NCBI GenBank assembly: GCA_964469215.1
Contig: CAYXYB010000003.1
Coordinates: forward strand, 47,348 to 111,347
Length of the DNA: 64,000 nt
DNA from: an uncultured Lentimicrobiaceae bacterium
GTDB lineage: Bacteria > Bacteroidota > Bacteroidia > Bacteroidales > SKPS01
Direction: 5' to 3'
The stretch's first letter is position 1; every line of letters starts with the position of its first letter. Made by a program: the position numbers and the translations under genes. Shown here one piece after another: positions 1 to 64,000 of this stretch. Below the pieces are notes generated by a model. The model did not search any database, was not told the DNA's origin, and saw nothing but the letters and a program-made list of their open reading frames with translations.

Positions 1-1
1 T

Positions 2-673
2 GCCTGGTCGAAGCTCGCAAAAAATGGTGAAAAGGCCACATTCTGTGTCCCATCAGGTAATTTCGGGGACATGATGGGGGGAATACTCGCAATGCACATG
101 GGATTGCCGGTGAAAAAATTCTTGATTGCAGTCAATGAAAATGATGAATTCCCTAATTATCTATCGTCAGGGATATACAGGAAAATAGAACCATCAAGAA
201 ACTGCATTTCAAGCGCCATGAATGTTGGCCATCCAAGTAATCTGGCCCGCCTTGTTGATATGTATGGAGGGATTATGGACGAACAGGGTGTTATCCATAA
301 ACAGGCCGATCTGATAAAAATGAAAGATCAGATTTGGTCTGTGTCGGTTGATGATGAAACAACACGTAATACCATCACCGAAGCCTGGAACACACACAAA
401 CTGCTGCTCGAACCGCATGGGGCAGTTGGCTGGGCAGGATTGCACAGATACCTCCAGACTACAGATGCCGACACCCGGAACAACCTGTTCATTTCTCTGG
501 AGACTGCACATCCGGCAAAGTTTCCGGAGGAAATAAACTCACTGCTCGGTTTTGACCCTGAGCTTCCTCCTGCACTGATGAACCTCGAGAATAAACCAGA
601 GTATTATCAGATGATACCTTCTGATTATGCTGGATTTAAGGAGTATCTGGTTGAATCTTACGGGAATGTCTGA
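2..673 (+). CDS. thrC: Threonine synthase, 5'-truncated by the window edge
   Basis: Frame is open from position 2 (AWSKLAKNGEKATFCVPSGNFGDMM). It has the VPSGNFGD, NEND, PHGAVG and ETAHPAKF motifs of PLP threonine synthases. Confidence 0.93.
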   Translation, partial: AWSKLAKNGEKATFCVPSGNFGDMMGGILAMHMGLPVKKFLIAVNENDEFPNYLSSGIYRKIEPSRNCISSAMNVGHPSNLARLVDMYGGIMDEQGVIHKQADLIKMKDQIWSVSVDDETTRNTITEAWNTHKLLLEPHGAVGWAGLHRYLQTTDADTRNNLFISLETAHPAKFPEEINSLLGFDPELPPALMNLENKPEYYQMIPSDYAGFKEYLVESYGNV

Positions 674-685
674 CCGGGGTAGTCG

Positions 686-720
686 GCTATTTGCTGTTAG
701 CTGTTAGCTGTTGGCTTTTT
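686..720. repeat. Heptamer tandem repeat (GCTGTTA-like x5)
   Basis: gctattt gctgtta gctgtta gctgttg gcttttt, directly after the thrC stop. Confidence 0.8.
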
Positions 721-741
721 ATTGATGCCTATTGGTTTTGG

Positions 742-815
742 CTAATCGTGCAATCGGCTAATCGTTGAATCGTAAAGTCGTAAGGTCTTTAAAAGTCGTA
801 AGGTCGTGTAATCGG
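742..815. repeat. Degenerate octamer tandem repeat (ctaatcgt / aaagtcgt / aaggtcgt units)
   Basis: ctaatcgt gcaatcgg ctaatcgt tgaatcgt aaagtcgt aaggtctt t(a) aaagtcgt aaggtcgt gtaatcgg: 8-nt periodicity in the thrC-thrH spacer. Confidence 0.7.
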
Positions 816-850
816 TAGTCAGCCTTTTAGTTTAACTTTTTAATTAATTG

Positions 851-1471
851 ATGATGAAATTAGTATGTTTTGATATGGAGGGTGTGTTCACACCGGAGAT
901 CTGGGTAAATGTTGCGAAGAAAACCGGGATTGAGGAATTGAAGATCACAACACGTGATGAGCCCGATTATGATAAGCTGATGAAGTATCGCATTGGCATC
1001 CTTGAGCAGCATGGAATAACACTAAAGTATATTCAGGAAGTAATATCAGGCCTCGATCTTCTGCCTGGTGCAAAGGAGTTTTTCGACAAGGTGCGGGAGA
1101 CGTTGCAGGCGGTTGTGGTAACCGACAGCTTTGTGGAGTTTGCCATACCTTTCATTGACAAGCTTGGTAAACCGCTTGTCCTGTGCCACAACCTGATCAC
1201 CGATGAAAGAGGCATGATTACTGGTTACAAATTACGTCAGCCGGATCCTAAAAGAGAGGTTGTCAAAGCATTTCAGGGTTTGAAATATAAGGTTATCGGC
1301 ATTGGTGATTCCTATAACGATATGGGAATGATTCAGCAGGCCGAAGCAGGCATACTTTACTGCCCCCCTGAAAATGTGATAAGAGACTATCCGAAGTACC
1401 CTGTTACAAGGAATTACGAGGAGCTGCTCAAAAAGATAGACGAAGCCTCTGAGAAGCTAATTTACTCATAA
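851..1471 (+). CDS. thrH: Bifunctional phosphoserine phosphatase / homoserine phosphotransferase (HAD family)
   Basis: DMEGVFTPEIW, TTRDEPDYDKLM and GDSYND motifs typical of ThrH; next to thrC. Confidence 0.9.
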   Translation: MMKLVCFDMEGVFTPEIWVNVAKKTGIEELKITTRDEPDYDKLMKYRIGILEQHGITLKYIQEVISGLDLLPGAKEFFDKVRETLQAVVVTDSFVEFAIPFIDKLGKPLVLCHNLITDERGMITGYKLRQPDPKREVVKAFQGLKYKVIGIGDSYNDMGMIQQAEAGILYCPPENVIRDYPKYPVTRNYEELLKKIDEASEKLIYS

Positions 1472-1492
1472 TTCATAAATCATAACTCATAA
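1465..1492. repeat. Heptamer tandem repeat (nTCATAA x4) between two convergent stop codons
   Basis: ctcataa ttcataa atcataa ctcataa ctca. It contains the thrH TAA (1469-1471) and abuts the capA TGA (1494-1496). Confidence 0.8.
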
Positions 1493-1493
1493 C

Positions 1494-2675
1494 TCACCTC
1501 CTGAAAAGCAAAGTCCCCATATGCTCCCTTGTGTCATTTGCAAAGGTTTCAAAGGCCTTCTGATGTGATGCGGGAAGATTCAGGATCTGATTAAGGCTGT
1601 CTGAATTTGCAACAGTTAATATCCTGTACTGAAGCGGAGAGTCATTCTTCCAGACCCAGAAAGGATCATACATTAGATTGCCGATGGTGACAGCTCCCGT
1701 TACCTTGCTTTTAGCCACATCTAACGTCACAAACATACCGCCATCCCGGTATCGCTGCCTCTGGTTAGAATAGAAGTTGCCAAGCGACCATACCACCAAT
1801 ACCTGCTTTTCAATACTGTCAATAGTTGCTGTTATCCATTCAACAGGCTGCACCACATGTGGGTGATGACCGATGATAACATCTACACCCTCATCAGCCA
1901 GAAACTGAGCAACCCTCTTCTGGTATGAATCCGGTTTCCTCAGATATTCACCTCCCCAGTGCATAACAGCTATCAACAGGTCTGGTTCCATTAACCTGGC
2001 TTTGGAGATGTCAGCCCTCAACTCATCAAAATCAATCATATTGACCTTGACAGGATGTTTTGGTACAAGTCCGTTGGTGCTGTAGGTCGCATTCAACAGT
2101 GCAATCCGTAAGCCTTTTATCTTTAACAGAAGGGGATAGGTGGTATCTCTCTGTACCTTATCCCTATAGATACCTGTGTGCTTAATTCCGAGACTGTCAA
2201 GCACATTAATTGTCCGGAGCAGCCCTTTATTATACTGGTCAACTGCATGATTATTTGCACAGCAAAAAAGGTTGAAACCAAGATTTTTAAGGTCTCTTGC
2301 ATAGGCATCAGGTGCTGAGAATTGGGGGTATCCTTTGTATGGTTCACCTGCAAGAGGTGTTTCAAGATTGATCATAGCAAGATCAAAGCCGGATACTCTG
2401 GGTCTCAGGAATGTGAATACATTGCTAAAGTCATATCCAACAGAATCACTATCATATGCAGCCTGGGTTTGTGGCAGATGTGCCATCGCATCTCCGGCAG
2501 CCAATATCCTTAAAAGTATTACTGTGTCAGGTTCCTGTTGCTTCGGGCTAAATGCAGCTTCCTGAATATAAATTCTGTCAGGTATCCCTGTTGCCTGAAT
2601 AAACAAGATGATTAAAATCCCTGCAACCATCATTAGTATTGTCGACCCTGTAGGCTTTCTTTTAGGTTTTTTCAT
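1494..2675 (-). CDS. CapA / poly-gamma-glutamate synthesis family metallophosphatase-fold protein
   Basis: GDAMAH, NLE, ANNHAVD, HWG, GHHPHV and SLGNF motifs; N-terminal membrane anchor. Confidence 0.85.
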   Translation of the reverse strand: MKKPKRKPTGSTILMMVAGILIILFIQATGIPDRIYIQEAAFSPKQQEPDTVILLRILAAGDAMAHLPQTQAAYDSDSVGYDFSNVFTFLRPRVSGFDLAMINLETPLAGEPYKGYPQFSAPDAYARDLKNLGFNLFCCANNHAVDQYNKGLLRTINVLDSLGIKHTGIYRDKVQRDTTYPLLLKIKGLRIALLNATYSTNGLVPKHPVKVNMIDFDELRADISKARLMEPDLLIAVMHWGGEYLRKPDSYQKRVAQFLADEGVDVIIGHHPHVVQPVEWITATIDSIEKQVLVVWSLGNFYSNQRQRYRDGGMFVTLDVAKSKVTGAVTIGNLMYDPFWVWKNDSPLQYRILTVANSDSLNQILNLPASHQKAFETFANDTREHMGTLLFRR

Positions 2676-2722
2676 CTATTGTAATACAGATTTTAGCAGA
2701 AAATGTTTCTTTAACAGAAAAA

Positions 2723-4270
2723 TTATTGTCTGATGAACTTAATGGTTTGATTGTCTGCGCTGAAGAAATATATACCAACTGGCAGATCGCTGATATTCAG
2801 TTTTTCAATACCATTCTCAGGTACGCTCATATTTGCACTTCTTAAAACTCTTCCGGAAATGTCCCTGATTTTGTAATCTATAAGTGGCTGTTTGTTATAA
2901 TTTAATGATCTGATAAAGATTTCATCGTTTGCAGGATTCGGATAAAGAAGGTAGAGATCTTTTTTATTTGAAGATGGCATTGAACCAATGCTTGTCTGGA
3001 GCCCGATATTGGGGCCGATTGATCCGGTGCTGTCTGTTTTAATTATCATAATGTGAGTTGATCCTGACCCGAAACTTTTTGTGGTCCCTGTCATTATGTA
3101 CCCTTTTTCGCTTGTCAGTATCAGATGCACTGCAATATCATCCTCATCCCCTCCAAAGATCTGTGCCGGAAGATACTGGCTCCACCAGCCATCCGGATCA
3201 GCATTCTGCATGAAAAAATCCCGTTTCCCAAATCCATGCTGCCCTTTTGTCCAGTATCCTGCCATCCTGTATGTGCTGTCGGGCATCTGGATTATTGAAT
3301 AAAATGCAGCTTCATCCTCAGAACCGAGTCTGTTCTTCCATTCTACTCCACCACTACTGTCGAGACGTAAAATAAATGACTCCAGTCCGTAATCAACCCA
3401 GAAGGCACTCTGGCCGCACAAGATGTATCCGCCCGACAGATCGGGACGTATGCCGGTAGCAATATCCGGCCCCGCATAGTCTTCAACGATCTCCCAGTTG
3501 ACATTACCGTTATAATCAGTGTTGATAATATATAGTGCTGAATCACCATAAATACTGTAACTCTCACTATAACCGGCCATTATCAGACTATTATTATGTC
3601 CGGTGTCGATGGCCAGAAAGACATCATCCAATTGCCCTCCGAAACTCTTTTGCCACTGTAACACTCCGGAAGTGTCAAGGCAGCTCAGCGATGCCTGTTT
3701 TACTCCATAAATTGTATCTGTTGCCTCACCGGCAACGTGTATATTTCCATTTTCAGATATCACCAGCGCCCTTGCAAAATTCCATCCACCGCTACCCCAG
3801 TATTTTTCTTTCATGAGGTTCCCATGTATATCAGTAATTAAAAGCATGTTACGGTATGTGCCCTGTTGTGTGGCGTAACCTGCAAGGTAAATCCTGTTAT
3901 CTTTAAATGCTGCTGAAGTTACCTTTATAAGAAATGGCTTCTGTATTAAGAGATCCTTTATCAGACTGCCATATTGGTCAATATATGCAAGGTAAATTGC
4001 ACTGTTTGTTGAAAATCCTGAAGAATTACCGATTATCAGATAAGTGGAATCGTCCAACTGAAAAGTTCCTACACCCTCATTATATGTGCTGTTACCATAA
4101 ACGGCAACAAATTCAAGAGATTGGGATGCTACCCTAATAGAAGCAATAATTAACAGGATAATCAACATCAATGATCTCAAATCAGAGATAACTGATATAC
4201 CTTTTACTACGAATTTTGTTATTTGACACCTGTTTATAAATCTGTATAAAGCATCTTTCTGATAGATCAT
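2723..4270 (-). CDS. T9SS type A sorting domain protein with repeat (probable beta-propeller) body
   Basis: C-terminal LYPNPAND...IRDISGRVL...LNISDLPVGIYFFS...KFIRQ CTD; repeated GG..DD / YILxG units. ATGA overlap with the upstream gene; the true start may be the later MLIILLII. Confidence 0.8.
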   Translation of the reverse strand: MIYQKDALYRFINRCQITKFVVKGISVISDLRSLMLIILLIIASIRVASQSLEFVAVYGNSTYNEGVGTFQLDDSTYLIIGNSSGFSTNSAIYLAYIDQYGSLIKDLLIQKPFLIKVTSAAFKDNRIYLAGYATQQGTYRNMLLITDIHGNLMKEKYWGSGGWNFARALVISENGNIHVAGEATDTIYGVKQASLSCLDTSGVLQWQKSFGGQLDDVFLAIDTGHNNSLIMAGYSESYSIYGDSALYIINTDYNGNVNWEIVEDYAGPDIATGIRPDLSGGYILCGQSAFWVDYGLESFILRLDSSGGVEWKNRLGSEDEAAFYSIIQMPDSTYRMAGYWTKGQHGFGKRDFFMQNADPDGWWSQYLPAQIFGGDEDDIAVHLILTSEKGYIMTGTTKSFGSGSTHIMIIKTDSTGSIGPNIGLQTSIGSMPSSNKKDLYLLYPNPANDEIFIRSLNYNKQPLIDYKIRDISGRVLRSANMSVPENGIEKLNISDLPVGIYFFSADNQTIKFIRQ

Positions 4271-5103
4271 ATTTTTCCAGTTAGAGTCATTTTTAAATCT
4301 GCCAGCTCAGAAAGTACCGGTTCAAGGGAGTTGACCTGAAAGCAGTATCCTGCTGAACTTCTCGCTATTGCAGGGTTTGCATGTGCATCAATAATGAATC
4401 CCGCAGCTCCTGCTGCAAGTGATGCCCTTCCTAACACCAAAGCTGTCTGAAGTGCATCCTGTTCACTCAGAACAGGATGACCTGATGCTACAATATTGCT
4501 CAGGTCAATCATCACCGGAACATTGTTTTTCAACATTACCATAAGGTTTCTCAAATCCATTACTACATCATTGTATCCATGCATCGTTCCACGCTCTGTC
4601 AGGAAAATACAACTGCCTCCCTTCCTGTGTATCTTATGTACTGCCTCCGTCATCTCAAATCCATTTATTGTCATACCTTTCCTGATATTCACGCATTTCC
4701 CTGTTTTGCCTGCCGCTTCCAGGAGACTTGTTTCCCTGAAGAGGTATGCCGGTATTTGTAATACATCTGCATATTTTGCTGCAATAAAAACATCAAGTTC
4801 GTTATAAACGTCGGTCTGTACCGGTATCTGATGCAGTTTACCTATTGATTTCAGATGTTTTAATGCAGTCTCTGTGCCAAGGCCGGTAAATTCCTGAGCA
4901 ACAGCACTGTTAATTCTTTTAAAAGCAGATTTAAAAATCAGGATTATATTCAACCGTTTACATATTTCGCAAAGATGCTCTGCTGTCTTTGAAGCCAAAG
5001 CCTTGTCGTCAAGGAGCGAAGGCCCTGCAATAACCAGGAGCATACCGTTGCTAATCTCCCTTACTATGTTACGATATGAAAAATACACCTCTTTCATAAA
5101 CAT
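4267..5103 (-). CDS. KdsA (KDO8P synthase)-like protein with degenerate active site
   Basis: IAGP, FKS, DVLQIPA, TERG and GY.D scaffold of KdsA, but KANRS and the metal ligands are substituted (see findings). Confidence 0.8.
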   Translation of the reverse strand: MFMKEVYFSYRNIVREISNGMLLVIAGPSLLDDKALASKTAEHLCEICKRLNIILIFKSAFKRINSAVAQEFTGLGTETALKHLKSIGKLHQIPVQTDVYNELDVFIAAKYADVLQIPAYLFRETSLLEAAGKTGKCVNIRKGMTINGFEMTEAVHKIHRKGGSCIFLTERGTMHGYNDVVMDLRNLMVMLKNNVPVMIDLSNIVASGHPVLSEQDALQTALVLGRASLAAGAAGFIIDAHANPAIARSSAGYCFQVNSLEPVLSELADLKMTLTGKI

Positions 5104-5105
5104 TC

Positions 5106-6374
5106 TTAGTATGATAAGCCTGCTCTGTATATCACTCCTCCCGTGAAACAGAGATTTAACTTTGCTTCATCCGAAATGATGCGGTAAAGATCAGTTGACC
5201 CGAAATTGATCCACAGCTCTTTTCCTATCTTGGCATTTATCGCAAAGCCTGTCGTGTAGCCTCCGTATCCTCCGATTGTGTGTATCCTTGAAAAATATAG
5301 CCACTTGAAAACCTGCCAGTCAAAACAAACCTGTGCCATTGGCTTCATTAAAGTTTCCATCCTGTATTGGATTGATCCTCTGATAACCAAGGGCAGAAAA
5401 CTTAATTCCCTACGCATGTCGATCCGCAGATTTGCCGGTAAAACAGACATGTATCCGGAGGGTGAACCGTAACTGCTGAAGAGCTTGTCGAGTGTATCGG
5501 CAGAAATGCTGTTTTCCCAGTTTTCACCAGGGTTGAATATGTTTTCGATATAAACACCCTCATAAAGTATGGTACTGTCACGTTTCCAATAATATCCTTT
5601 GCCAGTCCATGCAATAAAACCCAGATGAGTAAGGCTCACGGCAACCGATAATTTTTTGGGACGAACCCAGGCAAAAAAGATATCAAGTCCTGGCCCTGCA
5701 CCCTGAACCGAAAAAGGGGAGGAGGGATCGTAATCAGACCTGTTTAAGCTCATGTCACTGTGCAGTGATATCCACTCGCCAAAGGGTGCAGTATATAATG
5801 AGGCTCGCCTCACATTTACATTTAGGTTACGAAATCCCAGGTTTATACCTAAAGCAAATCCGGAATAGAAAATATGATCTGGCCTTTCATTTTTCTTCAT
5901 TGCCCCTAGCTTCCATTGGAAATATTTAAGTTCCTGAAAGCGCATAGAGGTAATATTTACTGTGTCTCCCTCAAACAGGGAATTGCCGTATAAGGCCACC
6001 ATACCTGCTTCACGAGGGAATGAAACCTCTATCAATTGATGATACCCTACTCTCATCAAAAGAAACATCGAATCCTTGCCGGGAAAAATCCGGCCCTGAT
6101 GGACAGAGGTGTAATCAAAGTCATAATATCCGCCTGCAGTGTTTTTGTCGTTGATTGCAGAAGCCATATCATCGATTGCGTTTTGCTCAATCCTGCCACC
6201 ATTGCGTAACAATAAAAAGCTTTTGTTGGTAATTGTATTGGATCCTGAATGGATATCCCCCTGTAATGCATAGGTGCAGGTACCCGTTAACTGATGCAGA
6301 AAAGGGTTGAATTGTGCATCTGAAAAGGCAAATGAAAACAATGCGGTCAATAGTGCAATGTATCTCAAAGTCAT
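5106..6374 (-). CDS. DUF5723-like outer-membrane beta-barrel protein
   Basis: Signal peptide; alternating amphipathic strands; G.GLDI and LTHLGFIAW motifs; VLPANLRID region. Confidence 0.6.
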   Translation of the reverse strand: MTLRYIALLTALFSFAFSDAQFNPFLHQLTGTCTYALQGDIHSGSNTITNKSFLLLRNGGRIEQNAIDDMASAINDKNTAGGYYDFDYTSVHQGRIFPGKDSMFLLMRVGYHQLIEVSFPREAGMVALYGNSLFEGDTVNITSMRFQELKYFQWKLGAMKKNERPDHIFYSGFALGINLGFRNLNVNVRRASLYTAPFGEWISLHSDMSLNRSDYDPSSPFSVQGAGPGLDIFFAWVRPKKLSVAVSLTHLGFIAWTGKGYYWKRDSTILYEGVYIENIFNPGENWENSISADTLDKLFSSYGSPSGYMSVLPANLRIDMRRELSFLPLVIRGSIQYRMETLMKPMAQVCFDWQVFKWLYFSRIHTIGGYGGYTTGFAINAKIGKELWINFGSTDLYRIISDEAKLNLCFTGGVIYRAGLSY

Positions 6375-7948
6375 GGTGTTAGTTTTGTGTTCATGTTGGT
6401 ACTGATCACTATCTCCATATTGTAATCGCTTTTAAGCCTCACGAATGTGCCGGCTGGCATAGTGTTAAGTACCACCTCCAATGTCATCGATCTGGTCTGT
6501 TTAAGCAATGAAAGCCTTGCAGCATCACAATGAACCGGTATTATCGTGCGAACCGGTTCCATGTAGTCAGAAATTAGGTATTTACCTGCCTGAATCGTGC
6601 CGGCAGGTTGCAGGGAGTCAATAACATTACCTTTTTCGTCTTTCAAATGAAGTGTTATCGTCGCATCAAAAGGGAAACCATTGTCTGCAATAAGATAGAG
6701 TGTGCCATTGTTAATGGTTGATGACTCAAAGTAGAAGTCCACATCCTGTTTTAATGTAAGTCCCTGTACCATAATATTCATGGGTATGAGCAACTCAAAC
6801 CAGGCAGTCAGAGGATGGTTTTTGTGCATAAAATCGTTGCCGAGAGATATGTTGCCCATGGGATTAATTTCCACATCGAGATCGTAAAAAAGTTCATCGG
6901 GAAAAAGCTCGAACATCTTCTTGGTTGTTACAGGGTTAAAATAGAAATCATGTTCAGTCGGGGTAATCTGGCCGGTGGACTGATTCTTCTGAGCACGTAT
7001 AACGTTTACTGGCACTCCGATGAAAGGATCACTAAGCGAAGCAGAAGTGCTGTTCTTCTTGTTTTCTACCTTAATCTCATTGATCTTAAGACGCAGATCT
7101 GCACCTAAACCATTGCTGATTTTTAACACAGCAATGGCTGTATCAAGAATGATATTTCCATCTTCAAACAGATCAAAGATCTTTAGTTTTGTGGATTTTG
7201 TTCCTGTACTGATCTCATGCCGGCCGAAATAACCCTCTGCATAAAGCAGCTTGAACTCTTCAAATGAAGCATTGATTTTCAGTGTGTCGAAGGGTGTTAT
7301 CTGAACCTGTTGACCCACACTGTCAACGAATGCATCAATTTTCACCCTGATTTTGTTGTGACCCATCCCAGATGTCCCGGTCAGATCAATATTGTATCCG
7401 CTGATATCTGCGTCAATATTTAAAATTCCGGGCTGATTGCCAACGGCTGGAGGCACTGTTGCCCTGGCTGAGAAATATTTTCCGTTTTTTAATGACTGTG
7501 GTATTGAATAGGTGCATACAACTTTCTCCTTTAAAGGATTTGTGAAAGTGATATTAACTATGCCTTTGTCAACAATCATTGACCTGATCTCAGCATCCAT
7601 AAAACTGAATGTGCTCTCCTCGATGGTGCTTATAAATACCTGACCTGGATTCAGATTAATTGTTAGCGGAATGGAGTATGCCAGATCCGTAATTGATTGA
7701 CTGAAATTGAAAAGGGTGTCCTGTGTGAGTTCAAACACTTTTTGCCTGTAATCAATATAAGCATTGTTTATGCAATCAGCAGCACGAAAGGTGTCAGGAA
7801 TAATGTCGTTGAGATCCAGAGATGTTTTAATTAAAGGTGCTGAAATTCCAACATCCCACTCCAGCGAATCCCATTTTGAACAACTCCAGATGCCCGTAAA
7901 TAGCCATGCACAAATGATTATTCTAAAAGTAATCTTAAACCGTATCAT
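6371..7948 (-). CDS. Hypothetical lipoprotein (partner of the DUF5723-like protein)
   Basis: Lipobox IWSC; W...ISAPLIKTSLDL.D start; beta-rich; ATGA-coupled to the downstream gene. Confidence 0.6.
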   Translation of the reverse strand: MIRFKITFRIIICAWLFTGIWSCSKWDSLEWDVGISAPLIKTSLDLNDIIPDTFRAADCINNAYIDYRQKVFELTQDTLFNFSQSITDLAYSIPLTINLNPGQVFISTIEESTFSFMDAEIRSMIVDKGIVNITFTNPLKEKVVCTYSIPQSLKNGKYFSARATVPPAVGNQPGILNIDADISGYNIDLTGTSGMGHNKIRVKIDAFVDSVGQQVQITPFDTLKINASFEEFKLLYAEGYFGRHEISTGTKSTKLKIFDLFEDGNIILDTAIAVLKISNGLGADLRLKINEIKVENKKNSTSASLSDPFIGVPVNVIRAQKNQSTGQITPTEHDFYFNPVTTKKMFELFPDELFYDLDVEINPMGNISLGNDFMHKNHPLTAWFELLIPMNIMVQGLTLKQDVDFYFESSTINNGTLYLIADNGFPFDATITLHLKDEKGNVIDSLQPAGTIQAGKYLISDYMEPVRTIIPVHCDAARLSLLKQTRSMTLEVVLNTMPAGTFVRLKSDYNMEIVISTNMNTKLTP

Positions 7949-8407
7949 CTATTTTGTTTTACGCTTCCAGGTTGTTGATCTTCCAATTGCCGATATGCCC
8001 ACATATCCTCTAACAACCAATGTGTTGCGGTCTTCAAGCTTCATGGTGCATTTATATGTTTTTCCGTTTTCAGGGTCGTAAATTGTTCCGTTGCTCCACC
8101 TGTCATCATCAAATCTGAAACTCCTCAGAATGATCAAGCCCAGCAGAGGCTGTTTTTTTAGCTTGGCATCCGGATTCTCCTTGTCGAGCTTAGGCTTGCC
8201 ATCAGGTTCGTTTGGATCCTTCAACCAGGCAATCTTGCCAAAATAATAATCGTGTTTGTTCTTGTAGATCTTTATCAGCGATTTGTTATTTTCAGTGTAC
8301 CACTCATCAATAATATCATCACCCTTAAATACTGATGAATATGTTGCAGCAATACCAATCAATGCAATTGTTACAATAATAAAGATCAATAGACTCTGTC
8401 TTTTCAT
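7949..8407 (-). CDS. DUF2147 domain protein
   Basis: Y.GKIAWL, D..NP, LLGL.IL, W.NGTIYDPENGKTY, RGYVG and GR.TTW.R motifs. Confidence 0.9.
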   Translation of the reverse strand: MKRQSLLIFIIVTIALIGIAATYSSVFKGDDIIDEWYTENNKSLIKIYKNKHDYYFGKIAWLKDPNEPDGKPKLDKENPDAKLKKQPLLGLIILRSFRFDDDRWSNGTIYDPENGKTYKCTMKLEDRNTLVVRGYVGISAIGRSTTWKRKTK

Positions 8408-8576
8408 AGCAGGTATGGTTTTATAGTTATTAATTTCCGGTTCTGATAAGCGATTTTATGAAAATTCTGACTTCTTCAATAAGTAGAAGCATCAAAATTA
8501 ATCCATTTATAATAACCAATCAATATAATATATCACCATATCCCAACCTTTTTTCAACACTGTTTCAACATTATTG

Positions 8577-9446
8577 TCAGTTCCCAAGGGTGATAATTAT
8601 AATAGCTGCTATTGCAAGTATTATCCCTGCCCAGTTAATGAGCCTTAATTTCTCCCTGAATACAAAATATCCGGTCAATGCTGCAAGGGTAACTATGCTT
8701 GCATTAAACACAGGAAAAAAGAATGAATTGGTGAAGAGATCCAGAGATCTTAGGAAATAATATGTGGAAAAAAAATTCAGAAACCCAAGAATTATACCTG
8801 CAACAATATTCCGGATATGGAGTCTGTTTCTCATAAATATAATGCGCCAGAGTGTTATTAATAAGCCAATGCACATTGCCGTACCGAAAATCACTGTAAG
8901 CAGGAGTGTTGTCTGGTTATTAAAGTTTGTCCGGAAAATATTTGTGGTATAACTTTGTAAAGAATCATTTATCCCACCTCCAATAAAAAGAAGAATCGGC
9001 AGAAAAAAGTACCGCCTGGTAAGCCTGATCGGTTCATCTTTCCTGAATGTGAGATAAAACGCAACCAATGCTGTAATGATCCCTGAAACCTTAATCCAGT
9101 TCAGAGTATCATTTTTTATTATCAATACACCAACCAATACCGGAATAACAACCGACATTTTTGACGAAACTGCGGTAATTGCAATGCCAACTTTTCTTGA
9201 TGAGGTGGCGAATATGAAGAACACAACAATGAAGAAGAAACCTATAATAATACCATTTGCCAGCCATGGAAGTTTTATCACTTCCTGGGGTGAAACCTCC
9301 CCGCTGAATAATAGCAGCCCTAAAACCACCGCAACAACATAATTCACGCTTATGGCCTGAATGGTGTCAATTCTGAACCTCTCGAAAAGTTTGAATGTGA
9401 CTATTATGCATGTTGAAAACAGGATTGCAAGGATCAGATTGATCAT
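8577..9446 (-). CDS. EamA/DMT family transporter
   Basis: About 10 hydrophobic segments; NY in repeat 1; KMSVVIPV and FREKL motifs. Confidence 0.8.
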   Translation of the reverse strand: MINLILAILFSTCIIVTFKLFERFRIDTIQAISVNYVVAVVLGLLLFSGEVSPQEVIKLPWLANGIIIGFFFIVVFFIFATSSRKVGIAITAVSSKMSVVIPVLVGVLIIKNDTLNWIKVSGIITALVAFYLTFRKDEPIRLTRRYFFLPILLFIGGGINDSLQSYTTNIFRTNFNNQTTLLLTVIFGTAMCIGLLITLWRIIFMRNRLHIRNIVAGIILGFLNFFSTYYFLRSLDLFTNSFFFPVFNASIVTLAALTGYFVFREKLRLINWAGIILAIAAIIIITLGN

Positions 9447-10501
9447 TCTCTGTAAGGATTTGGGTTGATGCAGATCCTGAGATTGTCTCTGCCTGGTTGA
9501 AATAATGCGATATCTTCTCCTTCAATTTCGGGTGATTGTAAACCAATGCCGAATTTTACCGACCCTGTAAAAATACGTGCCTCATCCCATAATCCACTCT
9601 TAATAAAGAGATCCAGAGTTTTTCTGCCTCCTTCAATAGTAAGGGATTGTAATCCTTTGTTATACAAGTCATTCAAAATTCTGACCGGCAAATCGGAGAT
9701 GTTTTCAGGCAGTCCCAGAAAAATAGTGGTATCATTGAACATTTTGGGTTGGCCAGAATACAGCCATGTTTCTGCACTATTGTCAAAGACCCTGAAACCT
9801 GCATCAAGTTCACTATCTGTGTCAATAACAATTCTCAAAGGATTTCTCCCCGGCCAGAAACGGGTGGTTAGCTCAGGGTTGTCATTTTTTATAGTACCTG
9901 CTCCAACAAGGACAGCATCGGTGAATCCCCTCCAGCGATGTACCAGAATTCTGAGTTTAGGATCTGTAATCCAGTTTATAGAAGGGGATTCATGATGCTT
10001 ACGGTGCATATCGATGAATCCATCTTCAGTTTGTGCCCATTTGAGGATAACCCATGGTCGCTTACGTTCGTGAAAGGAAAAGAAATGTCTGTTAAGCCAG
10101 CGTGATGACGCAACCTCAATACCAGTGATCACCTCTATTCCGGCATCGCGCAATTTTTGAATACCCCTGCCGGCAACAGAAGGATTGGAATCCAGAGCTC
10201 CGACAACAACCTGCTTTATGTTTCGTGAAATTATCAGGTCGGTGCAGGGAGGTGTCTTTCCATGATGGCTGCATGGCTCAAGATTTACATATAGGGTTGC
10301 ATCGGGAAGCAGATTCCTCTCAGACACGTTTCCGATAGCCACAACCTCTGCATGGAGGCCCCCGAAACTGTTATGATATCCCTCTCCGATAATGCGGCCT
10401 TCGGCTGCAATAACGCAACCAACCAATGGGTTGCTGCCCGTAAGACCCTCACCGTGAACGGCAAGTTCAAAGCATCGGTTCATGTATTTGCTGTGATTCA
10501 T
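9443..10501 (-). CDS. ribD: Bifunctional diaminohydroxyphosphoribosylaminopyrimidine deaminase / reductase
   Basis: NPLVGCVI, HAE, LEPCSHHGKTPPC, KWAQT.DG and IEGG motifs. Confidence 0.95.
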   Translation of the reverse strand: MNHSKYMNRCFELAVHGEGLTGSNPLVGCVIAAEGRIIGEGYHNSFGGLHAEVVAIGNVSERNLLPDATLYVNLEPCSHHGKTPPCTDLIISRNIKQVVVGALDSNPSVAGRGIQKLRDAGIEVITGIEVASSRWLNRHFFSFHERKRPWVILKWAQTEDGFIDMHRKHHESPSINWITDPKLRILVHRWRGFTDAVLVGAGTIKNDNPELTTRFWPGRNPLRIVIDTDSELDAGFRVFDNSAETWLYSGQPKMFNDTTIFLGLPENISDLPVRILNDLYNKGLQSLTIEGGRKTLDLFIKSGLWDEARIFTGSVKFGIGLQSPEIEGEDIALFQPGRDNLRICINPNPYRE

Positions 10502-10509
10502 AACCAGGG

Positions 10510-10517
10510 CAAACCTA
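10510..10517 (-). promoter_or_regulatory. Bacteroidota sigma-A -7 element (TAGGTTTG) upstream of ribD
   Basis: Matches TAnnTTTG, 8 nt upstream of the ATG. Confidence 0.55.
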
Positions 10518-10586
10518 AGTTTTTTTTTTTACAGATAATTATCATTTTTCTTATTAAATGTTCATCTTTGTCTAAAGAAAATTATA

Positions 10587-11633
10587 ATGGATATAATAAA
10601 AACTATCATCCCTCTTAAGGCCATATTTCCTGTAGTGCCAGTAATAATATTATTACTTTCAATAAACTCATGCAAAAAGGAAGAAGTTGAGCTGCCTGTT
10701 ACAGTTCCTGAATTGATCACAATAAGTGTAAGTGACATCGGTCAGGAAACAGCCACAACCGGCGGTAAGATAACCTACGACGGAGGAGATCTGATCACAG
10801 AAAAAGGGATTTGCTGGAACACTAACCCAAACCCTGTTTTCACCGACCGTATTACTTTGCAGGGGAAAGGTGCCAATTCCTTTGTTACGATACTGGAAAA
10901 TCTTGATCCGGGAGTGACCTACTACCTTAGAGCATATGCAAAAAACAGCATCGGAATTGGTTATGGTAACGAAATGAAATTTTCAACCATTCCGCTCGAG
11001 CCTCTGGCCGATATTGATGGAAATACATATACTGCCAAAACATATGGCAATCAGGTCTGGATGTTACAGAATCTAAAAACCACCCGCTTTAATGATGGTT
11101 CTATGATTGATATCCATACTGATTACAGCACCTGGTTTTACCTTACGAAACCGGTATATTGCTGGTACAACAACGACGAAGCTGCATACAAGGGTGTGTA
11201 TGGCGCTCTTTATAACTGGTATACAGTTGCTAGTGGAAAGTTGTGCCCGCACGGATGGCATGTCCCCGATGAACAGGAATGGGAAGAGCTCGAAATATTC
11301 CTGGGCATGAACCCTCTTGAAGCTGCTGCCCCTTATGGGTGGAGAGGTGAAACAGATAATATTGCCGGTAAAATGAAGGAAGTGGGTTTTATCCACTGGT
11401 CGCCACCCAATAAAGGAGCTACCAACGAATCCAGGTTTGCAGCCCTTCCCGGTGGCTGCAGAAACCTATACGGCACTTTTGAATATGTTAAAGACTATGC
11501 ATATTGGTGGACAGCCTCTGAAGCCGACACTACATATTCATGGGCACGCAGCTTAAGCTATAACCTTACTAGCGTTTACAAAAGTCAGTATTACAAACAA
11601 AGCGGATTCTCGGTCAGATGCATTAAGGACTGA
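10587..11633 (+). CDS. FISUMP (Fibrobacter succinogenes major paralogous) domain lipoprotein with FN3-like domain
   Basis: Lipobox INSC; ITEKGICW...YYLRAYAKN..GIGYG FN3-like unit; DIDGNTY, QVWM..NLK, GALYNW, LCPHGWHVP and GFSVRCIKD. Confidence 0.9.
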   Translation: MDIIKTIIPLKAIFPVVPVIILLLSINSCKKEEVELPVTVPELITISVSDIGQETATTGGKITYDGGDLITEKGICWNTNPNPVFTDRITLQGKGANSFVTILENLDPGVTYYLRAYAKNSIGIGYGNEMKFSTIPLEPLADIDGNTYTAKTYGNQVWMLQNLKTTRFNDGSMIDIHTDYSTWFYLTKPVYCWYNNDEAAYKGVYGALYNWYTVASGKLCPHGWHVPDEQEWEELEIFLGMNPLEAAAPYGWRGETDNIAGKMKEVGFIHWSPPNKGATNESRFAALPGGCRNLYGTFEYVKDYAYWWTASEADTTYSWARSLSYNLTSVYKSQYYKQSGFSVRCIKD

Positions 11634-11640
11634 TCAAAGC

Positions 11641-12633
11641 ATGAAAACATTCAACTCTTCGATGAAAATAAAAATAATATCACTCCTGACTCTGGTTTTC
11701 GTTACATCAATCCTCCTGTTTCTGAATGGATGTGAGGAAGAAGGAGAACATCTGCCCAGTGTCGAAACCTACGACCCCCTCGAGGTTCATTATATGAAAG
11801 CTCTTATGGGTGGCAGAGTTGTAAGTGATCACGGATTTCCTGTTACAACCAGAGGCTTTTGCTTTGCAAAGGGCAAAGTCCCTAATGTCAAAGACGATGT
11901 GTTGACTATTGGTTCCGGATCAGGTATATTTCAGGGTTATATTTCGGATCTTGAACCGGGTACCGAATATTATGTCAGAGCTTTCGCAACAAGCAAAAAA
12001 GGAACAGGTTATGGCTCCATTATGGTGCTCACAACAAAGCAGATCACAGATCCCGATGGTAATGTATATAAATATGTGAAAATCGGAAACCAGATATGGA
12101 TGAAGGAAAATCTGGCAACAACAATGCTAAATGACAGTTCTCCCATCGCCAGAGGATCTAACTCATCTGGTCCCGGAATATATCCATACTACTGTTTTTA
12201 TGATCACGATTCGGCAAAATACAGCACAACCTATGGGAAACTTTATTCCTTCTATGCAGTTAGCAGCGGTAAGCTCTGCCCTTTAGGATGGAAGGTGCCC
12301 TCTGTTGCAGATTGGGATCAGCTAAACAACTTTTTGGGTGGAAGTCAGGTTGCCGGTGGCAAACTGAAAGAGAAAGATACCACGAACTGGCAATTTGAAA
12401 ATATAGGAGCAACAAACGAAGTAGGATTCACAGCAAGGCCAGGTGGAATGCAAACCTACACATCAATTTTTCAGAATATACGGGTGGCAGGTTATTTCTG
12501 GACATCTGACACAACTTCATCGTCACTTTATGATGCATATTGCCAGCAACTGTATTATAACTCCGTGGTTATCCTCAGGCTGAATGAGAACAGGACAAGA
12601 TCCATGTCTGTGAGATGTATTCTGGATCAGTGA
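11641..12633 (+). CDS. Second FISUMP domain lipoprotein with FN3-like domain
   Basis: Lipobox LNGC; YYVRAFATS..GTGYG; DPDGNVY, QIWMKENL, YGKLY, LCPLGWKVP and MSVRCI. Confidence 0.9.
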   Translation: MKTFNSSMKIKIISLLTLVFVTSILLFLNGCEEEGEHLPSVETYDPLEVHYMKALMGGRVVSDHGFPVTTRGFCFAKGKVPNVKDDVLTIGSGSGIFQGYISDLEPGTEYYVRAFATSKKGTGYGSIMVLTTKQITDPDGNVYKYVKIGNQIWMKENLATTMLNDSSPIARGSNSSGPGIYPYYCFYDHDSAKYSTTYGKLYSFYAVSSGKLCPLGWKVPSVADWDQLNNFLGGSQVAGGKLKEKDTTNWQFENIGATNEVGFTARPGGMQTYTSIFQNIRVAGYFWTSDTTSSSLYDAYCQQLYYNSVVILRLNENRTRSMSVRCILDQ

Positions 12634-12653
12634 TTTGGTAATCCTTAAACTGC

Positions 12654-12690
12654 AAAAGAGAGCCTCTCCACATAGACGCTCTCTTTTTTG
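12654..12690 (+). terminator. Intrinsic terminator (potentially bidirectional) after the FISUMP pair
   Basis: aaaagagagc[c]tct-ccacat-aga[c]gctctctttt hairpin followed by a T run. Confidence 0.75.
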
Positions 12691-12773
12691 TATCTTCTTA
12701 TCATTAACTCAATGGTCGTGGAGTTGCTACTGTAATAAAGAAGATGTGTGTTCCTGACACCCTCTTCTTTTAC

Positions 12774-13442
12774 TTAAAGAGTGGCTTTAAGATTTATCTT
12801 AAAACCGATGTCATCATTAATAAAATTGTCCTTCAAATTCTTGAAGAATGATTTTGAGCCATACCGAACATTCCATTCAGCACGGTTTATTACAAACTGT
12901 GGTGTCGTCGCGGTAAGAACTCCCTCGCCCATATCAATGCCTGCGTCAAACGAGATGCTTCTTGTTATCCCTCTTATGGTAAGGTTTCCGGTCAAACGGT
13001 GTGTTACACCATCACCCTGCTTTGGCTCTGCACCGGTGATAACAAACATAGCTGTGGGAAAACTGTCGACACTAAAAAAATCATCACTTACAAGATGAAC
13101 CCGAAGCCTTTCATTAACCCCCGGATCAGTTATGTCAAGTACCTTGATGCTGCTCATATCCATTGTGAAAGAACCTCCAACGATATTACCGTCAGATAAT
13201 TCAAGTGAACCTCCCTTAAGCATCACAATTCCATTATGCTGTCCGCCTGGTTTGCTTCCAACCCATTCAATGTTGCTGCTTTCCAGATCAGCACTCAATC
13301 TCTTGTCACCAACAACCATTTGCTCTTCCTGAGCATCACCACTCTCTATCCTGTCTCCTTTGATTCCACTGCCGCAACCGGCTATAACCGCAAAAATGGC
13401 AATTGCCATAACAGCCATCGAAATTTTCTGTAAATGTTTCAT
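12774..13442 (-). CDS. YceI family lipoprotein
   Basis: Lipobox IAGC; SNIEWVGSK, HNG, HL.SDDFF.V..FP, GNLTIRGIT and INRAEWNVRYGS. Confidence 0.9.
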   Translation of the reverse strand: MKHLQKISMAVMAIAIFAVIAGCGSGIKGDRIESGDAQEEQMVVGDKRLSADLESSNIEWVGSKPGGQHNGIVMLKGGSLELSDGNIVGGSFTMDMSSIKVLDITDPGVNERLRVHLVSDDFFSVDSFPTAMFVITGAEPKQGDGVTHRLTGNLTIRGITRSISFDAGIDMGEGVLTATTPQFVINRAEWNVRYGSKSFFKNLKDNFINDDIGFKINLKATL

Positions 13443-13521
13443 TTTTCATGATATTTATTAAACAATATTGAATAACAAACAACATGTCATTGGATTTGTT
13501 CATTTTTGCAGTGACCAATTA

Positions 13522-14514
13522 ATGATTTTTATGATTTATTATCTCCGGAATACAGATTCAGATCCTGCCTTTAATCTTGCCATGGAGGAGCATTTGCTGA
13601 AGAACACCACTGATGAGTATTTTATTGTTGGCATTAATGATAAGTCGGTTATCATCGGAAAACATCAGAATGCAGTGGCTGAAATCAACTCGGGGTATCT
13701 TTTCGAAAACAATATTCCGGTTTTCCGGAGGATATCGGGAGGAGGCTCAGTTTATCACGATCCGGGAAATATCAATTTCACCTTTATTGTTAATGGTGAA
13801 GAGGGAAAGATGGTCAGTTTCAGAAAATATACCCTGCCTCTGATTGAGGTGTTGCAAAAAAACGGTATCGAAGCAAACTTTGAAGAACATAATAACCTAA
13901 CTATCAATGGTTTGAAGATCAGTGGAAATGCCGAGCATATCTATAAAAACCGCTTGCTTCATCACGGCACCCTTCTGTACAATTCAGATCTGAACAGGCT
14001 AAAGGAAGCCATAAAACCGGGAACGGGTGTTTATATCGATAAAAGTGTTAAATCGATACGCAGCAAGGTTACCAATATTTCGGAGCATCTTATTAACCAT
14101 GTTGATATTAGAGATTTTGCTTCAATGATAATCCAACATATCAGGGAAACTTTTCCGGGTGCTGCTCAATACCATTTGTCCGGATATGATATTGAGAAAA
14201 TTTCAGAGTTAAAACAGCTGAAATATGATAGCTGGGGATGGAACTTTGGTTATTCACCCCCCTATGTTTTTAAAAATTCTATGGAAGTTTCCGGTGTAAC
14301 AATTAGTGTTTACCTCTCTGTGAAAGATGGGATCATAAATGATTTTGAAATATCCGGTGGTGATTTCAGTTCTGATGTAATTAATGATGTGAAGTTGAGC
14401 CTTATTGGTCAAAGGCATGATTTCGCCGAAATCTTTGCTTCATTAAATGCCCGGAATATAGAATTAAGTCCGGAAGTGCTTTCAACAGAAAATCTCTTAA
14501 AACTGATATTTTAA
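13522..14514 (+). CDS. lplA: Lipoate-protein ligase A
   Basis: FNLAMEE, VIIGKHQN, RRISGGGSVYHD.GN, KISGNA, HHGTLL and KSIRSKVTN. Start taken at the internal ATG (13522 or 13531). Confidence 0.92.
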   Translation: MIFMIYYLRNTDSDPAFNLAMEEHLLKNTTDEYFIVGINDKSVIIGKHQNAVAEINSGYLFENNIPVFRRISGGGSVYHDPGNINFTFIVNGEEGKMVSFRKYTLPLIEVLQKNGIEANFEEHNNLTINGLKISGNAEHIYKNRLLHHGTLLYNSDLNRLKEAIKPGTGVYIDKSVKSIRSKVTNISEHLINHVDIRDFASMIIQHIRETFPGAAQYHLSGYDIEKISELKQLKYDSWGWNFGYSPPYVFKNSMEVSGVTISVYLSVKDGIINDFEISGGDFSSDVINDVKLSLIGQRHDFAEIFASLNARNIELSPEVLSTENLLKLIF

Positions 14515-14718
14515 GGGGTTATTTTATTCAGGAGTAACCAAAGAAAGAATTAAAGACAGGAGCAACTTTGTTATTCCGAAATATTTATAAAAAAGCGGGC
14601 AAGCTGAGGTAGACTAAGAACATCCAGTTATAAGACATTAACTTAGTTTTTCTTCATTTTCAGATTATTTCCAAATTCACAATCTTAAATTATCTTTACC
14701 CCAATAAATAATAAATCA

Positions 14719-17700
14719 ATGTTTGCAATACTAAAACTATTTACCCTATTTCTTTACTTTGGATTGATATACATTTCCCATATTTTGGGTAACGTTCCTG
14801 ATACAATTATTGTCACCACTCACAATCGTACTACCGTGGTCACTGACCCTTCCAAAGGGGTTAGGTCACATCAGGAATGGGGGCTCTTTCCTTCACCTGA
14901 TGTGCAGATCCGGAAGATCATCATGAAGGTCACCTTTGGCTGCCCAGACACCATGCGCTGCGCCGACTGGGACTACTCAGACCGAATTGAACTTGTCCGT
15001 TCCGGTGGACCCATAGGCAAACGTTTGGGGTATGAGATTGGAAGGCTGATAACCCCTTACGGTGGTTTTTATGGCCGCAACTGGTCGTACACCTGGGAGG
15101 TGGATGTGACAGACTTCAGCATGATCCTCCGCGACAGCATATTGGTCGATTTTATCCATTCAGGGTACGAACCTGACAACGACCGTGGATGGCTGCTCAC
15201 CCTCACCTTTGAAATAGTCATAGGGAAACCTGCACTGGTGCCGGTTGCGTTTACAGAACTTTTTGACGACCATTTCCCTTATGGCGACCCTGAGAAACCG
15301 ATCCACGAGATTCTGACCCCGGAATCCTTCACCGCACACCCCGATGCAGCCTTCGCCCGCCTACGTGTGATACAGACCGGCCACGGAATGGATGCTCCGG
15401 ACAACTGCGCCGAGTTTTGCAGCAAGTACCGTGAGTTGTGGTACGATGGAAAACTGATTCAGAAGCGTCAGATGTGGAAGAAATGCGGCGACAATTCTGT
15501 ATACCCCCAGGCAGGAACATGGATCTTCGATCGTGGAAACTGGTGCCCCGGGGATCTGCTGCAACCCGAACTTTTTGAACTCCCTGTGGAACCCGGGAAG
15601 CAGCACAATATTGCTTTCGTGATGGAACCATATACAGCCACACGGCAAAACAACGGTCATCAGGTAATAAGTTCCTATGTCATTCAATACCGGAAATCTG
15701 AAGCCTTGCATGATGTGGCGCTGGAGGAGATTGTGGTTCCTTCACGGAAAAGTCTCCATTCGCGTCTCAATCCTGCTGCTGCAAACGGATTGGTAGTAGT
15801 CCGTAACATGGGGGCTGCAACGGTAAATGAGATGTTGATTGGCTATGGAACACGCGGATTCGAGTTTCAGGAATACCATTGGAAAGGACACCTGGAGCCG
15901 TATCAGGCTGTTCAGGTCACCCTTCCCGGTCAGATACTCAGCCGTGGGGAAGAGGGTATATTTATGGCAACAGCCCTGAGCGTGAATGGTGTAAAAGACG
16001 AATACCCAGCCGATAATCAATTGCAAACCAGCTTCTCTCCCGCTCCTGTACACGGACCGGTGCTTGTGTTTCGACTGGTCACAAACAATCAGCCTGAACA
16101 TAACGGATGGAAGCTGGAAAGCCACAGTGGTGAGGTTATCAGGGAGGTGAGCCCCGGAGCACTGCAGCCAGCCACCATCTATAACGACACCTTTCGTCTG
16201 GCACCCGGTGCCTGGACACTCACACTCACCGACACTGCCGGCGACGGTCTCGAGTTCTGGTATAACGAAAAAGGGGGCATGGGAGAGGCATTGCTCCTCA
16301 ATGACAGCGGAAACATTCTGAAAGCCTTTGAATCGGACTGTGGTTCAGGTTGGATATATAATTTTAGTATCGGAGATAACCCTGTGCTGCCCAACCCTTC
16401 AGACAAGGCTGTCAGCGTTTATCCTTCACGCACTTCAACCACAACAACATTGCGCTATCTGGCAAATACAACCGGTAATGTAGTGGTGAAGCTGGTTAAA
16501 GATCCGGGCAATGAGGTGGTTGAAGAGCGCTGTTACCCTGACCTCAGGGATGGTGTATTTACATTTGATCTGACCCGGTTCCCCTATGGTCGCTTTTTTT
16601 TGGAGGTTCACAGGGATGGAACACAAATTTTCAAACGTCGCATCCGCTTCGTGGACCCACCTGCCCAGGTGCAGGAACATCCATACACATGGCCACAGGA
16701 TCCCCTTGTGGCAGAAAAACTGGAGCAGTGGCAGGACTGGAAATTCGGGATCATTATTCATTGGGGAGCTTATAGGAAGTGGAGTGTTGTGGAGAGCTGG
16801 AGCCTGTGCCCCGAAGATGAACCATGGTGCGTACGAAGTGGCCCCCTGTCTGATCGTTATGAGGACTATGTGAGAGGATACGAAGGGATCAGGTGGTCAT
16901 TCTATCCCGAAGAATTTAATCCGGAAGGCTGGGCAAAAGCGGCAGCGAATGCAGGAATGAAGTATCTGGTGTTCACAACCAAACATCACGACGGCTTTTG
17001 TATGTTTGATACAAAATTCACAGATTATCGAATAGCAGACAGCAGTTCAGCCTTTTCAACAAACCCCAGATCCAATATTGCTAAGGAGGTCTTTGATGCA
17101 TTCAGAGCAGAAGGATTGGTAGCAGGGGTTTACTTCAGCAAACCGGACTGGCACAACGACGACTACTGGTGGCCCTACTTTCCGGTGCAGGATCGCAATG
17201 TAAACTACGACCCAAAAAAGTATCCTGAGCGGTGGAAAAGGTTTCAGGACTTCACCTATGCCCAGATCGAAGAGCTGATGACACAATATGGTGATGTTGA
17301 CATCCTGTGGCTTGATGGTGGCTGGGTGAGGCCGGAAGGTAGCCTTACCGAAGAAACACGCCCCTGGTTGGGAAAGAACCAGTATTTGCAGGACATAAAT
17401 ATGCCGGCGATTGCCACAATGGCCAGGAAACACCAACCCGGCCTGCTGATTGTTGACCGCACCGTCCACGGAGAGTATGAAAACTACCGCACCCCTGAGC
17501 AGCAAATACCGGACAGGAAGCCCGACTATCCATGGGAGAGTTGCATCACACTGGGCGACAGTTGGTACCACACGGGACCTGCTGAAAGGTATAAGTCATC
17601 AACATGGGCAATACACACCCTGGTAAAAATTGTCGCCAAAGGTGGTAACCTCCTGCTGGGTGTGGGTCCTGATGCTTCAGGTGAACTGCCTGAGGAGGTT

Positions 17701-18051
17701 TACAAAACATTCCGGGAGATTGGAGAATGGATGAAGGTAAACTCCGAAGCTATTTACAACACACGCCCGTTAGCTCCATATCAGGAGGAGAGTTTCTGCC
17801 ATACCATGGCCAACGACAGCTCATTTAAATATCTTATTTTGTTGATCCCCGAAGGACAAACTGTTCCCGGAACCATAAACCTCCCTGCTGGCTTTCTTTC
17901 CAACCGGCAGTCAATAACCATGTTAGGTCATCCGGCCAGGCTACCTGTGAAAATAATCAACGGAAAACCAACAGTGGCAATTCCGAAAAAGTTGAGCGCA
18001 CATTATAAGAATACCCCTGCGGTGGTATTCAGGATTGAAATGAAAAAATGA
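14719..18051 (+). CDS. Fusion: PNGase F-type peptide:N-glycanase + beta-sandwich/T9SS-CTD-like domain + GH29 alpha-L-fucosidase
   Basis: PNGase motifs CADWDY, GYEIGRLITPYG, TGHG..CAEFC and GTW..DRGNWCPG. GH29 motifs KFGIIIHWG, TTKHHDGF, WLDGG, WESCITLG and KGGNLLLGVGP. Single uninterrupted ORF. Confidence 0.85.
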   Translation: MFAILKLFTLFLYFGLIYISHILGNVPDTIIVTTHNRTTVVTDPSKGVRSHQEWGLFPSPDVQIRKIIMKVTFGCPDTMRCADWDYSDRIELVRSGGPIGKRLGYEIGRLITPYGGFYGRNWSYTWEVDVTDFSMILRDSILVDFIHSGYEPDNDRGWLLTLTFEIVIGKPALVPVAFTELFDDHFPYGDPEKPIHEILTPESFTAHPDAAFARLRVIQTGHGMDAPDNCAEFCSKYRELWYDGKLIQKRQMWKKCGDNSVYPQAGTWIFDRGNWCPGDLLQPELFELPVEPGKQHNIAFVMEPYTATRQNNGHQVISSYVIQYRKSEALHDVALEEIVVPSRKSLHSRLNPAAANGLVVVRNMGAATVNEMLIGYGTRGFEFQEYHWKGHLEPYQAVQVTLPGQILSRGEEGIFMATALSVNGVKDEYPADNQLQTSFSPAPVHGPVLVFRLVTNNQPEHNGWKLESHSGEVIREVSPGALQPATIYNDTFRLAPGAWTLTLTDTAGDGLEFWYNEKGGMGEALLLNDSGNILKAFESDCGSGWIYNFSIGDNPVLPNPSDKAVSVYPSRTSTTTTLRYLANTTGNVVVKLVKDPGNEVVEERCYPDLRDGVFTFDLTRFPYGRFFLEVHRDGTQIFKRRIRFVDPPAQVQEHPYTWPQDPLVAEKLEQWQDWKFGIIIHWGAYRKWSVVESWSLCPEDEPWCVRSGPLSDRYEDYVRGYEGIRWSFYPEEFNPEGWAKAAANAGMKYLVFTTKHHDGFCMFDTKFTDYRIADSSSAFSTNPRSNIAKEVFDAFRAEGLVAGVYFSKPDWHNDDYWWPYFPVQDRNVNYDPKKYPERWKRFQDFTYAQIEELMTQYGDVDILWLDGGWVRPEGSLTEETRPWLGKNQYLQDINMPAIATMARKHQPGLLIVDRTVHGEYENYRTPEQQIPDRKPDYPWESCITLGDSWYHTGPAERYKSSTWAIHTLVKIVAKGGNLLLGVGPDASGELPEEVYKTFREIGEWMKVNSEAIYNTRPLAPYQEESFCHTMANDSSFKYLILLIPEGQTVPGTINLPAGFLSNRQSITMLGHPARLPVKIINGKPTVAIPKKLSAHYKNTPAVVFRIEMKK

Positions 18052-18073
18052 ACCATATTATTCAATATATCAA

Positions 18074-19393
18074 ATGCTTATGAAACGTTACTTATATCTG
18101 CTTCTTATCATCAACCTGGTCTCTTCTGCTTCTGCCCAGCAAGATACTTCATCCAAACTTGAATGGTTCTCAAACGCCCGCCTGGGGATCTTTATCCACT
18201 GGGGTATTTATTCTGTGGATGGTGTTAGCGAGTCATGGTCATTTCACAATGGCAGAATACCTCATGAGGTTTACATGCAGCAGATCCAAAGATTCAGTGC
18301 GGAAGCATATTCCCCTTCGGAATGGGTGAATCTGATAAGACAAAGCGGTGCCAGGTATGCGGTGATAACATCCAAGCATCATGATGGTGTTGCACTATGG
18401 GATACCCGGGCAAACGATCTTAGCATCCCGAAAGTCTCTCCCGCTGCAAGAGATGTTCTCACACCCTTTGTTGATGAACTTAAAAAAGCAGAGTTGAAAA
18501 CAGGAATCTATTTCTCGCTAATAGACTGGACATATCCCGATTATCCCGGTTTTCTCAAAGATTCATCCCGGTATAAAGCGGAGGAAGACACAGTTCGCTG
18601 GAACCGGTATATGCACTTCTGCAACACTCAAATAGATGAACTTCTGCAAAGGTACAACCCCGACCTTTGGTGGTTCGATGGCGACTGGGAACACCCGGCT
18701 GAACGTTGGAACGCACCAGGTATCCGTGCGAGGATCCTGTCCCGAAACCCCATGGCCATTATCAACGGCCGACTGCAGGGGTACGGTGATTATGAAACTC
18801 CTGAACAGCATACCCCTGTAAATCCGCCTAATACACCTGCGTGGGAGCTTTGCATGACCATCAATGATTCATGGGGGTATCAAAAAGCAGATACCAATTA
18901 CAAAAGCCCCTACGAGATAATATCAATATTTGCAGATGTGGTCGGAATGGGAGGGAATCTGCTGCTCGATATCGGTCCGAAATCGGATGGAACCATCCCG
19001 CCGGAACAGGTTAACATTCTGAATCAAATGGGTAACTGGACAAGAAAACATGCCGAAGCCATCTTCGACACCCGAAAAGGATTGCCCTATGGTCACTTCT
19101 ACGGTCCATCAACCCTCTCTGCCGACTCCACTACCCTGTACCTTTTCTTGTCACATGGAGCCAGTAATAATGTAGTTATCAAGGGATTGAGGAACGAAAT
19201 AAAAAGGATCGAGGTGCTGGGAACCGGAAAAACCCTTCACTATAAAATAGTCGGCAAGATATCGTGGAGCTGGGTACCCGGTTTGGTTTTCATTGATATC
19301 CCAAAGGAACATCATGACCCTTACATTACAGTGCTGAAAGTTGAATTAGATGGACCGGTATGGCTCTACCGTGGGAAGGGTGGGTTTAATTAA
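18074..19393 (+). CDS. GH29 alpha-L-fucosidase (secreted)
   Basis: Signal peptide; LGIFIHWGIY, TSKHHDG, WWFDGDW, WELCMT...SWGY and GGNLLLDIGP. Confidence 0.92.
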   Translation: MLMKRYLYLLLIINLVSSASAQQDTSSKLEWFSNARLGIFIHWGIYSVDGVSESWSFHNGRIPHEVYMQQIQRFSAEAYSPSEWVNLIRQSGARYAVITSKHHDGVALWDTRANDLSIPKVSPAARDVLTPFVDELKKAELKTGIYFSLIDWTYPDYPGFLKDSSRYKAEEDTVRWNRYMHFCNTQIDELLQRYNPDLWWFDGDWEHPAERWNAPGIRARILSRNPMAIINGRLQGYGDYETPEQHTPVNPPNTPAWELCMTINDSWGYQKADTNYKSPYEIISIFADVVGMGGNLLLDIGPKSDGTIPPEQVNILNQMGNWTRKHAEAIFDTRKGLPYGHFYGPSTLSADSTTLYLFLSHGASNNVVIKGLRNEIKRIEVLGTGKTLHYKIVGKISWSWVPGLVFIDIPKEHHDPYITVLKVELDGPVWLYRGKGGFN

Positions 19394-19418
19394 AAATTGA
19401 TTGTCTAAAGTTTTATAT

Positions 19419-21683
19419 ATGAGATCAATAATAAGGTTTACTTTAAGTTCGATACAACTCGCCATCCTCTTTCTGGCTTTAACCCTGGAGTCAGTAATAG
19501 CCCAGTTCCCTCTGGTAAATGATAGTGGTACAGGTGCGGTTATTGTTTGTCAGACGAGAAGCGATACACTTACTGTGCTTGCTGCTAAAGAATTACAGGC
19601 ATACATTTCCCGAATCTCAGGTGTGCAGCTTCCAATCTCTGAAAAGAATGGGAGAATCAGCCATCCAAACGTTTATTTAGGAAAATCTTTTCTGCCGGCA
19701 AACCAACTCAAACGACTTGAGTCCGACCCGATGCAGGAGGCATTTATAATATACTCTGAAAAGAACCGTCTCTTTATGGCAGGCAAACAACCCATTGGTG
19801 ACTTATACGCAGTGTACACATTGCTGGAAGAATTCCTTGGGTGTGTAAAATTCAACGCAGATGAGATGCTTGTGCCCCTTCAGAAGAGCATTGTGGTGCC
19901 TCACATGGACAGAATCTGGTCTCCTGCCTTTAGCTTCCGGATTCCCTCCTTTAAGGATAGGTGGAACTCAGGTTTTTGTCACTGGCATAAAGTGAACACT
20001 TTCAGCGACTGGGGCAGGTGGTGGGTGCATTCGTTTCATCGCCTGGTACCTCCCGAAGTATATTTTGATGAGCATCCGGAGTATTTTGCTCTTGTGGATG
20101 GCCGAAGATTGCAGGATGGACAGCTCTGCCTGGGAAATCCGGAAGTGATTGAACTATTAAAGACTAACCTTGGCCGGGAGATTGAGCTGAACCCCACAGC
20201 AAATTACTGGTCTGTCTCTCAAAACGACTGCTATAACTATTGTGAGTGTGATCTTTGTCAGAAGATTTACGACGATTACGGCAGCTTTTCAGGAGCCTAT
20301 ATATATATGTCAAATGAGCTTGCCAAGGCATTCCCCGAAAAACAGATATCCACCCTGGCTTACCAGTTCACCAGAAAAGCCCCCTCGGGGATTGCCCCAT
20401 TACCCAACGTAAACATTATGTTCTGCTCAATAGAGTGTAACCGTAGCATGCCCCTTGAAGAAGATCACAGAAGCTCGGATTTTGTTAAGGATTTGAAAGC
20501 ATGGGCAACAATTACAGGAAATATTTTTGTGTGGGATTATGTGGTTCAGTTCAGGAACTACCTCACACCATTTCCTAATTTCCATGTGCTGCAGCCCAAT
20601 ATTCAATTCTTTCGTGAACAGGGTGGCAAAATGATGTTTCAACAGGGAAGTGGCCAAAACTGGTCTGATCTTTCCGATCTGAAACAGTATCTGATAGCTA
20701 AGCTTCTGTGGAATCCCGACCTGGATGCCGATTCAGTGATCAACCGTTTTATAGCAGCTTATTACGGAGGAGCTGCTCTTTACATCCGTGAATACTTCGA
20801 TCTTACACATGCCGCAATCCGGGGTGTTGAGAAAGAACAACGGCTCGATATCTATGGTTTTCCGGTATTCTATAAAGATGCACATCTAACTGCTGATCTG
20901 TTGCTGACCTATGACCAGCTTATGCAGAAAGCTGAACAGGCAGTTTCAAAGGACTCTGTTCTGCTGACGAGGGTTTGGAGGGCACGGCTGCCTGTCAACT
21001 TTGCTATCCTGGATCTGGCCCTGAACACATATCTTCCTCCGTGGCCTGCAGTGTTGAATAACAAAACAAATCCGCTGTTAACAGAACGTCTGGATCGTTT
21101 TGTGGAACGATGTCAAAGCACCGGCATTAAGGCCATCAACGAAAGAAACCTTAGCCCTGAGGCTTACAGGGATTATGCCATCGGTCTGCTTCAAAAGATG
21201 GTATCACCAAACCATCTCGACGATGCCTCTGTAAAGATTCAGACACAATACAGCCACAAATATCCTGTCGGAGGTGAAAAAGCTCTTAATGACAGGCTTA
21301 TGGGTGGCCTGAGTTACCATTTTAACTGGCTGGGATTTGAGGGTGAGGACATGGTGGTGGAAGCTACTTTTCCGTTACCTGTTAACGCATCCGCCGTTTC
21401 TATGAACTTTATGCACGCGGTAGAGTCCTGGATATTCCTTCCTTATCGTCTTAGTGTCGATGTATCGACAGATGGTGTCATGTTCAACGAGGTGGCAGTA
21501 ATGGATATTGACAATTCAGATCGCAACTATCTGGACAGGTCTGTACCTTTTCGGTTGACTTTTCAGCCACAGGAGGTTAAGGCGATAAGGATCACAGCCC
21601 TTTCGATGAAAACCTGCCCAGAATGGCACCGCGGTTTCGGAAAGCCCTCCTGGATATTTATCGATGAATTGATTGTGGAGTGA
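19419..21683 (+). CDS. DUF4838 domain protein with C-terminal F5/8-type (discoidin-like) module
   Basis: Signal peptide; AAKELQ.YISRISG N-domain; HSFHRLVPP..YFDEHPEY, QLCL.NPEV, TLAY and WDY..QF; KY..GG...LND and WIF.DEL.VE C-terminus. Confidence 0.8.
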   Translation: MRSIIRFTLSSIQLAILFLALTLESVIAQFPLVNDSGTGAVIVCQTRSDTLTVLAAKELQAYISRISGVQLPISEKNGRISHPNVYLGKSFLPANQLKRLESDPMQEAFIIYSEKNRLFMAGKQPIGDLYAVYTLLEEFLGCVKFNADEMLVPLQKSIVVPHMDRIWSPAFSFRIPSFKDRWNSGFCHWHKVNTFSDWGRWWVHSFHRLVPPEVYFDEHPEYFALVDGRRLQDGQLCLGNPEVIELLKTNLGREIELNPTANYWSVSQNDCYNYCECDLCQKIYDDYGSFSGAYIYMSNELAKAFPEKQISTLAYQFTRKAPSGIAPLPNVNIMFCSIECNRSMPLEEDHRSSDFVKDLKAWATITGNIFVWDYVVQFRNYLTPFPNFHVLQPNIQFFREQGGKMMFQQGSGQNWSDLSDLKQYLIAKLLWNPDLDADSVINRFIAAYYGGAALYIREYFDLTHAAIRGVEKEQRLDIYGFPVFYKDAHLTADLLLTYDQLMQKAEQAVSKDSVLLTRVWRARLPVNFAILDLALNTYLPPWPAVLNNKTNPLLTERLDRFVERCQSTGIKAINERNLSPEAYRDYAIGLLQKMVSPNHLDDASVKIQTQYSHKYPVGGEKALNDRLMGGLSYHFNWLGFEGEDMVVEATFPLPVNASAVSMNFMHAVESWIFLPYRLSVDVSTDGVMFNEVAVMDIDNSDRNYLDRSVPFRLTFQPQEVKAIRITALSMKTCPEWHRGFGKPSWIFIDELIVE

Positions 21684-21728
21684 GTGATGTTCATTGATGA
21701 TTTCCTCCATTTTTCCTACTTTTACCCC

Positions 21729-24659
21729 ATGAATCCGCTTACGGAACTCGCAGAATCCATCGAAGGGGAAGTTCGTCAGGATCCCGATATCAGGTATATC
21801 TACTCAACAGATGCTTCAATATACCGTGAAGTGCCTAGTGCTGTGGCTTTTCCGAAGAATTCCGCTGATCTCCGGAAAATCACTGAATGGTCTTTTAAAA
21901 ATAAAGTACCGGTCATTCCCAGGACAGCAGGCACCTCATTGGCTGGACAAGTTGTTGGGAAAGGTGTAATAGTGGATGTTGCACGATACCTGAACAGAAT
22001 TATTGAGATTAACCCTGAAGAAAAATTTGTTTGGGTTGAACCCGGTGTTATTCGGGATGACCTTAACAGAGTATTAAAAACCCATAACCTCTTCTTTGCA
22101 CCGGAAACCTCAACATCAAACAGATGCATGACAGGGGGTATGACCGGCAACAATTCCTGTGGAGCCAACTCATTGATATATGGTAGCGTGCGAGACCATC
22201 TGCTGGAGGTTGAAGGTTATTTGTCTGACGGAACCCCATTTCATGCTTTTCCTGTTGATGAAGAAACCCTGAATATAAAGATCTTGGAAGATTCAAGAGA
22301 GGGTGAAATATATCGCTTTATATGTGATAATTTGATGAGTCCATCTGTGCAGGAACAGATTGATAATGTCTTTCCGTGGAAGGAGATAAGAAGAAGAAAT
22401 ACTGGTTACGCTCTCGACACTCTTCTTGATATGAAGCCCTTTAAACCGGATGGTGAAAGACTTAATCTGTCCCCAATCATAGCAGGATCCGAAGGCACTT
22501 TGATGATGATCTCTGCCCTTAAATTAAACCTGGTTCCTTTAATCAGCCGGGAGAGGGTTTTACTTTGCTCTCATTTCAGAAGTCTCGATGAAGCACTTGA
22601 GGCAAACCTGAAAATCCTTCAATATCCAGTTGGTTCTATAGAATTGATAGATAAAACAATTATTGAATGTATAGCATCACATCCCGGATTGAAGAACCAT
22701 AGTTCCTTTATACAGGGTAAACCTGAGGGAGTTCTACTGGTTGAAATATTCGGAGAATTTAAGAAGAAATCGGAAGAGATAACAAAATCGATTGTTGAAG
22801 ATCTTGAATCAGCCAATCTCGGATATCATCATCTTGTATTATCTGGAAATGAGATCAGGAAGGTGATGGAATTGCGCAAGGCTGGCTTGGGATTGCTGGC
22901 AAATATGAAGGGTGACCGGAAGCCTGTTACTTTTATCGAAGATGCAGCTGTAAGGTCTATTGATATTCTGTCCTACATAAGAGAAATCAGGGCAATGCTT
23001 CAGGGTCACGACCTCTCGGCTGCATATTACGGACATGTTGGAACGGGTGAAATCCACATTAAACCTTTCATGGATCTCAGCAAGCCCGAACATCGTGATC
23101 TGCTCAGGGAGGTTTCTTTACAGACAGCTCTTCTTGTGAAAAAATACAGAGGCTCACTGAGTGGAGAGCATGGGGATGGCAGACTGAGGGGAGAGTTTAT
23201 CCCTCTCTTGTATGGGAAGCAGATATACGACCTTTTTAAAGGGCTCAAGGCAGCATTCGACCCGGAAGGGTTGCTTAATCCTGGAAAGATCACAGATGCT
23301 CCTCCGGTAAACACCTCTCTTAAATTTTTAGATGGGTTCAGTATACCCGGTTTCAAGCCTGCTTTTAACTATAACAGTGATGGAGGCTTTTTTAAGGCTC
23401 TGGAACGATGCAGTGGATCGGGTGACTGCAGGAGGCCTTTCTGGCACGAAGCTATCATGTGCCCTTCTTATCAGGCTACAAACGATGAATATTTCTCCAC
23501 CAGGGGTAGAATTAACCTAATTAAAGAAATACTCATTCGGCAGACAGATAAACCGTTTTCGGACAAATCACTGAAAAGGGTGCTTGATAGCTGCCTTTCA
23601 TGTAAGGGATGTAGATCCGAATGCCCCGGTGCTGTGGATATGGCCAGGTATAAAGCAGAGATCCTTCATCAATATCATCGGTATCATAACCGGACATCTG
23701 GTGAGAAACTTGTGATCAATATCTACAATACCAACCGTTTGTTTGGTAATATTCCCAAAGTTTATAATGCCTTGTTGTCGATAAACCCTGTTGCTTCTTT
23801 AGTTAAACACCTTGCCGGAATACATCCCAGAAGAGAACTGCCCAAACTCTCATCACCTACACTTGAAACATGGATAAAACGTAATAAGGAATCGATGCTC
23901 CCAATTGTTCCGATGAATGCAGGTAAGCTTATATTCTTTGTTGATGAATTCACAAACCATTATGATGCTGAAGTAGGAATTAAAGCTATAAAGCTTCTGC
24001 ATATCCTTGGATATGAGATTATACCTTATATGTATTCGCAAAGTGGCAGGGCTTTGATCTCAAAGGGCTCCCTTGATAAAGCCAGGAAAATTGCCAATAA
24101 AAATATTATCAACCTTAAAAACCTTGGTGCAGCCGAAATACCATTCATTGGTATTGAACCTTCTACAATACTTACTTTTTCAGATGAATATCCTGATCTG
24201 GTAAGTCCTGACCGGGGAAAAGATGCCGGAATAATTGCCTCCAATACTTTTCTTATTGAAGAGTTTCTGGTGAAGGAATACGAAAAAGGTGCCTTTAGTT
24301 CAGATCTGTTCACAGGAAAAAAACAGAAGGTACTTTTCCACGGACATTGTCATCAGAAATCATTGAGGAGGTCGGATGCTTTACGAAAAATACTTTCGAT
24401 TCCGGCCGGGTATGAACCTGAAGAAATTAATAGTGGCTGTTGCGGCATGGCAGGTTCATTTGGAATGGAAAAGGATCATTACCAACTTTCTATGAAGATT
24501 GGGGAGCTGATTTTATTTCCACGACTAAGGGAAATTTCCGATGGTACGATAGTTGCTGTGCCGGGAACGAGTTGCCGCAGCCAGATCCTTCACGGAACAG
24601 GTATCAAGGCACTTCACCCATTAGAAATACTTTTTAATGCATTGATTGACAAGATTTAA
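21729..24659 (+). CDS. FAD-linked oxidase with C-terminal 4Fe-4S / CCG domains (GlcD/GlcF, YdiJ-like)
   Basis: YSTDASIY, RTAGTSLAGQ, GGMTGNNSCG, GSEGTL, SGEHGDG, C.G.G.C, CLSCKGC..ECP and CCGMAGSFG. Confidence 0.9.
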   Translation: MNPLTELAESIEGEVRQDPDIRYIYSTDASIYREVPSAVAFPKNSADLRKITEWSFKNKVPVIPRTAGTSLAGQVVGKGVIVDVARYLNRIIEINPEEKFVWVEPGVIRDDLNRVLKTHNLFFAPETSTSNRCMTGGMTGNNSCGANSLIYGSVRDHLLEVEGYLSDGTPFHAFPVDEETLNIKILEDSREGEIYRFICDNLMSPSVQEQIDNVFPWKEIRRRNTGYALDTLLDMKPFKPDGERLNLSPIIAGSEGTLMMISALKLNLVPLISRERVLLCSHFRSLDEALEANLKILQYPVGSIELIDKTIIECIASHPGLKNHSSFIQGKPEGVLLVEIFGEFKKKSEEITKSIVEDLESANLGYHHLVLSGNEIRKVMELRKAGLGLLANMKGDRKPVTFIEDAAVRSIDILSYIREIRAMLQGHDLSAAYYGHVGTGEIHIKPFMDLSKPEHRDLLREVSLQTALLVKKYRGSLSGEHGDGRLRGEFIPLLYGKQIYDLFKGLKAAFDPEGLLNPGKITDAPPVNTSLKFLDGFSIPGFKPAFNYNSDGGFFKALERCSGSGDCRRPFWHEAIMCPSYQATNDEYFSTRGRINLIKEILIRQTDKPFSDKSLKRVLDSCLSCKGCRSECPGAVDMARYKAEILHQYHRYHNRTSGEKLVINIYNTNRLFGNIPKVYNALLSINPVASLVKHLAGIHPRRELPKLSSPTLETWIKRNKESMLPIVPMNAGKLIFFVDEFTNHYDAEVGIKAIKLLHILGYEIIPYMYSQSGRALISKGSLDKARKIANKNIINLKNLGAAEIPFIGIEPSTILTFSDEYPDLVSPDRGKDAGIIASNTFLIEEFLVKEYEKGAFSSDLFTGKKQKVLFHGHCHQKSLRRSDALRKILSIPAGYEPEEINSGCCGMAGSFGMEKDHYQLSMKIGELILFPRLREISDGTIVAVPGTSCRSQILHGTGIKALHPLEILFNALIDKI

Positions 24660-24717
24660 TATCTTAAGGATTAAAAAATAGTTTTATTACATCTGACATT
24701 AACAAAACCCAACAAAT

Positions 24718-25770
24718 ATGAAAACCAGGTACACACCAATTCTGATGACTACTATTGTTATTGCATCCGCATTCTGGTCCTGTAAAACAGCCCAGACCTC
24801 AATGGAGGTTCTGAACCCCGCTGATATAAATGTTCCATCCCATATCAAATCGGTTGCTGTAGCCAACAGGTCGCTGCCTGGCCGTGAAGACAGGTTGCTT
24901 AATTTTATGGAGGGCATGATAACGGGTGAACAGATTTTTGCTGACAGAGAGGGATCCGGTCATTGTGTTAATGGATTGATACAATCTCTGAACAATAGTC
25001 CCCGGTTCACGGCTGTCAGTGCATCAAACGTATCTTTATTCGGGACAGGTACCCGTGCTTTTGCACCGCCACTATCATGGGCACAGGTCGACAGTATTTG
25101 CCGGATTTATAATGTAGATGCACTTATCCTGCTTGAGACATTCGACTCAAACACAAACTACAAAGAGGGCAGCAAGGATGTGAAACGTACCAAGGATGGC
25201 AGGGAATATTATGAAAAGGTATTCATGGCAGATCTTTGTATTGACGTGAACTCGGGATGGAGGATCTATGACAATAAGAACAAGAGAATCATCGACCAGA
25301 ACGACTATCTTGATGGGAAGTGCTGGAAAGGTGAGGGGCAAAATATTGCAGCGGCTCAGAAAAAACTGCCGGCAAAGAGAACTGCCATCAATCAGGCAGG
25401 GTTTAACTCCGGTCAGTTGTATGGCTTCAGAATATCTCCAAACTGGATAAGGGTAAACAGAAGTTATTTCACAAAAGGGCATGATGGTTTTAAGGAAGCC
25501 AAAAAGCATGTGCGTTATAATAACTGGGAATCAGCCACCAGCATTTGGGAAAACCTAAGTGGGGATGCTGACCCTAAAGTCGCCGGCAGAGCAGTGTTCA
25601 ACCAGGCCCTGTCAGCAGAAATGCGCGGAGACCTCGACCTTGCTATTCAATACGCAAATAGGGCACTTAAAGAATACCGTATTAAAGAGGCCCGGCAGTA
25701 TATTGCTATCCTGGAAAGACGAAAAGTGGATGAGCATCGCCTCAACCAGCAAATGCAAGGGTTAGACTGA
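24718..25770 (+). CDS. DUF6340-like lipoprotein with C-terminal TPR
   Basis: Lipobox FWSC; VLNPADI.VP and VAVANRS; TPR-like C-terminus (AVFNQALSAEMRGDLDLAIQYA). Confidence 0.65.
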   Translation: MKTRYTPILMTTIVIASAFWSCKTAQTSMEVLNPADINVPSHIKSVAVANRSLPGREDRLLNFMEGMITGEQIFADREGSGHCVNGLIQSLNNSPRFTAVSASNVSLFGTGTRAFAPPLSWAQVDSICRIYNVDALILLETFDSNTNYKEGSKDVKRTKDGREYYEKVFMADLCIDVNSGWRIYDNKNKRIIDQNDYLDGKCWKGEGQNIAAAQKKLPAKRTAINQAGFNSGQLYGFRISPNWIRVNRSYFTKGHDGFKEAKKHVRYNNWESATSIWENLSGDADPKVAGRAVFNQALSAEMRGDLDLAIQYANRALKEYRIKEARQYIAILERRKVDEHRLNQQMQGLD

Positions 25771-26238
25771 TCCCTGGTATGATAAAATATTTAGAGTCTG
25801 TATTTCTCCTTATCGACGTAATATCGTATTCATAGTGTCATTTTAACCACCGACACTAGATCACTAAGAATCACTCAGGTGTTTGTAAATCAGTGTTTAT
25901 ATATTAACTATATGCACAAGTGGTAAAATAAAGCATCCTGCAAAGCAAGTCTTTCCATAATGGAATAACCATAACCTCTTTATTCTTTAAAAATCAATAC
26001 ATCATCACATCAAAACCTCGAAAATTCGATTCTAAAGGGGTTAACACACTTATAATGCATTATTACAACATTTTACAAAATACCAATATAATCCTTCTGC
26101 GATTAAATCATAAAAAATTAATCCTGAATTTGACATTAATGATCTTTAACTATAAAAATTATATCGTGTTCACAAATGTAACTTTTCACAAATTACATAC
26201 GTAACATAACTAAAATTTACATTTATCAAACAATTTGT

Positions 26239-26246
26239 TATCTTTG
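26239..26246 (+). promoter_or_regulatory. sigma-A -7 element (TATCTTTG) upstream of the Xre regulator
   Basis: Exact TAnnTTTG, 7 nt before the ATG; overlaps a TGTAAC repeat. Confidence 0.6.
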
Positions 26247-26253
26247 TAACATT

Positions 26254-26730
26254 ATGATAACACAAAGAATCCGTCAGATTATGGAGGCCTATGGTCTGAA
26301 TGCAAGATCATTCGCTGACAGGGTGGGGGTTCAGCGTTCCGGAATGTCTCACCTTTTTAATGGCAGAAATAAACCAAGCCTTGATTTGATATTAAAAATA
26401 ATCAAACGTTTTCCGGCCGTTCCTGTTCAATGGCTTTTGTTCGGTGAAGGAGAGTTGAATATAAAAGAAGACACAAATGTAAACTCATCTGAAAGTAACA
26501 AAAGTAAATATAATGATGATGTGCACATTCCTGAATTTATTGAACCACAAGAAAAGGTTTCTTCAGGTCGTGGTATTGAATCTGATTCTATGGATATACT
26601 TGAAGCTACCTCATTAGTTAATAATCCAGATTTAGATGAACAAACTTCTGATTCGATGCCGAATGATTTTAAACTAATAGTTTTGTTTTATAAGGATGGG
26701 ACTTTTGAGAGTTATAAGAACAGGAAATAG
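26254..26730 (+). CDS. Xre/Cro-family helix-turn-helix transcriptional regulator
   Basis: FADRVGVQRSGMSHLFNGRNKPSLD HTH; W LLFGEG; acidic linker; C-terminal IVLFYKDGTFESY motif typical of this Bacteroidota family. Confidence 0.9.
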   Translation: MITQRIRQIMEAYGLNARSFADRVGVQRSGMSHLFNGRNKPSLDLILKIIKRFPAVPVQWLLFGEGELNIKEDTNVNSSESNKSKYNDDVHIPEFIEPQEKVSSGRGIESDSMDILEATSLVNNPDLDEQTSDSMPNDFKLIVLFYKDGTFESYKNRK

Positions 26731-26761
26731 TTTAATAGACCTGAATATTTTAGAAACCTTA

Positions 26762-27181
26762 TCAGTATCTTTCAATCATAGAAAAGAAAAAAGAGGCTTC
26801 TCTTGCTGCATTTTCATCTGAATCTGAACCATGAACGGCATTCTGCTGGATAGACCTTCCAAAAAGCTGACGTATTGTACCCTTCTCTGCCTTTGAAGGA
26901 TCGGTAGATCCGATAAGTTTTCTGTAATCTTCCACCGCATTCTCCTTCTCAAGAATTGCAACCACTACCGGACCGGATGACATGAATGATACAAGGCTCT
27001 CGTAGAATGGCATCCTTTTATGTACCTCGTAAAATGAAGCAGCCTGAACCGGGGTCATCTGAATAGATTTCATTGCAACTATCCGAAATCCGGCTTCATT
27101 GATTTTGCCTAAGATGGATCCTGTAAATCCATTTTGTACTGCGAAGGGCTTAATGATCGTTAAGGTGATGCTTTTACTCAT
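26762..27181 (-). CDS. ndk: Nucleoside diphosphate kinase
   Basis: TLTIIKP, FMSSGPVV, GTIR and NAVHGSDS. Confidence 0.96.
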   Translation of the reverse strand: MSKSITLTIIKPFAVQNGFTGSILGKINEAGFRIVAMKSIQMTPVQAASFYEVHKRMPFYESLVSFMSSGPVVVAILEKENAVEDYRKLIGSTDPSKAEKGTIRQLFGRSIQQNAVHGSDSDENAAREASFFFSMIERY

Positions 27182-27352
27182 ACGATATAATTGCTTTTAT
27201 AGGATTTATATCACCTTTGTCGTTTTTGAATAATCTTATTATTTGACGTGATACCTGAAAATACCATATCTTCGCACTCTTAATCATACAGAAAAAGTAG
27301 TAAAGAAGTTTATCGGTTGTTTTTGCCTTAAGGGTATAAAAATACTATAAAG

Positions 27353-28384
27353 TTGAAAATTACAGCCAGACTGATAAAAAAAGTGATAGACAGTGCTTCT
27401 GAAATTGTCATTGTCGCTCATGAAAATCCTGATGGTGATGCAGTTGGATCAGCTCTTGCATGGTCAAGATTTTTAATTTTACTGAATAAAAAGGTGAAAA
27501 TCTGGTTGCCAGGCCGTTTCCCTGCTTATTATCGGTGGATGGTAGATTCTGACTCTATCAGATTCTTTTCTGAAAATCAGGCTGACCTTATCAGCGATCT
27601 TAATAAATCCGATACTCTGTTTGCAGTTGATATGTCAGCTCTCAACAGAGCCGGTAAAATGTTTGATAATCTTGCTGCTTTTACTGGGAATAAAGTGTTG
27701 ATTGATCATCATATCGATCCTTCCAGGAAAGAATTTGATCATGTGTTCTCTGATATCACTGTCTCATCAACCTGTGAACTAATTTATCATCTGATTGAAA
27801 TGATGGAGCTGAAAGATATGATAACAACAGGTATTGCAGAGGCTTTATATGTTGGTATTATGACAGATACCGGTTCGTTCAGTTTCAATTGTAATTCACC
27901 CGTAACCTACGAGGTGGTTGCAAATCTTGTGAATGCCGGAGTTCTTCCAGATCGGGTTCATAAGCTTGTTTACGATAATAATCATGAAAACAGAATAAGG
28001 TTACTTGGCTATGCTTTGCAAAAAATGAAAGTGCTGAATGAATTCCATACCGCATATATAACTCTTGACAAAGATGAGCTGGAGAAGGCCGGAAGCCTGC
28101 CAGGAGATACCGAAGGAATAGTTAACTTTGCCCTGTCTGTAAAAAGAGTGGTTCTTGCTGCCTTCTTCTCTGTGCGGGATGGAGAAGTCAAAATTTCCTT
28201 TAGGTCAAAAGGCCGATTCTCGGTAAACGATTTCGCTAAAAAACACTTCAACGGAGGAGGTCATTTCAATGCTGCCGGTGGTTCATTCAAAGGAACCATG
28301 AATGAGGCAATTATAAGTTTTGAATCAATTTTATCATCTTATAAAAATGAACTTGCTACCTGCAATGATAAACTTAAATACTAG
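27353..28384 (+). CDS. nrnA: DHH/DHHA1 phosphoesterase (nanoRNase/pAp phosphatase)
   Basis: HENPDGDAVGS, IDHH, TDTGSF, KISFRS and GGGHFNAAG. Confidence 0.9.
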   Translation: MKITARLIKKVIDSASEIVIVAHENPDGDAVGSALAWSRFLILLNKKVKIWLPGRFPAYYRWMVDSDSIRFFSENQADLISDLNKSDTLFAVDMSALNRAGKMFDNLAAFTGNKVLIDHHIDPSRKEFDHVFSDITVSSTCELIYHLIEMMELKDMITTGIAEALYVGIMTDTGSFSFNCNSPVTYEVVANLVNAGVLPDRVHKLVYDNNHENRIRLLGYALQKMKVLNEFHTAYITLDKDELEKAGSLPGDTEGIVNFALSVKRVVLAAFFSVRDGEVKISFRSKGRFSVNDFAKKHFNGGGHFNAAGGSFKGTMNEAIISFESILSSYKNELATCNDKLKY

Positions 28385-28910
28385 TCTGATAATTACCGTT
28401 TTGTTTACTTATTTGATTTATGGTTGTGGCAGCCGTAACCCTGATGACCAAAAATCAATTACCGGGCTGCATCCCGACTCTCTTAAAGAGTATCTGGAAT
28501 ATGCTAATCTTACTTTAAGTGAACATGAAGAAAAAACAATAGATCAGTATGTTGCTCGTCATGAATTGAAGCTTATTCGTACTCAAACAGGATTGCGCTA
28601 TACCATTTATAGGAAAGGCTCAGGTGAAAATGCAAACCTGGGTGATATAGTTATAATTAATTATAAAATTCAATTAATTAACGGGATAGAAATAGAATCC
28701 TCTGATATTGAAGGCCCAATGGAGTTAAGGGTTGGTAAAACCGATGTTGTCAGTGGCTTGCATGAATTGTTACAATATATGAACTGTGGTGCTAAAGCCA
28801 GGGCGATAATACCTTCAAGAATTGCCTACGGTTTTACGGGCGACCAGAAAAAGATTCCCAAAGGGGCCTCATTGATTTATGACATAGAATTACTTGAAAT
28901 TAAAATATAA
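28365..28910 (+). CDS. FKBP-type PPIase lipoprotein (GldI-like)
   Basis: Lipobox IYGC; TGLRY, GLHELLQYM, IIPS.IAYG and IP.GASLIYDIEL. Confidence 0.85.
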   Translation: MINLNTSLIITVLFTYLIYGCGSRNPDDQKSITGLHPDSLKEYLEYANLTLSEHEEKTIDQYVARHELKLIRTQTGLRYTIYRKGSGENANLGDIVIINYKIQLINGIEIESSDIEGPMELRVGKTDVVSGLHELLQYMNCGAKARAIIPSRIAYGFTGDQKKIPKGASLIYDIELLEIKI

Positions 28911-28930
28911 ACTAATTTAAACAATCAATT

Positions 28931-30169
28931 ATGAAAATCTCAAAAACATGGGTGTTTTTTGCAATCCCGTTAATTCTGGCCATTTCTTCCTGTGGTAAGT
29001 TTCCCGGCTTTTCGAAAACTAAAAACGGTTTGTTTTACAAGTTTCACACTTCCGGTGAATGTGATGAGAAACCTGCCCCTGGTGATATTATCAGTTTTGA
29101 TATGCGTGTCTATGCCAAGGATACTGTTTATTCTGAAACCTATCCTGTTAGTAATCAAATGATGGATACTTCAGCTTATCCCGGAGATCTTTATGAGGCA
29201 ATATCTCTGATGTGTGAGGGTGACAGCGCAACCTTTATCCTTTCTTCAGATTCACTTAATAAGTATTATGGTGGTGAGGAAATGGACTTTCCCCAAAAAG
29301 CTTTCATATTTGTTGATATACTTTTACGTGAGGTGATATCAGTTAGACAACAGGAAACAGAAATGGACAGTCTGACTGCTGAAGAGTTATCTTTTTTCGA
29401 AAATTATCAAAGAGACAGCCTTGACGGTTTTGTCGAATTGTCTCCCGGTGTTCATTTTAAAGAGATTGTCAAGGGAAAAGGATTACAGATTTCTGACACC
29501 TCCATGATATCTCTTACATTTCGTGGTTCAACACTCGAAGGGGATGTTTTTTACGCTGAGGAGGATCCACCACTTAGCTTCAGAATTTCTGATAATTCCG
29601 GTATCCCTTTTAACTGGAATGAAGCGTTGAAACAGATGAAAGAAGGTAGCAGGGGAATACTTATTCTCACATCATCAAATGCTTTTGGCAAAGCAGGTTT
29701 CAGACAGGGTATTGTTGGGCCTTACAAATCTGTTAAACTGGAAATTACCATTGGAAAAGTTGCTGCCTCTCCTCAGGATTTCGAAAGATTCACCATTATG
29801 GATTATGTCAAACGAAACAAAATAACAGAAAAACCCGGTAAAGATGGGATTTACAAGATATTGAAAGAGGCCGGAACCGGCGAATTGCTCAAAAGCAAAG
29901 ACCGCGTCATGGTTCACTATACAGGATTTTTCATCGATAACATGAGGGTATTTGATTCATCTCATCAGAAAGGTCAACCTATTGAAGTGACAATAGATGA
30001 ATCCGATGTAATCGAGGGATGGCATAATGCACTGAAGCAGATGCGTGTTGGTGAAAAGTCGCATTTTATAATACCTTCTGCTCTCGCATATGGAAGTTCC
30101 GGCTATTATCCTGTTATTGGCCCGTACTCTCCACTGCTTTTTGAAATGGAGGTTGTTTCAAAACTTTGA
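28931..30169 (+). CDS. Multi-domain FKBP-type PPIase lipoprotein (three FKBP-like domains)
   Basis: Lipobox ISSC; three EA..(L/Q)M..G units; the last domain is canonical (VHYTG, FDSS, VIEGW, IPSALAYG). Confidence 0.85.
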   Translation: MKISKTWVFFAIPLILAISSCGKFPGFSKTKNGLFYKFHTSGECDEKPAPGDIISFDMRVYAKDTVYSETYPVSNQMMDTSAYPGDLYEAISLMCEGDSATFILSSDSLNKYYGGEEMDFPQKAFIFVDILLREVISVRQQETEMDSLTAEELSFFENYQRDSLDGFVELSPGVHFKEIVKGKGLQISDTSMISLTFRGSTLEGDVFYAEEDPPLSFRISDNSGIPFNWNEALKQMKEGSRGILILTSSNAFGKAGFRQGIVGPYKSVKLEITIGKVAASPQDFERFTIMDYVKRNKITEKPGKDGIYKILKEAGTGELLKSKDRVMVHYTGFFIDNMRVFDSSHQKGQPIEVTIDESDVIEGWHNALKQMRVGEKSHFIIPSALAYGSSGYYPVIGPYSPLLFEMEVVSKL

Positions 30170-30196
30170 TTGAATAATTTACAGCAATGATTTCCA

Positions 30197-32482
30197 CTAT
30201 CTGTTCCCTTGCGAAAAGTCAGTGGGGGTCATAAACTGTATATGAGCTCTGAGTAGGTTCATCTCAAAGGAAATCAGATTCTTGGTTTCAGAGATGATGT
30301 TCATAAAAAGCAAACTACTACGTTTTCCTGCCTGGCCACTCTTCACACGCTTGATCTGTCTCAGTACGCAACTGTCCATGTACTGTATAGTCTTCCGGTA
30401 GCTTTGATACATCAACTCCCCGAAAGCAGAATCAGCAGAGGAGAGATTGTTGACCAGAGTTAAAGTCATCTCCTTTTTCATTCTACTGAGTTCGGTGAGA
30501 TCCTGGATCTGATCAGGAGTCATTTCCTTATGGTTGTTATCAACATGTTCAAATGTCTGTTTGCTTATAAAATTGAAAGTATAGGCAAGTTCATTCAGGT
30601 TTTCAATAATCTGGACATAATTATGACTAATTGGTATAGCTTCAGCATCAAGCTTCTGCAATATTTCCGGCAATTGTTGTTTCATAAGCTGGGTTTTCTG
30701 CCTCATCGATTTGGAAACTTTGCATATCTCACCCAGTTTCTTTCTCTTTTCATTAAATAATGCATTCAGAGTTTTATCATACAAAGTGTCTATTTCAGTC
30801 AGGGTTTCTGTAACTGTTAAAATACTTTCCTTTTTGAGTTCATTTACTGATACCGATTTGATAGCATGAATCCTTTCAGTCTCTTCCCTTTTCATTTCCT
30901 TCCTGCTATGCATAATATGAGTTTTATAAACAGTGAAGAGTGTTAATACAATAAAAACTGCAGTAACCCACAATCCACCATAGAATATTGCTGATGCAAT
31001 AATGAAAGAACCCGAGAAGGCAGCCATTGCGGTTATGAACCAACCACCTATAACATTCAAAACGCCGCTTATTCGATAAACAGCACTCTCTCGCCCCCAT
31101 GAACGATCGGCAAACGATGCTCCCATCGCTGTCATGAATGTTACATAAGTTGTTGACAGCGGTAGCTTGTATGATGTGGCATAAGCAATCAGAGCACTCG
31201 AAACAACAAGGATCACAGAAGCACGTATTAGGTCAAATGCTGGCTGATCATCACTTTTTTGCCGGTTTACCTCTGAAAATCTTTTATCAATAGCTCTTTT
31301 AATGGATTTGGGTATGATAAATCCCAAATTGGTTCCAACATGTCGTCCGAACCTTACAATGCTCCTTGCAAGATAATTTGAACTGAAATGCTCATCTCCT
31401 TCATTCTGCCTGGTCAAATCTATTGTAGTATGAATAACAGTTCTGGCCTTCTTTGATTTCCACAAAGTGATAGCCATAATTATTCCAGCCAATATCAACA
31501 GCCATCCCTCTGTTGGCATTGCATCCCTTAAAGCTTCCATTGTGTATGCTCCTGGATTGGCACCTCCACTTGCAGAGAATGCAGAATAGGAGTTGAGCCC
31601 CGCAATTGGAACACCGATGAAGTTGACCAGGTCGTTGCCGGCAAATGCCATCGCCAGGGAGAAGGTGCCAAGCAGAACTATGAATTTCAGTACATTTTCT
31701 TTTATTAGAAAAGTAAGTATCTGAAATATCACCGACCAGAAGACGATACTGTAAATTAAAATCTGATTGGCATTGTTCCTTATGAAAAGTTTCATTCCTT
31801 CCGTCATGAAAGCGGCATCCTTGGCCCCTTTGATAATCATAAAATATGTTATGGATGTAATGGCAATACCGCAGAAAATACCTCCTGCCCATGGCAAAGT
31901 TTTAAAATAATTAAATGAAAAGAGAATCCTTGCCAGATATTGGACAATAGCTCCAACTGTAAAGGCAATGGCTATAGATAAGAGGATTCCCATAATTATC
32001 TCAAAAGCTTTTTTACTGTTGATGTAATCGTTTACAGTTCCTACTGCCAGCCCTCCGTTTATGTTGATCATGTTGGAACGCAGGTTGTACGCAAGAGCTA
32101 TTGCAACAGCCGCACCCAAAAGGTCAAATACAAGGGAAACTGTTGTAGAGGTTGGAAGTCCGAATGAGTTGAATGTGTCAAGCAGGACAACATCCATTAT
32201 CATAACTGCAATAAAAATGATCATTACATCCTTAAAATAGAAGAACTGAGGGTTAAACATCCCTTTCCGCGCGATTTCCATCATGCCGGATGAAAAAGTT
32301 GCCCCGACAAGAATGCCAATCATTGCAACAATCATCACCGTTCTGAATCGTGCAGCACGCGAACCTATTGCACTGTTCAGAAAATTAGTTGCATCATTAG
32401 AAACACCGACGATCAGGTCTGAGATGGCCAGGAGAAAAAGAATAACCACCATTCCAAGATAAATTAGCTCTGAAGAGATCAT
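30197..32482 (-). CDS. PiT-family inorganic phosphate transporter with PhoU-like C-terminal helical domain
   Basis: GVSNDATNFLNSAIGS, GLPTSTTVS, FAGNDLVNFIG and LPLSTTYVTFM; long helical C-terminus. Confidence 0.9.
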   Translation of the reverse strand: MISSELIYLGMVVILFLLAISDLIVGVSNDATNFLNSAIGSRAARFRTVMIVAMIGILVGATFSSGMMEIARKGMFNPQFFYFKDVMIIFIAVMIMDVVLLDTFNSFGLPTSTTVSLVFDLLGAAVAIALAYNLRSNMININGGLAVGTVNDYINSKKAFEIIMGILLSIAIAFTVGAIVQYLARILFSFNYFKTLPWAGGIFCGIAITSITYFMIIKGAKDAAFMTEGMKLFIRNNANQILIYSIVFWSVIFQILTFLIKENVLKFIVLLGTFSLAMAFAGNDLVNFIGVPIAGLNSYSAFSASGGANPGAYTMEALRDAMPTEGWLLILAGIIMAITLWKSKKARTVIHTTIDLTRQNEGDEHFSSNYLARSIVRFGRHVGTNLGFIIPKSIKRAIDKRFSEVNRQKSDDQPAFDLIRASVILVVSSALIAYATSYKLPLSTTYVTFMTAMGASFADRSWGRESAVYRISGVLNVIGGWFITAMAAFSGSFIIASAIFYGGLWVTAVFIVLTLFTVYKTHIMHSRKEMKREETERIHAIKSVSVNELKKESILTVTETLTEIDTLYDKTLNALFNEKRKKLGEICKVSKSMRQKTQLMKQQLPEILQKLDAEAIPISHNYVQIIENLNELAYTFNFISKQTFEHVDNNHKEMTPDQIQDLTELSRMKKEMTLTLVNNLSSADSAFGELMYQSYRKTIQYMDSCVLRQIKRVKSGQAGKRSSLLFMNIISETKNLISFEMNLLRAHIQFMTPTDFSQGNR

Positions 32483-32550
32483 TTGATTATGTTTAGTTTC
32501 ATTTTGATGTTAAAATACATAAGTGCTTTATAAACAGTTTTAACACAACA

Positions 32551-33228
32551 TTAAATATCAGGGCTGCCAAATATCCTGCTCCCGATCCTCACAATGGTTG
32601 AACCCTGTTTCAGAGCAATTTTATAGTCATCAGACATCCCCATTGAAATTTCGCAAAATGATGTATCATTGATGAACCATCGTTCTTTTAAAGCATTGAA
32701 ATAACCTTGAAGTGTGGTGAATTCTGCAGCAATTTGTTTTTCATCATCGGTAAAAGTTGCCATACCCATTACACCGGTGATGGACAAATTCATGCAGGAT
32801 TTCACATCAATATTACGAAATATCTCTTCTGCTTCATTCATTAAAAGACCATACTTAGTTTCTTCACTAGCAATATGAAACTGGAGCAGACATTCAACTT
32901 TACGCTGTTGTTTATCACTCTCTTTAATAATCTCAAGCAAAAGCCTCATAGAATCAACACTGTGAATAACCGATACATAAGGAATAACAAATTTAACCTT
33001 GTTTGTCTGCAGGTGCCCTATAAAATGCCACTCTATATCACCGGGCAGAATGGGAGCTTTGGAAATCAGCTCCTGTGCCTTGTTCTCTCCAAAACATCTG
33101 TGACCAGCATTATATGCCTCCATAATAACTTCAACCGGCTGGTTCTTGGTTACTGCAACCAGCTTAACCCTTTCAGGCAATTCCTTACTCAGCTCGTTTA
33201 GATGACCAGCAATTGAGGTCATAATCAA
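32551..33228 (-). CDS. yggS: PLP homeostasis protein, YggS family
   Basis: LVAVTK, FGENKAQE, WHFIGHLQTNK, GVMGM, SMGMSDD and RIGSRIFG. Confidence 0.95.
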   Translation of the reverse strand: MIMTSIAGHLNELSKELPERVKLVAVTKNQPVEVIMEAYNAGHRCFGENKAQELISKAPILPGDIEWHFIGHLQTNKVKFVIPYVSVIHSVDSMRLLLEIIKESDKQQRKVECLLQFHIASEETKYGLLMNEAEEIFRNIDVKSCMNLSITGVMGMATFTDDEKQIAAEFTTLQGYFNALKERWFINDTSFCEISMGMSDDYKIALKQGSTIVRIGSRIFGSPDI

Positions 33229-33237
33229 GGATATTAG

Positions 33238-33738
33238 TTAAGACTGGTTGAATTCAAAATTCTCCTGATTGGTAAATTTTTCACAATAGTGACATTTGAG
33301 TCTTAATCTGTTATCACTGGTAGTTACCTTAAAGCGTGTTGAAACATTTTGGTTGTTGGTAATACATTTAGGATTGATACAGTTTACTATCCCAGTGACT
33401 GCTTCGGGAATCTGGACATTGAATTTCTTAATGATCTCATAATCGCGAATTTCGATAATTGTTGCAGTTGGTGAGACAAGTGCGATACGGTTTATGTCTT
33501 CATCTTTAAAATAACAGTTGGCAACTTTTATTATGCCTTTTTTACCATATTTTTTGCTTTCAAGGTTAGCACCCAGATATATCTGATCGGCAAAATTCTC
33601 CAATCCGAGTATCTTCACAACCTGCAAAACTTTACCAAGCGATATATGGTCTATTACTGTTCCGTTTTTAATTGCTGAAACATTAAGCTCTTTTCTCTTG
33701 GGGTTATTCATTTGTTCTGAGTTTTTAATATTTTTCAA
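33238..33738 (-). CDS. pyrI: Aspartate carbamoyltransferase regulatory chain
   Basis: VSAIKNGTVIDHI, KGIIK, Zn ligands CINPKCIT and CHYCE. Confidence 0.95.
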   Translation of the reverse strand: MKNIKNSEQMNNPKRKELNVSAIKNGTVIDHISLGKVLQVVKILGLENFADQIYLGANLESKKYGKKGIIKVANCYFKDEDINRIALVSPTATIIEIRDYEIIKKFNVQIPEAVTGIVNCINPKCITNNQNVSTRFKVTTSDNRLRLKCHYCEKFTNQENFEFNQS

Positions 33739-33747
33739 AATATTTGA

Positions 33748-34659
33748 TCATTTCACCAGGCCAAGCAACGATACCAATAATGCCTGTCTGACATATACTC
33801 CGTTTAGTGCCTGCTGGAAATAATAGGCGCGTGAATCTGCATCAATATTCTCATCAATCTCATTCACACGTGGCATAGGATGCAAAATCCTCATATTGGA
33901 TTTTGTCTCTTTAAGCATGGGCAAATTGAGTATATAGGCGTTTTTTACCTTTTCGTAATCCATTGGGTCAGAAAATCGTTCTTTCTGGATTCGGGTCATA
34001 TAAAGAATATCCACCTTTGAAATTGCTTCCATTATGTCAGTATATTGAAAGTAGTTGAGTTTCTTATCTTTGATATATTGTTTCACTGCACTTGGCAGTT
34101 TTAACTCTTCGGGTGAAACGAGATGAAATGTACAGTTAAAATTGGTCATAGCTATAACCAGTGAATGAACAGTACGGCCGTACTTGAGGTCACCAACAAA
34201 AGCAACATTAAGATTTTCCAGCTTTCCCTGGGTTTTCTGAATGGAATACATATCAAGAAGACATTGCGTGGGATGTTGATTTGCTCCATCGCCTGCATTT
34301 ATTACAGGTACCCCGGCTACTTCGCTCGCAAACCTGGCAGAACCTTCAATAGGATGTCGCATAACTATCAGGTCTGAATATAGGGCAACTGTCTTTATGC
34401 TGTCCATTAAAGATTCCCCTTTGGAGGTGCTGGTGATGTTAGCATCTGCAAAACCTATTACTCTTCCACCAAGTTTCTGAACAGCAGTTTCGAAACTCAA
34501 ACGTGTACGGGTTGAGGGTTCAAAAAACAATGAAGCAATTACATAACCCTGTAAGATATCAGATTTTGGATGGTCTTCAAAATTCCTGGCAAGCTCCAGT
34601 ATCCGGAGTTGCTCCTCCTTGCTGAAGTCGTGGATTGAAATCAGGCTCTTGTTCTTCAT
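33748..34659 (-). CDS. pyrB: Aspartate carbamoyltransferase catalytic chain
   Basis: FFEPSTRTRLSFE, NAGDGANQHPTQ, GDLKYGRTVHSL, YMTRIQKERF and HPMPRVNEI. Confidence 0.97.
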   Translation of the reverse strand: MKNKSLISIHDFSKEEQLRILELARNFEDHPKSDILQGYVIASLFFEPSTRTRLSFETAVQKLGGRVIGFADANITSTSKGESLMDSIKTVALYSDLIVMRHPIEGSARFASEVAGVPVINAGDGANQHPTQCLLDMYSIQKTQGKLENLNVAFVGDLKYGRTVHSLVIAMTNFNCTFHLVSPEELKLPSAVKQYIKDKKLNYFQYTDIMEAISKVDILYMTRIQKERFSDPMDYEKVKNAYILNLPMLKETKSNMRILHPMPRVNEIDENIDADSRAYYFQQALNGVYVRQALLVSLLGLVK

Positions 34660-34680
34660 GTATTATTGGTTTTTATTCAA

Positions 34681-34688
34681 CAAAAATA
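34681..34688 (-). promoter_or_regulatory. sigma-A -7 element (TATTTTTG) upstream of pyrB
   Basis: Matches TAnnTTTG about 21 nt upstream of the ATG. Confidence 0.5.
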
Positions 34689-34732
34689 TAATAAGAAGCA
34701 TTAATGATTATCGATTGTTGATAAATCGTAAT

Positions 34733-34765
34733 AAAAAAAAACGGGTGGTAAATCAGACCACCCGT
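34733..34765 (-). terminator. Intrinsic terminator downstream of the cDPGS-like gene
   Basis: Perfect 9-bp stem ACGGGTGGT / ACCACCCGT, 7-nt loop, followed on the minus strand by a T run. Confidence 0.85.
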
Positions 34766-34800
34766 TCTCTGGATATAACCAGATATCTCCACTAAATGCT

Positions 34801-36135
34801 CTATAATTTGTGTTTTTTTATAAAATCATCTATTACAGTTTCAAGGTCTGGTTGGCCGATCTCCTGAAGATCATAGTCTACCTTCGTAGTGGGCTTGTTT
34901 ATCTTCACAAGTCTGTTAAGGTCAATAGGTGTGGCAATAACAACCGAGTCACATTCAGTATTGTTTATTGTTTTCTCAAGGTCTTTAATTTGTTCCTTTC
35001 CATAACCCATTGCAGGAAGTAATGTTCCGATATTGGGGTAGATCCTGAAGGTTTCGGTAAGTTTACCGACGGTATATGGCCTGGGATCAACCAATTCGGC
35101 AGCACCATATCGGCGGGCAGCTACAACACCGGCACCAATCTTCATTTCACCATGCGTTAGGGTAGGACCGTCTTCAACAACAAGAACCCTCTTCCCTTTT
35201 ATCAATTCTGGTTTATCAACCGTTAAAGGAGATGCTCCATCTATAACTATTGCATTGGGATTTACCTTGTTTATGCTTTCCCTTACAATCTGAATTCCCT
35301 CCGGTCCGGCACTATCCATCTTGTTTATTACAACAACATCTGCAAGCCTCAGCGTCAACTCTCCGGGATAATATTTAAGTTCATGACCAGGGCGGTGGGG
35401 ATCCACAACAGTAACCATGAGGTCTGGTTTATAGAATGCAAAGTCATTATTGCCACCATCCCAGAGTATTATATCTGCCTCTTTTTCAGCCTCACGAAGT
35501 ATTGCTTCGTAGTCAACTCCGGCGTAGATCACATTACCACGAACAACATGCGGTTCATACTCCTCCATCTCTTCAATGGTGCATTTGTGTTTGGCAAGGT
35601 CTTCCAAAACAGCAAAACGTTGCACCTTCTGAGCTGCAAGATCGCCGTATGGCATGGGGTGTCGAATTGCGACAACTTTCAGCCCTTTTTTCATCAGAAT
35701 CTCAATAATCCTTCTTGAAGTCTGACTTTTTCCACAGCCCGTTCTCACAGCACCAACAGCAATTACCGGTTTTTTGCTTTTAATCTGAGTCTCATTAGGC
35801 CCTAAAAGGCTGAAATTGGCTCCGGCTGCATTTACTCTGGCACTCATTGCCATAACATAATTATAAGTAACATCAGAATAGGCAAAAACACATGTATCTG
35901 CTTTCAGCCTTTTTATAAGTTCCTCAAGCTCTTCTTCAGCATGAATAGGAATACCACCCGGATAAAGAGTGCCTGCCAACTCGGCAGGATACCTTCTGTC
36001 ATTAATATCAGGTATCTGAGCAGCAGTAAATGCAACTACGTTGAACTCTTCCTTGTCTCGGAAGTAGGTGTTGAAATTGTGAAAATCCCTACCCGCGGCT
36101 CCAATAATGATCACGTTTTTTCTTTTCATTGTCAT
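34801..36135 (-). CDS. Cyclic 2,3-diphosphoglycerate synthetase-like P-loop protein
   Basis: IIGAAGRDFHNFN, AFTAAQIP, P-loop RTGCGKSQT, RHPMPYG, EEMEEYEPH, WDGGNND, VVEDGPTLTHG and LPAMGY. Confidence 0.85.
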   Translation of the reverse strand: MTMKRKNVIIIGAAGRDFHNFNTYFRDKEEFNVVAFTAAQIPDINDRRYPAELAGTLYPGGIPIHAEEELEELIKRLKADTCVFAYSDVTYNYVMAMSARVNAAGANFSLLGPNETQIKSKKPVIAVGAVRTGCGKSQTSRRIIEILMKKGLKVVAIRHPMPYGDLAAQKVQRFAVLEDLAKHKCTIEEMEEYEPHVVRGNVIYAGVDYEAILREAEKEADIILWDGGNNDFAFYKPDLMVTVVDPHRPGHELKYYPGELTLRLADVVVINKMDSAGPEGIQIVRESINKVNPNAIVIDGASPLTVDKPELIKGKRVLVVEDGPTLTHGEMKIGAGVVAARRYGAAELVDPRPYTVGKLTETFRIYPNIGTLLPAMGYGKEQIKDLEKTINNTECDSVVIATPIDLNRLVKINKPTTKVDYDLQEIGQPDLETVIDDFIKKHKL

Positions 36136-36178
36136 ATTAATTTATTTTATTAATGTTGAATATTTTGGTTTGTGGGCA

Positions 36179-36186
36179 CAAATATA
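36179..36186 (-). promoter_or_regulatory. sigma-A -7 element (TATATTTG) for the cDPGS-like gene
   Basis: Matches TAnnTTTG; divergent from the argS promoter. Confidence 0.5.
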
Positions 36187-36232
36187 ATGCTTAATCCGGA
36201 AAAACCGCAATTCAAAGTTTTTACTCTTTTGT

Positions 36233-36240
36233 TATCTTTG
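36233..36240 (+). promoter_or_regulatory. sigma-A -7 element (TATCTTTG) for argS
   Basis: Exact TAnnTTTG, 25 nt upstream of the ATG. Confidence 0.55.
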
Positions 36241-36265
36241 CACTCCATCTGGTAAAACATCTTCA

Positions 36266-38062
36266 ATGATACATAATGATTTAGCAATAGTTGCATCAGA
36301 AACAATAAATGAATTATATGGTACAGATACCGATCCTTCAATGGTTACCATTGAGGTGACACCGGAACATTTCGAAGGTGATTTTACTATTGTGTTATTC
36401 CCTTTTCTCAAGATATCAAAAAAAAATCCTCATCTGACAGGTGAAGAGATAGGGGAGATGCTATGTAAGAAAATGCCCTGGATCGAATTCTCTAATGTTG
36501 TAAAAGGTTATCTTAACATTAAACTTTCTGCTTCCTTTTGGTTGAATTTTTTTCAGGAAGCTTCAACCATTGATCAATATGGATTTCAACCCGTCGACTT
36601 TAAGAACCCTCCTGTTGTTATTGAGTTTTCATCGCCAAACACAAATAAACCTTTACATCTTGGTCATATCAGGAACAACATTCTGGGGTTTTCAGTTTCG
36701 TCAATTCTGGAATCAACGGGTAAGAGGGTAAAAAGGGTGAATCTCGTTAACGACAGGGGTATACATATCTGTAAGAGTATGGTTGGATGGATGAGATTTG
36801 GTAAGGGGCTAACACCTTCTATTACAGGTATAAAAGGTGACCGGTTTGTTGGGGATTATTATGTTGCTTTTGACAAAGCTTTAAAAGAGGAACTGAATGA
36901 GCTGAAAACATCCGGAATGGCACCTGAGGATGCAGATAAAAATTCGAAGCTTATGCTGGAAGCCAGAAACCTGTTGAGGCTTTGGGAAGAATCAGAACCC
37001 CAGACCAGGGCTTTGTGGAAGGAAATGAATAATTGGGTGTATACGGGTTTTGATACTACATACAAAAGGTTAGGTATTAGTTTCGACAGAGTTTATTATG
37101 AATCCGATACTTATCTTGATGGAAAAGCGGTGGTCCATGAGGGAGTCGAAAAGGGATTACTTGATGAGCGTCACGACAATTCTGTCTGGATTGACCTTAC
37201 CGACAAGGGATTAGATCAGAAGCTGCTTCTAAGATCCGATGGAACATCAGTATATATAACTCAGGATTTAGGGACAGCAATCATCAGAAACAGAGAGTTC
37301 GCGCCCGAAAGAATGATTTACGTGGTCGGTAATGAGCAGAATTACCATTTTGAAGTACTTGTAAGTATTCTCGACCATCTTGGATATAAGGATGTTGCCG
37401 GTAAGGTGGTTCATCTGTCCTACGGAATGGTTGAACTACCTTCAGGGAAAATGAAGTCGCGCGAGGGAAATGTAGTGGATGCCGATGACCTAATGGATGA
37501 AATGCGTGACACTGCCCGTAAAGTTACCTCAGAGCTGGGAAAATGGACAGAAGAGGAACTTACTGAAATGGATGATCTTTTTGAAATTATTGGCAGCGGA
37601 GCGCTTAAATATTTTATCCTGAAGGTTGATCCCAGAAAAAACATGCTGTTCAATCCAGAGGAGTCTATAGACTTTAACGGAAATACAGGGCCTTTTATAC
37701 AGTATACACATGCACGGATTGCCTCCTTGATCAGAAAAGCTGATGAACTCAAGATAGAGTTTATTAATATGCCTGTTTATGATGACTACCCTCTCAATGA
37801 AAATGAGAAACTTATTATCAGGCATTTATACAGATGGCCCGATGTACTGAAAGAATCAGCAGAAAAACTTAATCCTGCTTATATAGCCAACTTCTCATAT
37901 GATCTTGCCAGAAGTTTTAATCAGTTCTACAACTCCCATTCGGTTTTAAATAATGACACCATCCTACAAACGATATTCAGGCTTAAACTCTCAGAGTTTA
38001 CCGGAAGAATTTTAAGAAATGCGATGGGATTACTGGGAATTAAACTTCCTGATCAGATGTAA
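36266..38062 (+). CDS. argS: Arginine--tRNA ligase
   Basis: EFSSPNTNKPLHLGHIRN (HIGH), NDRGIHICKSM, GKMKSREG (KMSKS-like) and YIQYTHAR. Confidence 0.97.
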   Translation: MIHNDLAIVASETINELYGTDTDPSMVTIEVTPEHFEGDFTIVLFPFLKISKKNPHLTGEEIGEMLCKKMPWIEFSNVVKGYLNIKLSASFWLNFFQEASTIDQYGFQPVDFKNPPVVIEFSSPNTNKPLHLGHIRNNILGFSVSSILESTGKRVKRVNLVNDRGIHICKSMVGWMRFGKGLTPSITGIKGDRFVGDYYVAFDKALKEELNELKTSGMAPEDADKNSKLMLEARNLLRLWEESEPQTRALWKEMNNWVYTGFDTTYKRLGISFDRVYYESDTYLDGKAVVHEGVEKGLLDERHDNSVWIDLTDKGLDQKLLLRSDGTSVYITQDLGTAIIRNREFAPERMIYVVGNEQNYHFEVLVSILDHLGYKDVAGKVVHLSYGMVELPSGKMKSREGNVVDADDLMDEMRDTARKVTSELGKWTEEELTEMDDLFEIIGSGALKYFILKVDPRKNMLFNPEESIDFNGNTGPFIQYTHARIASLIRKADELKIEFINMPVYDDYPLNENEKLIIRHLYRWPDVLKESAEKLNPAYIANFSYDLARSFNQFYNSHSVLNNDTILQTIFRLKLSEFTGRILRNAMGLLGIKLPDQM

Positions 38063-38073
38063 GACAATTCCTG

Positions 38074-38778
38074 CTATTGATTCAATAGAAATACAGCAGG
38101 GATCTTATGAATATTTAATTGAAATGATCGCCATTCAGCGATGCTCATTGTTCTTATAAATTCCTGATAACCCGTTATATCTGCTGCAATACAGAGCCTC
38201 ATATTATCGTTACAAACCTTAAGGATACTCTTAAAAAGTTGCATGTTCCTGTAAGGTGTCTCCATAAAAATTTGGGTATATGATGTTTGCATTGCAACCT
38301 GTTCGATCTTTTTAAGCTGCCGGTTTCTTTCATTTTCATGTACCGGGAGATAACCATGAAATGTGAAAGACTGCCCATTTAGCCCTGAGGATGCAAGTGC
38401 CAGAAATATCGAGGAGGGTCCGGGAATTGGAATTACCCTTATACCAACCTCGTGAGCAATAGCCACAATATCAGAACCTGGATCTGCAATACCCGGGATT
38501 CCCGCCTCAGAGATAATTGCGGCAGGTTTACCTTCTTCAATATGGTCTAGTTTTTCCAACAGTTTTTCGGTTGTGAGATCCCTGTCAATAACAACCCAGT
38601 CCTGATTATTCAGATCTCCTGTATAACCTGCTGTTCTGAAAAACCTGCGGGCACTTCTGATATCCTCAACGAAAATTATTTGCAGCTTTCCAAGAATTTC
38701 AGGGGATACATATCTGCCGGTAAAACCGGTAGTTTCAGCAGAGATATCAACAGGGATTAGATACAGTTGTTTTGTCAT
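38074..38778 (-). CDS. SAM-dependent tetrapyrrole-type methyltransferase (RsmI-like, Bacteroidota)
   Basis: LYLIP, ISEAGIPGIADPG, GPSSI.LAL..SGLNGQ.F.FHGYLP, QIFMETPYRN and LCIAADIT. Confidence 0.85.
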   Translation of the reverse strand: MTKQLYLIPVDISAETTGFTGRYVSPEILGKLQIIFVEDIRSARRFFRTAGYTGDLNNQDWVVIDRDLTTEKLLEKLDHIEEGKPAAIISEAGIPGIADPGSDIVAIAHEVGIRVIPIPGPSSIFLALASSGLNGQSFTFHGYLPVHENERNRQLKKIEQVAMQTSYTQIFMETPYRNMQLFKSILKVCNDNMRLCIAADITGYQEFIRTMSIAEWRSFQLNIHKIPAVFLLNQ

Positions 38779-38790
38779 TTTGAACGGGGG

Positions 38791-39774
38791 TTACCATGGT
38801 AAATTATCGGGATCAATATTTCCACCACTAAGAATCATGGCTATGTTCTTTCCTTTGAAGATCATAAAATCATTTTCAGCCCTGGATTTAAGCAAAACGG
38901 CAAGAGGTAGAGCTGCCGATGGTTCGATCACAATCTTCATCCTTTCCCAAATCATTTTCAACGCTATAAGAATATAATTGTCATTAACCACCATTATATC
39001 ATCGACATTTTTCTTTATTATGGGCCATGTTAATGATCCAAGTGATGTAAGAAGACCGTCTGCTATTGTTTTTGGATTATTTGAAGGCACCAGCATTCCT
39101 GTTTTGAAGGATTGCCAGGCATCATTTGCACCTTCGGGTTCAGCAGCTATGATTTTTGTTTCCGGCGATATAATCCTTGTGCATAGTGATGTTCCACTCA
39201 AAAGACCTCCTCCTCCAACAGGTGTCATTATGATATCGGGTATAAGCGGTATATCTTCAAAAATCTCTTTGGCACAGGTAGCCTGACCTGCAATGATAAG
39301 ATAGTTGTTATAAGGATGTATTTCGATGGCCCCATTTCTCGCCATGACTAATGCAAGGGTATCTTCCCTGTCTTTCAGAGTAGGTTTACAGAATGTTATC
39401 TCACCACCATACTCTTTGACTGCATTAACTTTTACTCTGGGAGCATTTTCAGGCATCACGATATATGAAGGAATCCCACGCAGTGCACACGCCCTGGCAA
39501 GTGCTTGAGCATGGTTGCCCGATGAATGGGTACATACACCATATTTAACGGATTGATCATCAAGTGAAAAAACTGCGTTTACAGCACCACGTGACTTAAA
39601 AGCCCCCGCTTTCTGGAAATTTTCGCACTTAAAAAAAATGTTTGCCTCCAGTATCTTATTAATTGAGGCATTGGTAAGAACAGGCGTTCGGTGTATATAG
39701 GGTGATATACGTTTATGAGTCTGTTCAAGGCCACTGAGATCAACAAAGGAATCAACTTCATCGTCAGTTATCAT
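38791..39774 (-). CDS. PLP-dependent Ser/Thr dehydratase / serine racemase family protein
   Basis: FKCENFQKAGAFKSRGA, HSSGNHAQA, PVGGGGLLSG, TIADGL, EPSAA and SGGN. Confidence 0.9.
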   Translation of the reverse strand: MITDDEVDSFVDLSGLEQTHKRISPYIHRTPVLTNASINKILEANIFFKCENFQKAGAFKSRGAVNAVFSLDDQSVKYGVCTHSSGNHAQALARACALRGIPSYIVMPENAPRVKVNAVKEYGGEITFCKPTLKDREDTLALVMARNGAIEIHPYNNYLIIAGQATCAKEIFEDIPLIPDIIMTPVGGGGLLSGTSLCTRIISPETKIIAAEPEGANDAWQSFKTGMLVPSNNPKTIADGLLTSLGSLTWPIIKKNVDDIMVVNDNYILIALKMIWERMKIVIEPSAALPLAVLLKSRAENDFMIFKGKNIAMILSGGNIDPDNLPW

Positions 39775-39778
39775 ATCC

Positions 39779-40243
39779 TTATGTTCTTAAGTGTTTATTA
39801 ATGATAGCTTTTGCTCCATCTTCGAGCAATTTAAATACTTTGTTGAATCCTTCATCGCCACCATAATAGGGATCTGGAACAGCACGATTGCTGCCGGGAT
39901 ATAAGGTGTTCATTATCAAATGCACTTTTTTTCTGTGTTCTGGTTTGTCGGTGAGTCTTAAAATATTTTGGTAGTTTTCATGGTCCATGGCAAAAATAAG
40001 ATCAAAATGTTCAAAGTCCTCATAAACAAAAGGCCTTGATCTTTGATCTGAAATATCTATTCCTTTCTTCCGGCATGTTAGAATTGCACGGTTATCCGGC
40101 CTTTCCCCGTGATGCCATGAAGATGTACCTGCTGAATCAACCAACGCCTCAATTCCATCAATTGCAAGTTGGTGTTTCAAAATACCTTCAGCCATTGGTG
40201 ACCGGCAGATGTTACCAAGACATACCATTAATATATGTTTCAT
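39779..40243 (-). CDS. Low-molecular-weight protein-tyrosine phosphatase
   Basis: VCLGNICRSPMAE, DSAGT and VPDPYYG. Confidence 0.95.
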   Translation of the reverse strand: MKHILMVCLGNICRSPMAEGILKHQLAIDGIEALVDSAGTSSWHHGERPDNRAILTCRKKGIDISDQRSRPFVYEDFEHFDLIFAMDHENYQNILRLTDKPEHRKKVHLIMNTLYPGSNRAVPDPYYGGDEGFNKVFKLLEDGAKAIINKHLRT

Positions 40244-40365
40244 AAAAATCCTTCAATGCTTTTTAACCAGGTTGCATTATTTATGGTATACTCGAACCTG
40301 AGCCGGATTATGTAAAATTTCATAAAAATGATGGCTGTCAACACAGAAATCAGGTAAGTGTTTCG

Positions 40366-41811
40366 TCAGAGTTTGATCTTTTTTTCGAGTTCTTCTATAT
40401 ATAACTTGAACTTCTTATCGGTTTCCTGCAGGTTGTTTACTGTGCGGCATGCATGAAGAACAGTTGCATGATCTTTGTTTCCGCAATGCAGGCCTATTGT
40501 TGCCAGTGAAGCTTTCGTGAGTTTTTTACTAAAATACATTGCTAATTGCCTGGCCTGCACAATCTCCCTTTTGCGTGTCTTTGACACCATCAACTCAACT
40601 GGCAGGTTAAAATAGTCGCAAATAACTTTTTGGATATAATCTATTGAAATCTCCCTTGTAGTGCTCTTTACAAACTTGTCGATCATCTGGCGCGCCAGTT
40701 CAAGTGTGATAGCCTTTTTGTTAAGTGACGACTGTGCAATAATGGAAATAAGTGCTCCTTCAAGTTCTCTTACATTTGTTGTAATCGAGTATGCAAGGTA
40801 TTCAACAACTTCACGGGGTATGGTAATGCCGTCCTGGTAAAGTTTCTTGTCAAGAATGGCAATTCTGGTTTCCAGGTCAGGCACCTGCAGGTCTGCAGAT
40901 AATCCCCATTTGAATCGTGAAAGTAATCTGGGTTTAATCCCCTGCATCTCCACCGGAGGTTTGTCTGAGGTAATTACCAGTTGCTTGCCATTCTGATGGA
41001 GATGATTGAAGATGTTGAAGAAGATGTCCTGGGTTTTCTCTTTGCCGCTAAGAAACTGAATATCATCAATTATCAGAACATCCATCATCTGGTAGAAGTG
41101 TACGAAATCGTTCTGCGAATTGTTTCTTACCGCATCTATAAACTGGTTGGTAAATTGATCCAGTGTGACATATAAAACCGTTTTTTCGGGGAAATGATTT
41201 TTTACTTCAAGCCCTATTGCCTGTGCAAGGTGAGTTTTTCCCAGGCCAACGTTGCTATATATCAGAAGTGGGTTAAAGGAGGTTTTTCCGGGTGCCTGGG
41301 CAACCGCAAATCCTGCGCTTCGCGCAAGTCGGTTGCAATCACCTTCAATAAATGAATCAAAGGAATAACTCTCGTTGAGTTGTGAATTGACTTTAATTTT
41401 TCTCAGGCCTGGAATTATAAAAGGATTTGGTATCTCTTTAACATTATCGCGGTTCAGGTCAATTGGCATAGAAACGAATGCATTCTGTGTAGCCTTTTTG
41501 TTTGTGGTTGGCATATTGATTTTGTAAGGCTCACCTTTTCCGTCTGCGCCTGCGGTATTATCCATTATAATACTGTATTCAAGCCTCCCTTCAGGCCCCA
41601 ATTCTTTTCTAATCGTCTTACGAAGAAGAGTAATATAATGCTCTTCAAGCCACTCGTAAAAAAACTGACTAGGCACCTGAATAGTTAGTATCTGGTCACT
41701 TAGCTTTACTGGAAGGATAGGCTCAAACCATGTTTTGAAGCTCTGATAGCTAATGTTATCACGAATTATGGCAAGACAGTTTTGCCAGACTTCATCACAT
41801 GTTTGTTTCAT
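40366..41811 (-). CDS. dnaA: Chromosomal replication initiator
   Basis: WFEPI, FNPLLIYSNVGLGKTHL (Walker A), LIIDDIQFL, RLLSRFKWGL, NVRELEG, RQLAMY and KDHATVLHA. Start placed at MKQTCDEVW. Confidence 0.97.
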   Translation of the reverse strand: MKQTCDEVWQNCLAIIRDNISYQSFKTWFEPILPVKLSDQILTIQVPSQFFYEWLEEHYITLLRKTIRKELGPEGRLEYSIIMDNTAGADGKGEPYKINMPTTNKKATQNAFVSMPIDLNRDNVKEIPNPFIIPGLRKIKVNSQLNESYSFDSFIEGDCNRLARSAGFAVAQAPGKTSFNPLLIYSNVGLGKTHLAQAIGLEVKNHFPEKTVLYVTLDQFTNQFIDAVRNNSQNDFVHFYQMMDVLIIDDIQFLSGKEKTQDIFFNIFNHLHQNGKQLVITSDKPPVEMQGIKPRLLSRFKWGLSADLQVPDLETRIAILDKKLYQDGITIPREVVEYLAYSITTNVRELEGALISIIAQSSLNKKAITLELARQMIDKFVKSTTREISIDYIQKVICDYFNLPVELMVSKTRKREIVQARQLAMYFSKKLTKASLATIGLHCGNKDHATVLHACRTVNNLQETDKKFKLYIEELEKKIKL

Positions 41812-42128
41812 ATAAAGTATTGTGTTATTATGGTTATGATCGGCTTGCAAAGATGGTTCAAAAAAAAGATGATAAATATAACAAAAAAAACTTGACTTTC
41901 TACTTTTTTTATATTAAGGGGTAAACTTTTCATTTTTTGATCTCCAGAAATTAATCCATTCAATATCGAGTTCTTAGTTGTCGAATTGTCATCAAACCTT
42001 CTTCTTAACATTAACATAACCATAATTTATAACAATCTGTTTCTCTAATACTGGGTTTCTAATATATGTTATTTGACTGTATGATCCAGATATTATGTGT
42101 TTTAACGCCAATGATTAAATCGCTTTTA

Positions 42129-42758
42129 TTAATCATTTATCATTGAGATTTTTATAGATTCGTTTTTGGCTACATTCAAGTCATTAATCCTGTTGAAAAT
42201 ATCCTGAATCTTCGGTAAAGACTTCACCGGAATCCTGCAATGAATTTCACAATTCAGGCCGAAGTCATTGCCAACAATTGATAAATTTTCTTCCTTAATA
42301 ACTCTCATCACCAGATTCATTGATTCATATTCAAAGCTAATGAGAAGATCTACGGTTATCTCTTTTTCGATGATGCAAGTATCGAGTATTGCATCCCTGG
42401 TTGTTGTCCGGTATGCATTGATCAATCCGGAAATACCTAGCTTTGTTCCACCAAAATATCTAATGACAATTGCCAAAGTGTTGGTTAAGCTATAAGATAA
42501 AAGCTGGCCAAAAATGGGCTTACCCGCAGAACCTGACGGCTCTCCATCGTCATTTATCCTCCATTCCTCGCCTTGATAACCTAGTCGGTATGAATAACAA
42601 TGATGTCTTGCGTCATGATAGTCTTTTCTGTACTTTTCTAGTATTTCTTTTATATTTCCTTGTTTTTCAACAGGTAATACCAATCCTATAAACCTGCTCC
42701 CTTTTTCACGAAACAGCGATCTGCCCTCTTTTTCGATAGTCTTATAAGTAGTTTTCAC
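42129..42758 (-). CDS. yigZ: YigZ / IMPACT family protein
   Basis: EKGSRF, ARHHCYSY, NDDGEPSGSAG.PI and RYFGGTKLG..GLI.AY. Confidence 0.92.
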   Translation of the reverse strand: MKTTYKTIEKEGRSLFREKGSRFIGLVLPVEKQGNIKEILEKYRKDYHDARHHCYSYRLGYQGEEWRINDDGEPSGSAGKPIFGQLLSYSLTNTLAIVIRYFGGTKLGISGLINAYRTTTRDAILDTCIIEKEITVDLLISFEYESMNLVMRVIKEENLSIVGNDFGLNCEIHCRIPVKSLPKIQDIFNRINDLNVAKNESIKISMIND

Positions 42759-42848
42759 AGGGAATAAAGTTAATAATTACACTCAATCCGCAATACTGGC
42801 CACATGAAAAAATTTACGGGTCAAAAAAAATCGCTGTTTCTTTTTATG

Positions 42849-42856
42849 TAATTTTG
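42849..42856 (+). promoter_or_regulatory. sigma-A -7 element (TAATTTTG) upstream of the SRAP gene
   Basis: Matches TAnnTTTG in the divergent yigZ/SRAP spacer. Confidence 0.45.
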
Positions 42857-42895
42857 TTATTTGTGAGTAACCGGAACTTGTAAAACATATCTGAA

Positions 42896-43717
42896 ATGTG
42901 CGGCAGATATATTCTTGTACAGAAAACAGAGATCATCGAAATGGCTTTCAACATAACCATACCGGAAGATCTAAACTTCAATGGTTCCTATAACATCTCA
43001 CCCGGTAAGGCATCTCTGGTAGTTACAGGAGAAAACCCTAAACAAGCCAGTATGTTTGTTTTTGGCCTTACACCATATTGGGCAAAGAAACCTCTTTATC
43101 TTATCAATGCAAGAGCTGAGGGTGATTTTAACAAAGAAAACAATCGTAAATATTCCGGAGCAAAAGGGATCATAAACAAACCTGCTTTTCGTAAACCAAT
43201 TCGCAGCCAGCGTTGTCTGGTTCTGGCTGATGCATTTGTTGAAGGTACGACAAAGGAAAAACTGGCTAAACCTTTTATCGTGTATCTTCGTGACAGAAAG
43301 CCTTTTGCAATGGCTGGAATATGGGACAGGTGGTATGATCCCGATACAGGAGAGGAGCTGAACTCATTTGCAATCATAACAACTGTTGCCAACGATCTGC
43401 TGTCTATGCTGCCGCATCACCGCTCTCCGGTCATTCTTGAAAAGTCGATGGAAGAGGCTTGGTTACATGCCAACAATCTTAGCGATATCACTTGGATGCT
43501 TAAACCATATCCATCTGAAAAAATGAATGCTTTTCCGATTTCTTCTGCAATAAGAAATCCACGTGTTGACGGAAGACATTTAATAGAGCCGGCAGGGGAG
43601 AGGTTGCTAGTTGAAAGCAGAGTTATATCAACACCGGAACTAAAACTTCAGGGAATGGGATCCTATAAAGTCAGGCCAAAAGATCCTTCAGGGCATCCTT
43701 CAGACCCGGAAACCTGA
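42896..43717 (+). CDS. SOS response-associated peptidase (SRAP/YedK/HMCES; abasic-site protection)
   Basis: N-terminal MCGRY (catalytic Cys2), INARAE, QRCLV.ADAF.E, FAIITT and HHRSPVIL. Confidence 0.92.
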   Translation: MCGRYILVQKTEIIEMAFNITIPEDLNFNGSYNISPGKASLVVTGENPKQASMFVFGLTPYWAKKPLYLINARAEGDFNKENNRKYSGAKGIINKPAFRKPIRSQRCLVLADAFVEGTTKEKLAKPFIVYLRDRKPFAMAGIWDRWYDPDTGEELNSFAIITTVANDLLSMLPHHRSPVILEKSMEEAWLHANNLSDITWMLKPYPSEKMNAFPISSAIRNPRVDGRHLIEPAGERLLVESRVISTPELKLQGMGSYKVRPKDPSGHPSDPET

Positions 43718-44588
43718 AACTGAAACCTGATTCCATGAGTGCTTTTGGAAATATCCACTGGTTTGCCAGGAGGGTCTCATTAACCATTCCGCGCCCAAAT
43801 AAAATCTTTAGAAATACTGATGGTATAGGGGATGATAAAATGGTTCCTTTCAATGATGCTGCATACTTTACAATATGTTTCATACTTGCAGATTCAGGGG
43901 AGGTCAGGTTGTAAACATACTTGTGGCTCTGTTGTTCTATAAGATGTCTTATAGCATAAACAACATCATTAAGGTGAATCCACGAAATCATCTGGTCACC
44001 TGATCCTGGATATCCTGCAATGCCTGTTTTCATTGATTTAACTATTCTTGCAAGAGCTCCTCCTTTCCCTGCCAGTACAACCCCAATTCTTATAGAAATG
44101 GGGTTTGGCACCCCGGTTAGTTTAGCCTCTTTTTCAATTCTGCTGCAAACTTCAGCAAGAAAACCATCACCTGACGGAAAGCTTTCGTCAATCATCTTTT
44201 CGGTTTGTGTGCCATAGTAACCTATTGCCGAAGCCTGGATAAAAATCTCAGGTTTTTTTTCAGCTTTAAAGATAGCAGAACGCAAATTTAGGATAGATTG
44301 GATACGGCTTTCAAGGATTCTCATTTTCTTTATCTCTGTCCACCTTCCTGAACCTATGTTTTCACCAGCAAGGTTAATAATTGCATATGATCCATCAACC
44401 TCCTTAACCCATGAATTTTGATCATCATCTCCCCAAAAGCAGATCCTGATACCTTTTTCAGTAAGCATAACATGATCTGAACCCTTTCTTATAAGGCCGA
44501 TAACCTCGTAGCCACAGTCAATAAGATGAACTGCAAGTGGAAAACCTATCAGCCCTCTTACCCCGGTAATAATTATCTTTTTTTTCAT
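43671..44588 (-). CDS. TIGR01777 family NAD-dependent epimerase/SDR (YfcH-like)
   Basis: IITG..GLIG, INLAGENIG..RW, ASAIGYYG, RIGVVL..KGGAL and SWIHL.D. Confidence 0.9.
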   Translation of the reverse strand: MKKKIIITGVRGLIGFPLAVHLIDCGYEVIGLIRKGSDHVMLTEKGIRICFWGDDDQNSWVKEVDGSYAIINLAGENIGSGRWTEIKKMRILESRIQSILNLRSAIFKAEKKPEIFIQASAIGYYGTQTEKMIDESFPSGDGFLAEVCSRIEKEAKLTGVPNPISIRIGVVLAGKGGALARIVKSMKTGIAGYPGSGDQMISWIHLNDVVYAIRHLIEQQSHKYVYNLTSPESASMKHIVKYAASLKGTILSSPIPSVFLKILFGRGMVNETLLANQWIFPKALMESGFSFRFPGLKDALKDLLA

Positions 44589-44613
44589 ATATTGATAGGT
44601 TTAATTCGATGTA

Positions 44614-45786
44614 TCAGCTAACCTTTTTTGCCCTTACAAATGATTTTGAACGATCGAACAGGTAACGATACGTGACGTGTGTTTTGCGAATTTTACAACC
44701 TACCATTTCTGCAATCCGCATCATTGTGGGATTAAAATCACCTATCCAGTTAAGCTCTAGTTCCTTGTAAGGAAAATTTTTCCTGAGAGCTACTTCCCTG
44801 AATGAATATACCATAGCTCCTTCAATGCCCTTGCGCTGATGCTCAACGGTTATCCCAAATATCAACCCAAGGGCAGTAGTACACACTTTTCTTATTTTAA
44901 AATACCACAGGAACTTTAATTTTGCACATAGGTTAAAACTGCCGTTCAGGTGCCTGAATACCTGGTTCATTTGAGGAATCATGATAAAAAAGCCTACCGG
45001 TTCATTGTCGTAATAGGCAAACCAGACCAGACGCTCATCCAGAATAGGTTTCATACTTCTTAAAAGTGATCTGGCATGAACAATTGAGATCTCTTTTACA
45101 CCGCTGTACCTCTTCCATGCATTGTTATAAACGTGACGGAACTCTTCAGCATAACGTTCAGCCTGCCCTTTAGCAATATGTTTTATACTGTACCTGGGAT
45201 TATCGGCAATACGAGCTGCAGTGGCTTTCATGTGCTCATCAAGATCACCGTCGAAAACGTATCTGTGAAATGTGTATTGGTTATAATAATTCTGAAACCC
45301 GTATTCTTCAAAAAGTTTTTTATAGTAGTGCAGGTTATATGGAACACAATAGTTCGGTGGATAAAACCCTTCAACAAGCAATCCCCACCATTTATCGCGG
45401 TCACCGAAGTTTACCGGGCCATCCATTGCCTCCATACCTCTGTTTGACAACCATTCTTTAGCTGTATTGAAAAGTAAAAAGGCAGCTTCTTTACTATCGA
45501 TACATTCAAAAAAACCAATGCTTCCGGTTGGCTGGTCGAAAGTATAACAGATTTTTTTGTCATAAAATGCAGCCAGCCTGGCAATTGTGATACCATCATC
45601 GTCTTTTAGTATCCATCTTATTGCCTCGCCATGTCGAAAATGTTTGTTTTTCGCAGGGTCAAAGATATCTCTAATATCCTTATTCAATGGTTTGATCCAG
45701 TTGGGGTCATCCTTGTAGAGCCTATCCGGTAAATGGAGAAACTCCTGCTCTGATTGCTTTGTGGTTACTTCAATCAGCTTAATCAT
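44614..45786 (-). CDS. GNAT-fold hypothetical protein (YghO-like)
   Basis: FL.LP..LY..DPNWI.PL, GSIGFFEC, M.AMDGPVN.GD.D.WWGLLV, YN..YY..LFE.YG and EL.WIGDFN..M. Start at MIKLIEV. Confidence 0.7.
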   Translation of the reverse strand: MIKLIEVTTKQSEQEFLHLPDRLYKDDPNWIKPLNKDIRDIFDPAKNKHFRHGEAIRWILKDDDGITIARLAAFYDKKICYTFDQPTGSIGFFECIDSKEAAFLLFNTAKEWLSNRGMEAMDGPVNFGDRDKWWGLLVEGFYPPNYCVPYNLHYYKKLFEEYGFQNYYNQYTFHRYVFDGDLDEHMKATAARIADNPRYSIKHIAKGQAERYAEEFRHVYNNAWKRYSGVKEISIVHARSLLRSMKPILDERLVWFAYYDNEPVGFFIMIPQMNQVFRHLNGSFNLCAKLKFLWYFKIRKVCTTALGLIFGITVEHQRKGIEGAMVYSFREVALRKNFPYKELELNWIGDFNPTMMRIAEMVGCKIRKTHVTYRYLFDRSKSFVRAKKVS

Positions 45787-45829
45787 ATCCGGGGAATGTA
45801 TTATTATTATGATTTGTATTCCTGAATAT

Positions 45830-47290
45830 TCAATCGGCTCTTTTGTGTTGACATCCATCAGTGGTTAAGTAAGCTATATGCCTGTTTGGCAACTCTTTGT
45901 AACCGAAAAGATTTCTATTAATAATGACTTCAGAGATGTAAACGGGTACCTTTTCTAACCACACTGAGTCTCCGGATTCGATCTCGTTCAATACATCCCG
46001 GGATCGTATATAAAGTTTTGAAACTCTTACATTCTGTATGTCAATAATATAATGGTTTTCCTTAAGATGACAGATAAGTTTTTCGGTTCCTGGATCAGTT
46101 AGCATATCATTAAAAGTATTTATCCTGCCTGTGTTTTTGTCTATTGTAGGATAGACAAGCAATCTTGTGTCCTGTTGAAATAATTTACCAAAAGCCTCCA
46201 TGATGCCGCCTTTCAGATCCTGATAATAATACTGGTCTAAAACCTTCTTCAGAGTGTCAACTCCCATTACCATTCTGATCCTGTTGATCTGATACCTTCC
46301 CAGAAATTCAGTAAGCCTGTAAAATTCCCTGAATGTCGATACCATTACGTTCTGCCCCATGCCGTTCAGGATATCAACACGAGCCAGAAAATCCCTTTCA
46401 TCAATGTCACCCACAGAAAGAAGATTATCCAGAGTCATTTCACATATTACCAGCATATTGCTCTTGTCACATCCCTGCTCCTTTTTCATAAGGGAATAAC
46501 CGGTCTTCAGCATATCGAATTCGACATAAGTAACAGGGCGGAAACTGCCCCTCAGAACCATCAGGTTTTTTTTGTACAACATATCAGAAGGTTGCTGAAC
46601 TTTTCCATAACGGTCGAAGATGACAGCAGGAGTCATTTTGTTTTTTACTAACTGTAGGCATAGCAGTCTGTTATCCACATATGACAACTGAGGCCCGGCC
46701 ATTTCAATCATGGTGATTTCAATCCGTTTAGGCCCAAGGTCATCAAGCAAAGATCTTAGAAATGTATTTGGTTTATCATAATAATAAAATGCACCGAAGA
46801 TAAGGTTTGTACCAAGCACACCCAGTGTCTGTTGCTGAAGAAGGGTATCATTCTCAAGTAGTCTTACGTGAAGAATAATCTGGTTGGGTTCACCTGAAGG
46901 AACAAGCTGGAATCGTATGCCTATCCAACCATTTCCTGTGTTGGTTTTTTCATAGTTAATGGTTGTTACTGTGTTGGCAAAAGAAAAAAAACGGGTGGCA
47001 GGATCGCGTTTTGAGGATAAAAGCTCAGTAAGCTGGGAATATTCGGTTTTCAACATTCTGGTCAATCGTTCTTTGCTGACATAACGCCCGCTCTTTCCGT
47101 ATAGATTATCACTGAAAGACATGTCGTATGCCGAAATCGTTTTCGCAATAGTACCCGACGCACCTCCGGCTGTAAAAAAAATTCTGGATGTTTCCTGACC
47201 GCCGCCTATTTCAGCAAATGAGCCGTAATTAACAGGATCTAGATTGATCTGCAATGCTTTCTGCCTGGTCGACAACACATTGATTACCAT
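45830..47290 (-). CDS. Conserved Bacteroidota protein with nucleotidyltransferase (NMNAT)-like C-terminal domain
   Basis: KAL.INLD...YGSFAEIG.GQE, GGASGTIAK.ISAYDM, RYV...RL..ML..EY, QQ.TLG.LG.NL and RGSFRPVT. Confidence 0.65.
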   Translation of the reverse strand: MVINVLSTRQKALQINLDPVNYGSFAEIGGGQETSRIFFTAGGASGTIAKTISAYDMSFSDNLYGKSGRYVSKERLTRMLKTEYSQLTELLSSKRDPATRFFSFANTVTTINYEKTNTGNGWIGIRFQLVPSGEPNQIILHVRLLENDTLLQQQTLGVLGTNLIFGAFYYYDKPNTFLRSLLDDLGPKRIEITMIEMAGPQLSYVDNRLLCLQLVKNKMTPAVIFDRYGKVQQPSDMLYKKNLMVLRGSFRPVTYVEFDMLKTGYSLMKKEQGCDKSNMLVICEMTLDNLLSVGDIDERDFLARVDILNGMGQNVMVSTFREFYRLTEFLGRYQINRIRMVMGVDTLKKVLDQYYYQDLKGGIMEAFGKLFQQDTRLLVYPTIDKNTGRINTFNDMLTDPGTEKLICHLKENHYIIDIQNVRVSKLYIRSRDVLNEIESGDSVWLEKVPVYISEVIINRNLFGYKELPNRHIAYLTTDGCQHKRAD

Positions 47291-47292
47291 TT

Positions 47293-47982
47293 TTAAAGAT
47301 TCAACAGCTCTTTGATCCTTTTTGCACTTATATCAGCAGGAAGGATTATGCGTACCCCGTTGGGATACCTGATCTGCATTACAGGTCCTGACAATTTCTG
47401 TTCCGGCAAACTTTCAGGTGTCTTAATAATTTCATTTTTTACTACTGCTGCTACCTTTGCAGAGGGCTTAATGCCTTTAATTTTTTTTGCCTTTTTAATG
47501 ACTGCCGTTATACCTTGATCTGCTGAATCAATTTTCCGTGGCCTCCCTATTCTTTTCGGTTCTGCAGGTATCTCGGTAAGCTCACTTGAAACCCGGGTAG
47601 GAGCTTTTAAACTTACTTTCGGTTTGATAGCAGTTTTCTTATTCTTATTTATTTCGGCCTGTTTCCTTTCCTTCACTGGTTTTGAAGTTACAGATTCTCC
47701 CACTTTACCTTCCAGTTCTTTTTTGGATTTTCTACCTCTTCTCGGCTTATCCTCAACCTCTTCTGGAAATTTATCATAATACTTTTTTTGCCAGTAATAG
47801 AAGTTAGACATGGGGTAATTGCTTTCAAGACAAAACTTTCTGCGGGTCAAGCCACTGACCTTAAAGGTTTTAATTATCTGAAACATCTCATCTTCAGTCA
47901 ATTGGGGAGTGCTCCTCCTAATCCTTGTAGATGTAACTTTTCCTTCAACCGGTTTTTCTTGGTTAATGTTTCTTTCTTCCAT
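47293..47982 (-). CDS. Orphan IS66 TnpA-like HTH protein with Lys-rich AT-hook linker
   Basis: SGLTRRKFC...SNFYYWQKKY HTH and C-terminal QIRYPNGVRIILP, both typical of IS66 TnpA; internal KPRRGRKSKK and KRIGRPRK. Confidence 0.7.
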   Translation of the reverse strand: MEERNINQEKPVEGKVTSTRIRRSTPQLTEDEMFQIIKTFKVSGLTRRKFCLESNYPMSNFYYWQKKYYDKFPEEVEDKPRRGRKSKKELEGKVGESVTSKPVKERKQAEINKNKKTAIKPKVSLKAPTRVSSELTEIPAEPKRIGRPRKIDSADQGITAVIKKAKKIKGIKPSAKVAAVVKNEIIKTPESLPEQKLSGPVMQIRYPNGVRIILPADISAKRIKELLNL

Positions 47983-48191
47983 CTTTTTAAGTATTTTGAT
48001 TAATTATTACTAACATAAAATAATAAATAACAATACATTAAATAAATATACATATTGTTTTTTATTGAGTGCAATTTACTTTAATAAAAGTTAATTTCCA
48101 AATTAATTAACATTTCATCGAAAAAAAAGTTTGATTTTTGCAAAAGTATTCAATTTTGATAATTAAATTCCAACTAATTAAATAACTATAA

Positions 48192-49631
48192 ATGAATATT
48201 ATACAACATCAGAAAAAAACAAAAATCGTGGCAACTATTTCCGATAAGAATTGCACTGTGGATTTTATAAGGACTTTACACGAAAAGGGAATGGATGTGG
48301 TAAGGTTAAATTCAGCACACCAGGAGACAGATGAGGCTTTGAAGGTGATAAAAATGGTACGTGAAGTTTCTGATCAGATTGCTATTCTTATTGACACAAA
48401 AGGCCCTGAAATCAGAACCACAATAATAGAACCGCCAATAAAAGTTGAAGCAGGTGATATAATCGAAATAGGTTCAGACGGAAAAAGCTCTGTATCTGAT
48501 AATCTGAATAGAATATTTGTAAATTACAAAGGATTTGTTGATGATGTATTTCCCGGAACGCGAATACTGATCGATGATGGTTATATTGAGCTACTTGTGA
48601 TTGACAAAGGTATCGACAGGTTGATATGCAAGGCTCTAAATCGGGGAACACTTAAAAGCCGAAAAAGTGTCAATGTTCCTAATACATCATTTAATCTGCC
48701 AGGCCTTAACAATAAGGACAAAGAGTTTATAAGGTTTGCGGCAGAACAGGATATTGATTTTATTGCTCATAGCTTTGTCAGGAACAGGGATGATGTTCTT
48801 GCAGTTCAGCAGGAGCTTGACAAATATGGAAGCAGGATTAAAATAATTGCAAAGATTGAAAACCAGCAGGGTGTTGATAATCTGACAGAGATTCTTGATC
48901 ATGCTTATGGAATAATGGTCGCCCGTGGAGATCTTGCGGTTGAAATTCCATTCGAACAGATTCCCGGAGTTCAACGCGATATAATCAAAGAATGCAACAG
49001 AAACAAGAAGCCTGTAATAGTTGCAACTCAGATGCTTCATTCTATGATAAACAACCCCAGGCCTACACGCGCTGAGGTAAATGATGTTGCCAGTGCTATT
49101 TTCCGCCGTACCGATGCTGTTATGCTCAGTGGAGAAACCGCGTTTGGAAATTATCCTGTGGAGTCGATGTCCACCATGACAAAAATTGCTGTTGAGGTTG
49201 AAAAAAGCAAAGAGGATAACCTTGCATACAATTTTGTTGACAAAAAGCGGAAAGTGCCTTCACACCTGGCCAAATATGCGGTTGAAGCCTCCATGGATCT
49301 TAATGTTGTTGCTATAATTGCTGATACAAACACTGGACGAACACCCAGAAGCTTGTCCAGCTATCATGGCAGAAAGCCTGTCTTTGCAGTTTGCTATTCA
49401 AAAAGGACAATGCGTGAGCTGGCTCTCAGCTATGGTGTTATACCTCTTTATATGGAACCTAAACCAACTTCACACGAGTTTATCAAAAACGCACTTAAAA
49501 TAATTCAACAGAGATTCGATGTATCGGATGATGGATTACTCGTTGTTATTGCCGGCAGTTTCGGTTCTACACATGGAGCCTCTTATGTAGAAATCGGCAC
49601 CGTAAAAAACCTGCTTGGATTTGTATTATAA
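48192..49631 (+). CDS. pyk: Pyruvate kinase
   Basis: KTKIVAT, IDTKGPEIRT, IIAKIEN, IMVARGDL.VE, ATQML.SM, PRPTRAE and MLSGETA. Confidence 0.97.
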   Translation: MNIIQHQKKTKIVATISDKNCTVDFIRTLHEKGMDVVRLNSAHQETDEALKVIKMVREVSDQIAILIDTKGPEIRTTIIEPPIKVEAGDIIEIGSDGKSSVSDNLNRIFVNYKGFVDDVFPGTRILIDDGYIELLVIDKGIDRLICKALNRGTLKSRKSVNVPNTSFNLPGLNNKDKEFIRFAAEQDIDFIAHSFVRNRDDVLAVQQELDKYGSRIKIIAKIENQQGVDNLTEILDHAYGIMVARGDLAVEIPFEQIPGVQRDIIKECNRNKKPVIVATQMLHSMINNPRPTRAEVNDVASAIFRRTDAVMLSGETAFGNYPVESMSTMTKIAVEVEKSKEDNLAYNFVDKKRKVPSHLAKYAVEASMDLNVVAIIADTNTGRTPRSLSSYHGRKPVFAVCYSKRTMRELALSYGVIPLYMEPKPTSHEFIKNALKIIQQRFDVSDDGLLVVIAGSFGSTHGASYVEIGTVKNLLGFVL

Positions 49632-49658
49632 CTCCAAACCCGAAACTTAAATCAGTGA

Positions 49659-50183
49659 CTATATTTTGTTTCTATTCTTGCGCCTTATTTCACCTGTTTT
49701 GAACGAAAAATACCTTTGCATCAAATAGCTGTATAGAACAACAAATACCGTGGTAATAATCTTTGAGGGTGTGGGAAAAATACCAAATTGTTCAACAAAT
49801 AGCTTTAGCAACAGGTAGTTGATGAGAATTGCCCCGAATACAGTTATCCCGTATCGGAAGAGCTGTTTCTTCCCCCTGAAAAGAGAATTGGTGAAAGTGA
49901 CGTACTTTGCAAGAATAAAACCTGTACTGAAGGTAATGGGAAATACTATTAAAAATGCTGCAATATGAGGAGATATGGTTATTCCGGGAACAGATACCAT
50001 CTGCTTTTTTAACACAAAATTGTAAAAGATAAAATATAGTATTATATCAAGGAAGGTGTTTGCGCCACCGGTAGCCGCATACCTAAATGTTTCAACAGGT
50101 ACATATCTTCTGATTGGCCAGTGTACCAGATCAACAATAAAAATTATCAGATTGCGGATCTTCCTTCCCAGTTCTATCATCAC
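49659..50183 (-). CDS. GtrA family membrane protein
   Basis: FRYAATGGANT.LD; four hydrophobic helices; KY.TF and RY. Confidence 0.85.
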   Translation of the reverse strand: MMIELGRKIRNLIIFIVDLVHWPIRRYVPVETFRYAATGGANTFLDIILYFIFYNFVLKKQMVSVPGITISPHIAAFLIVFPITFSTGFILAKYVTFTNSLFRGKKQLFRYGITVFGAILINYLLLKLFVEQFGIFPTPSKIITTVFVVLYSYLMQRYFSFKTGEIRRKNRNKI

Positions 50184-50208
50184 TTTTATTCTGAATTATT
50201 TCGGGCAG

Positions 50209-50255
50209 CAAACCTAAAAGAATTTTCGCTTATACCCAAATATGATCTATTTTTG
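50209..50255. promoter_or_regulatory. Divergent pair of sigma-A -7 elements (gtrA: TAGGTTTG on -, 50209-50216; rmuC: TATTTTTG on +, 50248-50255)
   Basis: Two exact TAnnTTTG matches, each facing its gene. Confidence 0.5.
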
Positions 50256-50291
50256 CAGGAATAGTCTAATGTAAAATTCATTATAGAAATC

Positions 50292-51599
50292 ATGCCTGAA
50301 GCTGAATCAATAATTATTATTATGCTTTTTGCTGTAATACTGGCACTTCAGATCTTTATTCTTACCAGGCAGGGTCGTAGTTCAGGATCGGAAATAACCT
50401 TGATAAACCGGTTTGAAAAGCTTGAGAGCGCTCTTGAAGGAATTGAGAAGAGGCTGAAGGATGAGTTCAGGATGAACAGGGAGGAAAACAGCCGGATGGC
50501 CATGGAGAGTCGTTCTGAGATGATCAATACATTTCGGGAGATACAAAAGCTGTTGTCAGAGACAATAATGTTGTCATTCAAAGAGTTCAGGGGTAGTTTC
50601 GAAAAGGGGGTTGAATCTTTAAACCAGTCACAGCGTCAGATGTTTTCTCAGCTCAATGAAAAGCAGGAGAAACTAATCCTGAGTACTGAGAAGCGCCTTG
50701 ATCAGATGCGTGAAACCGTTGACGAAAAGCTTCAGAAAACCCTTAATGAAAGAATAGGTCAATCATTCGAAACGGTAGGCAGGCAGTTGCAGGAGGTTCA
50801 GAAGGGCCTGGGAGAAATGAAAACCCTTGCTCAGGATGTTGGCGGTCTTAAAAAGGTCCTCAGCAATGTTAAACAACGTGGTGGAATTGGGGAGGTTCAG
50901 CTCGCTATGCTTCTGGAACAGATGCTTGCTCCGGAACAATATGAAATGAATGTAAGGACAAAACAGGGATCTTCCGAGAATGTTGAATTTGCAATTAAGC
51001 TGCCTGGCCGTGAGGAAATAGGCAAACATGTATATCTTCCAATTGATGCTAAATTCCCTAGAGATGTTTATGAAAACCTTACCGATGCTTATGAAACTGC
51101 TGATCCTTCATTAATCGAATCTGCAGTTAAATCGATGGAAAACTCTATTAGAAAAATGGCAAAAGATATAAGGGATAAATACCTTGACCCACCTGATACC
51201 ACAGATTTTGCAATCATGTTCCTGCCATTTGAAGGTATATATGCAGAGGTCATTAGAAGATCTTCACTTATTGATCAGTTACAAAGGGAATATAAGGTTG
51301 TTGTTACCGGACCCACAACTCTTACAGCAATTCTCAACAGCCTGCAAATGGGATTCAGAACCCTTCATCTTCAGAAACGAAGTAGTGAAGTTTGGTCAAT
51401 TCTCGGTTCAGTAAAGACCGAATTTGAAAAATTCGGTGGTCTTCTCGAAAAAGCACACAAAAACATCACCACCGCAGGTGGTGCCATTGATGAACTTATG
51501 GGTAAAAGAACAAACGCCATCAAGCGTAAGCTCCGGGAGGTGGAATCTTTACCTGCTGCAGATAGCAGAAATATTATTGCAGATTCAACTGAAGATTGA
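50292..51599 (+). CDS. rmuC: DNA recombination protein RmuC
   Basis: N-terminal TM plus coiled coil; NVKQRG..GEVQL, LPIDAKFP, T.DFAIMFLP.EG.YAE, GPTTL.A.LNSLQMGF and KTEFEKF. Confidence 0.95.
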   Translation: MPEAESIIIIMLFAVILALQIFILTRQGRSSGSEITLINRFEKLESALEGIEKRLKDEFRMNREENSRMAMESRSEMINTFREIQKLLSETIMLSFKEFRGSFEKGVESLNQSQRQMFSQLNEKQEKLILSTEKRLDQMRETVDEKLQKTLNERIGQSFETVGRQLQEVQKGLGEMKTLAQDVGGLKKVLSNVKQRGGIGEVQLAMLLEQMLAPEQYEMNVRTKQGSSENVEFAIKLPGREEIGKHVYLPIDAKFPRDVYENLTDAYETADPSLIESAVKSMENSIRKMAKDIRDKYLDPPDTTDFAIMFLPFEGIYAEVIRRSSLIDQLQREYKVVVTGPTTLTAILNSLQMGFRTLHLQKRSSEVWSILGSVKTEFEKFGGLLEKAHKNITTAGGAIDELMGKRTNAIKRKLREVESLPAADSRNIIADSTED

Positions 51600-51683
51600 T
51601 ATAGCATCTTATCCATTATTTCTTTTATTCCTTTCCTCAAATATTCAATTATTTTCATATTTTTACCCTTTAATTAACCTGGG

Positions 51684-52568
51684 ATGAATATGAAATCAGC
51701 TATTAGGGTCTCCATGCTTTTGTTATTATTATCTGGATTCTCTCAGGCTCAGACACCAAAAATTATTTGGGCTTTCGATACCCGTGATATGTCAGCAGGC
51801 CAGAGTGCAATGGATGATATTGATAATGACGGAAAATATGAGATTGTCTTCGGATGTTATCGCAACGACAGTATGATTTACGCCATCAATGCAGAAAACG
51901 GATCTTTACATTGGAAGTATAAGGCTGCGGGTTCAGGAGATGGATGTAATGATGTTGCTTCTTTGATTTTTGATATTGATGGTGATGGTTTCAAGGAGGT
52001 TATTGTTCCATCATCATGTTATCCAAGAACCTACTGCTTTGATGGGGCAAGCGGAATTGTTAAATGGGTCAATGTTACCCGCGGAAGCCATTCACCACCG
52101 GTGATCGCAGATTTTGATGGCGATGACACTCTTGATCTGTTCGTTGTTGGAGGTTATTCCGAATACCCCAACTTCTCGGTTAACTATGGTAGAGGTTACG
52201 CAATACAGGCAGGAAAAGGAGCAGGGCCGGATTGGAAAATGTTCCAAAGGGATTATTATCGTTCCTGCAGTTACTGCTATACCGGGCAAATAATTTCGAA
52301 TGTAGGTTCAAATGATATCAGTAGAAATTTCTTGTTCAACATTCACCCAGTTCCGCTGGGAAAAAACAGCATACTCCATATTAATATAAATGTTGAAGTT
52401 GAAAATCTTGTTAGGCTTTTTGATATTTCCGGTAAGCTTATTCATACAACTGTAAACCCGCAAAGTATAGATCTGTCCGAATTGGATCTTCAGCAAGGGG
52501 TATATTTAATAAAGTGCAGTAATGTTTACGGAGAAAGCACCAGAAAAATCGTTATCACAGGCAGATAA
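51684..52568 (+). CDS. T9SS type A sorting domain protein with three FG-GAP-like Ca-binding repeats (possibly internally deleted)
   Basis: Signal peptide; DIDNDGKYE, DIDGDGFKE and DFDGDDTLD repeats; CTD (HP.P...LFDISGKL...QGVYLIK...RKIVI). Confidence 0.75.
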   Translation: MNMKSAIRVSMLLLLLSGFSQAQTPKIIWAFDTRDMSAGQSAMDDIDNDGKYEIVFGCYRNDSMIYAINAENGSLHWKYKAAGSGDGCNDVASLIFDIDGDGFKEVIVPSSCYPRTYCFDGASGIVKWVNVTRGSHSPPVIADFDGDDTLDLFVVGGYSEYPNFSVNYGRGYAIQAGKGAGPDWKMFQRDYYRSCSYCYTGQIISNVGSNDISRNFLFNIHPVPLGKNSILHININVEVENLVRLFDISGKLIHTTVNPQSIDLSELDLQQGVYLIKCSNVYGESTRKIVITGR

Positions 52569-52713
52569 TATGTCTATTAAATATTTTTGTTCAATAAGAT
52601 AATTGTTGCCTCGTATTATAAGACCTGGGATATAGCAGGATTATTAAGAATACAACAATCTGAATATGGATCTGATATTTCAGTTTTGTAAAGTAATATT
52701 GGTAGGTTAAATC

Positions 52714-52721
52714 TATCTTTG
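52714..52721 (+). promoter_or_regulatory. sigma-A -7 element (TATCTTTG) 4 nt before the prmC ATG
   Basis: Exact TAnnTTTG. Confidence 0.55.
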
Positions 52722-52725
52722 TGTC

Positions 52726-53646
52726 ATGATAACTGGAACAAACCTCGTAAAAGATATTAAGAAAACCATTTCTGATGCATTGATTCCTCTTTATGGTGAT
52801 AGGGAAGCCAACTCGATTGGAGAGCTTTTGTTGGAAGAGCGTTTTGGAATAAAAAACCTTGACCTTGCCATAAAACCTGATATTCGGTTAACAGAATCTG
52901 AGATAGTTCAGCTACATAAAGACATCATCAAACTCACTGCTGGAAATCCTGTACAATACGTATTGGGATATTCAACTTTCCTTGGGTTAAGGTTGAAAGT
53001 AAATCCTTCAGTTCTAATTCCGAGGCCTGAAACTGAAGAAATGGCATTAATTGCTATAAATATTTTGAAAAACTTGCAAAATCCGCGAGTATTGGATATT
53101 GGAACAGGTTCCGGTGCCCTGGCTATTGCAATTAAATCAGCAATACCATCAGCAAAAGTCATGGCACTGGATAACAGCATTGATGCTCTGAAAGTAGCTT
53201 CTGAAAATGCCCTTGGTAATAATACTAATGTACACTTTTTTCTGCATGATATCCTGAAAGACAATCTAAAGCTCAACGAAAAACCAAATTGTGTTATAAG
53301 TAATCCACCCTACATACCTGTTTCGGAAATTATTCACATCCCTGTAAATGTGAAGTACTATGAACCTGCCAATGCATTGTTCGTTCAGGATGATGATCCT
53401 GTTTTATTCTATAAAAAAATTGGCGAAGAAAGTTATTGTCTTCTTGACGAAGGTGGTTGGCTCATTGTTGAAACTCATCCAACGTTTACCGCAAAGGTAG
53501 TTGACTTGTTTGATTATTTGGGCTTTACTTCTGTTGAAAAACATTTTGATATTAACGGAAAGACCAGATTTGTGACTGCGAAAAAAATAAAAAAAAAAAA
53601 AAATTACATGTTTTTTTTTAAAACTACTCAGATATTGAAACAATAA
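52726..53646 (+). CDS. prmC: Release factor glutamine methyltransferase
   Basis: PVQYVLG, VLIPRPETEE, LDIGTGSGA and VISNPPY; C-terminal tail encoded by homopolymers. Confidence 0.95.
   Translation: MITGTNLVKDIKKTISDALIPLYGDREANSIGELLLEERFGIKNLDLAIKPDIRLTESEIVQLHKDIIKLTAGNPVQYVLGYSTFLGLRLKVNPSVLIPRPETEEMALIAINILKNLQNPRVLDIGTGSGALAIAIKSAIPSAKVMALDNSIDALKVASENALGNNTNVHFFLHDILKDNLKLNEKPNCVISNPPYIPVSEIIHIPVNVKYYEPANALFVQDDDPVLFYKKIGEESYCLLDEGGWLIVETHPTFTAKVVDLFDYLGFTSVEKHFDINGKTRFVTAKKIKKKKNYMFFFKTTQILKQ
53581..53619. repeat. Homopolymer cluster A7-T-A15-TTACATG-T9
   Basis: Direct reading: A 53581-53587, T 53588, A 53589-53603, T 53611-53619. Confidence 0.9.
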
Positions 53647-53692
53647 CCTATTTTTATCCTTTTCAATAATACACCATAACTGTTTTTTAGAT

Positions 53693-55636
53693 ATGAGTTA
53701 CATTCAGTTCGATAAAACGAAGCTCATCAACCTGGAATATTCACTATCCCGGGAACTAATAAGGTCAAATCGTTCAGGGGCTTATGGGAGCACAACAATA
53801 ATCAGCTGCAACACCAGAAAATACCATGGATTGCTTGTTGTCCCTCAACCCGGGTTAGATGATGAACTTCATATTCTGTTGTCATCATTTGATGAGACAA
53901 TCATCCAGAATGATGCAGAGTTTAATCTGGGGCTGAGGAAATATCCTGGAGGCAACTGGCAGCCCAAAGGTCATAAATATATCAGGGATTTTGAGTCAGA
54001 TCCAATTCCGACAGTAATTTACAGAGTAGGAGGGGTAGTTCTTAAAAGAGAATCTCTTCTGGCCACTAATGCAGACCAGATATTACTAAGATACACCCTT
54101 CTGGATGCTCATTCACCAACCAGCCTCCGTTTTTCACCTTTTCTTCTTTTCAGGAGCAGACATGAACTCAGTAAAGCAAACATTTTCGCTGATTCCAACT
54201 ATATCCCTGAAAAAAATGGCATTAGTATGCGTCTCTATTCAGGATATTCAAGCCTCGTAATGCAATTCTCAAAAGAACCTTTATATGTTCACTTTCCGAA
54301 CTGGTATTACAATATAGAGTATATAAAGGAGCAGGAGAGGGGTTATGATTATAGTGAAGACCAGTTTGTGCCAGGTTATTTTGAGCTCCCAATAGCTAAG
54401 GGGGAAACCATAGTTTTCTCTGCTTCAACAAAAGCGACCCCTCCCGATAAGCTTAAAGCTTTTTTTAATCGTGAAATCAGTCAAAGAATTCCACGTAATA
54501 GTTTTCTTAATTGCCTTAAAAATTCTGCACAACAATTTCTTGTTCAAAAATGTAATTCAACAGAGGTCATTGCAGGTTTTCCTTGGTACGGCAGATCGGG
54601 CCGGGATACATTCATTTCTTTACCGGGCCTTACTCTTGAAACCGGAAATATGCGTCTGTTTAGATCAGTCGTCAGCACTATGATTTTGGAAATGAAGGGC
54701 CCGCTATTCCCCAACCGGGGTTATAGAAAAATGGTAACATACGACTCTGTGGATACCTCTCTGTGGTTTTTCTGGGCAATCCAGCAATATACCAAGCATA
54801 CTTCCGATTGGTCCGGAGCATGGAAGTTATGGGGAAAGGCGATGGAGCAGGTTCTGGAGGGTTATCTGTCAGGTACATCATTCAACATCAGGGTGAACGA
54901 TTTGGGATTGATTGAAGCAGGTGATAAGGCAACTGCCCTGACCTGGATGGATTCAATGGTTGACAGTAACCCAGTGACTCCCCGGTATGGAATGGCAGTG
55001 GAAGTGAACGCTTTATGGTATAATGCTCTTTGTTATTTCTCATTCCTGGCAGGAAAGAACAATAATGATATACTGTCTGATCGCTATCTTGAACTTTCAT
55101 ACCTCACTAAGCCAAAATTTATTGAATTATTCTGGGATTCAAGAAGGCGTTGTCTTTACGACAATGTTGATGGGAATAATAAAGACGACACAGTACGTCC
55201 GAATCAGATAATAGCCGCATCTCTTCCTTATTCAATGCTTTCTGATGAACAAATAAGAATGGTCATCGATAATGTCAGATCAGTTCTGCTCACACCAAGA
55301 GGTCTTCGTACCTTATCGCCACATCATCCCGATTATAAAGGTGATTTTTCAGGCGACTATGCACAACGGGATGCTTCAATGCATCAGGGTGCTGCTTACC
55401 CATGGCTTTCAGCACATTTTGCCGAAGCATGGTTACGCATTTATGGTGCTGAGGGCCTTAGTTATGTCGAAGATATTTTTTATAGTTTTGAAGAGACTAT
55501 GAAGGAAGATGGCCTTGGGACAATTTCGGAAATTTACGAAGGAAATCCACCGCACAGAGCAGGTGGAGCAATCTCACAAGCCAGAAATGTTGCTGAACTG
55601 CTTAGAATTTACGGTCTGATAAGCAGGTATAAGTAA
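53693..55636 (+). CDS. Glycogen debranching enzyme (amylo-alpha-1,6-glucosidase, GDE_N + GDE_C)
   Basis: TRKYHGLL, IAGFPWYG..GRDTFI.LPGL, LTWMD, AVEVNALWYNAL, RPNQI, TPRGLRTLSP, HQG and ISEIYEG. Confidence 0.92.
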   Translation: MSYIQFDKTKLINLEYSLSRELIRSNRSGAYGSTTIISCNTRKYHGLLVVPQPGLDDELHILLSSFDETIIQNDAEFNLGLRKYPGGNWQPKGHKYIRDFESDPIPTVIYRVGGVVLKRESLLATNADQILLRYTLLDAHSPTSLRFSPFLLFRSRHELSKANIFADSNYIPEKNGISMRLYSGYSSLVMQFSKEPLYVHFPNWYYNIEYIKEQERGYDYSEDQFVPGYFELPIAKGETIVFSASTKATPPDKLKAFFNREISQRIPRNSFLNCLKNSAQQFLVQKCNSTEVIAGFPWYGRSGRDTFISLPGLTLETGNMRLFRSVVSTMILEMKGPLFPNRGYRKMVTYDSVDTSLWFFWAIQQYTKHTSDWSGAWKLWGKAMEQVLEGYLSGTSFNIRVNDLGLIEAGDKATALTWMDSMVDSNPVTPRYGMAVEVNALWYNALCYFSFLAGKNNNDILSDRYLELSYLTKPKFIELFWDSRRRCLYDNVDGNNKDDTVRPNQIIAASLPYSMLSDEQIRMVIDNVRSVLLTPRGLRTLSPHHPDYKGDFSGDYAQRDASMHQGAAYPWLSAHFAEAWLRIYGAEGLSYVEDIFYSFEETMKEDGLGTISEIYEGNPPHRAGGAISQARNVAELLRIYGLISRYK

Positions 55637-55695
55637 ATTGGCAAAATATATAAAATGAATAATGATATAAAATTGAATACCAATACATTACAGCT

Positions 55696-56976
55696 ATGCG
55701 TGTATTAATGTTCGGTTGGGAGTTTCCACCGCATATATCCGGGGGATTGGGTACAGCCTGTTATGGCCTGGTTAAGGGATTGTTACATCATGGTGTGAAG
55801 GTACTATTTGTTGTACCTAAAGCTTTTGGCGATGAAGATAAGGATGTTGCAGGAATTATTGGAGCTTCCGATGTGGTAATTGATGTCAGGGATAAAAAGT
55901 ATAATGAGTTCTGGAGTCAGTTCTCTTATCTTGAAGTGAATTCAAAACTAATCCCTTATGTATCTCTTGAGGAATATTATCAGTTACTCGAAAAAAGCAG
56001 CCTTACTGGTAATGAATCGCTGGAATCTGTGTATACGAGAAAGTTTCACTTCACTGGATCGTACGGCCCCAGTTTGCTTGAAGAAGTTGAAAAGTATGCA
56101 CTTGTTGCCTCCTATATAGCCGCATCCAATCAGCACGATGTTATTCATGCTCATGATTGGTTAACCTATAAAGCAGGAATTGCTGCAAGAAATGCTTCGG
56201 GTAAACCTCTTATTGTTCATATGCATGCAACTGAATTCGACCGATCAGGCGAGAATGTCAATCAACTTGTATATGATATTGAAAGACAAGGGATGGAAGC
56301 TGCAGATCTCGTGATTGCAGTTAGCGATTTTACCAGGAAAATTGTCATAAACAGATATGGCATACCTCCTGAAAAAGTAGTGGTTGTGCATAATGGCGTG
56401 TCGCCAGTGAACTATGATACTCCTGAACTTAACCAGAACCTAAGAGAAAAGGTGGTAACTTTTCTCGGCAGGATAACTTTTCAAAAAGGCCCCGATTACT
56501 TTGTGGAAGCTGCCAGAAGAATTCTGGATAAAGATCCTAACGTACGTTTTGTTATGGCTGGTTCAGGTGATATGCTCCATAAAATGATACGGCGTGTTGC
56601 TGCCTTGAAAATGGGATCGAAATTTCATTTCACCGGCTTTCTGAAAGGAGTAGAGGTGAACAAGATGTTTGCTTTGAGTGATGTATATGTGATGCCATCT
56701 GTTTCAGAACCTTTTGGTATCTCTCCACTGGAAGCAATGCAATCAAATGTACCTGTGGTTATTTCAAGACAGTCAGGTGTTTCAGAAGTCTTACATCATG
56801 CCCTCAAAGTTGATTTCTGGGATATTGATGCTCTTGCCGATTCAATCTACGGTCTGTTGAATTATCCTGCTCTTTCAAACATGTTCATAAAATACGGGAA
56901 AACGGAAGTGGAAAATCTTAAATGGGACCATGCCGCCCATAAAGTTAAAAATGTCTACAATAAGGTAATTACATAA
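55696..56976 (+). CDS. GT4 glycosyltransferase (glycogen-associated)
   Basis: MFGWEFPPHISGGLGTAC, HAHDWLT, GRITFQKGPDYF and PSVSEPFGISPLEA. Confidence 0.9.
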   Translation: MRVLMFGWEFPPHISGGLGTACYGLVKGLLHHGVKVLFVVPKAFGDEDKDVAGIIGASDVVIDVRDKKYNEFWSQFSYLEVNSKLIPYVSLEEYYQLLEKSSLTGNESLESVYTRKFHFTGSYGPSLLEEVEKYALVASYIAASNQHDVIHAHDWLTYKAGIAARNASGKPLIVHMHATEFDRSGENVNQLVYDIERQGMEAADLVIAVSDFTRKIVINRYGIPPEKVVVVHNGVSPVNYDTPELNQNLREKVVTFLGRITFQKGPDYFVEAARRILDKDPNVRFVMAGSGDMLHKMIRRVAALKMGSKFHFTGFLKGVEVNKMFALSDVYVMPSVSEPFGISPLEAMQSNVPVVISRQSGVSEVLHHALKVDFWDIDALADSIYGLLNYPALSNMFIKYGKTEVENLKWDHAAHKVKNVYNKVIT

Positions 56977-57027
56977 TAGAAATTTACATTTGTAAACATA
57001 GCTAAAATAATAATAACAATCAGATAT

Positions 57028-58560
57028 ATGCGATCAATTTGCTTCTACTTTCAGGTACACCAGCCTTTCAGGCTGAAGAATTATCGGTTTTTTCAAATCG
57101 GAATTGACCATAATTATTACGATGATTATCATAATAAATTTATTATGAGAAGGGTAGCTGACAAATGCTACCTGCCTACAAACCAGATGATGTTTGAACT
57201 GATCAACAAATATGGTTCAGCTTTTAAGATATGCTATTCTATTTCGGGTACTGCTCTAGATCAGTTCGAAAGATATGCTCCTGAAGTGCTTGAAAGCTTT
57301 CGTAAACTTGAAGAGACTGGTTGTGTTGAATTCCTTTCAGAAACTTACTGCCACTCACTTGCTTCTCTTAAGAGCAAACAGGAGTTCTTCGAACAGGTTG
57401 AAATACACAGGAGAAGACTCAAACAACTTATAGGTGCTGAAACAAAAGCATTCAGAAATACCGAGCTCATTTATTCCGATGGCATTGGCGAAATGGTTGC
57501 AGAAATGGGATTTGAAACCATGTTAACTGAAGGAGCAAGACATATTCTGGGATGGAAGAGTCCGAATTATCTATATTGCAATACTGTAAATCCCAGACTA
57601 AAACTCCTTCTGAAGAATTTTCGGCTGAGCGATGATATTGCTTTCCGTTTTTCGCAGCAAAGTTGGAGCGAATGGCCACTTACCAGCGAAAAGTTTGTTG
57701 ATTGGTTGAACAATATTGAGCAACAACAGGAAGTCGTTAATCTTTTCATGGACTATGAAACCTTTGGGGAACATCAATGGCCCGAAACTGGTATCTTTGA
57801 TTTCATGAGAGCTTTGCCTGAAAGAATATTTTCACACTCCAATTTTTCATTCAATACCCCGACAGAAATTAGCAACACTCTGCAACCTGTTTCTGCTGTT
57901 CATGTTCCATATCCGATATCCTGGGCTGATGAAGAAAGAGACCTCACTGCCTGGCTTGGAAATGAGCTTCAGGATGATGCCTTCGATCGAATTTATGCAA
58001 TTGAAGAACGGGTCAGACAGGTCGGTTTTGATGAACTTCTTTGGGATTGGCGGTACCTTCAGACATCTGACCATTTCTATTACATGTGTACCAAATGGTT
58101 CTCAGATGGCGATGTTCATAAATACTTTAACCCTTACGGCACACCTTATGAAGCCTATATAAACTATATGAATATACTCTCTGACTTTATTGCCCGTATC
58201 GAAATAGCCTCAGGTGAAACAATACATCTGAAACATACTGATAAGCACCTTGTAAAGGTCGACTACAGAGATCATATATCAAAACAACCAACAAAAAGAT
58301 TTAAGAAAGTATATGATCTAAAGAATTTGAACAAGAATGAATTAAAGAAGCTACTTAAAGAAATTGACATGCTCGATCTGTGGTACGCTACACAAGGTCA
58401 GCGCAAAGAATTGATTACTGCCCTTAAAGCCGCCATGAGTTCAAAGGAAAAAGCTGACTTTGATAACCTTTCGGCTGTTTATGATAAACCAGGGAAAGAA
58501 AGCATGGAATACAGCAAAGAGTTTCTCCTTATTAAAGCCAATTCGATGTTTAATCGCTGA
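57028..58560 (+). CDS. GH57 alpha-amylase-type hydrolase with C-terminal FliG_C-like extension
   Basis: VHQP, RNTELIY (nucleophile E), FMDYETFGEHQ (acid/base D), SWADEERD and LQTSDHFYYM; extra domain of about 84 aa after the catalytic core. Confidence 0.9.
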   Translation: MRSICFYFQVHQPFRLKNYRFFQIGIDHNYYDDYHNKFIMRRVADKCYLPTNQMMFELINKYGSAFKICYSISGTALDQFERYAPEVLESFRKLEETGCVEFLSETYCHSLASLKSKQEFFEQVEIHRRRLKQLIGAETKAFRNTELIYSDGIGEMVAEMGFETMLTEGARHILGWKSPNYLYCNTVNPRLKLLLKNFRLSDDIAFRFSQQSWSEWPLTSEKFVDWLNNIEQQQEVVNLFMDYETFGEHQWPETGIFDFMRALPERIFSHSNFSFNTPTEISNTLQPVSAVHVPYPISWADEERDLTAWLGNELQDDAFDRIYAIEERVRQVGFDELLWDWRYLQTSDHFYYMCTKWFSDGDVHKYFNPYGTPYEAYINYMNILSDFIARIEIASGETIHLKHTDKHLVKVDYRDHISKQPTKRFKKVYDLKNLNKNELKKLLKEIDMLDLWYATQGQRKELITALKAAMSSKEKADFDNLSAVYDKPGKESMEYSKEFLLIKANSMFNR

Positions 58561-58719
58561 AACAAAAATATTTCCAGGTTATCCATGTAATCTAACCTGC
58601 CATCTTCATCTTGTTATAGAATATGGCATAGTGTTAAAGTGGTGATTTAATAAGCTAATCTCTTTGAGGTTTTTTAATACTTTTGTCATCCGTTTCAGAA
58701 TTAAAACTTTTTGTAGAAT

Positions 58720-61700
58720 ATGGATTTGATCAAGGAAAATAATCAAAACGAGTATTTACCTGAATATTTGTTTGAAGTTTCATGGGAGATATGTAACAAA
58801 GTCGGTGGCATATATACAGTTATTTCAACCAAATATTCCGCACTGCTATCTGCACTGGGGCGTTCACAAATTATAATGATAGGTCCGGATATATTAAAAG
58901 AGACTCCGGAACATCCCGACTTCGAGGAAGACATTCAATTGTTAAAAAACTGGCGGGAAACTGCAGCATTGGATGGAATTTATTTCAGGGTTGGATGGTG
59001 GAGGATTCCCGGCAGACCAATGGTAATTCTTGTGGATTTTACATCTTTTTTTCCCAAAAAGGATGAAATATTTGCACGATACTGGGAGGATTATGGCCTT
59101 GACTCTATTAATGGTCAATGGGACTATGTTGAACCTGCAATGTTTGGTTATGCTGCCGCAAGGGTGATAGAGAGTTTCTACCGAAGCAACCTTACTAACA
59201 GGGACCGTGTACTAGCTCATTTTCATGAATGGATGACCGGATCAGGTGTTCTGTTTCTTAAAAAACACACTCCCGGAATTGCAGTTGCCTTTACTACACA
59301 TGCAACAGTTTTGGGAAGATCATTGGCAGGTAATGGAAGGCCTCTTTACAGCTCTTTAACCTCTGCTGTCCCTGACGCTATTGCTGGTGAATTTCAGGTT
59401 AAGTCAAAATTCTCTCTGGAGAAACTTGCGGCAGATAATTGTGATTTGTTTACAACTGTAAGCAACATAACTTCTGTCGAATGCCAATACCTTCTGGGTA
59501 AAAATCCGGATGCTATTACACCAAATGGTTTCGATAGCAATTTATTTGTTCCTGAAAATGATTTACTGGAAACAAATAGAAATGTTGCACGGGAAAAGAT
59601 ACTGAAGGTTGCTGAGGCAATGTTCAATACAGAATTCAACAATAATACTCTTCTTGTTCTTACAAGCGGTAGATATGAGTTCAGAAACAAAGGACTTGAC
59701 ATTTTCATTGATGCACTTGGGGAGCTGTCAATTTCAGGATCAAAAAACCGGATGGTTCTTGCTGTAATAGCTGTACCTTCATATCACCATGGCCCAAGGC
59801 TTGATCTGATACAACGGGTATCAGGTGCAGATATTCAAGGTAACGGTATTCATACTGCTTTGACTCATATGCTTCATCAGCCTGAAAATGATCAAGTTCT
59901 GCGGAAAATAAATAATCAGGTGAATATAAATAAACCTGATGGAAATGTGTTCGTAATGTTTGTTCCAACATATCTCAATGGAAATGATGGAATATTCAAC
60001 CTCAGCTATTACGATTTCCTCTGTGGATTTAACCTGACCATATTTCCAAGCTATTATGAACCATGGGGATATACTCCTCTTGAAAGTGTTGCCTTTGGAA
60101 TCCCGGCTGTCACAACTAGTTTAGCTGGTTTTGGTGTTTGGGTAAAAGATACCGTGAAATATCGTGGTAAAGCAGTTCAGGTAATCGAACGTAATGATCT
60201 AAATGACAATGATGTAATTGATAATATTAAAACAATCTTTAATTTCTTCATTAATTCAGATGAAGTTGACTACAGCACTTTAAGAAAGGAAGCTATAGAA
60301 ATCGCTGAAAAAGCCCAATGGAAATATTTTATCAGACATTATATTGATGGATACAAATCTGCAATGCAGAAAGCAAATGACCGTGCATTATTTGACCCAT
60401 ATAATATTTCTGTTTCCAGAAAACCGGCTTTTAGAAGAGAGATACAACAACCACTTTGGAATAAGATTCTGGTAAAAGCTGCTTACCCGAAAAAGCTTGA
60501 GAAGCTTCACAAACTAACCGAAAACCTTTGGTGGACATGGAATTATGATGCCTCTGAACTCTTTGAATCGATAAATCCTCAAAAATGGCAGGCTTCAGGA
60601 AACAATCCTGCACGTATGATCTCTATGCTTGAGGTTAATGAACTGAAACAGCTTTCTGAAGATGATATATTTATTCAGAAGCTTGAACAAGTGTGGAATA
60701 ATTTCGAAAGATATGTTCAGGTACCTGTAAATGAAGATGATCCGTCTATCGCATATTTTAGCATGGAATATGGATTGCACGAGAGCCTGAAGATCTATTC
60801 GGGTGGTCTGGGGATACTTGCCGGAGATTATTTAAAGGAGGCAAGTGATTGCAATAAAAATATTACCGGCGTTGGACTGCTTTACAGATATGGATATTTT
60901 AATCAGCATCTTACACCGTTAGGAGATCAGATTGCGCGATATATTCCGCAAAAATTCAGCGATTTACCAATAATTCCCTTAAGGGATGAAAAAGGTGAAT
61001 GGATTATGGTATCAATTGCTTTGCCTGGGCGTAACCTTTTTGCTAAAGCCTGGCAGGTGCGAATCGGACGTGTAACACTGTATCTATTAGACACTGATTT
61101 TGAACTAAATGGTCCTCATGATCGTGTTGTTACTCATCATCTTTATGGTGGTGATCTGGAAAACCGTTTAAAGCAGGAAATTTTGCTAGGAATAGGGGGT
61201 ATCAGGTTATTAAAAAAGCTTGGTATTAATCCCGATGTTTACCATTGTAATGAGGGGCATGCCGCGTTCATAAGTTTTGAGCGGATCAGGGAAATAATGC
61301 AGCGTGATTTTCTGAGCTTTGATGAAGCAATGGAAGTTGTGAGGTCATCAACCCTCTTTACAACCCATACACCTGTGCCTGCAGGACATGACCGTTTCCC
61401 TGAAGATTTGCTTAGGGCATATATTTCTCATTACCCTGACAGGTTTCATATAAGCTGGAATGATTTGATGTCATTGGGATTTGAAAACCCATCACAAAAT
61501 GGCGGACAATTCTCAATGAGTGTTCTTGCGATTAAAATGTCACAGGAAGTAAACGGTGTCAGCAGAATTCATGGTGAAGTCAGCAGAAAGATGTTCAGTG
61601 ATCTTTTCCCCGGGTATTTTCCTGAGGAGATACATATAGGTTATGTTACAAACGGAGTTCACTATCCAACATGGGCGCATCACCTGTGGAAAAAAATCCA

Positions 61701-62985
61701 TGGCAGTTTCATTTCATCTCCTGACTTTTCTGATCAGCATATTCAGTCAGCCTGGGAGGGAATAAATCACATCGATGATTCAGTTCTTTGGGAAACTCGC
61801 AATGAACTTAGAACACAGCTTCTAAATTATCTTAGAAAAAGATTAGCCGTTGAAATGGCAAAACGCCAGGATCCTCCCGGTCATATTGTCAGTGTGCTTG
61901 AATCACTTGAAGACCCTATCCTTACAGTTGGCTTTGCAAGGAGGTTTGCCACTTATAAACGTGCTCATCTGCTGTTTTCAAATGAAGAGAGACTCCTTAA
62001 ACTGGTAACCAACAGAAAGCATCCCATAAGATTTATTTTCGCAGGAAAAGCACATCCCAACGATAAAGCAGGACAAGATCTGATTAAAAGGATTATTGAG
62101 ATCAGTCATCGTCCACAGTTTGAAGGTAAAATTATTTTTACTGCAAACTACGATATGGAACTTGGGAGATTATTAACCCAGGGTTGCGATATTTGGCTTA
62201 ATACACCTACAAGGCCGCTTGAAGCTTCTGGAACATCAGGTGAAAAAGCAGCAATGAACGGCGTACTTAACCTGAGTGTATTGGATGGCTGGTGGGCAGA
62301 GGGATATAAACCGGAAGCAGGGTGGGCTCTTGACCAGGAAAGAGTTTACCAGGAGTCGGAAATGCAGGACCTCCTTGATGCAGAAACAATATATAACCTC
62401 CTTGAAGAAAAGATTGCTCCTTTGTTTTATGAAAGAAACAGTGATGATATTCCTGAGGGATGGCTGGCTTATATTCGTAATAATTTTAGGCTGATTACTC
62501 CTAACTTTACAATGCGCAGAATGCTGTCTGACTATTACCGTTTGTTTTATCATAAGCTTAAAGAACGTAGTGCGCTTCTTAGTGCCGACAGATCGAAAAA
62601 CGCACGCTTTTTTGCAGCATGGAAAAGAAGAATTATGTTGCATTGGGAAAACATTACTCTCCTTGACAAACAACTACATTTGCCAACTGCAAAACCTCTT
62701 AATCTGGATGAACCTTTCAGGGCATCAATAATTCTGCATACCCCGGGTTTAGGGCCGGATGATTTAAAACTTGAAGTAATATTCGGAGAAAAAACAAATG
62801 ATATTGTCGAAAGAATTTTCTTCAAACAGAAACTTACGGTTGTGTCTGAAGGGAATGGAAAACTTAGGTTCGATTGCGATGTAGCCATACCAAGGGCAGG
62901 TGTTTTTGACTATTCATTCAGGTTAACCCCTGATCATCCACTTATGCCATATCCAATGGATTTTCCACTTATGAAATGGTTGTAA
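58720..62985 (+). CDS. glgP: Fusion of GT3 glycogen synthase-like domain and GT35 alpha-glucan phosphorylase
   Basis: GT3: EVSWEICNKVGGIYTV, HEWM, GRYEFRNKG and PSYYEPWGYTPLES. GT35: YFSMEYG, SGGLGILAGD, NEGH, ARRFATYKRA and EASGTSGEK (PLP Lys). Confidence 0.92.
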   Translation: MDLIKENNQNEYLPEYLFEVSWEICNKVGGIYTVISTKYSALLSALGRSQIIMIGPDILKETPEHPDFEEDIQLLKNWRETAALDGIYFRVGWWRIPGRPMVILVDFTSFFPKKDEIFARYWEDYGLDSINGQWDYVEPAMFGYAAARVIESFYRSNLTNRDRVLAHFHEWMTGSGVLFLKKHTPGIAVAFTTHATVLGRSLAGNGRPLYSSLTSAVPDAIAGEFQVKSKFSLEKLAADNCDLFTTVSNITSVECQYLLGKNPDAITPNGFDSNLFVPENDLLETNRNVAREKILKVAEAMFNTEFNNNTLLVLTSGRYEFRNKGLDIFIDALGELSISGSKNRMVLAVIAVPSYHHGPRLDLIQRVSGADIQGNGIHTALTHMLHQPENDQVLRKINNQVNINKPDGNVFVMFVPTYLNGNDGIFNLSYYDFLCGFNLTIFPSYYEPWGYTPLESVAFGIPAVTTSLAGFGVWVKDTVKYRGKAVQVIERNDLNDNDVIDNIKTIFNFFINSDEVDYSTLRKEAIEIAEKAQWKYFIRHYIDGYKSAMQKANDRALFDPYNISVSRKPAFRREIQQPLWNKILVKAAYPKKLEKLHKLTENLWWTWNYDASELFESINPQKWQASGNNPARMISMLEVNELKQLSEDDIFIQKLEQVWNNFERYVQVPVNEDDPSIAYFSMEYGLHESLKIYSGGLGILAGDYLKEASDCNKNITGVGLLYRYGYFNQHLTPLGDQIARYIPQKFSDLPIIPLRDEKGEWIMVSIALPGRNLFAKAWQVRIGRVTLYLLDTDFELNGPHDRVVTHHLYGGDLENRLKQEILLGIGGIRLLKKLGINPDVYHCNEGHAAFISFERIREIMQRDFLSFDEAMEVVRSSTLFTTHTPVPAGHDRFPEDLLRAYISHYPDRFHISWNDLMSLGFENPSQNGGQFSMSVLAIKMSQEVNGVSRIHGEVSRKMFSDLFPGYFPEEIHIGYVTNGVHYPTWAHHLWKKIHGSFISSPDFSDQHIQSAWEGINHIDDSVLWETRNELRTQLLNYLRKRLAVEMAKRQDPPGHIVSVLESLEDPILTVGFARRFATYKRAHLLFSNEERLLKLVTNRKHPIRFIFAGKAHPNDKAGQDLIKRIIEISHRPQFEGKIIFTANYDMELGRLLTQGCDIWLNTPTRPLEASGTSGEKAAMNGVLNLSVLDGWWAEGYKPEAGWALDQERVYQESEMQDLLDAETIYNLLEEKIAPLFYERNSDDIPEGWLAYIRNNFRLITPNFTMRRMLSDYYRLFYHKLKERSALLSADRSKNARFFAAWKRRIMLHWENITLLDKQLHLPTAKPLNLDEPFRASIILHTPGLGPDDLKLEVIFGEKTNDIVERIFFKQKLTVVSEGNGKLRFDCDVAIPRAGVFDYSFRLTPDHPLMPYPMDFPLMKWL

Positions 62986-63034
62986 ACATGTGTATTCCCT
63001 AATTCGATTAATATTAACCAAATCTTAAAATATC

Positions 63035-63781
63035 ATGAAATTATTGGAAGGCAAAACAGCATTAATTACGGGTGGAGCCAGGGGAATCGGCAAAGCTATA
63101 GCTTTAAAATTTGCAGCTAACGGTGCCGATGTGGCATTTTCAGATATAAAGCTCGATGAACAAACAGATGTATTAGTTAAAGAATTAAAGTCGTTTGGAG
63201 TTCAGGCTTTGGCATTAGAGTCTGATGCTTCAGATTTTGCAGCTTGTGATAAACTTGCAAATGATGTCGTTTCTGCGTTTGGTAAAATCGATATACTGAT
63301 TAACAATGCAGGTATTACCAGAGACAACCTGTTGATGAGAATGACTGAGAATGAATGGGACAGTGTTATTCGTATTAATCTCAAATCGGTATTCAATCTC
63401 ACAAAGGCAGTTCAGAAGTTCATGCTGAAACAACGCTCAGGTTCGATAATTAACATGACGTCAGTGGTTGGAATGAACGGTAATGCTGGTCAGTCGAATT
63501 ATGCTGCCTCAAAAGCTGGTATGATCGGTTTCACAAAGTCAATAGCTAAGGAGATCGGATCAAGAAATATCAGGTGCAATTCTGTTGCCCCTGGATTTAT
63601 CGAAACTGAAATGACAGCCAGATTGCCTGAAGACGTAAAGAAGAGCTGGACAGAAACAATTCCTTTGAGAAGAGCAGGTAAACCTGAAGATGTTGCCGAT
63701 GTCTGCCTCTTCCTGGCAAGTGATATTAGCAGTTATATTACCGGACAGATATTATCCGTTTGTGGTGGAATGAACATTTAA
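63035..63781 (+). CDS. fabG: 3-oxoacyl-ACP reductase
   Basis: TGGARGIG, NNAGITRD, GQSNYAASK and PGFIETEMT. Confidence 0.95.
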   Translation: MKLLEGKTALITGGARGIGKAIALKFAANGADVAFSDIKLDEQTDVLVKELKSFGVQALALESDASDFAACDKLANDVVSAFGKIDILINNAGITRDNLLMRMTENEWDSVIRINLKSVFNLTKAVQKFMLKQRSGSIINMTSVVGMNGNAGQSNYAASKAGMIGFTKSIAKEIGSRNIRCNSVAPGFIETEMTARLPEDVKKSWTETIPLRRAGKPEDVADVCLFLASDISSYITGQILSVCGGMNI

Positions 63782-63800
63782 TCACTGATTTTTGTCGTGG

Positions 63801-63998
63801 TTAAGGATTGATTCGCAAGGTCTTTTTTACGGCTCCGGCCAATACACCATATCCGTCTTTTACGTTTGAATAAACGATTGTAGGTTCCCCGAACGGATTG
63901 TCTTCATAAAACCCTGATACAACAAACGGGTAATGAAACTTATAATAGGCTTCATCTACACGCAACACATTTATTTCAAAATCAATAAGTTTAAAAAC
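63801..63998 (-). CDS. C-terminal end of a DUF4249-like protein (5' part outside the window)
   Basis: Manual translation ...VDEAYYKF...DNPFGEPTIVYSNVKDGYGVLAG...RINP*. The NPF.EP..VYSNV..G.G.. motif is typical of DUF4249. Confidence 0.7.
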   Translation of the reverse strand, partial: VFKLIDFEINVLRVDEAYYKFHYPFVVSGFYEDNPFGEPTIVYSNVKDGYGVLAGAVKKTLRINP

Positions 63999-64000
63999 CA

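Follow-up and report, generated by a model that had tools for sequence, protein, structure and literature searches.

A conserved fusion of a putative PNGase F-superfamily amidase with a putative GH29-A alpha-L-fucosidase in uncultured Bacteroidota

PNGases and fucosidases belong to the standard toolkit of glycan analysis and of antibody glyco-engineering. The PNGase F referred to below is that of Elizabethkingia meningoseptica (PDB 1PNG/1PNF/1PGS/3PMS). The one bacterial pathway for plant N-glycans that has been worked out is that of Bacteroides (Phocaeicola) massiliensis. Its PNGase, B035DRAFT_03341, carries a bowl-like module at its N-terminus, depends on core alpha-1,3-fucose and acts first; the GH29 core alpha-1,3-fucosidase B035DRAFT_02132, a separate protein encoded at a separate locus, comes in late, once the glycan has been released and trimmed (PMC9522356). 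In the same study, the periplasm was put forward as the site where Bacteroides PNGases with type I signal peptides process imported glycopeptides. In another study, PNGase F-superfamily enzymes, including PNGaseDo of Draconibacterium orientale, were screened biochemically, and the models of the newly tested enzymes leave room at the position of a core alpha-1,3-fucose (PMC12381499). A protein in which a PNGase F-type module and a GH29 module are joined seems to be uncharacterised, as the first-pass annotation of the DNA considered here had supposed: literature searches found no paper on such a fusion, and its database annotation is automatic.

The DNA in question, referred to below as the window, is a stretch of 64,000 nucleotides from an uncultured Lentimicrobiaceae bacterium (GCA_964469215.1 CAYXYB010000003.1:47348-111347). 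Positions 14719-18051 of its plus strand hold a single ORF of 1110 aa with an ATG start, as the first-pass annotation had described, and the PNGase F and GH29 motifs that it listed are all found where it put them. The order of the parts would be a signal peptide, an amidase, three beta-sandwich modules, a Pro/Glu linker and a complete GH29-A enzyme:

14719..14790, + strand: predicted signal peptide, residues 1-24, MFAILKLFTLFLYFGLIYISHILG (hydrophobic N-terminus, direct sequence reading)
14800..15693, + strand: PNGase F-superfamily catalytic module, residues ~28-325, two beta-sandwich domains (Pfam, phmmer, invariant residues)
15694..16383, + strand: two accessory beta-sandwich modules, residues ~326-445 and ~446-555 (AlphaFold2 model)
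16384..16653, + strand: third beta-sandwich module, residues ~556-645, an internal counterpart of the T9SS type-A CTD (profiles, homologue alignment)
16654..16698, + strand: junction or linker, residues ~646-660, PPAQVQEHPYTWPQD (homologue alignment, low pLDDT)
16699..17748, + strand: predicted GH29-A alpha-L-fucosidase barrel, residues ~661-1010 (Pfam PF01120, PDB and Foldseek matches)
17749..18051, + strand: GH29 C-terminal beta-sandwich, residues ~1011-1110, with the stop codon (model, BT2970/TmFuc alignment)

Residues 1-24 probably form an N-terminal signal peptide: all of the homologues aligned have hydrophobic N-termini at the equivalent position, and residues 2-24 are one helix in the AlphaFold2 model. 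A lipobox cysteine is absent. The full AlphaFold2 model has a pTM of 0.56 and does not fix the mutual placement of the two catalytic modules.

The assignment of the N-terminal part to the PNGase F superfamily (Pfam N-glycanase_N/N-glycanase_C; InterPro IPR015197) is based on a significant match across both beta-sandwich domains and on the presence and conservation of the catalytic Asp, Glu and Arg. In a phmmer search of PDB sequences, residues 55-322 were matched to residues 31-300 of PNGase F (1PNG/1PNF) with an E of 4e-12 and a score of 48 bits, at low identity, in an alignment that covers both beta-sandwich halves of PNGase F. A Pfam search, for which both N-glycanase families and GH29 had been forecast, matched PF09113 N-glycanase_C at residues 201-321 (E 2e-15; 57 bits, the cut-off being 25) as well as Alpha_L_fucos, and the PF09112 N-glycanase_N model had no match of its own in the fused protein. 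The PNGase F match does not take up the whole N-terminal half: residues 326-645 make up three accessory beta-sandwich modules that had been missed. Within the phmmer alignment, CADW84-D85-Y lies opposite W59-D60 of PNGase F, CAE232FC opposite E206, and D271-R272-GNWCPG opposite D247-R248 (PNGase F being given in mature numbering, by our own count from the alignment). Across 65 aligned homologues, which share only ~50% identity overall, W84, D85, Y86, Y114, E151, W158, H222, E232, F233, R272 and W275 are invariant, as are six cysteines (C75/C81, C230/C234 and C256/C276). The confidence of the AlphaFold2 model is low right at the active-site loops (residues 223-233 and 256-279).

One alternative is that the PNGase-like part is a glycan-binding targeting module, or an amidase for some other glycoconjugate, and that the protein is in effect a large fucosidase. 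Most of the fused proteins are indeed annotated in public databases simply as ‘alpha-L-fucosidase’, of the two PNGase domains only the C-terminal one passes the Pfam threshold, and most of the enzymes screened in PMC12381499 have a narrow specificity. Moreover, several substrate-contact residues of PNGase F are replaced: as we read the phmmer alignment, the chitobiose-contacting R61, W191 and W207 have become Y86, T220 and F233, respectively, and because of these differences the substrate specificity of the fused module may differ from that of PNGase F. However, catalytic Asp, Glu and Arg residues, flanking aromatics and three cysteine pairs that are all invariant in so divergent a set are the pattern expected of an active enzyme and not of a lectin-like remnant; the W-D-Y motif and the His and Glu match the ‘aromatic-D-aromatic/positive’ and ‘His + Glu’ features of the active members of the superfamily (PMC12381499); and the PNGase part has been kept in some lineages after the loss of the GH29 module. 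We consider this alternative unlikely.

The three accessory modules are all-beta in the AlphaFold2 model (residues 326-650, pLDDT 88.5). Profile searches of Pfam and NCBIfam gave no match for residues ~326-555, Foldseek returned only generic FN3/MG-type tandem-domain matches for the accessory modules, and the second of them (~446-555) has a conserved DTAGDGLEFW motif. For the third, the window segment ~556-645 has a weak match to Por_Secre_tail (E 0.016-0.03; 15-16 bits, against a cut-off of 27 bits); within the family, 16 of 40 such segments match Por_Secre_tail at E<=0.05 (best 1e-4), 23 of the 40 match DUF3244, and several full-length stand-alone relatives have a precomputed PF18962 (Por_Secre_tail) match. 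The stand-alone relatives stop right after the sorting domain, most of those aligned ending in ‘...KKRIRLKE*’ opposite RIRFVD645 of the window; in the fused protein, by contrast, ~465 residues come after the module, which is far from the extreme C-terminus. Because of this internal position, we describe the third module as ‘derived from’ a T9SS sorting domain rather than as a working one; it would be the former sorting domain of the ancestral stand-alone enzyme. Since it is equally conserved in the two kinds of protein (identity relative to the catalytic domain of 0.89 in the fused and 0.90 in the stand-alone proteins), it may nevertheless retain a function, possibly even as a signal. At the other end of the protein, neither Por_Secre_tail nor a type-B CTD is matched at the GH29 C-terminal domain in Pfam and NCBIfam, and by these profiles that domain is not a T9SS sorting domain.

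A normally terminal sorting domain lying in the middle of an ORF is the sole cue that the fusion might be an artefact, that is, a mis-assembly, a sequencing frameshift or a read-through of adjacent genes. Against this, the search for full-length homologues that the first-pass annotation proposed yielded ~37 clusters of fused relatives of ~1100 aa, which are 54-75% identical and were drawn from JGI, ENA, NCBI and Logan assemblies with contigs of up to 647 kb; one cluster was seen on 67 contigs, the longest of 2.9 Mb. Nineteen GTDB species representatives have the fused gene as a single ORF. The junction, which in the window has no stop codon, recurs in frame in these ~37 independent clusters and 19 species-level genomes, which come from differing projects and assemblers, and both the length and the motif of the linker are conserved. 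Furthermore, a simple read-through could not give the fused order, because two unfused genomes (L076 and L035) place the fused-type GH29 gene upstream of the PNGase gene, not downstream. On this comparative evidence, the fusion is genuine and evolutionarily maintained in dozens of uncultured Bacteroidota, as had been argued from the junction itself, and the artefact explanation, to which we give next to no chance, is effectively refuted. In a neighbour-joining tree of the N-terminal halves, the fused genes form one clade, and the fusion has a single origin.

The way in which the two enzymes were joined can be read from the linker, which across the homologues consists of 8-10 variable Pro/Glu-rich residues followed by a conserved Y.WP.D.LV..KL..WQDWKF, and in which residues 649-654 have a pLDDT of <50. 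The stand-alone relatives of ~645 aa terminate exactly at its start. In Solitalea, a GH29 of the fused type that stands alone has a signal peptide of 24 residues; the EKEFPYHWPTDNLVSQKL... that comes next matches the linker, whose conserved part equals the mature N-terminus of this enzyme. The fused fucosidase has no signal peptide of its own, as previously stated. This suggests that the fucosidase was joined at its mature N-terminus, where the stand-alone relative has its signal peptide. Since it was appended after a terminal sorting domain, what used to be a secretion signal now lies inside the protein. Some lineages (P0041 and L021) have since lost the fucosidase module, so that the fusion cannot be essential.

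The GH29 module matches Pfam PF01120 Alpha_L_fucos at residues 650-1010 (E 1.7e-90) and contains HWG (681-683), KHHDGF (755-760) and LWLD866GG (863-868). Its closest PDB match is 6gn6 (E 9e-55; Foldseek TM 0.79), with which it shares a (beta/alpha)8 fold and in which D866 aligns with the aspartate of ‘lwfD’ and E927 with the glutamate of ‘spEq’, two residues that, from the GH29-A literature, we take to be the catalytic pair of 6GN6. D866 would be the nucleophile, and E927 is the candidate acid/base. These two residues, together with H681, H756 and H757, are invariant in the 37 fused proteins, and the claim that both halves keep their catalytic residues (D85, E232 and R272 in one, D866 in the other) agrees with the alignments. 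No part of the protein is better conserved than the barrel, with a mean pairwise identity of 72%. The top PDB matches are GH29-A enzymes, namely, 6GN6, 9EU1-4 (named GH29A), TmFuc and BT2970 (E 1e-28 to 1e-55), and the alpha-1,3/4-fucosidases 3UES and 3MO4 match part of the domain only (E ~1e-13). The fused fucosidase therefore groups with GH29-A and not with the alpha-1,3/4-specific GH29-B. Its C-terminal domain is all-beta in the model and aligns with the C-terminal domains of BT2970 and TmFuc (query up to 1091-1092).

Two further genes follow closely:

18074..19393, + strand: a second GH29-A alpha-L-fucosidase by prediction, here GH29b, 439 aa, with its own signal peptide (PF01120, E 5.6e-89)
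19401..21683, + strand: DUF4838 protein with a C-terminal F5/8-like domain and a probable signal peptide (PF16126, E 9.5e-102)

GH29b starts 22 nt downstream of the fused gene, and its product is 30% identical to the fused GH29. Orthologues of it (55-75% identical) adjoin the fusion in L003, L004, L014, L016, L017, L018 and L083 and adjoin stand-alone PNGase-related genes in L020, L040, L043-L046 and L052; a GH29b-type gene lies directly 3' of stand-alone PNGase-related genes in seven genomes. The DUF4838 gene is 7 nt downstream of GH29b, residues 618-759 of its product are similar to the C-terminal domain of 6q63, a GH20 structure, and orthologues over the full length are found close to the fusion in L002, L003, L004, L012, L018 and L083; the complete three-gene set also occurs in L083, L003, L004 and L018. 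DUF4838, although diverse, is the catalytic domain of GH163, whose founding enzyme, BT1035, acts on complex N-glycans and combines DUF4838 with F5/F8 (PMC10570127); the 19401-21683 product has this GH163-type architecture, being likened to BT1035 by its described domain layout. The unfused relatives of the fused protein likewise adjoin fucosidases and, in Solitalea, fucose-catabolism genes: the Solitalea koreensis locus holds four GH29 genes, a GH20 gene, the PNGase-related gene and genes for fucose and lactate catabolism. A GH3 gene with a PA14 domain also adjoins the L018 cluster. The conserved neighbourhoods independently support a functional link between the PNGase family and fucosidases. 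No SusC/SusD or other import genes stand beside the cluster within the window, which counts against the reading favoured below.

The reading that we favour, and hold to be moderately probable, is that of a Sec-exported two-enzyme protein that degrades fucosylated N-glycans, most likely in the periplasm, with GH29b and the GH163-type enzyme as partners. From the architecture, catalytic residues, conservation, single origin and gene neighbourhoods shown above, we infer both of its activities, its substrate, its order of action and its location: the amidase half would cut the GlcNAc-Asn bond of the N-glycan, the fucosidase half would take fucose off the same glycan, and the fusion would hold the two activities together in equal amounts, while the co-transcribed GH29b and DUF4838 enzymes would help to break down fucosylated N-glycans on glycoproteins or glycopeptides.

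One particular order of action had been put forward in the first-pass annotation, namely, that the GH29 removes core alpha-1,3-fucose on the intact glycoprotein and so unblocks the amidase for plant and insect N-glycans. The fusion and the conserved neighbourhoods, which show that the PNGase family works with fucosidases, are in keeping with it, as are the GH3 with PA14 at L018, given that plant N-glycan breakdown involves a GH3 xylosidase (PMC9522356), and the GH29 cFase I, which, according to work cited in that paper, removes core alpha-1,3-fucose from antenna-bearing plant N-glycans. However, the nearest relatives among characterised and solved enzymes (6gn6, 9eu1-4, TmFuc and BT2970) are GH29-A members, from which nothing points to core alpha-1,3 specificity, and in B. 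massiliensis the PNGase precedes the core alpha-1,3-fucosidase. [quoted passage not shown] What survives of the original interpretation is the conserved fusion and the link with fucosidases; unblocking itself found no specific support and is improbable, and the trimming of released glycans would fit the known pathways at least as well. In the most far-reaching version, the GH29 would strip core fucose (alpha-1,3 and/or alpha-1,6) either while the glycopeptide is still intact or as soon as the glycan has been released, and a single polypeptide would both free and defucosylate plant, insect or mammalian N-glycans; we give this only a slim chance.

The two-enzyme protein favoured here would most likely stay in the periplasm and act on imported glycopeptides, unlike its stand-alone relatives, for which secretion is predicted. 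This location is proposed because the sorting domain is no longer C-terminal, and it is in line with what was suggested for Bacteroides PNGases with type I signal peptides; we only infer it, because the sorting-domain module may still function. If the internal module were still a T9SS signal, the result would be a pair of enzymes at the surface or outside the cell, possibly cleaved by the sortase at the module boundary. The equal constraint on the module in fused and stand-alone proteins would be explained in this way; the genome has T9SS cargo, a normal example with a terminal sorting domain being encoded at window positions 2723-4270, and the stand-alone relatives are predicted to be secreted. 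On the other hand, there are ~465 folded residues after the module, the module itself scores too low to pass the profile threshold, and, to our knowledge, no T9SS signal away from the C-terminus has been described. According to a review, secretion requires the final two strands of the sorting domain (PMC5445135); no experiment in which T9SS export is explicitly shown to be blocked by an extension downstream was found in the literature. Export by the T9SS, which would be as unusual as the single-polypeptide removal of core fucose, is quite unlikely. If it did occur, this T9SS signal would be the first to lie away from the terminus, with a folded enzyme attached downstream of it.

The fusion would be instructive in either compartment. 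It is a natural experiment on the T9SS signal, in which a sorting domain that is terminal in the relatives has been buried by a 465-residue enzyme and yet conserved, and the destination of the protein would tell whether the signal must be terminal. The fusion is also gene-fusion evidence that the large, uncharacterised family of ~645-aa ‘PNGase F-related’ proteins works with GH29 fucosidases. The fused enzyme would illustrate how Bacteroidota in the environment use fucosylated glycoproteins as food, and a natural combination of PNGase and fucosidase could serve as a useful reagent.

Compared with known systems, the fused protein has in common with PNGase F the two-domain beta-sandwich amidase fold and conserved counterparts of D60, E206, R248, W59, Y85, E118, W251 and the three disulfide pairs; it differs in being a predicted enzyme and in its three additional beta-sandwich modules and GH29. 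To the B. massiliensis system, its PNGase module is only distantly related in sequence (7ZGN, E 0.0066, phmmer, PDB sequences). The GH29-A comparators are isoenzyme 1 of Paenibacillus thiaminolyticus (6GN6), 9EU1-9EU4, TmFuc of Thermotoga maritima (1HL8) and BT2970 of Bacteroides thetaiotaomicron (2WVV), and the fused domain shares with them the (beta/alpha)8 barrel, the C-terminal beta-sandwich and the aligned nucleophile Asp and acid/base Glu, at 25-29% identity in structural alignments; in contrast to them, it has the family-specific insertions SWSLCPEDEPWC and VRPEGSLTEETRPWLGKNQYLQD, lacks a signal peptide and is attached to a PNGase. PNGaseDo has a catalytic module, three beta-sheet modules and a C-terminal T9SS signal, which, by its description, is the stand-alone layout (PMC12381499), and, unlike the window protein, it has no fused fucosidase. 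The widespread stand-alone ~645-aa ‘peptide-N-glycosidase F-related proteins’ of Solitalea, Pontibacter, Hymenobacter, Rufibacter, Flavisolibacter, Mucilaginibacter and other Bacteroidota are 46-53% identical to residues 1-645 over their full length and share its layout up to that point, from the signal peptide through the catalytic module to the three beta-sandwich modules; they end at the sorting domain, as predicted T9SS cargo, whereas the fused protein continues into the GH29.

The reading frame in question, which the first-pass annotation had read as a PNGase F-type amidase joined to a GH29 fucosidase, is the following:

14719–18051, + strand: the fusion, one ORF of 1110 aa with an ATG start.

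The Pfam scan proposed with that reading matched N-glycanase_C at residues 201–321 (E 2e-15) and Alpha_L_fucos at residues 650–1010 (E 1.7e-90). Against PDB sequences, residues 55–322 align with residues 31–300 of PNGase F (1PNG/1PNF; E 4e-12), and the C-half retrieves GH29 structures, the best being 6GN6 (E 9e-55). In the PNGase F alignment, W84-D85 is equivalent to W59-D60, E232 to E206, and R272 to R248 (the residue numbers of mature PNGase F are our own count, taken from the alignment). The GH29 motifs are HWG (681–683), KHHDGF (755–760), and LWLD866GG (863–868). Alignment and motif search found every motif that had been listed from the sequence, each at its expected position.

The annotation had also argued for a true fusion rather than read-through, and this is borne out by the distribution of relatives. 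Among 5.8 billion proteins searched, relatives of ~1100 aa formed around 37 clusters, 54–75% identical and all with both Pfam domains; they come from JGI, ENA, NCBI, and Logan assemblies with contigs of up to 647 kb, and one fused cluster has been seen on 67 contigs, the longest of 2.9 Mb. In one-genome-per-species data, a single uninterrupted fused ORF was found in 19 species (loci L001–L019), all of them MAGs labelled Bacteroidales, Lentimicrobiaceae, Draconibacterium, ‘Saprospiraceae’, or Bacteroidota. Fused copies are present in GenBank (e.g., MFZ4464673.1, MBP1672347.1, HRQ28958.1, HNV49718.1, and HOG65836.1), where they are automatically labelled ‘alpha-L-fucosidase’ or ‘Peptide-N-glycosidase terminal’. 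An assembly artefact or read-through is ruled out because the identical junction recurs in independent assemblies and because the order of the unfused genes is wrong for read-through. Moreover, a neighbour-joining tree of the N-halves places the fused genes in a single clade. The fusion is genuine and conserved, and it arose once. The closest relative on a long contig, P0004 (L083, 9001–11832), is 75% identical and was called as a protein of only 943 aa, with 81% query coverage; at its 5' end there may be a mis-called start, a truncation, or a frameshift.

In a few lineages, the fucosidase module was subsequently lost. The short protein P0041 (L082, 728–2728) shares 79% identity with the N-half of the fused protein P0009, and its gene has a real stop following the first linker residues (EPVKEQ*), after which the next gene is unrelated and convergent; P0041 is thus not a split gene but has lost its GH29 secondarily. 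In P0040, whose contig ends 69 nt past the stop, the stop is placed as in P0041, and both short proteins group with the fused clade. A complete stand-alone PNGase-related gene in L021 (8980–10926) is likewise nested within this clade in the tree. Units of TGTTGTATG are repeated in the non-coding DNA past the P0041 stop.

The division into an N-half and a C-half captured both catalytic modules but overlooked what lies between them:

Residues ~326–445, ~446–555, and ~556–645 of the fusion, + strand: three beta-sandwich modules after the catalytic module (model of 326–650, pLDDT 88.5).

Residues 1–645 match, end to end, stand-alone ‘peptide-N-glycosidase F-related’ proteins of ~640–650 aa (46–53% identical), a widespread family with members in Solitalea, Pontibacter, Hymenobacter, Rufibacter, Flavisolibacter, Mucilaginibacter, and others. 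Most of the aligned stand-alone proteins end ‘...KKRIRLKE*’ right past the third module, opposite RIRFVD645 of the window protein. Several stand-alone relatives carry PF18962, and 16 of 40 family segments match Por_Secre_tail (best 1e-4), with the window's own third-module segment scoring 15–16 bits, below the 27-bit threshold. The third module is, to judge from these matches, a diverged T9SS type-A sorting domain; since the stand-alone relatives end at this domain, a former secretion signal would sit mid-protein in the fusion. The other two modules could not be assigned to a carbohydrate-binding family: neither matched Pfam or NCBIfam, and Foldseek on residues 326–650 gave generic FN3/MG-type matches only.

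This raises the question of where the fused enzyme acts. The last strands of a sorting domain are the essential part of the T9SS signal (PMC5445135), and here the domain is non-terminal, so the fused enzyme probably stays in the periplasm, where Bacteroides PNGases that have a type I signal peptide have been proposed to act (PMC9522356). The T9SS literature checked does not say outright that extending a protein at its C-terminus prevents export. A comparison of fused and stand-alone proteins revealed no relaxed selection on the buried sorting domain; because its constraint is practically the same in both (ratios of 0.89 in fused and 0.90 in stand-alone proteins), the buried module might keep some role, structural or even as a signal. 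The source organism does have ordinary T9SS cargo, since the product of a 515-aa ORF at 2723–4270 (−) has a clear C-terminal Por_Secre_tail (E 1.5e-10) and is otherwise without a Pfam match.

The junction itself consists of a linker of 8–10 variable Pro/Glu-rich residues past the sorting-domain module, followed by the conserved Y.WP.D.LV..KL..WQDWKF. In Solitalea koreensis, a stand-alone fucosidase resembling the C-half of the fusion (here, fused-type GH29) is encoded by a separate gene, 61% identical, and the first 24 residues of its product are a signal peptide, after which comes EKEFPYHWPTDNLVSQKLKQWQDWKF. The join in the fusion is therefore between the end of the sorting domain and the N-terminus of a mature fucosidase, at the point that the signal peptide occupies in the stand-alone enzyme. 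A simple explanation would be the loss of a stop codon between neighbours. This is ruled out because, in Solitalea (L076) and Rubrolithibacter (L035), the PNGase gene comes directly after the fused-type GH29 rather than before it; the usual gene downstream of a stand-alone PNGase is another type of GH29, only 30% identical.

Both halves look catalytically competent, as far as the conservation of residues can indicate. Among 65 homologues with a mean column identity of about 50%, W84, D85, Y86, Y114, E151, W158, H222, E232, F233, R272, and W275 are invariant, as are the cysteine pairs C75/C81, C230/C234, and C256/C276; both the W-D-Y motif and the His/Glu pair agree with what has been described for the active sites of active PNGase F-superfamily members (PMC12381499). 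In the fucosidase, D866 and E927 (in YRTPEQ) are invariant in 37 of 37 fused proteins and align with the ‘lwfD’ Asp and the ‘spEq’ Glu of 6GN6. Conservation across the fusion is highest in the GH29 barrel (mean pairwise identity 72%); the barrel matches 6GN6 with a TM of 0.79 (Foldseek), and the nearest solved structures (6GN6, 9EU1-4, TmFuc, and BT2970) are all of GH29-A. The full-length AlphaFold2 model has a pLDDT of 82 and a pTM of only 0.56, too low for a reliable mutual orientation of the two active sites. Model confidence drops to a pLDDT under 50 precisely in the PNGase active-site loops, residues 223–233 and 256–279 (nt ~15385–15555), which carry the invariant E232 and R272, the remainder of the PNGase module being modelled confidently; the loops may be flexible, or may depend on disulfides.

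Two genes follow the fusion closely:

18074–19393, + strand, 22 nt after the fusion: GH29b, a GH29-A of 439 aa with its own signal peptide, only 30% identical to the fused GH29.
19401–21683, + strand, 7 nt after GH29b: a DUF4838 gene with a C-terminal F5/8-like domain.

[quoted passage not shown] The trio recurs in the window order in L083 and in other orders in L003, L004, and L018 (the last also with an MFS transporter and a GH3 with a PA14 domain), and in L002 and L012, DUF4838 lies close to the fusion. The GH29b type directly follows a stand-alone PNGase gene in seven unfused genomes (Pedobacter arcticus, two Mucilaginibacter, Paraflavisolibacter, Paracnuella, and two further MAGs). In Solitalea koreensis, a long locus with all genes on the same strand (L076, 2599–18779) begins with an SDR, a GH20 with an F5/8 domain, an FAH-family hydrolase, a GH29, Amidohydro_2, and a GH29 with an F5/8 domain, and continues with the fused-type GH29, the PNGase F-related gene, an SDR, GH29b, LutA-type and LutB-type genes, and a 191-aa ORF, making four GH29 genes and two SDRs in all. 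This gene set presumably serves fucose release and a non-phosphorylative fucose pathway ending in lactate, so that L076 seems to unite fucoside release and fucose catabolism by that route in a single locus; as the strain is cultured, it is a practical one for testing the PNGase-related family. Altogether, the gene context supports fucosylated N-glycans as the likely target.

A gene for a 991-aa FAD-linked oxidase with 4Fe-4S domains (21684–24659, +) has its GTG start directly at the DUF4838 stop, and the LutA- and LutB-type lactate-utilisation genes of Solitalea occupy the equivalent position. This correspondence hints at oxidation of fucose-derived lactate. The oxidase gene was left out of the unit because it is conserved at no related locus.

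Elsewhere in the window, a second enzyme fusion (58720–62985, +; 1421 aa) combines a glycogen/starch synthase domain (residues 19–342), DUF3417, and an alpha-glucan phosphorylase (841–1190); it belongs to a glycogen cluster that also encodes a debranching enzyme (GDE_N/GDE_C), a GT4, and a GH57 (53693–58560). A tandem paralogous pair of 348 and 330 aa lies at 10587–12633 (+), each with a C-terminal Fib_succ_major (E 5e-42 and 2e-38). A dnaA gene (Bac_DnaA, DnaA_N, and DnaA_C domains) lies at 40366–41850 (−), and the window may therefore be near the chromosomal replication origin.

The most likely reading is that of a Sec-exported two-enzyme protein, in which the amidase would detach N-glycans from glycoproteins or glycopeptides and the GH29-A tethered to it would take a fucose off that same glycan, either step possibly coming first, after which GH29b and the GH163-type enzyme would carry breakdown further. 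Another possibility, raised in the first-pass annotation, is that the GH29 clears core alpha-1,3-fucose so that the amidase can act. This is improbable and without specific support because, in the only bacterial case worked out, the PNGase step is the first and the core alpha-1,3-fucosidase comes in late, once the glycan has been released and trimmed (PMC9522356), and because newly tested PNGase F-superfamily members have been modelled with open space at C3 of the core GlcNAc (PMC12381499).

No paper describing a PNGase F-GH29 fusion turned up in full-text literature searches. Among the glycan-degrading enzymes of Bacteroidota, multi-enzyme fusions are common, and every module of this one is assigned by sequence to a known family. 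PNGaseDo, the Draconibacterium orientale enzyme, has, as described, the layout of the stand-alone family (PMC12381499), and may belong to it. Beside these known systems, the fusion is real, conserved, and uncharacterised, and is of moderate practical and mechanistic interest.

Follow-up and report, generated by a model that had tools for sequence, protein, structure and literature searches.

A probably domesticated IS66 TnpA homologue with an AT-hook in its linker, a putative DNA-binding protein of Lentimicrobiaceae-type Bacteroidales

In the window, the whole 64-kb stretch of DNA that was analysed, a homologue of the IS66 accessory protein TnpA, here called X, is encoded between the divergent pyruvate kinase gene (pyk) and a gene for a 486-aa protein (Table 1). 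The first-pass annotation of this DNA had placed the open reading frame of X at exactly these positions, and every peptide that it quoted was found. Reading away from pyk, X is followed by a deaminase gene where one is present, a gene for a protein of 48x aa, a gene for a protein of 389 or 414 aa and an epimerase gene. The order is the same in each of the eight independent orthologous loci that were examined, which comprise the window's species, six orthologues at 34-47% identity and the locus L008; in most orthologues the deaminase gene lies between X and the 486-aa gene. In the window, as the annotation had noted, only 2 nt separate the stop codon of X from the next start codon. Co-transcription of the two genes is therefore likely, and no terminator-like site was found between them on the minus strand. 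The same annotation had called the downstream gene a housekeeping gene, a label that was not borne out: its product is a highly conserved Bacteroidota protein without a Pfam or NCBIfam match. Its homologues number at least 7,967, those listed being 54-84% identical. A PDB sequence search with the two downstream proteins gave chance-level matches to P450 for one and none for the other. Rfam gave no match on positions 40000-52000. The genome has a GC content of ~40%.

Table 1. Features of the X locus, in positions of the 64-kb window
Feature	Position	Strand	Remarks
Conserved Bacteroidota protein, 486 aa, function unassigned	45830..47290	-	ATG at 47290, 2 nt past X stop
Gene X, 229-aa IS66 TnpA homologue	47293..47982	-	ATG start; TAA stop at 47293-47295
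C block of X, aa 200-229	47296..47385	-	beta-beta-alpha module, TnpA-derived
Linker of X, aa 77-199	47386..47754	-	Lys-rich, predicted-disordered, polycationic
AT-hook PKRIGRPRK, aa 142-150	47533..47559	-	core G146-R147-P148; DNA read directly
KPRRGRKSKK, aa 79-88	47719..47748	-	basic RGR motif directly after the HTH
N block of X, aa 27-76	47755..47904	-	three-helix HTH and conserved FPEE tail, TnpA-derived
Divergent pyk-X spacer	47983..48191	.	209 bp, GC 0.153
Conserved 12-mer TTTGCAAAAATC, containing palindrome TTTTGCAAAA	48133..48144	-	
Pyruvate kinase (pyk)	48192..49631	+	PF00224, E 2e-107; divergent from X in every orthologous locus

In the AlphaFold model of X, two folded modules flank the linker. 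The helices of the N block (aa 30-43, 47-54 and 58-71) were predicted with pLDDT values of 94-96, and the C block, with strands at aa 201-205 and 211-215 and a helix at aa 220-228, with a pLDDT of ~90; most of the linker had values below 50. A model of the canonical TnpA P0277 showed the same two modules, including the beta-beta-alpha element, joined by a disordered linker of ~20 aa (aa 54-73). When both models were compared with the PDB using Foldseek, only generic HTH domains were returned, all with E > 0.6, and the C-terminal module had no structural homologue there. Among the top matches, non-significant, was CENP-B (PDB 1hlv; E 0.86-1.6, TM about 0.3). The C block is proposed to be an oligomerisation or partner-binding module.

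Both ends of X had been described as conserved blocks of IS66 TnpA, and the search of TnpA models that had been suggested as a check was carried out. The HTH matched NF047593 (IS66_ISAeme5_TnpA) at aa 30-71 with an E value of 1.7e-11 and 44.5 bits, above the curated cutoff of 28 bits, and 14 of the 15 family members matched this model at E ≤ 0.01. The match of the C-terminal part to NF047595 (IS66_ISRel24_TnpA, aa 174-227) was weak and under the cutoff of that model (E 0.018), but the block was recognized in pairwise BLASTP comparisons with P0274. This protein was counted as a verified IS66 TnpA because it is followed by TnpB_IS66 and then DDE_Tnp_IS66 (L026-L028); it matched the N block with 40% over 50 aa (E 1e-10) and the C block with 50% over 26 aa (E 1e-7). 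A second verified IS66 TnpA is the 112-aa ORF at positions 5944-6282 of L009. A profile search of 1.84 billion representatives yielded 12 full-length long forms at E < 1e-30 and, below a gap, about 800 proteins, mostly of ~100 aa, that matched in two stretches. Among the 138 further representatives listed, 110 were 50-149 aa long, in agreement with the size of about 100 aa given earlier as usual for TnpA, and nearly all of the short ones were two-stretch matches.

Neither X nor any of the 15 family members had a significant Pfam match, the sole PHROGs match of X was a weak one to a transposase (E 0.021), and PADLOC gave no match for X or three of its neighbours. Homology of X to H-NS, Lsr2, MvaT, Rok, HU or IHF was not detected in Pfam, NCBIfam or the PDB. 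X and IS66 TnpA thus share a homologous N-terminal three-helix HTH with an FYYWQKKY motif and a C-terminal beta-beta-alpha module with the pattern (I/L)xYPNGVR...L..L, in the same order. They differ in length, since TnpA has ~100 aa with a linker of ~20 aa, whereas X has 229 aa with a polycationic linker of 123 aa that carries an AT-hook.

The other parts of an IS66 element were not found around X, as had been stated before. In tblastn searches of the window (best E 0.14) and of nine orthologous loci, TnpB and TnpC from the verified IS66 elements of L009 and L026 had no match. Nor did the terminal inverted repeat of the closest verified IS66 match with up to three mismatches allowed, and no inverted repeats were found flanking X; IS ends were likewise lacking at the nine loci. 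The genes downstream of X encode the conserved 486-aa protein or the deaminase, and not tnpB (PF05717) or tnpC (DDE_Tnp_IS66). Within the window X is a single-copy gene, and its base composition is like that of its neighbours. X differs from the TnpA of IS66 elements in having neither tnpB, tnpC nor inverted repeats, in its single copy and fixed syntenic position, and in its vertical inheritance.

The family of X comprises 16 clusters among 5.8 billion, all with intact ORFs, all unnamed and without Pfam assignment. It is limited to Lentimicrobiaceae-like Bacteroidales MAGs, and its members in these data come only from uncultured wastewater, digester and sediment bacteria. The long forms were monophyletic among 65 short TnpAs, and the BLOSUM distance from the family to the nearest short TnpA was at least 0.56, compared with 0.34 within the family. 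In four outgroup Bacteroidales, X is absent beside the 486-aa gene (486-aa homologues 54-58% identical); their neighbourhoods are entirely different, and no pre-insertion (empty) site was found. A description of this family was not found in literature searches that covered IS66, TnpA and AT-hooks, domesticated transposases of bacteria, and Lentimicrobiaceae.

Synteny and purifying selection in related genomes, both proposed as checks by the first-pass annotation, were analysed. Gene order was kept among orthologues, and no IS66 remnants were present. Since dS was saturated in nearly all pairs, no proper dN/dS could be given, and dN was instead considered relative to that of a neighbouring core gene. 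Values of dN were 0.09-0.38 for the N block and 0.18-0.44 for the C block, comparable to 0.19-0.27 for the core neighbour gene, and the linker evolved faster (0.6-1.6). Both TnpA blocks are under strong purifying selection, like the core neighbour gene. Mapping of four DNA metagenomes on the locus revealed no variants inside X.

These results bear on two explanations that keep X tied to mobile elements. The first is that X is a decaying IS66 remnant or a strain-specific mobile gene without host function, in keeping with the fact that NF047593 would name it 'IS66 family accessory protein TnpA'. It is contradicted by the intact ORFs in all 16 clusters, the identical synteny across lineages despite saturated dS, the purifying selection on both blocks and on the GRP core described below, the lack of IS ends and a base composition that matches the neighbours, and we regard it as very improbable. 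The second is that X, as a repressor or immunity factor encoded by the host, regulates resident IS66 elements in trans: its HTH would bind IS66 ends or promoters, and its C-terminal module would titrate TnpB or TnpC. Both TnpA modules are retained and conserved, and in canonical elements the gene order indicates that TnpA works together with TnpB and TnpC, as such a role would have it. However, no IS66 copy was present in the window or in the nine orthologous loci, and the family lies so far from the short TnpAs that no matching contemporary IS66 partner is evident. Retention through saturated dS would moreover need persistent IS66 pressure, and the invariant AT-hook and cationic tail would be left unexplained, which makes this role improbable.

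X thus derives from an IS66 TnpA that was captured once in an ancestor of the Lentimicrobiaceae-type Bacteroidales and has been inherited vertically as a single-copy gene. It is very probably a domesticated host gene that is no longer part of a transposon. The core proposal of the first-pass annotation, a transposon accessory gene exapted to the host, is upheld by the TnpA-like ends, the synteny, the selection and the invariant GRP. For the role of the protein, that annotation had named three candidates, a histone H1/HMGA-like DNA-binding protein, a xenogeneic silencer and a trans-regulator of IS66, among which sequence analysis does not discriminate.

During this process, the ~20-aa linker of TnpA was expanded to a disordered polycationic tether of 76-213 aa with one invariant AT-hook. 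In X, the 123-aa linker contains 21% Lys, 9.8% Glu and 8.1% Pro and has a net charge of +19 and a pI of 10.3, and so fits its earlier description as a long Lys/Pro/Glu-rich segment between the TnpA blocks. Across the family, Lys makes up 15-25% of the linker and the net charge ranges from +7 to +33, the lowest charge belonging to the member with the shortest linker (P0008). Some linkers contain repeats like those of histone H1, namely KAPKVPKAPKAPK in P0004 and L006 and AKAAAEKKAKAAAAKRAKAAA in P0003, and the L008 orthologue is repeat-expanded with tandem 21-aa KKKPGRKPKA units. The highly repetitive Lys/Ala/Pro tails of some orthologues look more like non-specific condensers of the histone H1 type than like a regulator.

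The GRP core of the hook was invariant in all 15 aligned members and located at the same relative place, with the family consensus KRRGRPKK, in a linker that is otherwise unalignable across the family. Composition-preserving shuffles predicted a GRP by chance in 1-7% of cases per linker, and any GRP occurred in only one of 137 non-family TnpA representatives among those listed. Some family members have two GRP hooks. X has a GRP core with Lys/Arg on both sides, as an AT-hook is defined. To call its hook canonical was slightly overstated: the GRP is invariant and the family consensus is canonical, but the copy in X has Ile at position -1 in place of the canonical core Arg (RIGRP vs RGRP). The second motif that had been described as hook-like, KPRRGRKSKK, lacks Pro and is therefore by definition no AT-hook; the RGRK form occurred at this position in 7/15 family proteins scanned, so that a conserved hook is not present there.

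AT-hooks recognise AT-rich DNA in the minor groove, usually as helpers of a major-groove DNA-binding domain (PMC11354804). From its domain composition, X probably binds DNA through the HTH together with the AT-hook. Alternatively, X might have no relevant DNA binding; its modules would make protein-protein contacts, e.g. with the proteins encoded co-directionally downstream, and the linker would serve as an entropic spacer. The same co-directional cluster always begins with X, which in the window lies 2 nt from the 486-aa gene, an arrangement that such contacts would suit. Against them, the HTH fold was predicted confidently and its fold-search matches, non-significant as they were, were all generic DNA-binding HTH domains, while the invariant, basic-flanked GRP is a motif for the DNA minor groove. 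The 486-aa gene, moreover, is separated from X by the deaminase gene in most orthologues and is found without X across the Bacteroidota. Such a purely protein-binding X has a low probability.

Bacterial proteins with Lys/Ala/Pro-rich segments like those of histone H1 include mycobacterial HupB/MDP1 with its tail, Pseudomonas AlgP and Chlamydia Hc1. X resembles these proteins and HMGA/H1 tails in having a disordered, Lys/Ala/Pro-rich segment with a pI above 10 and one or more GRP hooks, and some orthologues share the PKAPK or KKPGRKPKA type of repeat. It differs from them in its two folded, conserved, transposon-derived modules and has no homology to HMGA, H1 or HU; the copy in the window has one hook and few repeats.

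X could accordingly be pictured as an abundant, genome-wide nucleoid protein of the histone H1/HMGA type, possibly a xenogeneic silencer, in which AT-rich DNA is coated or bridged non-specifically by the AT-hook together with the Lys/Ala/Pro tail, and the HTH and C-terminal module anchor the protein and oligomerise. The linker is polycationic in every member (up to 25% Lys), several orthologues have H1-like repeats and some have two hooks. In addition, X lies ~5.5 kb from dnaA. The replication origin is probably near X, and if so, the position of X is typical of highly expressed genes. The cumulative GC skew of the 64 kb reaches its lowest value exactly at the X-pyk spacer, which was considered as oriC and rejected, since the skew tracks the orientation of the genes, 64 kb is a short stretch and no DnaA boxes occur in the spacer; the sole perfect one lies within the 486-aa gene.

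Several observations speak against a nucleoid protein. The HTH is conserved as strongly as a core enzyme, which argues for a specific target, whereas the linker varies from 76 to 213 aa in length and has a net charge of just +7 in P0008. In a genome of ~40% GC, AT-richness also marks foreign DNA less well than in high-GC hosts. We consider a nucleoid protein of this kind unlikely. It is doubtful that X founds a lineage-specific class of HMGA/H1-like bacterial chromatin proteins that organise or silence AT-rich DNA genome-wide; the AT-rich targets of such a protein would possibly include its own region near dnaA. That X acts mainly as a local, site-specific regulator rather than as a global nucleoid protein can be suggested tentatively.

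The spacer between pyk and X must carry the promoters of both genes. It had been described as extremely AT-rich, which its GC content of 0.153 over 209 bp confirms; orthologous spacers have GC contents of 0.21-0.24. The window copy of the conserved 12-mer TTTGCAAAAATC includes the Bacteroidetes-type TAnnTTTG, and the 12-mer occurs once in the 64-kb window. Exact copies are present in the corresponding spacers of L001, L022/L023 and L007, four lineages in all with the window, and the 12-mer lies 162-163 nt upstream of the ATG of X in the window, L001 and L006. The spacer is a candidate target of X, and the 12-mer a candidate promoter element or operator. The 12-mer may also simply be a promoter element of X or pyk and no operator. 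For the X transcript, a leader of ~130-150 nt is predicted. The model used in a sigma-70 promoter scan is uninformative for Bacteroidota. In X19, the sole metatranscriptome with part of X, a contig of 267 nt spans positions 47311-47577 and suggests transcription; it has a depth of 2, which is no basis for ranking abundance, and comes from a library that possibly contains DNA.

Bacterial precedents for AT-hook proteins are CarD of Myxococcus xanthus and WhiB7 of mycobacteria. Like X, they carry an RGRP-type hook in a basic segment that is joined to a DNA- or RNAP-binding module, and by this likeness the hook of X would be expected to anchor the protein next to a promoter on AT-rich DNA. The domains joined to the hook are, however, unrelated: a TRCF-like RNAP-interacting domain in CarD and an Fe-S WhiB domain in WhiB7. 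The hooks of these two proteins are C-terminal, whereas that of X is located between two transposon-derived modules. CENP-B embodies the same concept, the reuse by the host of an HTH from a transposon for DNA binding, but it is eukaryotic, originates from the pogo transposase itself and not from an accessory protein, and gave no significant match to X. H-NS and Lsr2 read the AT-rich minor groove with an 'AT-hook-like' Q/RGR motif (PMC8476142, PMC4466236). Minor-groove recognition of AT-rich DNA would be shared by X and the silencers H-NS, Lsr2, MvaT and Rok, although it is only predicted for X; their folds and oligomerisation domains are unrelated, and the GRP hook of X is embedded in a disordered segment.

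The best overall explanation is that X is a domesticated TnpA that now acts site-selectively, in transcription or DNA architecture, at AT-rich promoters, a reading for which the balance of probability is level. The HTH would recognise a specific site in the major groove, much as TnpA presumably does on the DNA of its own element. The AT-hook would dock in the narrow minor groove of an adjoining A/T tract, the Lys-rich tail would add non-specific electrostatic affinity, and the C-terminal module would mediate self-association or partner binding. Combined, these roles would let X work site-selectively at promoter regions that are very rich in AT. First among the candidate targets would be its own divergent spacer, which has 15% GC, is common to X and pyk and contains the palindrome-bearing 12-mer. 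For IS66 TnpA, we know of no DNA target and of no solved structure.

For eukaryotes, the domestication of transposon proteins is well documented, CENP-B and many transcription factors being examples. To our knowledge, clear vertically inherited domestications from bacterial insertion sequences are scarce, and no function has been assigned to IS66 TnpA itself. The X family, which is confined to a narrow clade (16 clusters of an anaerobic Bacteroidales family that is uncultured in these data), is a natural experiment in which both modules of TnpA were retained to serve the host and the linker was rebuilt as an AT-hook/H1-like tail. Because NF047593 scores X above its cutoff, automated annotation will present this conserved host gene as part of a mobile element, and this mislabelling would inflate IS counts in Lentimicrobiaceae-type MAGs. 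The DNA targets of X would reveal the abilities of the TnpA HTH and C-terminal module and so inform IS66 biology, and X would bring a new architecture to the few true AT-hook proteins of bacteria. If X were a chromatin protein, bacteria would offer a clear example of an IS accessory gene turned into a nucleoid protein.

Translation of the minus strand confirmed the ORF coordinates claimed for gene X in the first-pass annotation, and all peptides quoted there were present in the 229-aa product. The claimed 2-nt gap to the next gene was found as 2 bases between the stop codon of X and the ATG of a 486-aa ORF, and no terminator was seen between the two genes. The region upstream of X proved as AT-rich as described: the 209-bp spacer to the divergently transcribed pyruvate kinase gene (pyk) contains only 15.3% G+C. 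The GC content of X itself (0.36-0.42) is like that of the neighbouring genes, and no Rfam family matched around X. A single 267-nt metatranscriptome contig, spanning 47311-47577 inside X, is weak evidence that X is transcribed.

Features of the X locus and its surroundings
Feature	Position	Strand	Basis or remark
X, 229-aa ORF, ATG start	47293..47982	-	ORF translation
X stop codon TAA	47295-47293	-	sequence read
486-aa ORF, downstream of X	45830..47290	-	ATG at 47290
414-aa ORF	44614..45858	-	29-nt overlap with end of 486-aa ORF
Pyruvate kinase (pyk), divergent from X	48192..49631	+	PF00224, E 2e-107
12-mer TTTGCAAAAATC, holding palindrome TTTTGCAAAA	48133-48144	-	X-pyk spacer
dnaA	40366-41850	-	about 5.5 kb from X

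The NCBIfam model NF047593 (IS66_ISAeme5_TnpA) matched aa 30-71 of X with 44.5 bits (E 1.7e-11; curated cutoff 28 bits) and NF047595 (IS66_ISRel24_TnpA) weakly matched aa 174-227 (E 0.018); a Pfam search of X gave no significant match. Bona fide IS66 elements were sought as an independent test of the C-terminal block (aa 200-229). At locus L009, an ORF of 112 aa carries both blocks, and behind it come an IS66 Orf2-like protein and an IS66 transposase of 529 aa. A second TnpA, P0274 (105 aa), is encoded directly upstream of PF05717 TnpB_IS66 and PF03050 DDE_Tnp_IS66 genes, and is found on 14 contigs, with different surroundings in the three places listed. In BLASTP, X and P0274 aligned collinearly in the N-terminal HTH block (aa 27-76; 40% over 50 aa, E 1e-10) and in the C block (50% over 26 aa, E 1e-7). 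An X-family profile searched against 1.84 billion representative proteins retrieved 12 full-length relatives (E < 1e-30, 159-324 aa) and, after a gap, some 800 proteins at E < 1e-3; of the lower-ranked matches listed, the majority are about 100 aa long and align in exactly two stretches, the N and the C block. The NF047593 match above its cutoff and the alignment of P0274 at both blocks bear out the TnpA origin claimed for both ends, which are, as judged from sequence, homologous to IS66 TnpA.

AlphaFold models of X and of the canonical 103-aa TnpA P0277 showed the same layout, a three-helix HTH, a disordered linker and a beta-beta-alpha module. For X the pLDDT was 94-96 in the HTH, about 90 in the C module and below 50 in the linker; in P0277 the disordered linker is confined to aa 54-73. 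The shared architecture shows that the linker of X is an enlarged pre-existing flexible hinge and not an insertion into a folded domain. As a separate observation, proteins P0015-P0019 (349-450 aa) contain 6-8 tandem copies of a TnpA-type HTH, confirmed by reading P0015-P0017; among these three, P0016 and P0017 end with a TnpA-like C-terminal block, and P0015 and P0017 come from Alphaproteobacteria MAGs. They appear to be a second, unrelated elaboration of IS66 TnpA.

Searched by tblastn with TnpB and TnpC of the two verified IS66 elements, the 64-kb window (best E 0.14) and nine orthologous loci gave no match, and TnpA of the same elements did recover X and its orthologues. Neither the terminal inverted repeat of the nearest verified IS66 nor inverted repeats flanking X were found, in agreement with the described lack of tnpB, tnpC and IS66 ends nearby, and X occurs once in the window. 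X does not belong to a mobile element. Trans-regulation of IS66 copies by X is possible, though unsupported, as none of the loci looked at was seen to contain an IS66.

The proposed synteny check showed the same gene order, (RmuC, GtrA) pyk <-> X -> (deaminase) -> 478-486 aa -> 389-414 aa -> epimerase/DUF1731 <- SRAP, in the window's species, in six orthologues that share 34-47% identity and stem from different metagenomes and MAGs (P0002, P0003, P0004, P0008, P0009 and L006) and in the repeat-expanded orthologue at locus L008. The deaminase, present in most loci, is of the dCMP/tRNA type; Impact_N comes after SRAP in all loci reaching that far except L021, and dnaA follows wherever the sequence extends further. 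Named genome matches are Lentimicrobiaceae or Bacteroidales MAGs, and the organism is present in bioreactor and wastewater metagenomes. A word-indexed profile search found only 16 family clusters among 5.8 billion 90% clusters, all unnamed or 'hypothetical' and none with a Pfam domain. A neighbour-joining tree built on the N and C blocks joined end to end placed the 15 long proteins in one clade with all 65 short TnpAs outside (mean distance within the clade 0.34; nearest short TnpA at 0.56). The simplest reading is one capture event followed by vertical descent.

Since synonymous sites were saturated in nearly all pairs, dN/dS could not be computed. The dN was 0.09-0.38 in the N block, 0.18-0.44 in the C block and 0.6-1.6 in the linker; the values of both blocks equal those that the conserved 486-aa neighbour shows for the same pairs of genomes (0.19-0.27), a sign of purifying selection, which was one of the proposed checks. 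All family members are intact ORFs, many keep the M-E-E start, and the locus is clonal within the window's species (four metagenomes). X is a fixed orthologue under purifying selection; a decaying IS66 remnant was excluded as its identity.

The linker of X (aa 77-199) comprises 123 aa with 21% Lys, a net charge of +19 and a pI of 10.3. Across the 15 family members the linkers are unalignable and vary from 76 to 213 aa, with composition kept (K 15-25%, net +7 to +33). The sole invariant tripeptide, G146-R147-P148, lies within the consensus KRRGRPKK. GRP arises in only 1-7% of linkers after composition-preserving shuffling and occurs in 1 of 137 non-family TnpA representatives; the AT-hook is thus a selected feature specific to the family. 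The hook had been called canonical; its GRP core is present, but the window copy reads KRIGRPRK, with Ile for the canonical Arg. The proposed second motif, KPRRGRKSKK, did not hold up: it lacks Pro, and the RGRK form occurs at this place in only 7 of the 15 proteins scanned. A second true hook (KKKPGRP) is present in some orthologues, and some carry H1-like repeats (KAPKVPKAPKAPK, or tandem 21-aa KKKPGRKPKA units). In the L008 orthologue (4871-6111, uncultured Lentimicrobiaceae MAG CAZZBS010000005.1; the recorded ORF is broken by masked N) the HTH is diverged and tandem ~21-aa repeats (VKVEKKKPGRKPKAQPLAAEA) enlarge the linker, which shows that the linker grows through repeat expansion.

The 486-aa protein has at least 7,967 homologues in a search limited to 8,000 candidates; identity is 54-84% among the matches listed, and the named ones are mostly from Bacteroidota. 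It has no Pfam or NCBIfam model. Sources name it variously 'TonB-dependent receptor', 'nicotinamide mononucleotide adenylyltransferase' or 'hypothetical'; it is a widespread conserved Bacteroidota protein with no assigned domain. In four outgroup genomes X is absent beside homologues of the 486-aa protein (54-58% identical), and the contexts are unrelated. The 414-aa protein gave no Pfam, NCBIfam, PHROGs, PADLOC or PDB sequence match, and its counterpart is kept in all orthologous loci (389-414 aa).

The 12-mer TTTGCAAAAATC occurs once in the window and exactly in the equivalent spacers of four other loci (L001 5839-5850; L022 3059-3070; L023 405-416; L007 4372-4383), and with two mismatches in that of L006. 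The pyk-X spacers of several lineages (15-24% GC) are unalignable outside it. In three lineages the X ATG follows 162-163 nt downstream of the 12-mer, and the distance from the 12-mer to pyk varies. Because a Bacteroidetes-type TAnnTTTG element overlaps some copies, the 12-mer may be a promoter element of X, an operator or both. Over the whole window, cumulative GC skew reaches its lowest value precisely at the X-pyk spacer (~47800-48200). The spacer holds no DnaA boxes, the sole perfect TTATCCACA being at 46671 within the 486-aa gene, and the skew follows gene orientation; this was too little to call oriC there.

X, homologous to TnpA at its two ends, lies outside any IS; its linker is expanded, disordered and cationic and carries an AT-hook kept by selection. 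What is established for HTH domains and AT-hooks (review PMC11354804), with CarD and WhiB7 as bacterial precedents, leads us to infer that X recognises DNA in a bipartite fashion. The HTH would engage the major groove and the hook would enter the minor groove of adjacent A/T DNA, the cationic tail would contribute electrostatic affinity, and the C-terminal module may provide self-association or partner binding. The favoured role is that of a site-selective regulator or architectural factor working at promoter regions of very high AT content, its own spacer first, since conservation of the HTH is as tight as that of an enzyme. Several orthologues have H1-like repeats, which keep a global nucleoid protein seriously in play.

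X is by descent a member of the IS66 TnpA family; of the features that define a working part of an IS66 element, it lacks the three that were tested, namely adjacency to tnpB/tnpC, IS ends with mobility, and the usual size. The bacterial AT-hook precedents CarD and WhiB7 resemble X only in pairing an RGRP-type hook with a further module, HMGA and H1 only in the tail, and CENP-B is comparable only in concept. A literature search found no description of the family. X is rated as probably joining two known kinds, domesticated transposon-derived DNA-binding proteins and bacterial AT-hook proteins. Since X scores above the NF047593 cutoff, automated pipelines will name it 'IS66 family insertion sequence element accessory protein TnpA', which wrongly implies a mobile element; X is a conserved host gene and a clean, unusual bacterial domestication, though within a narrow uncultured clade.
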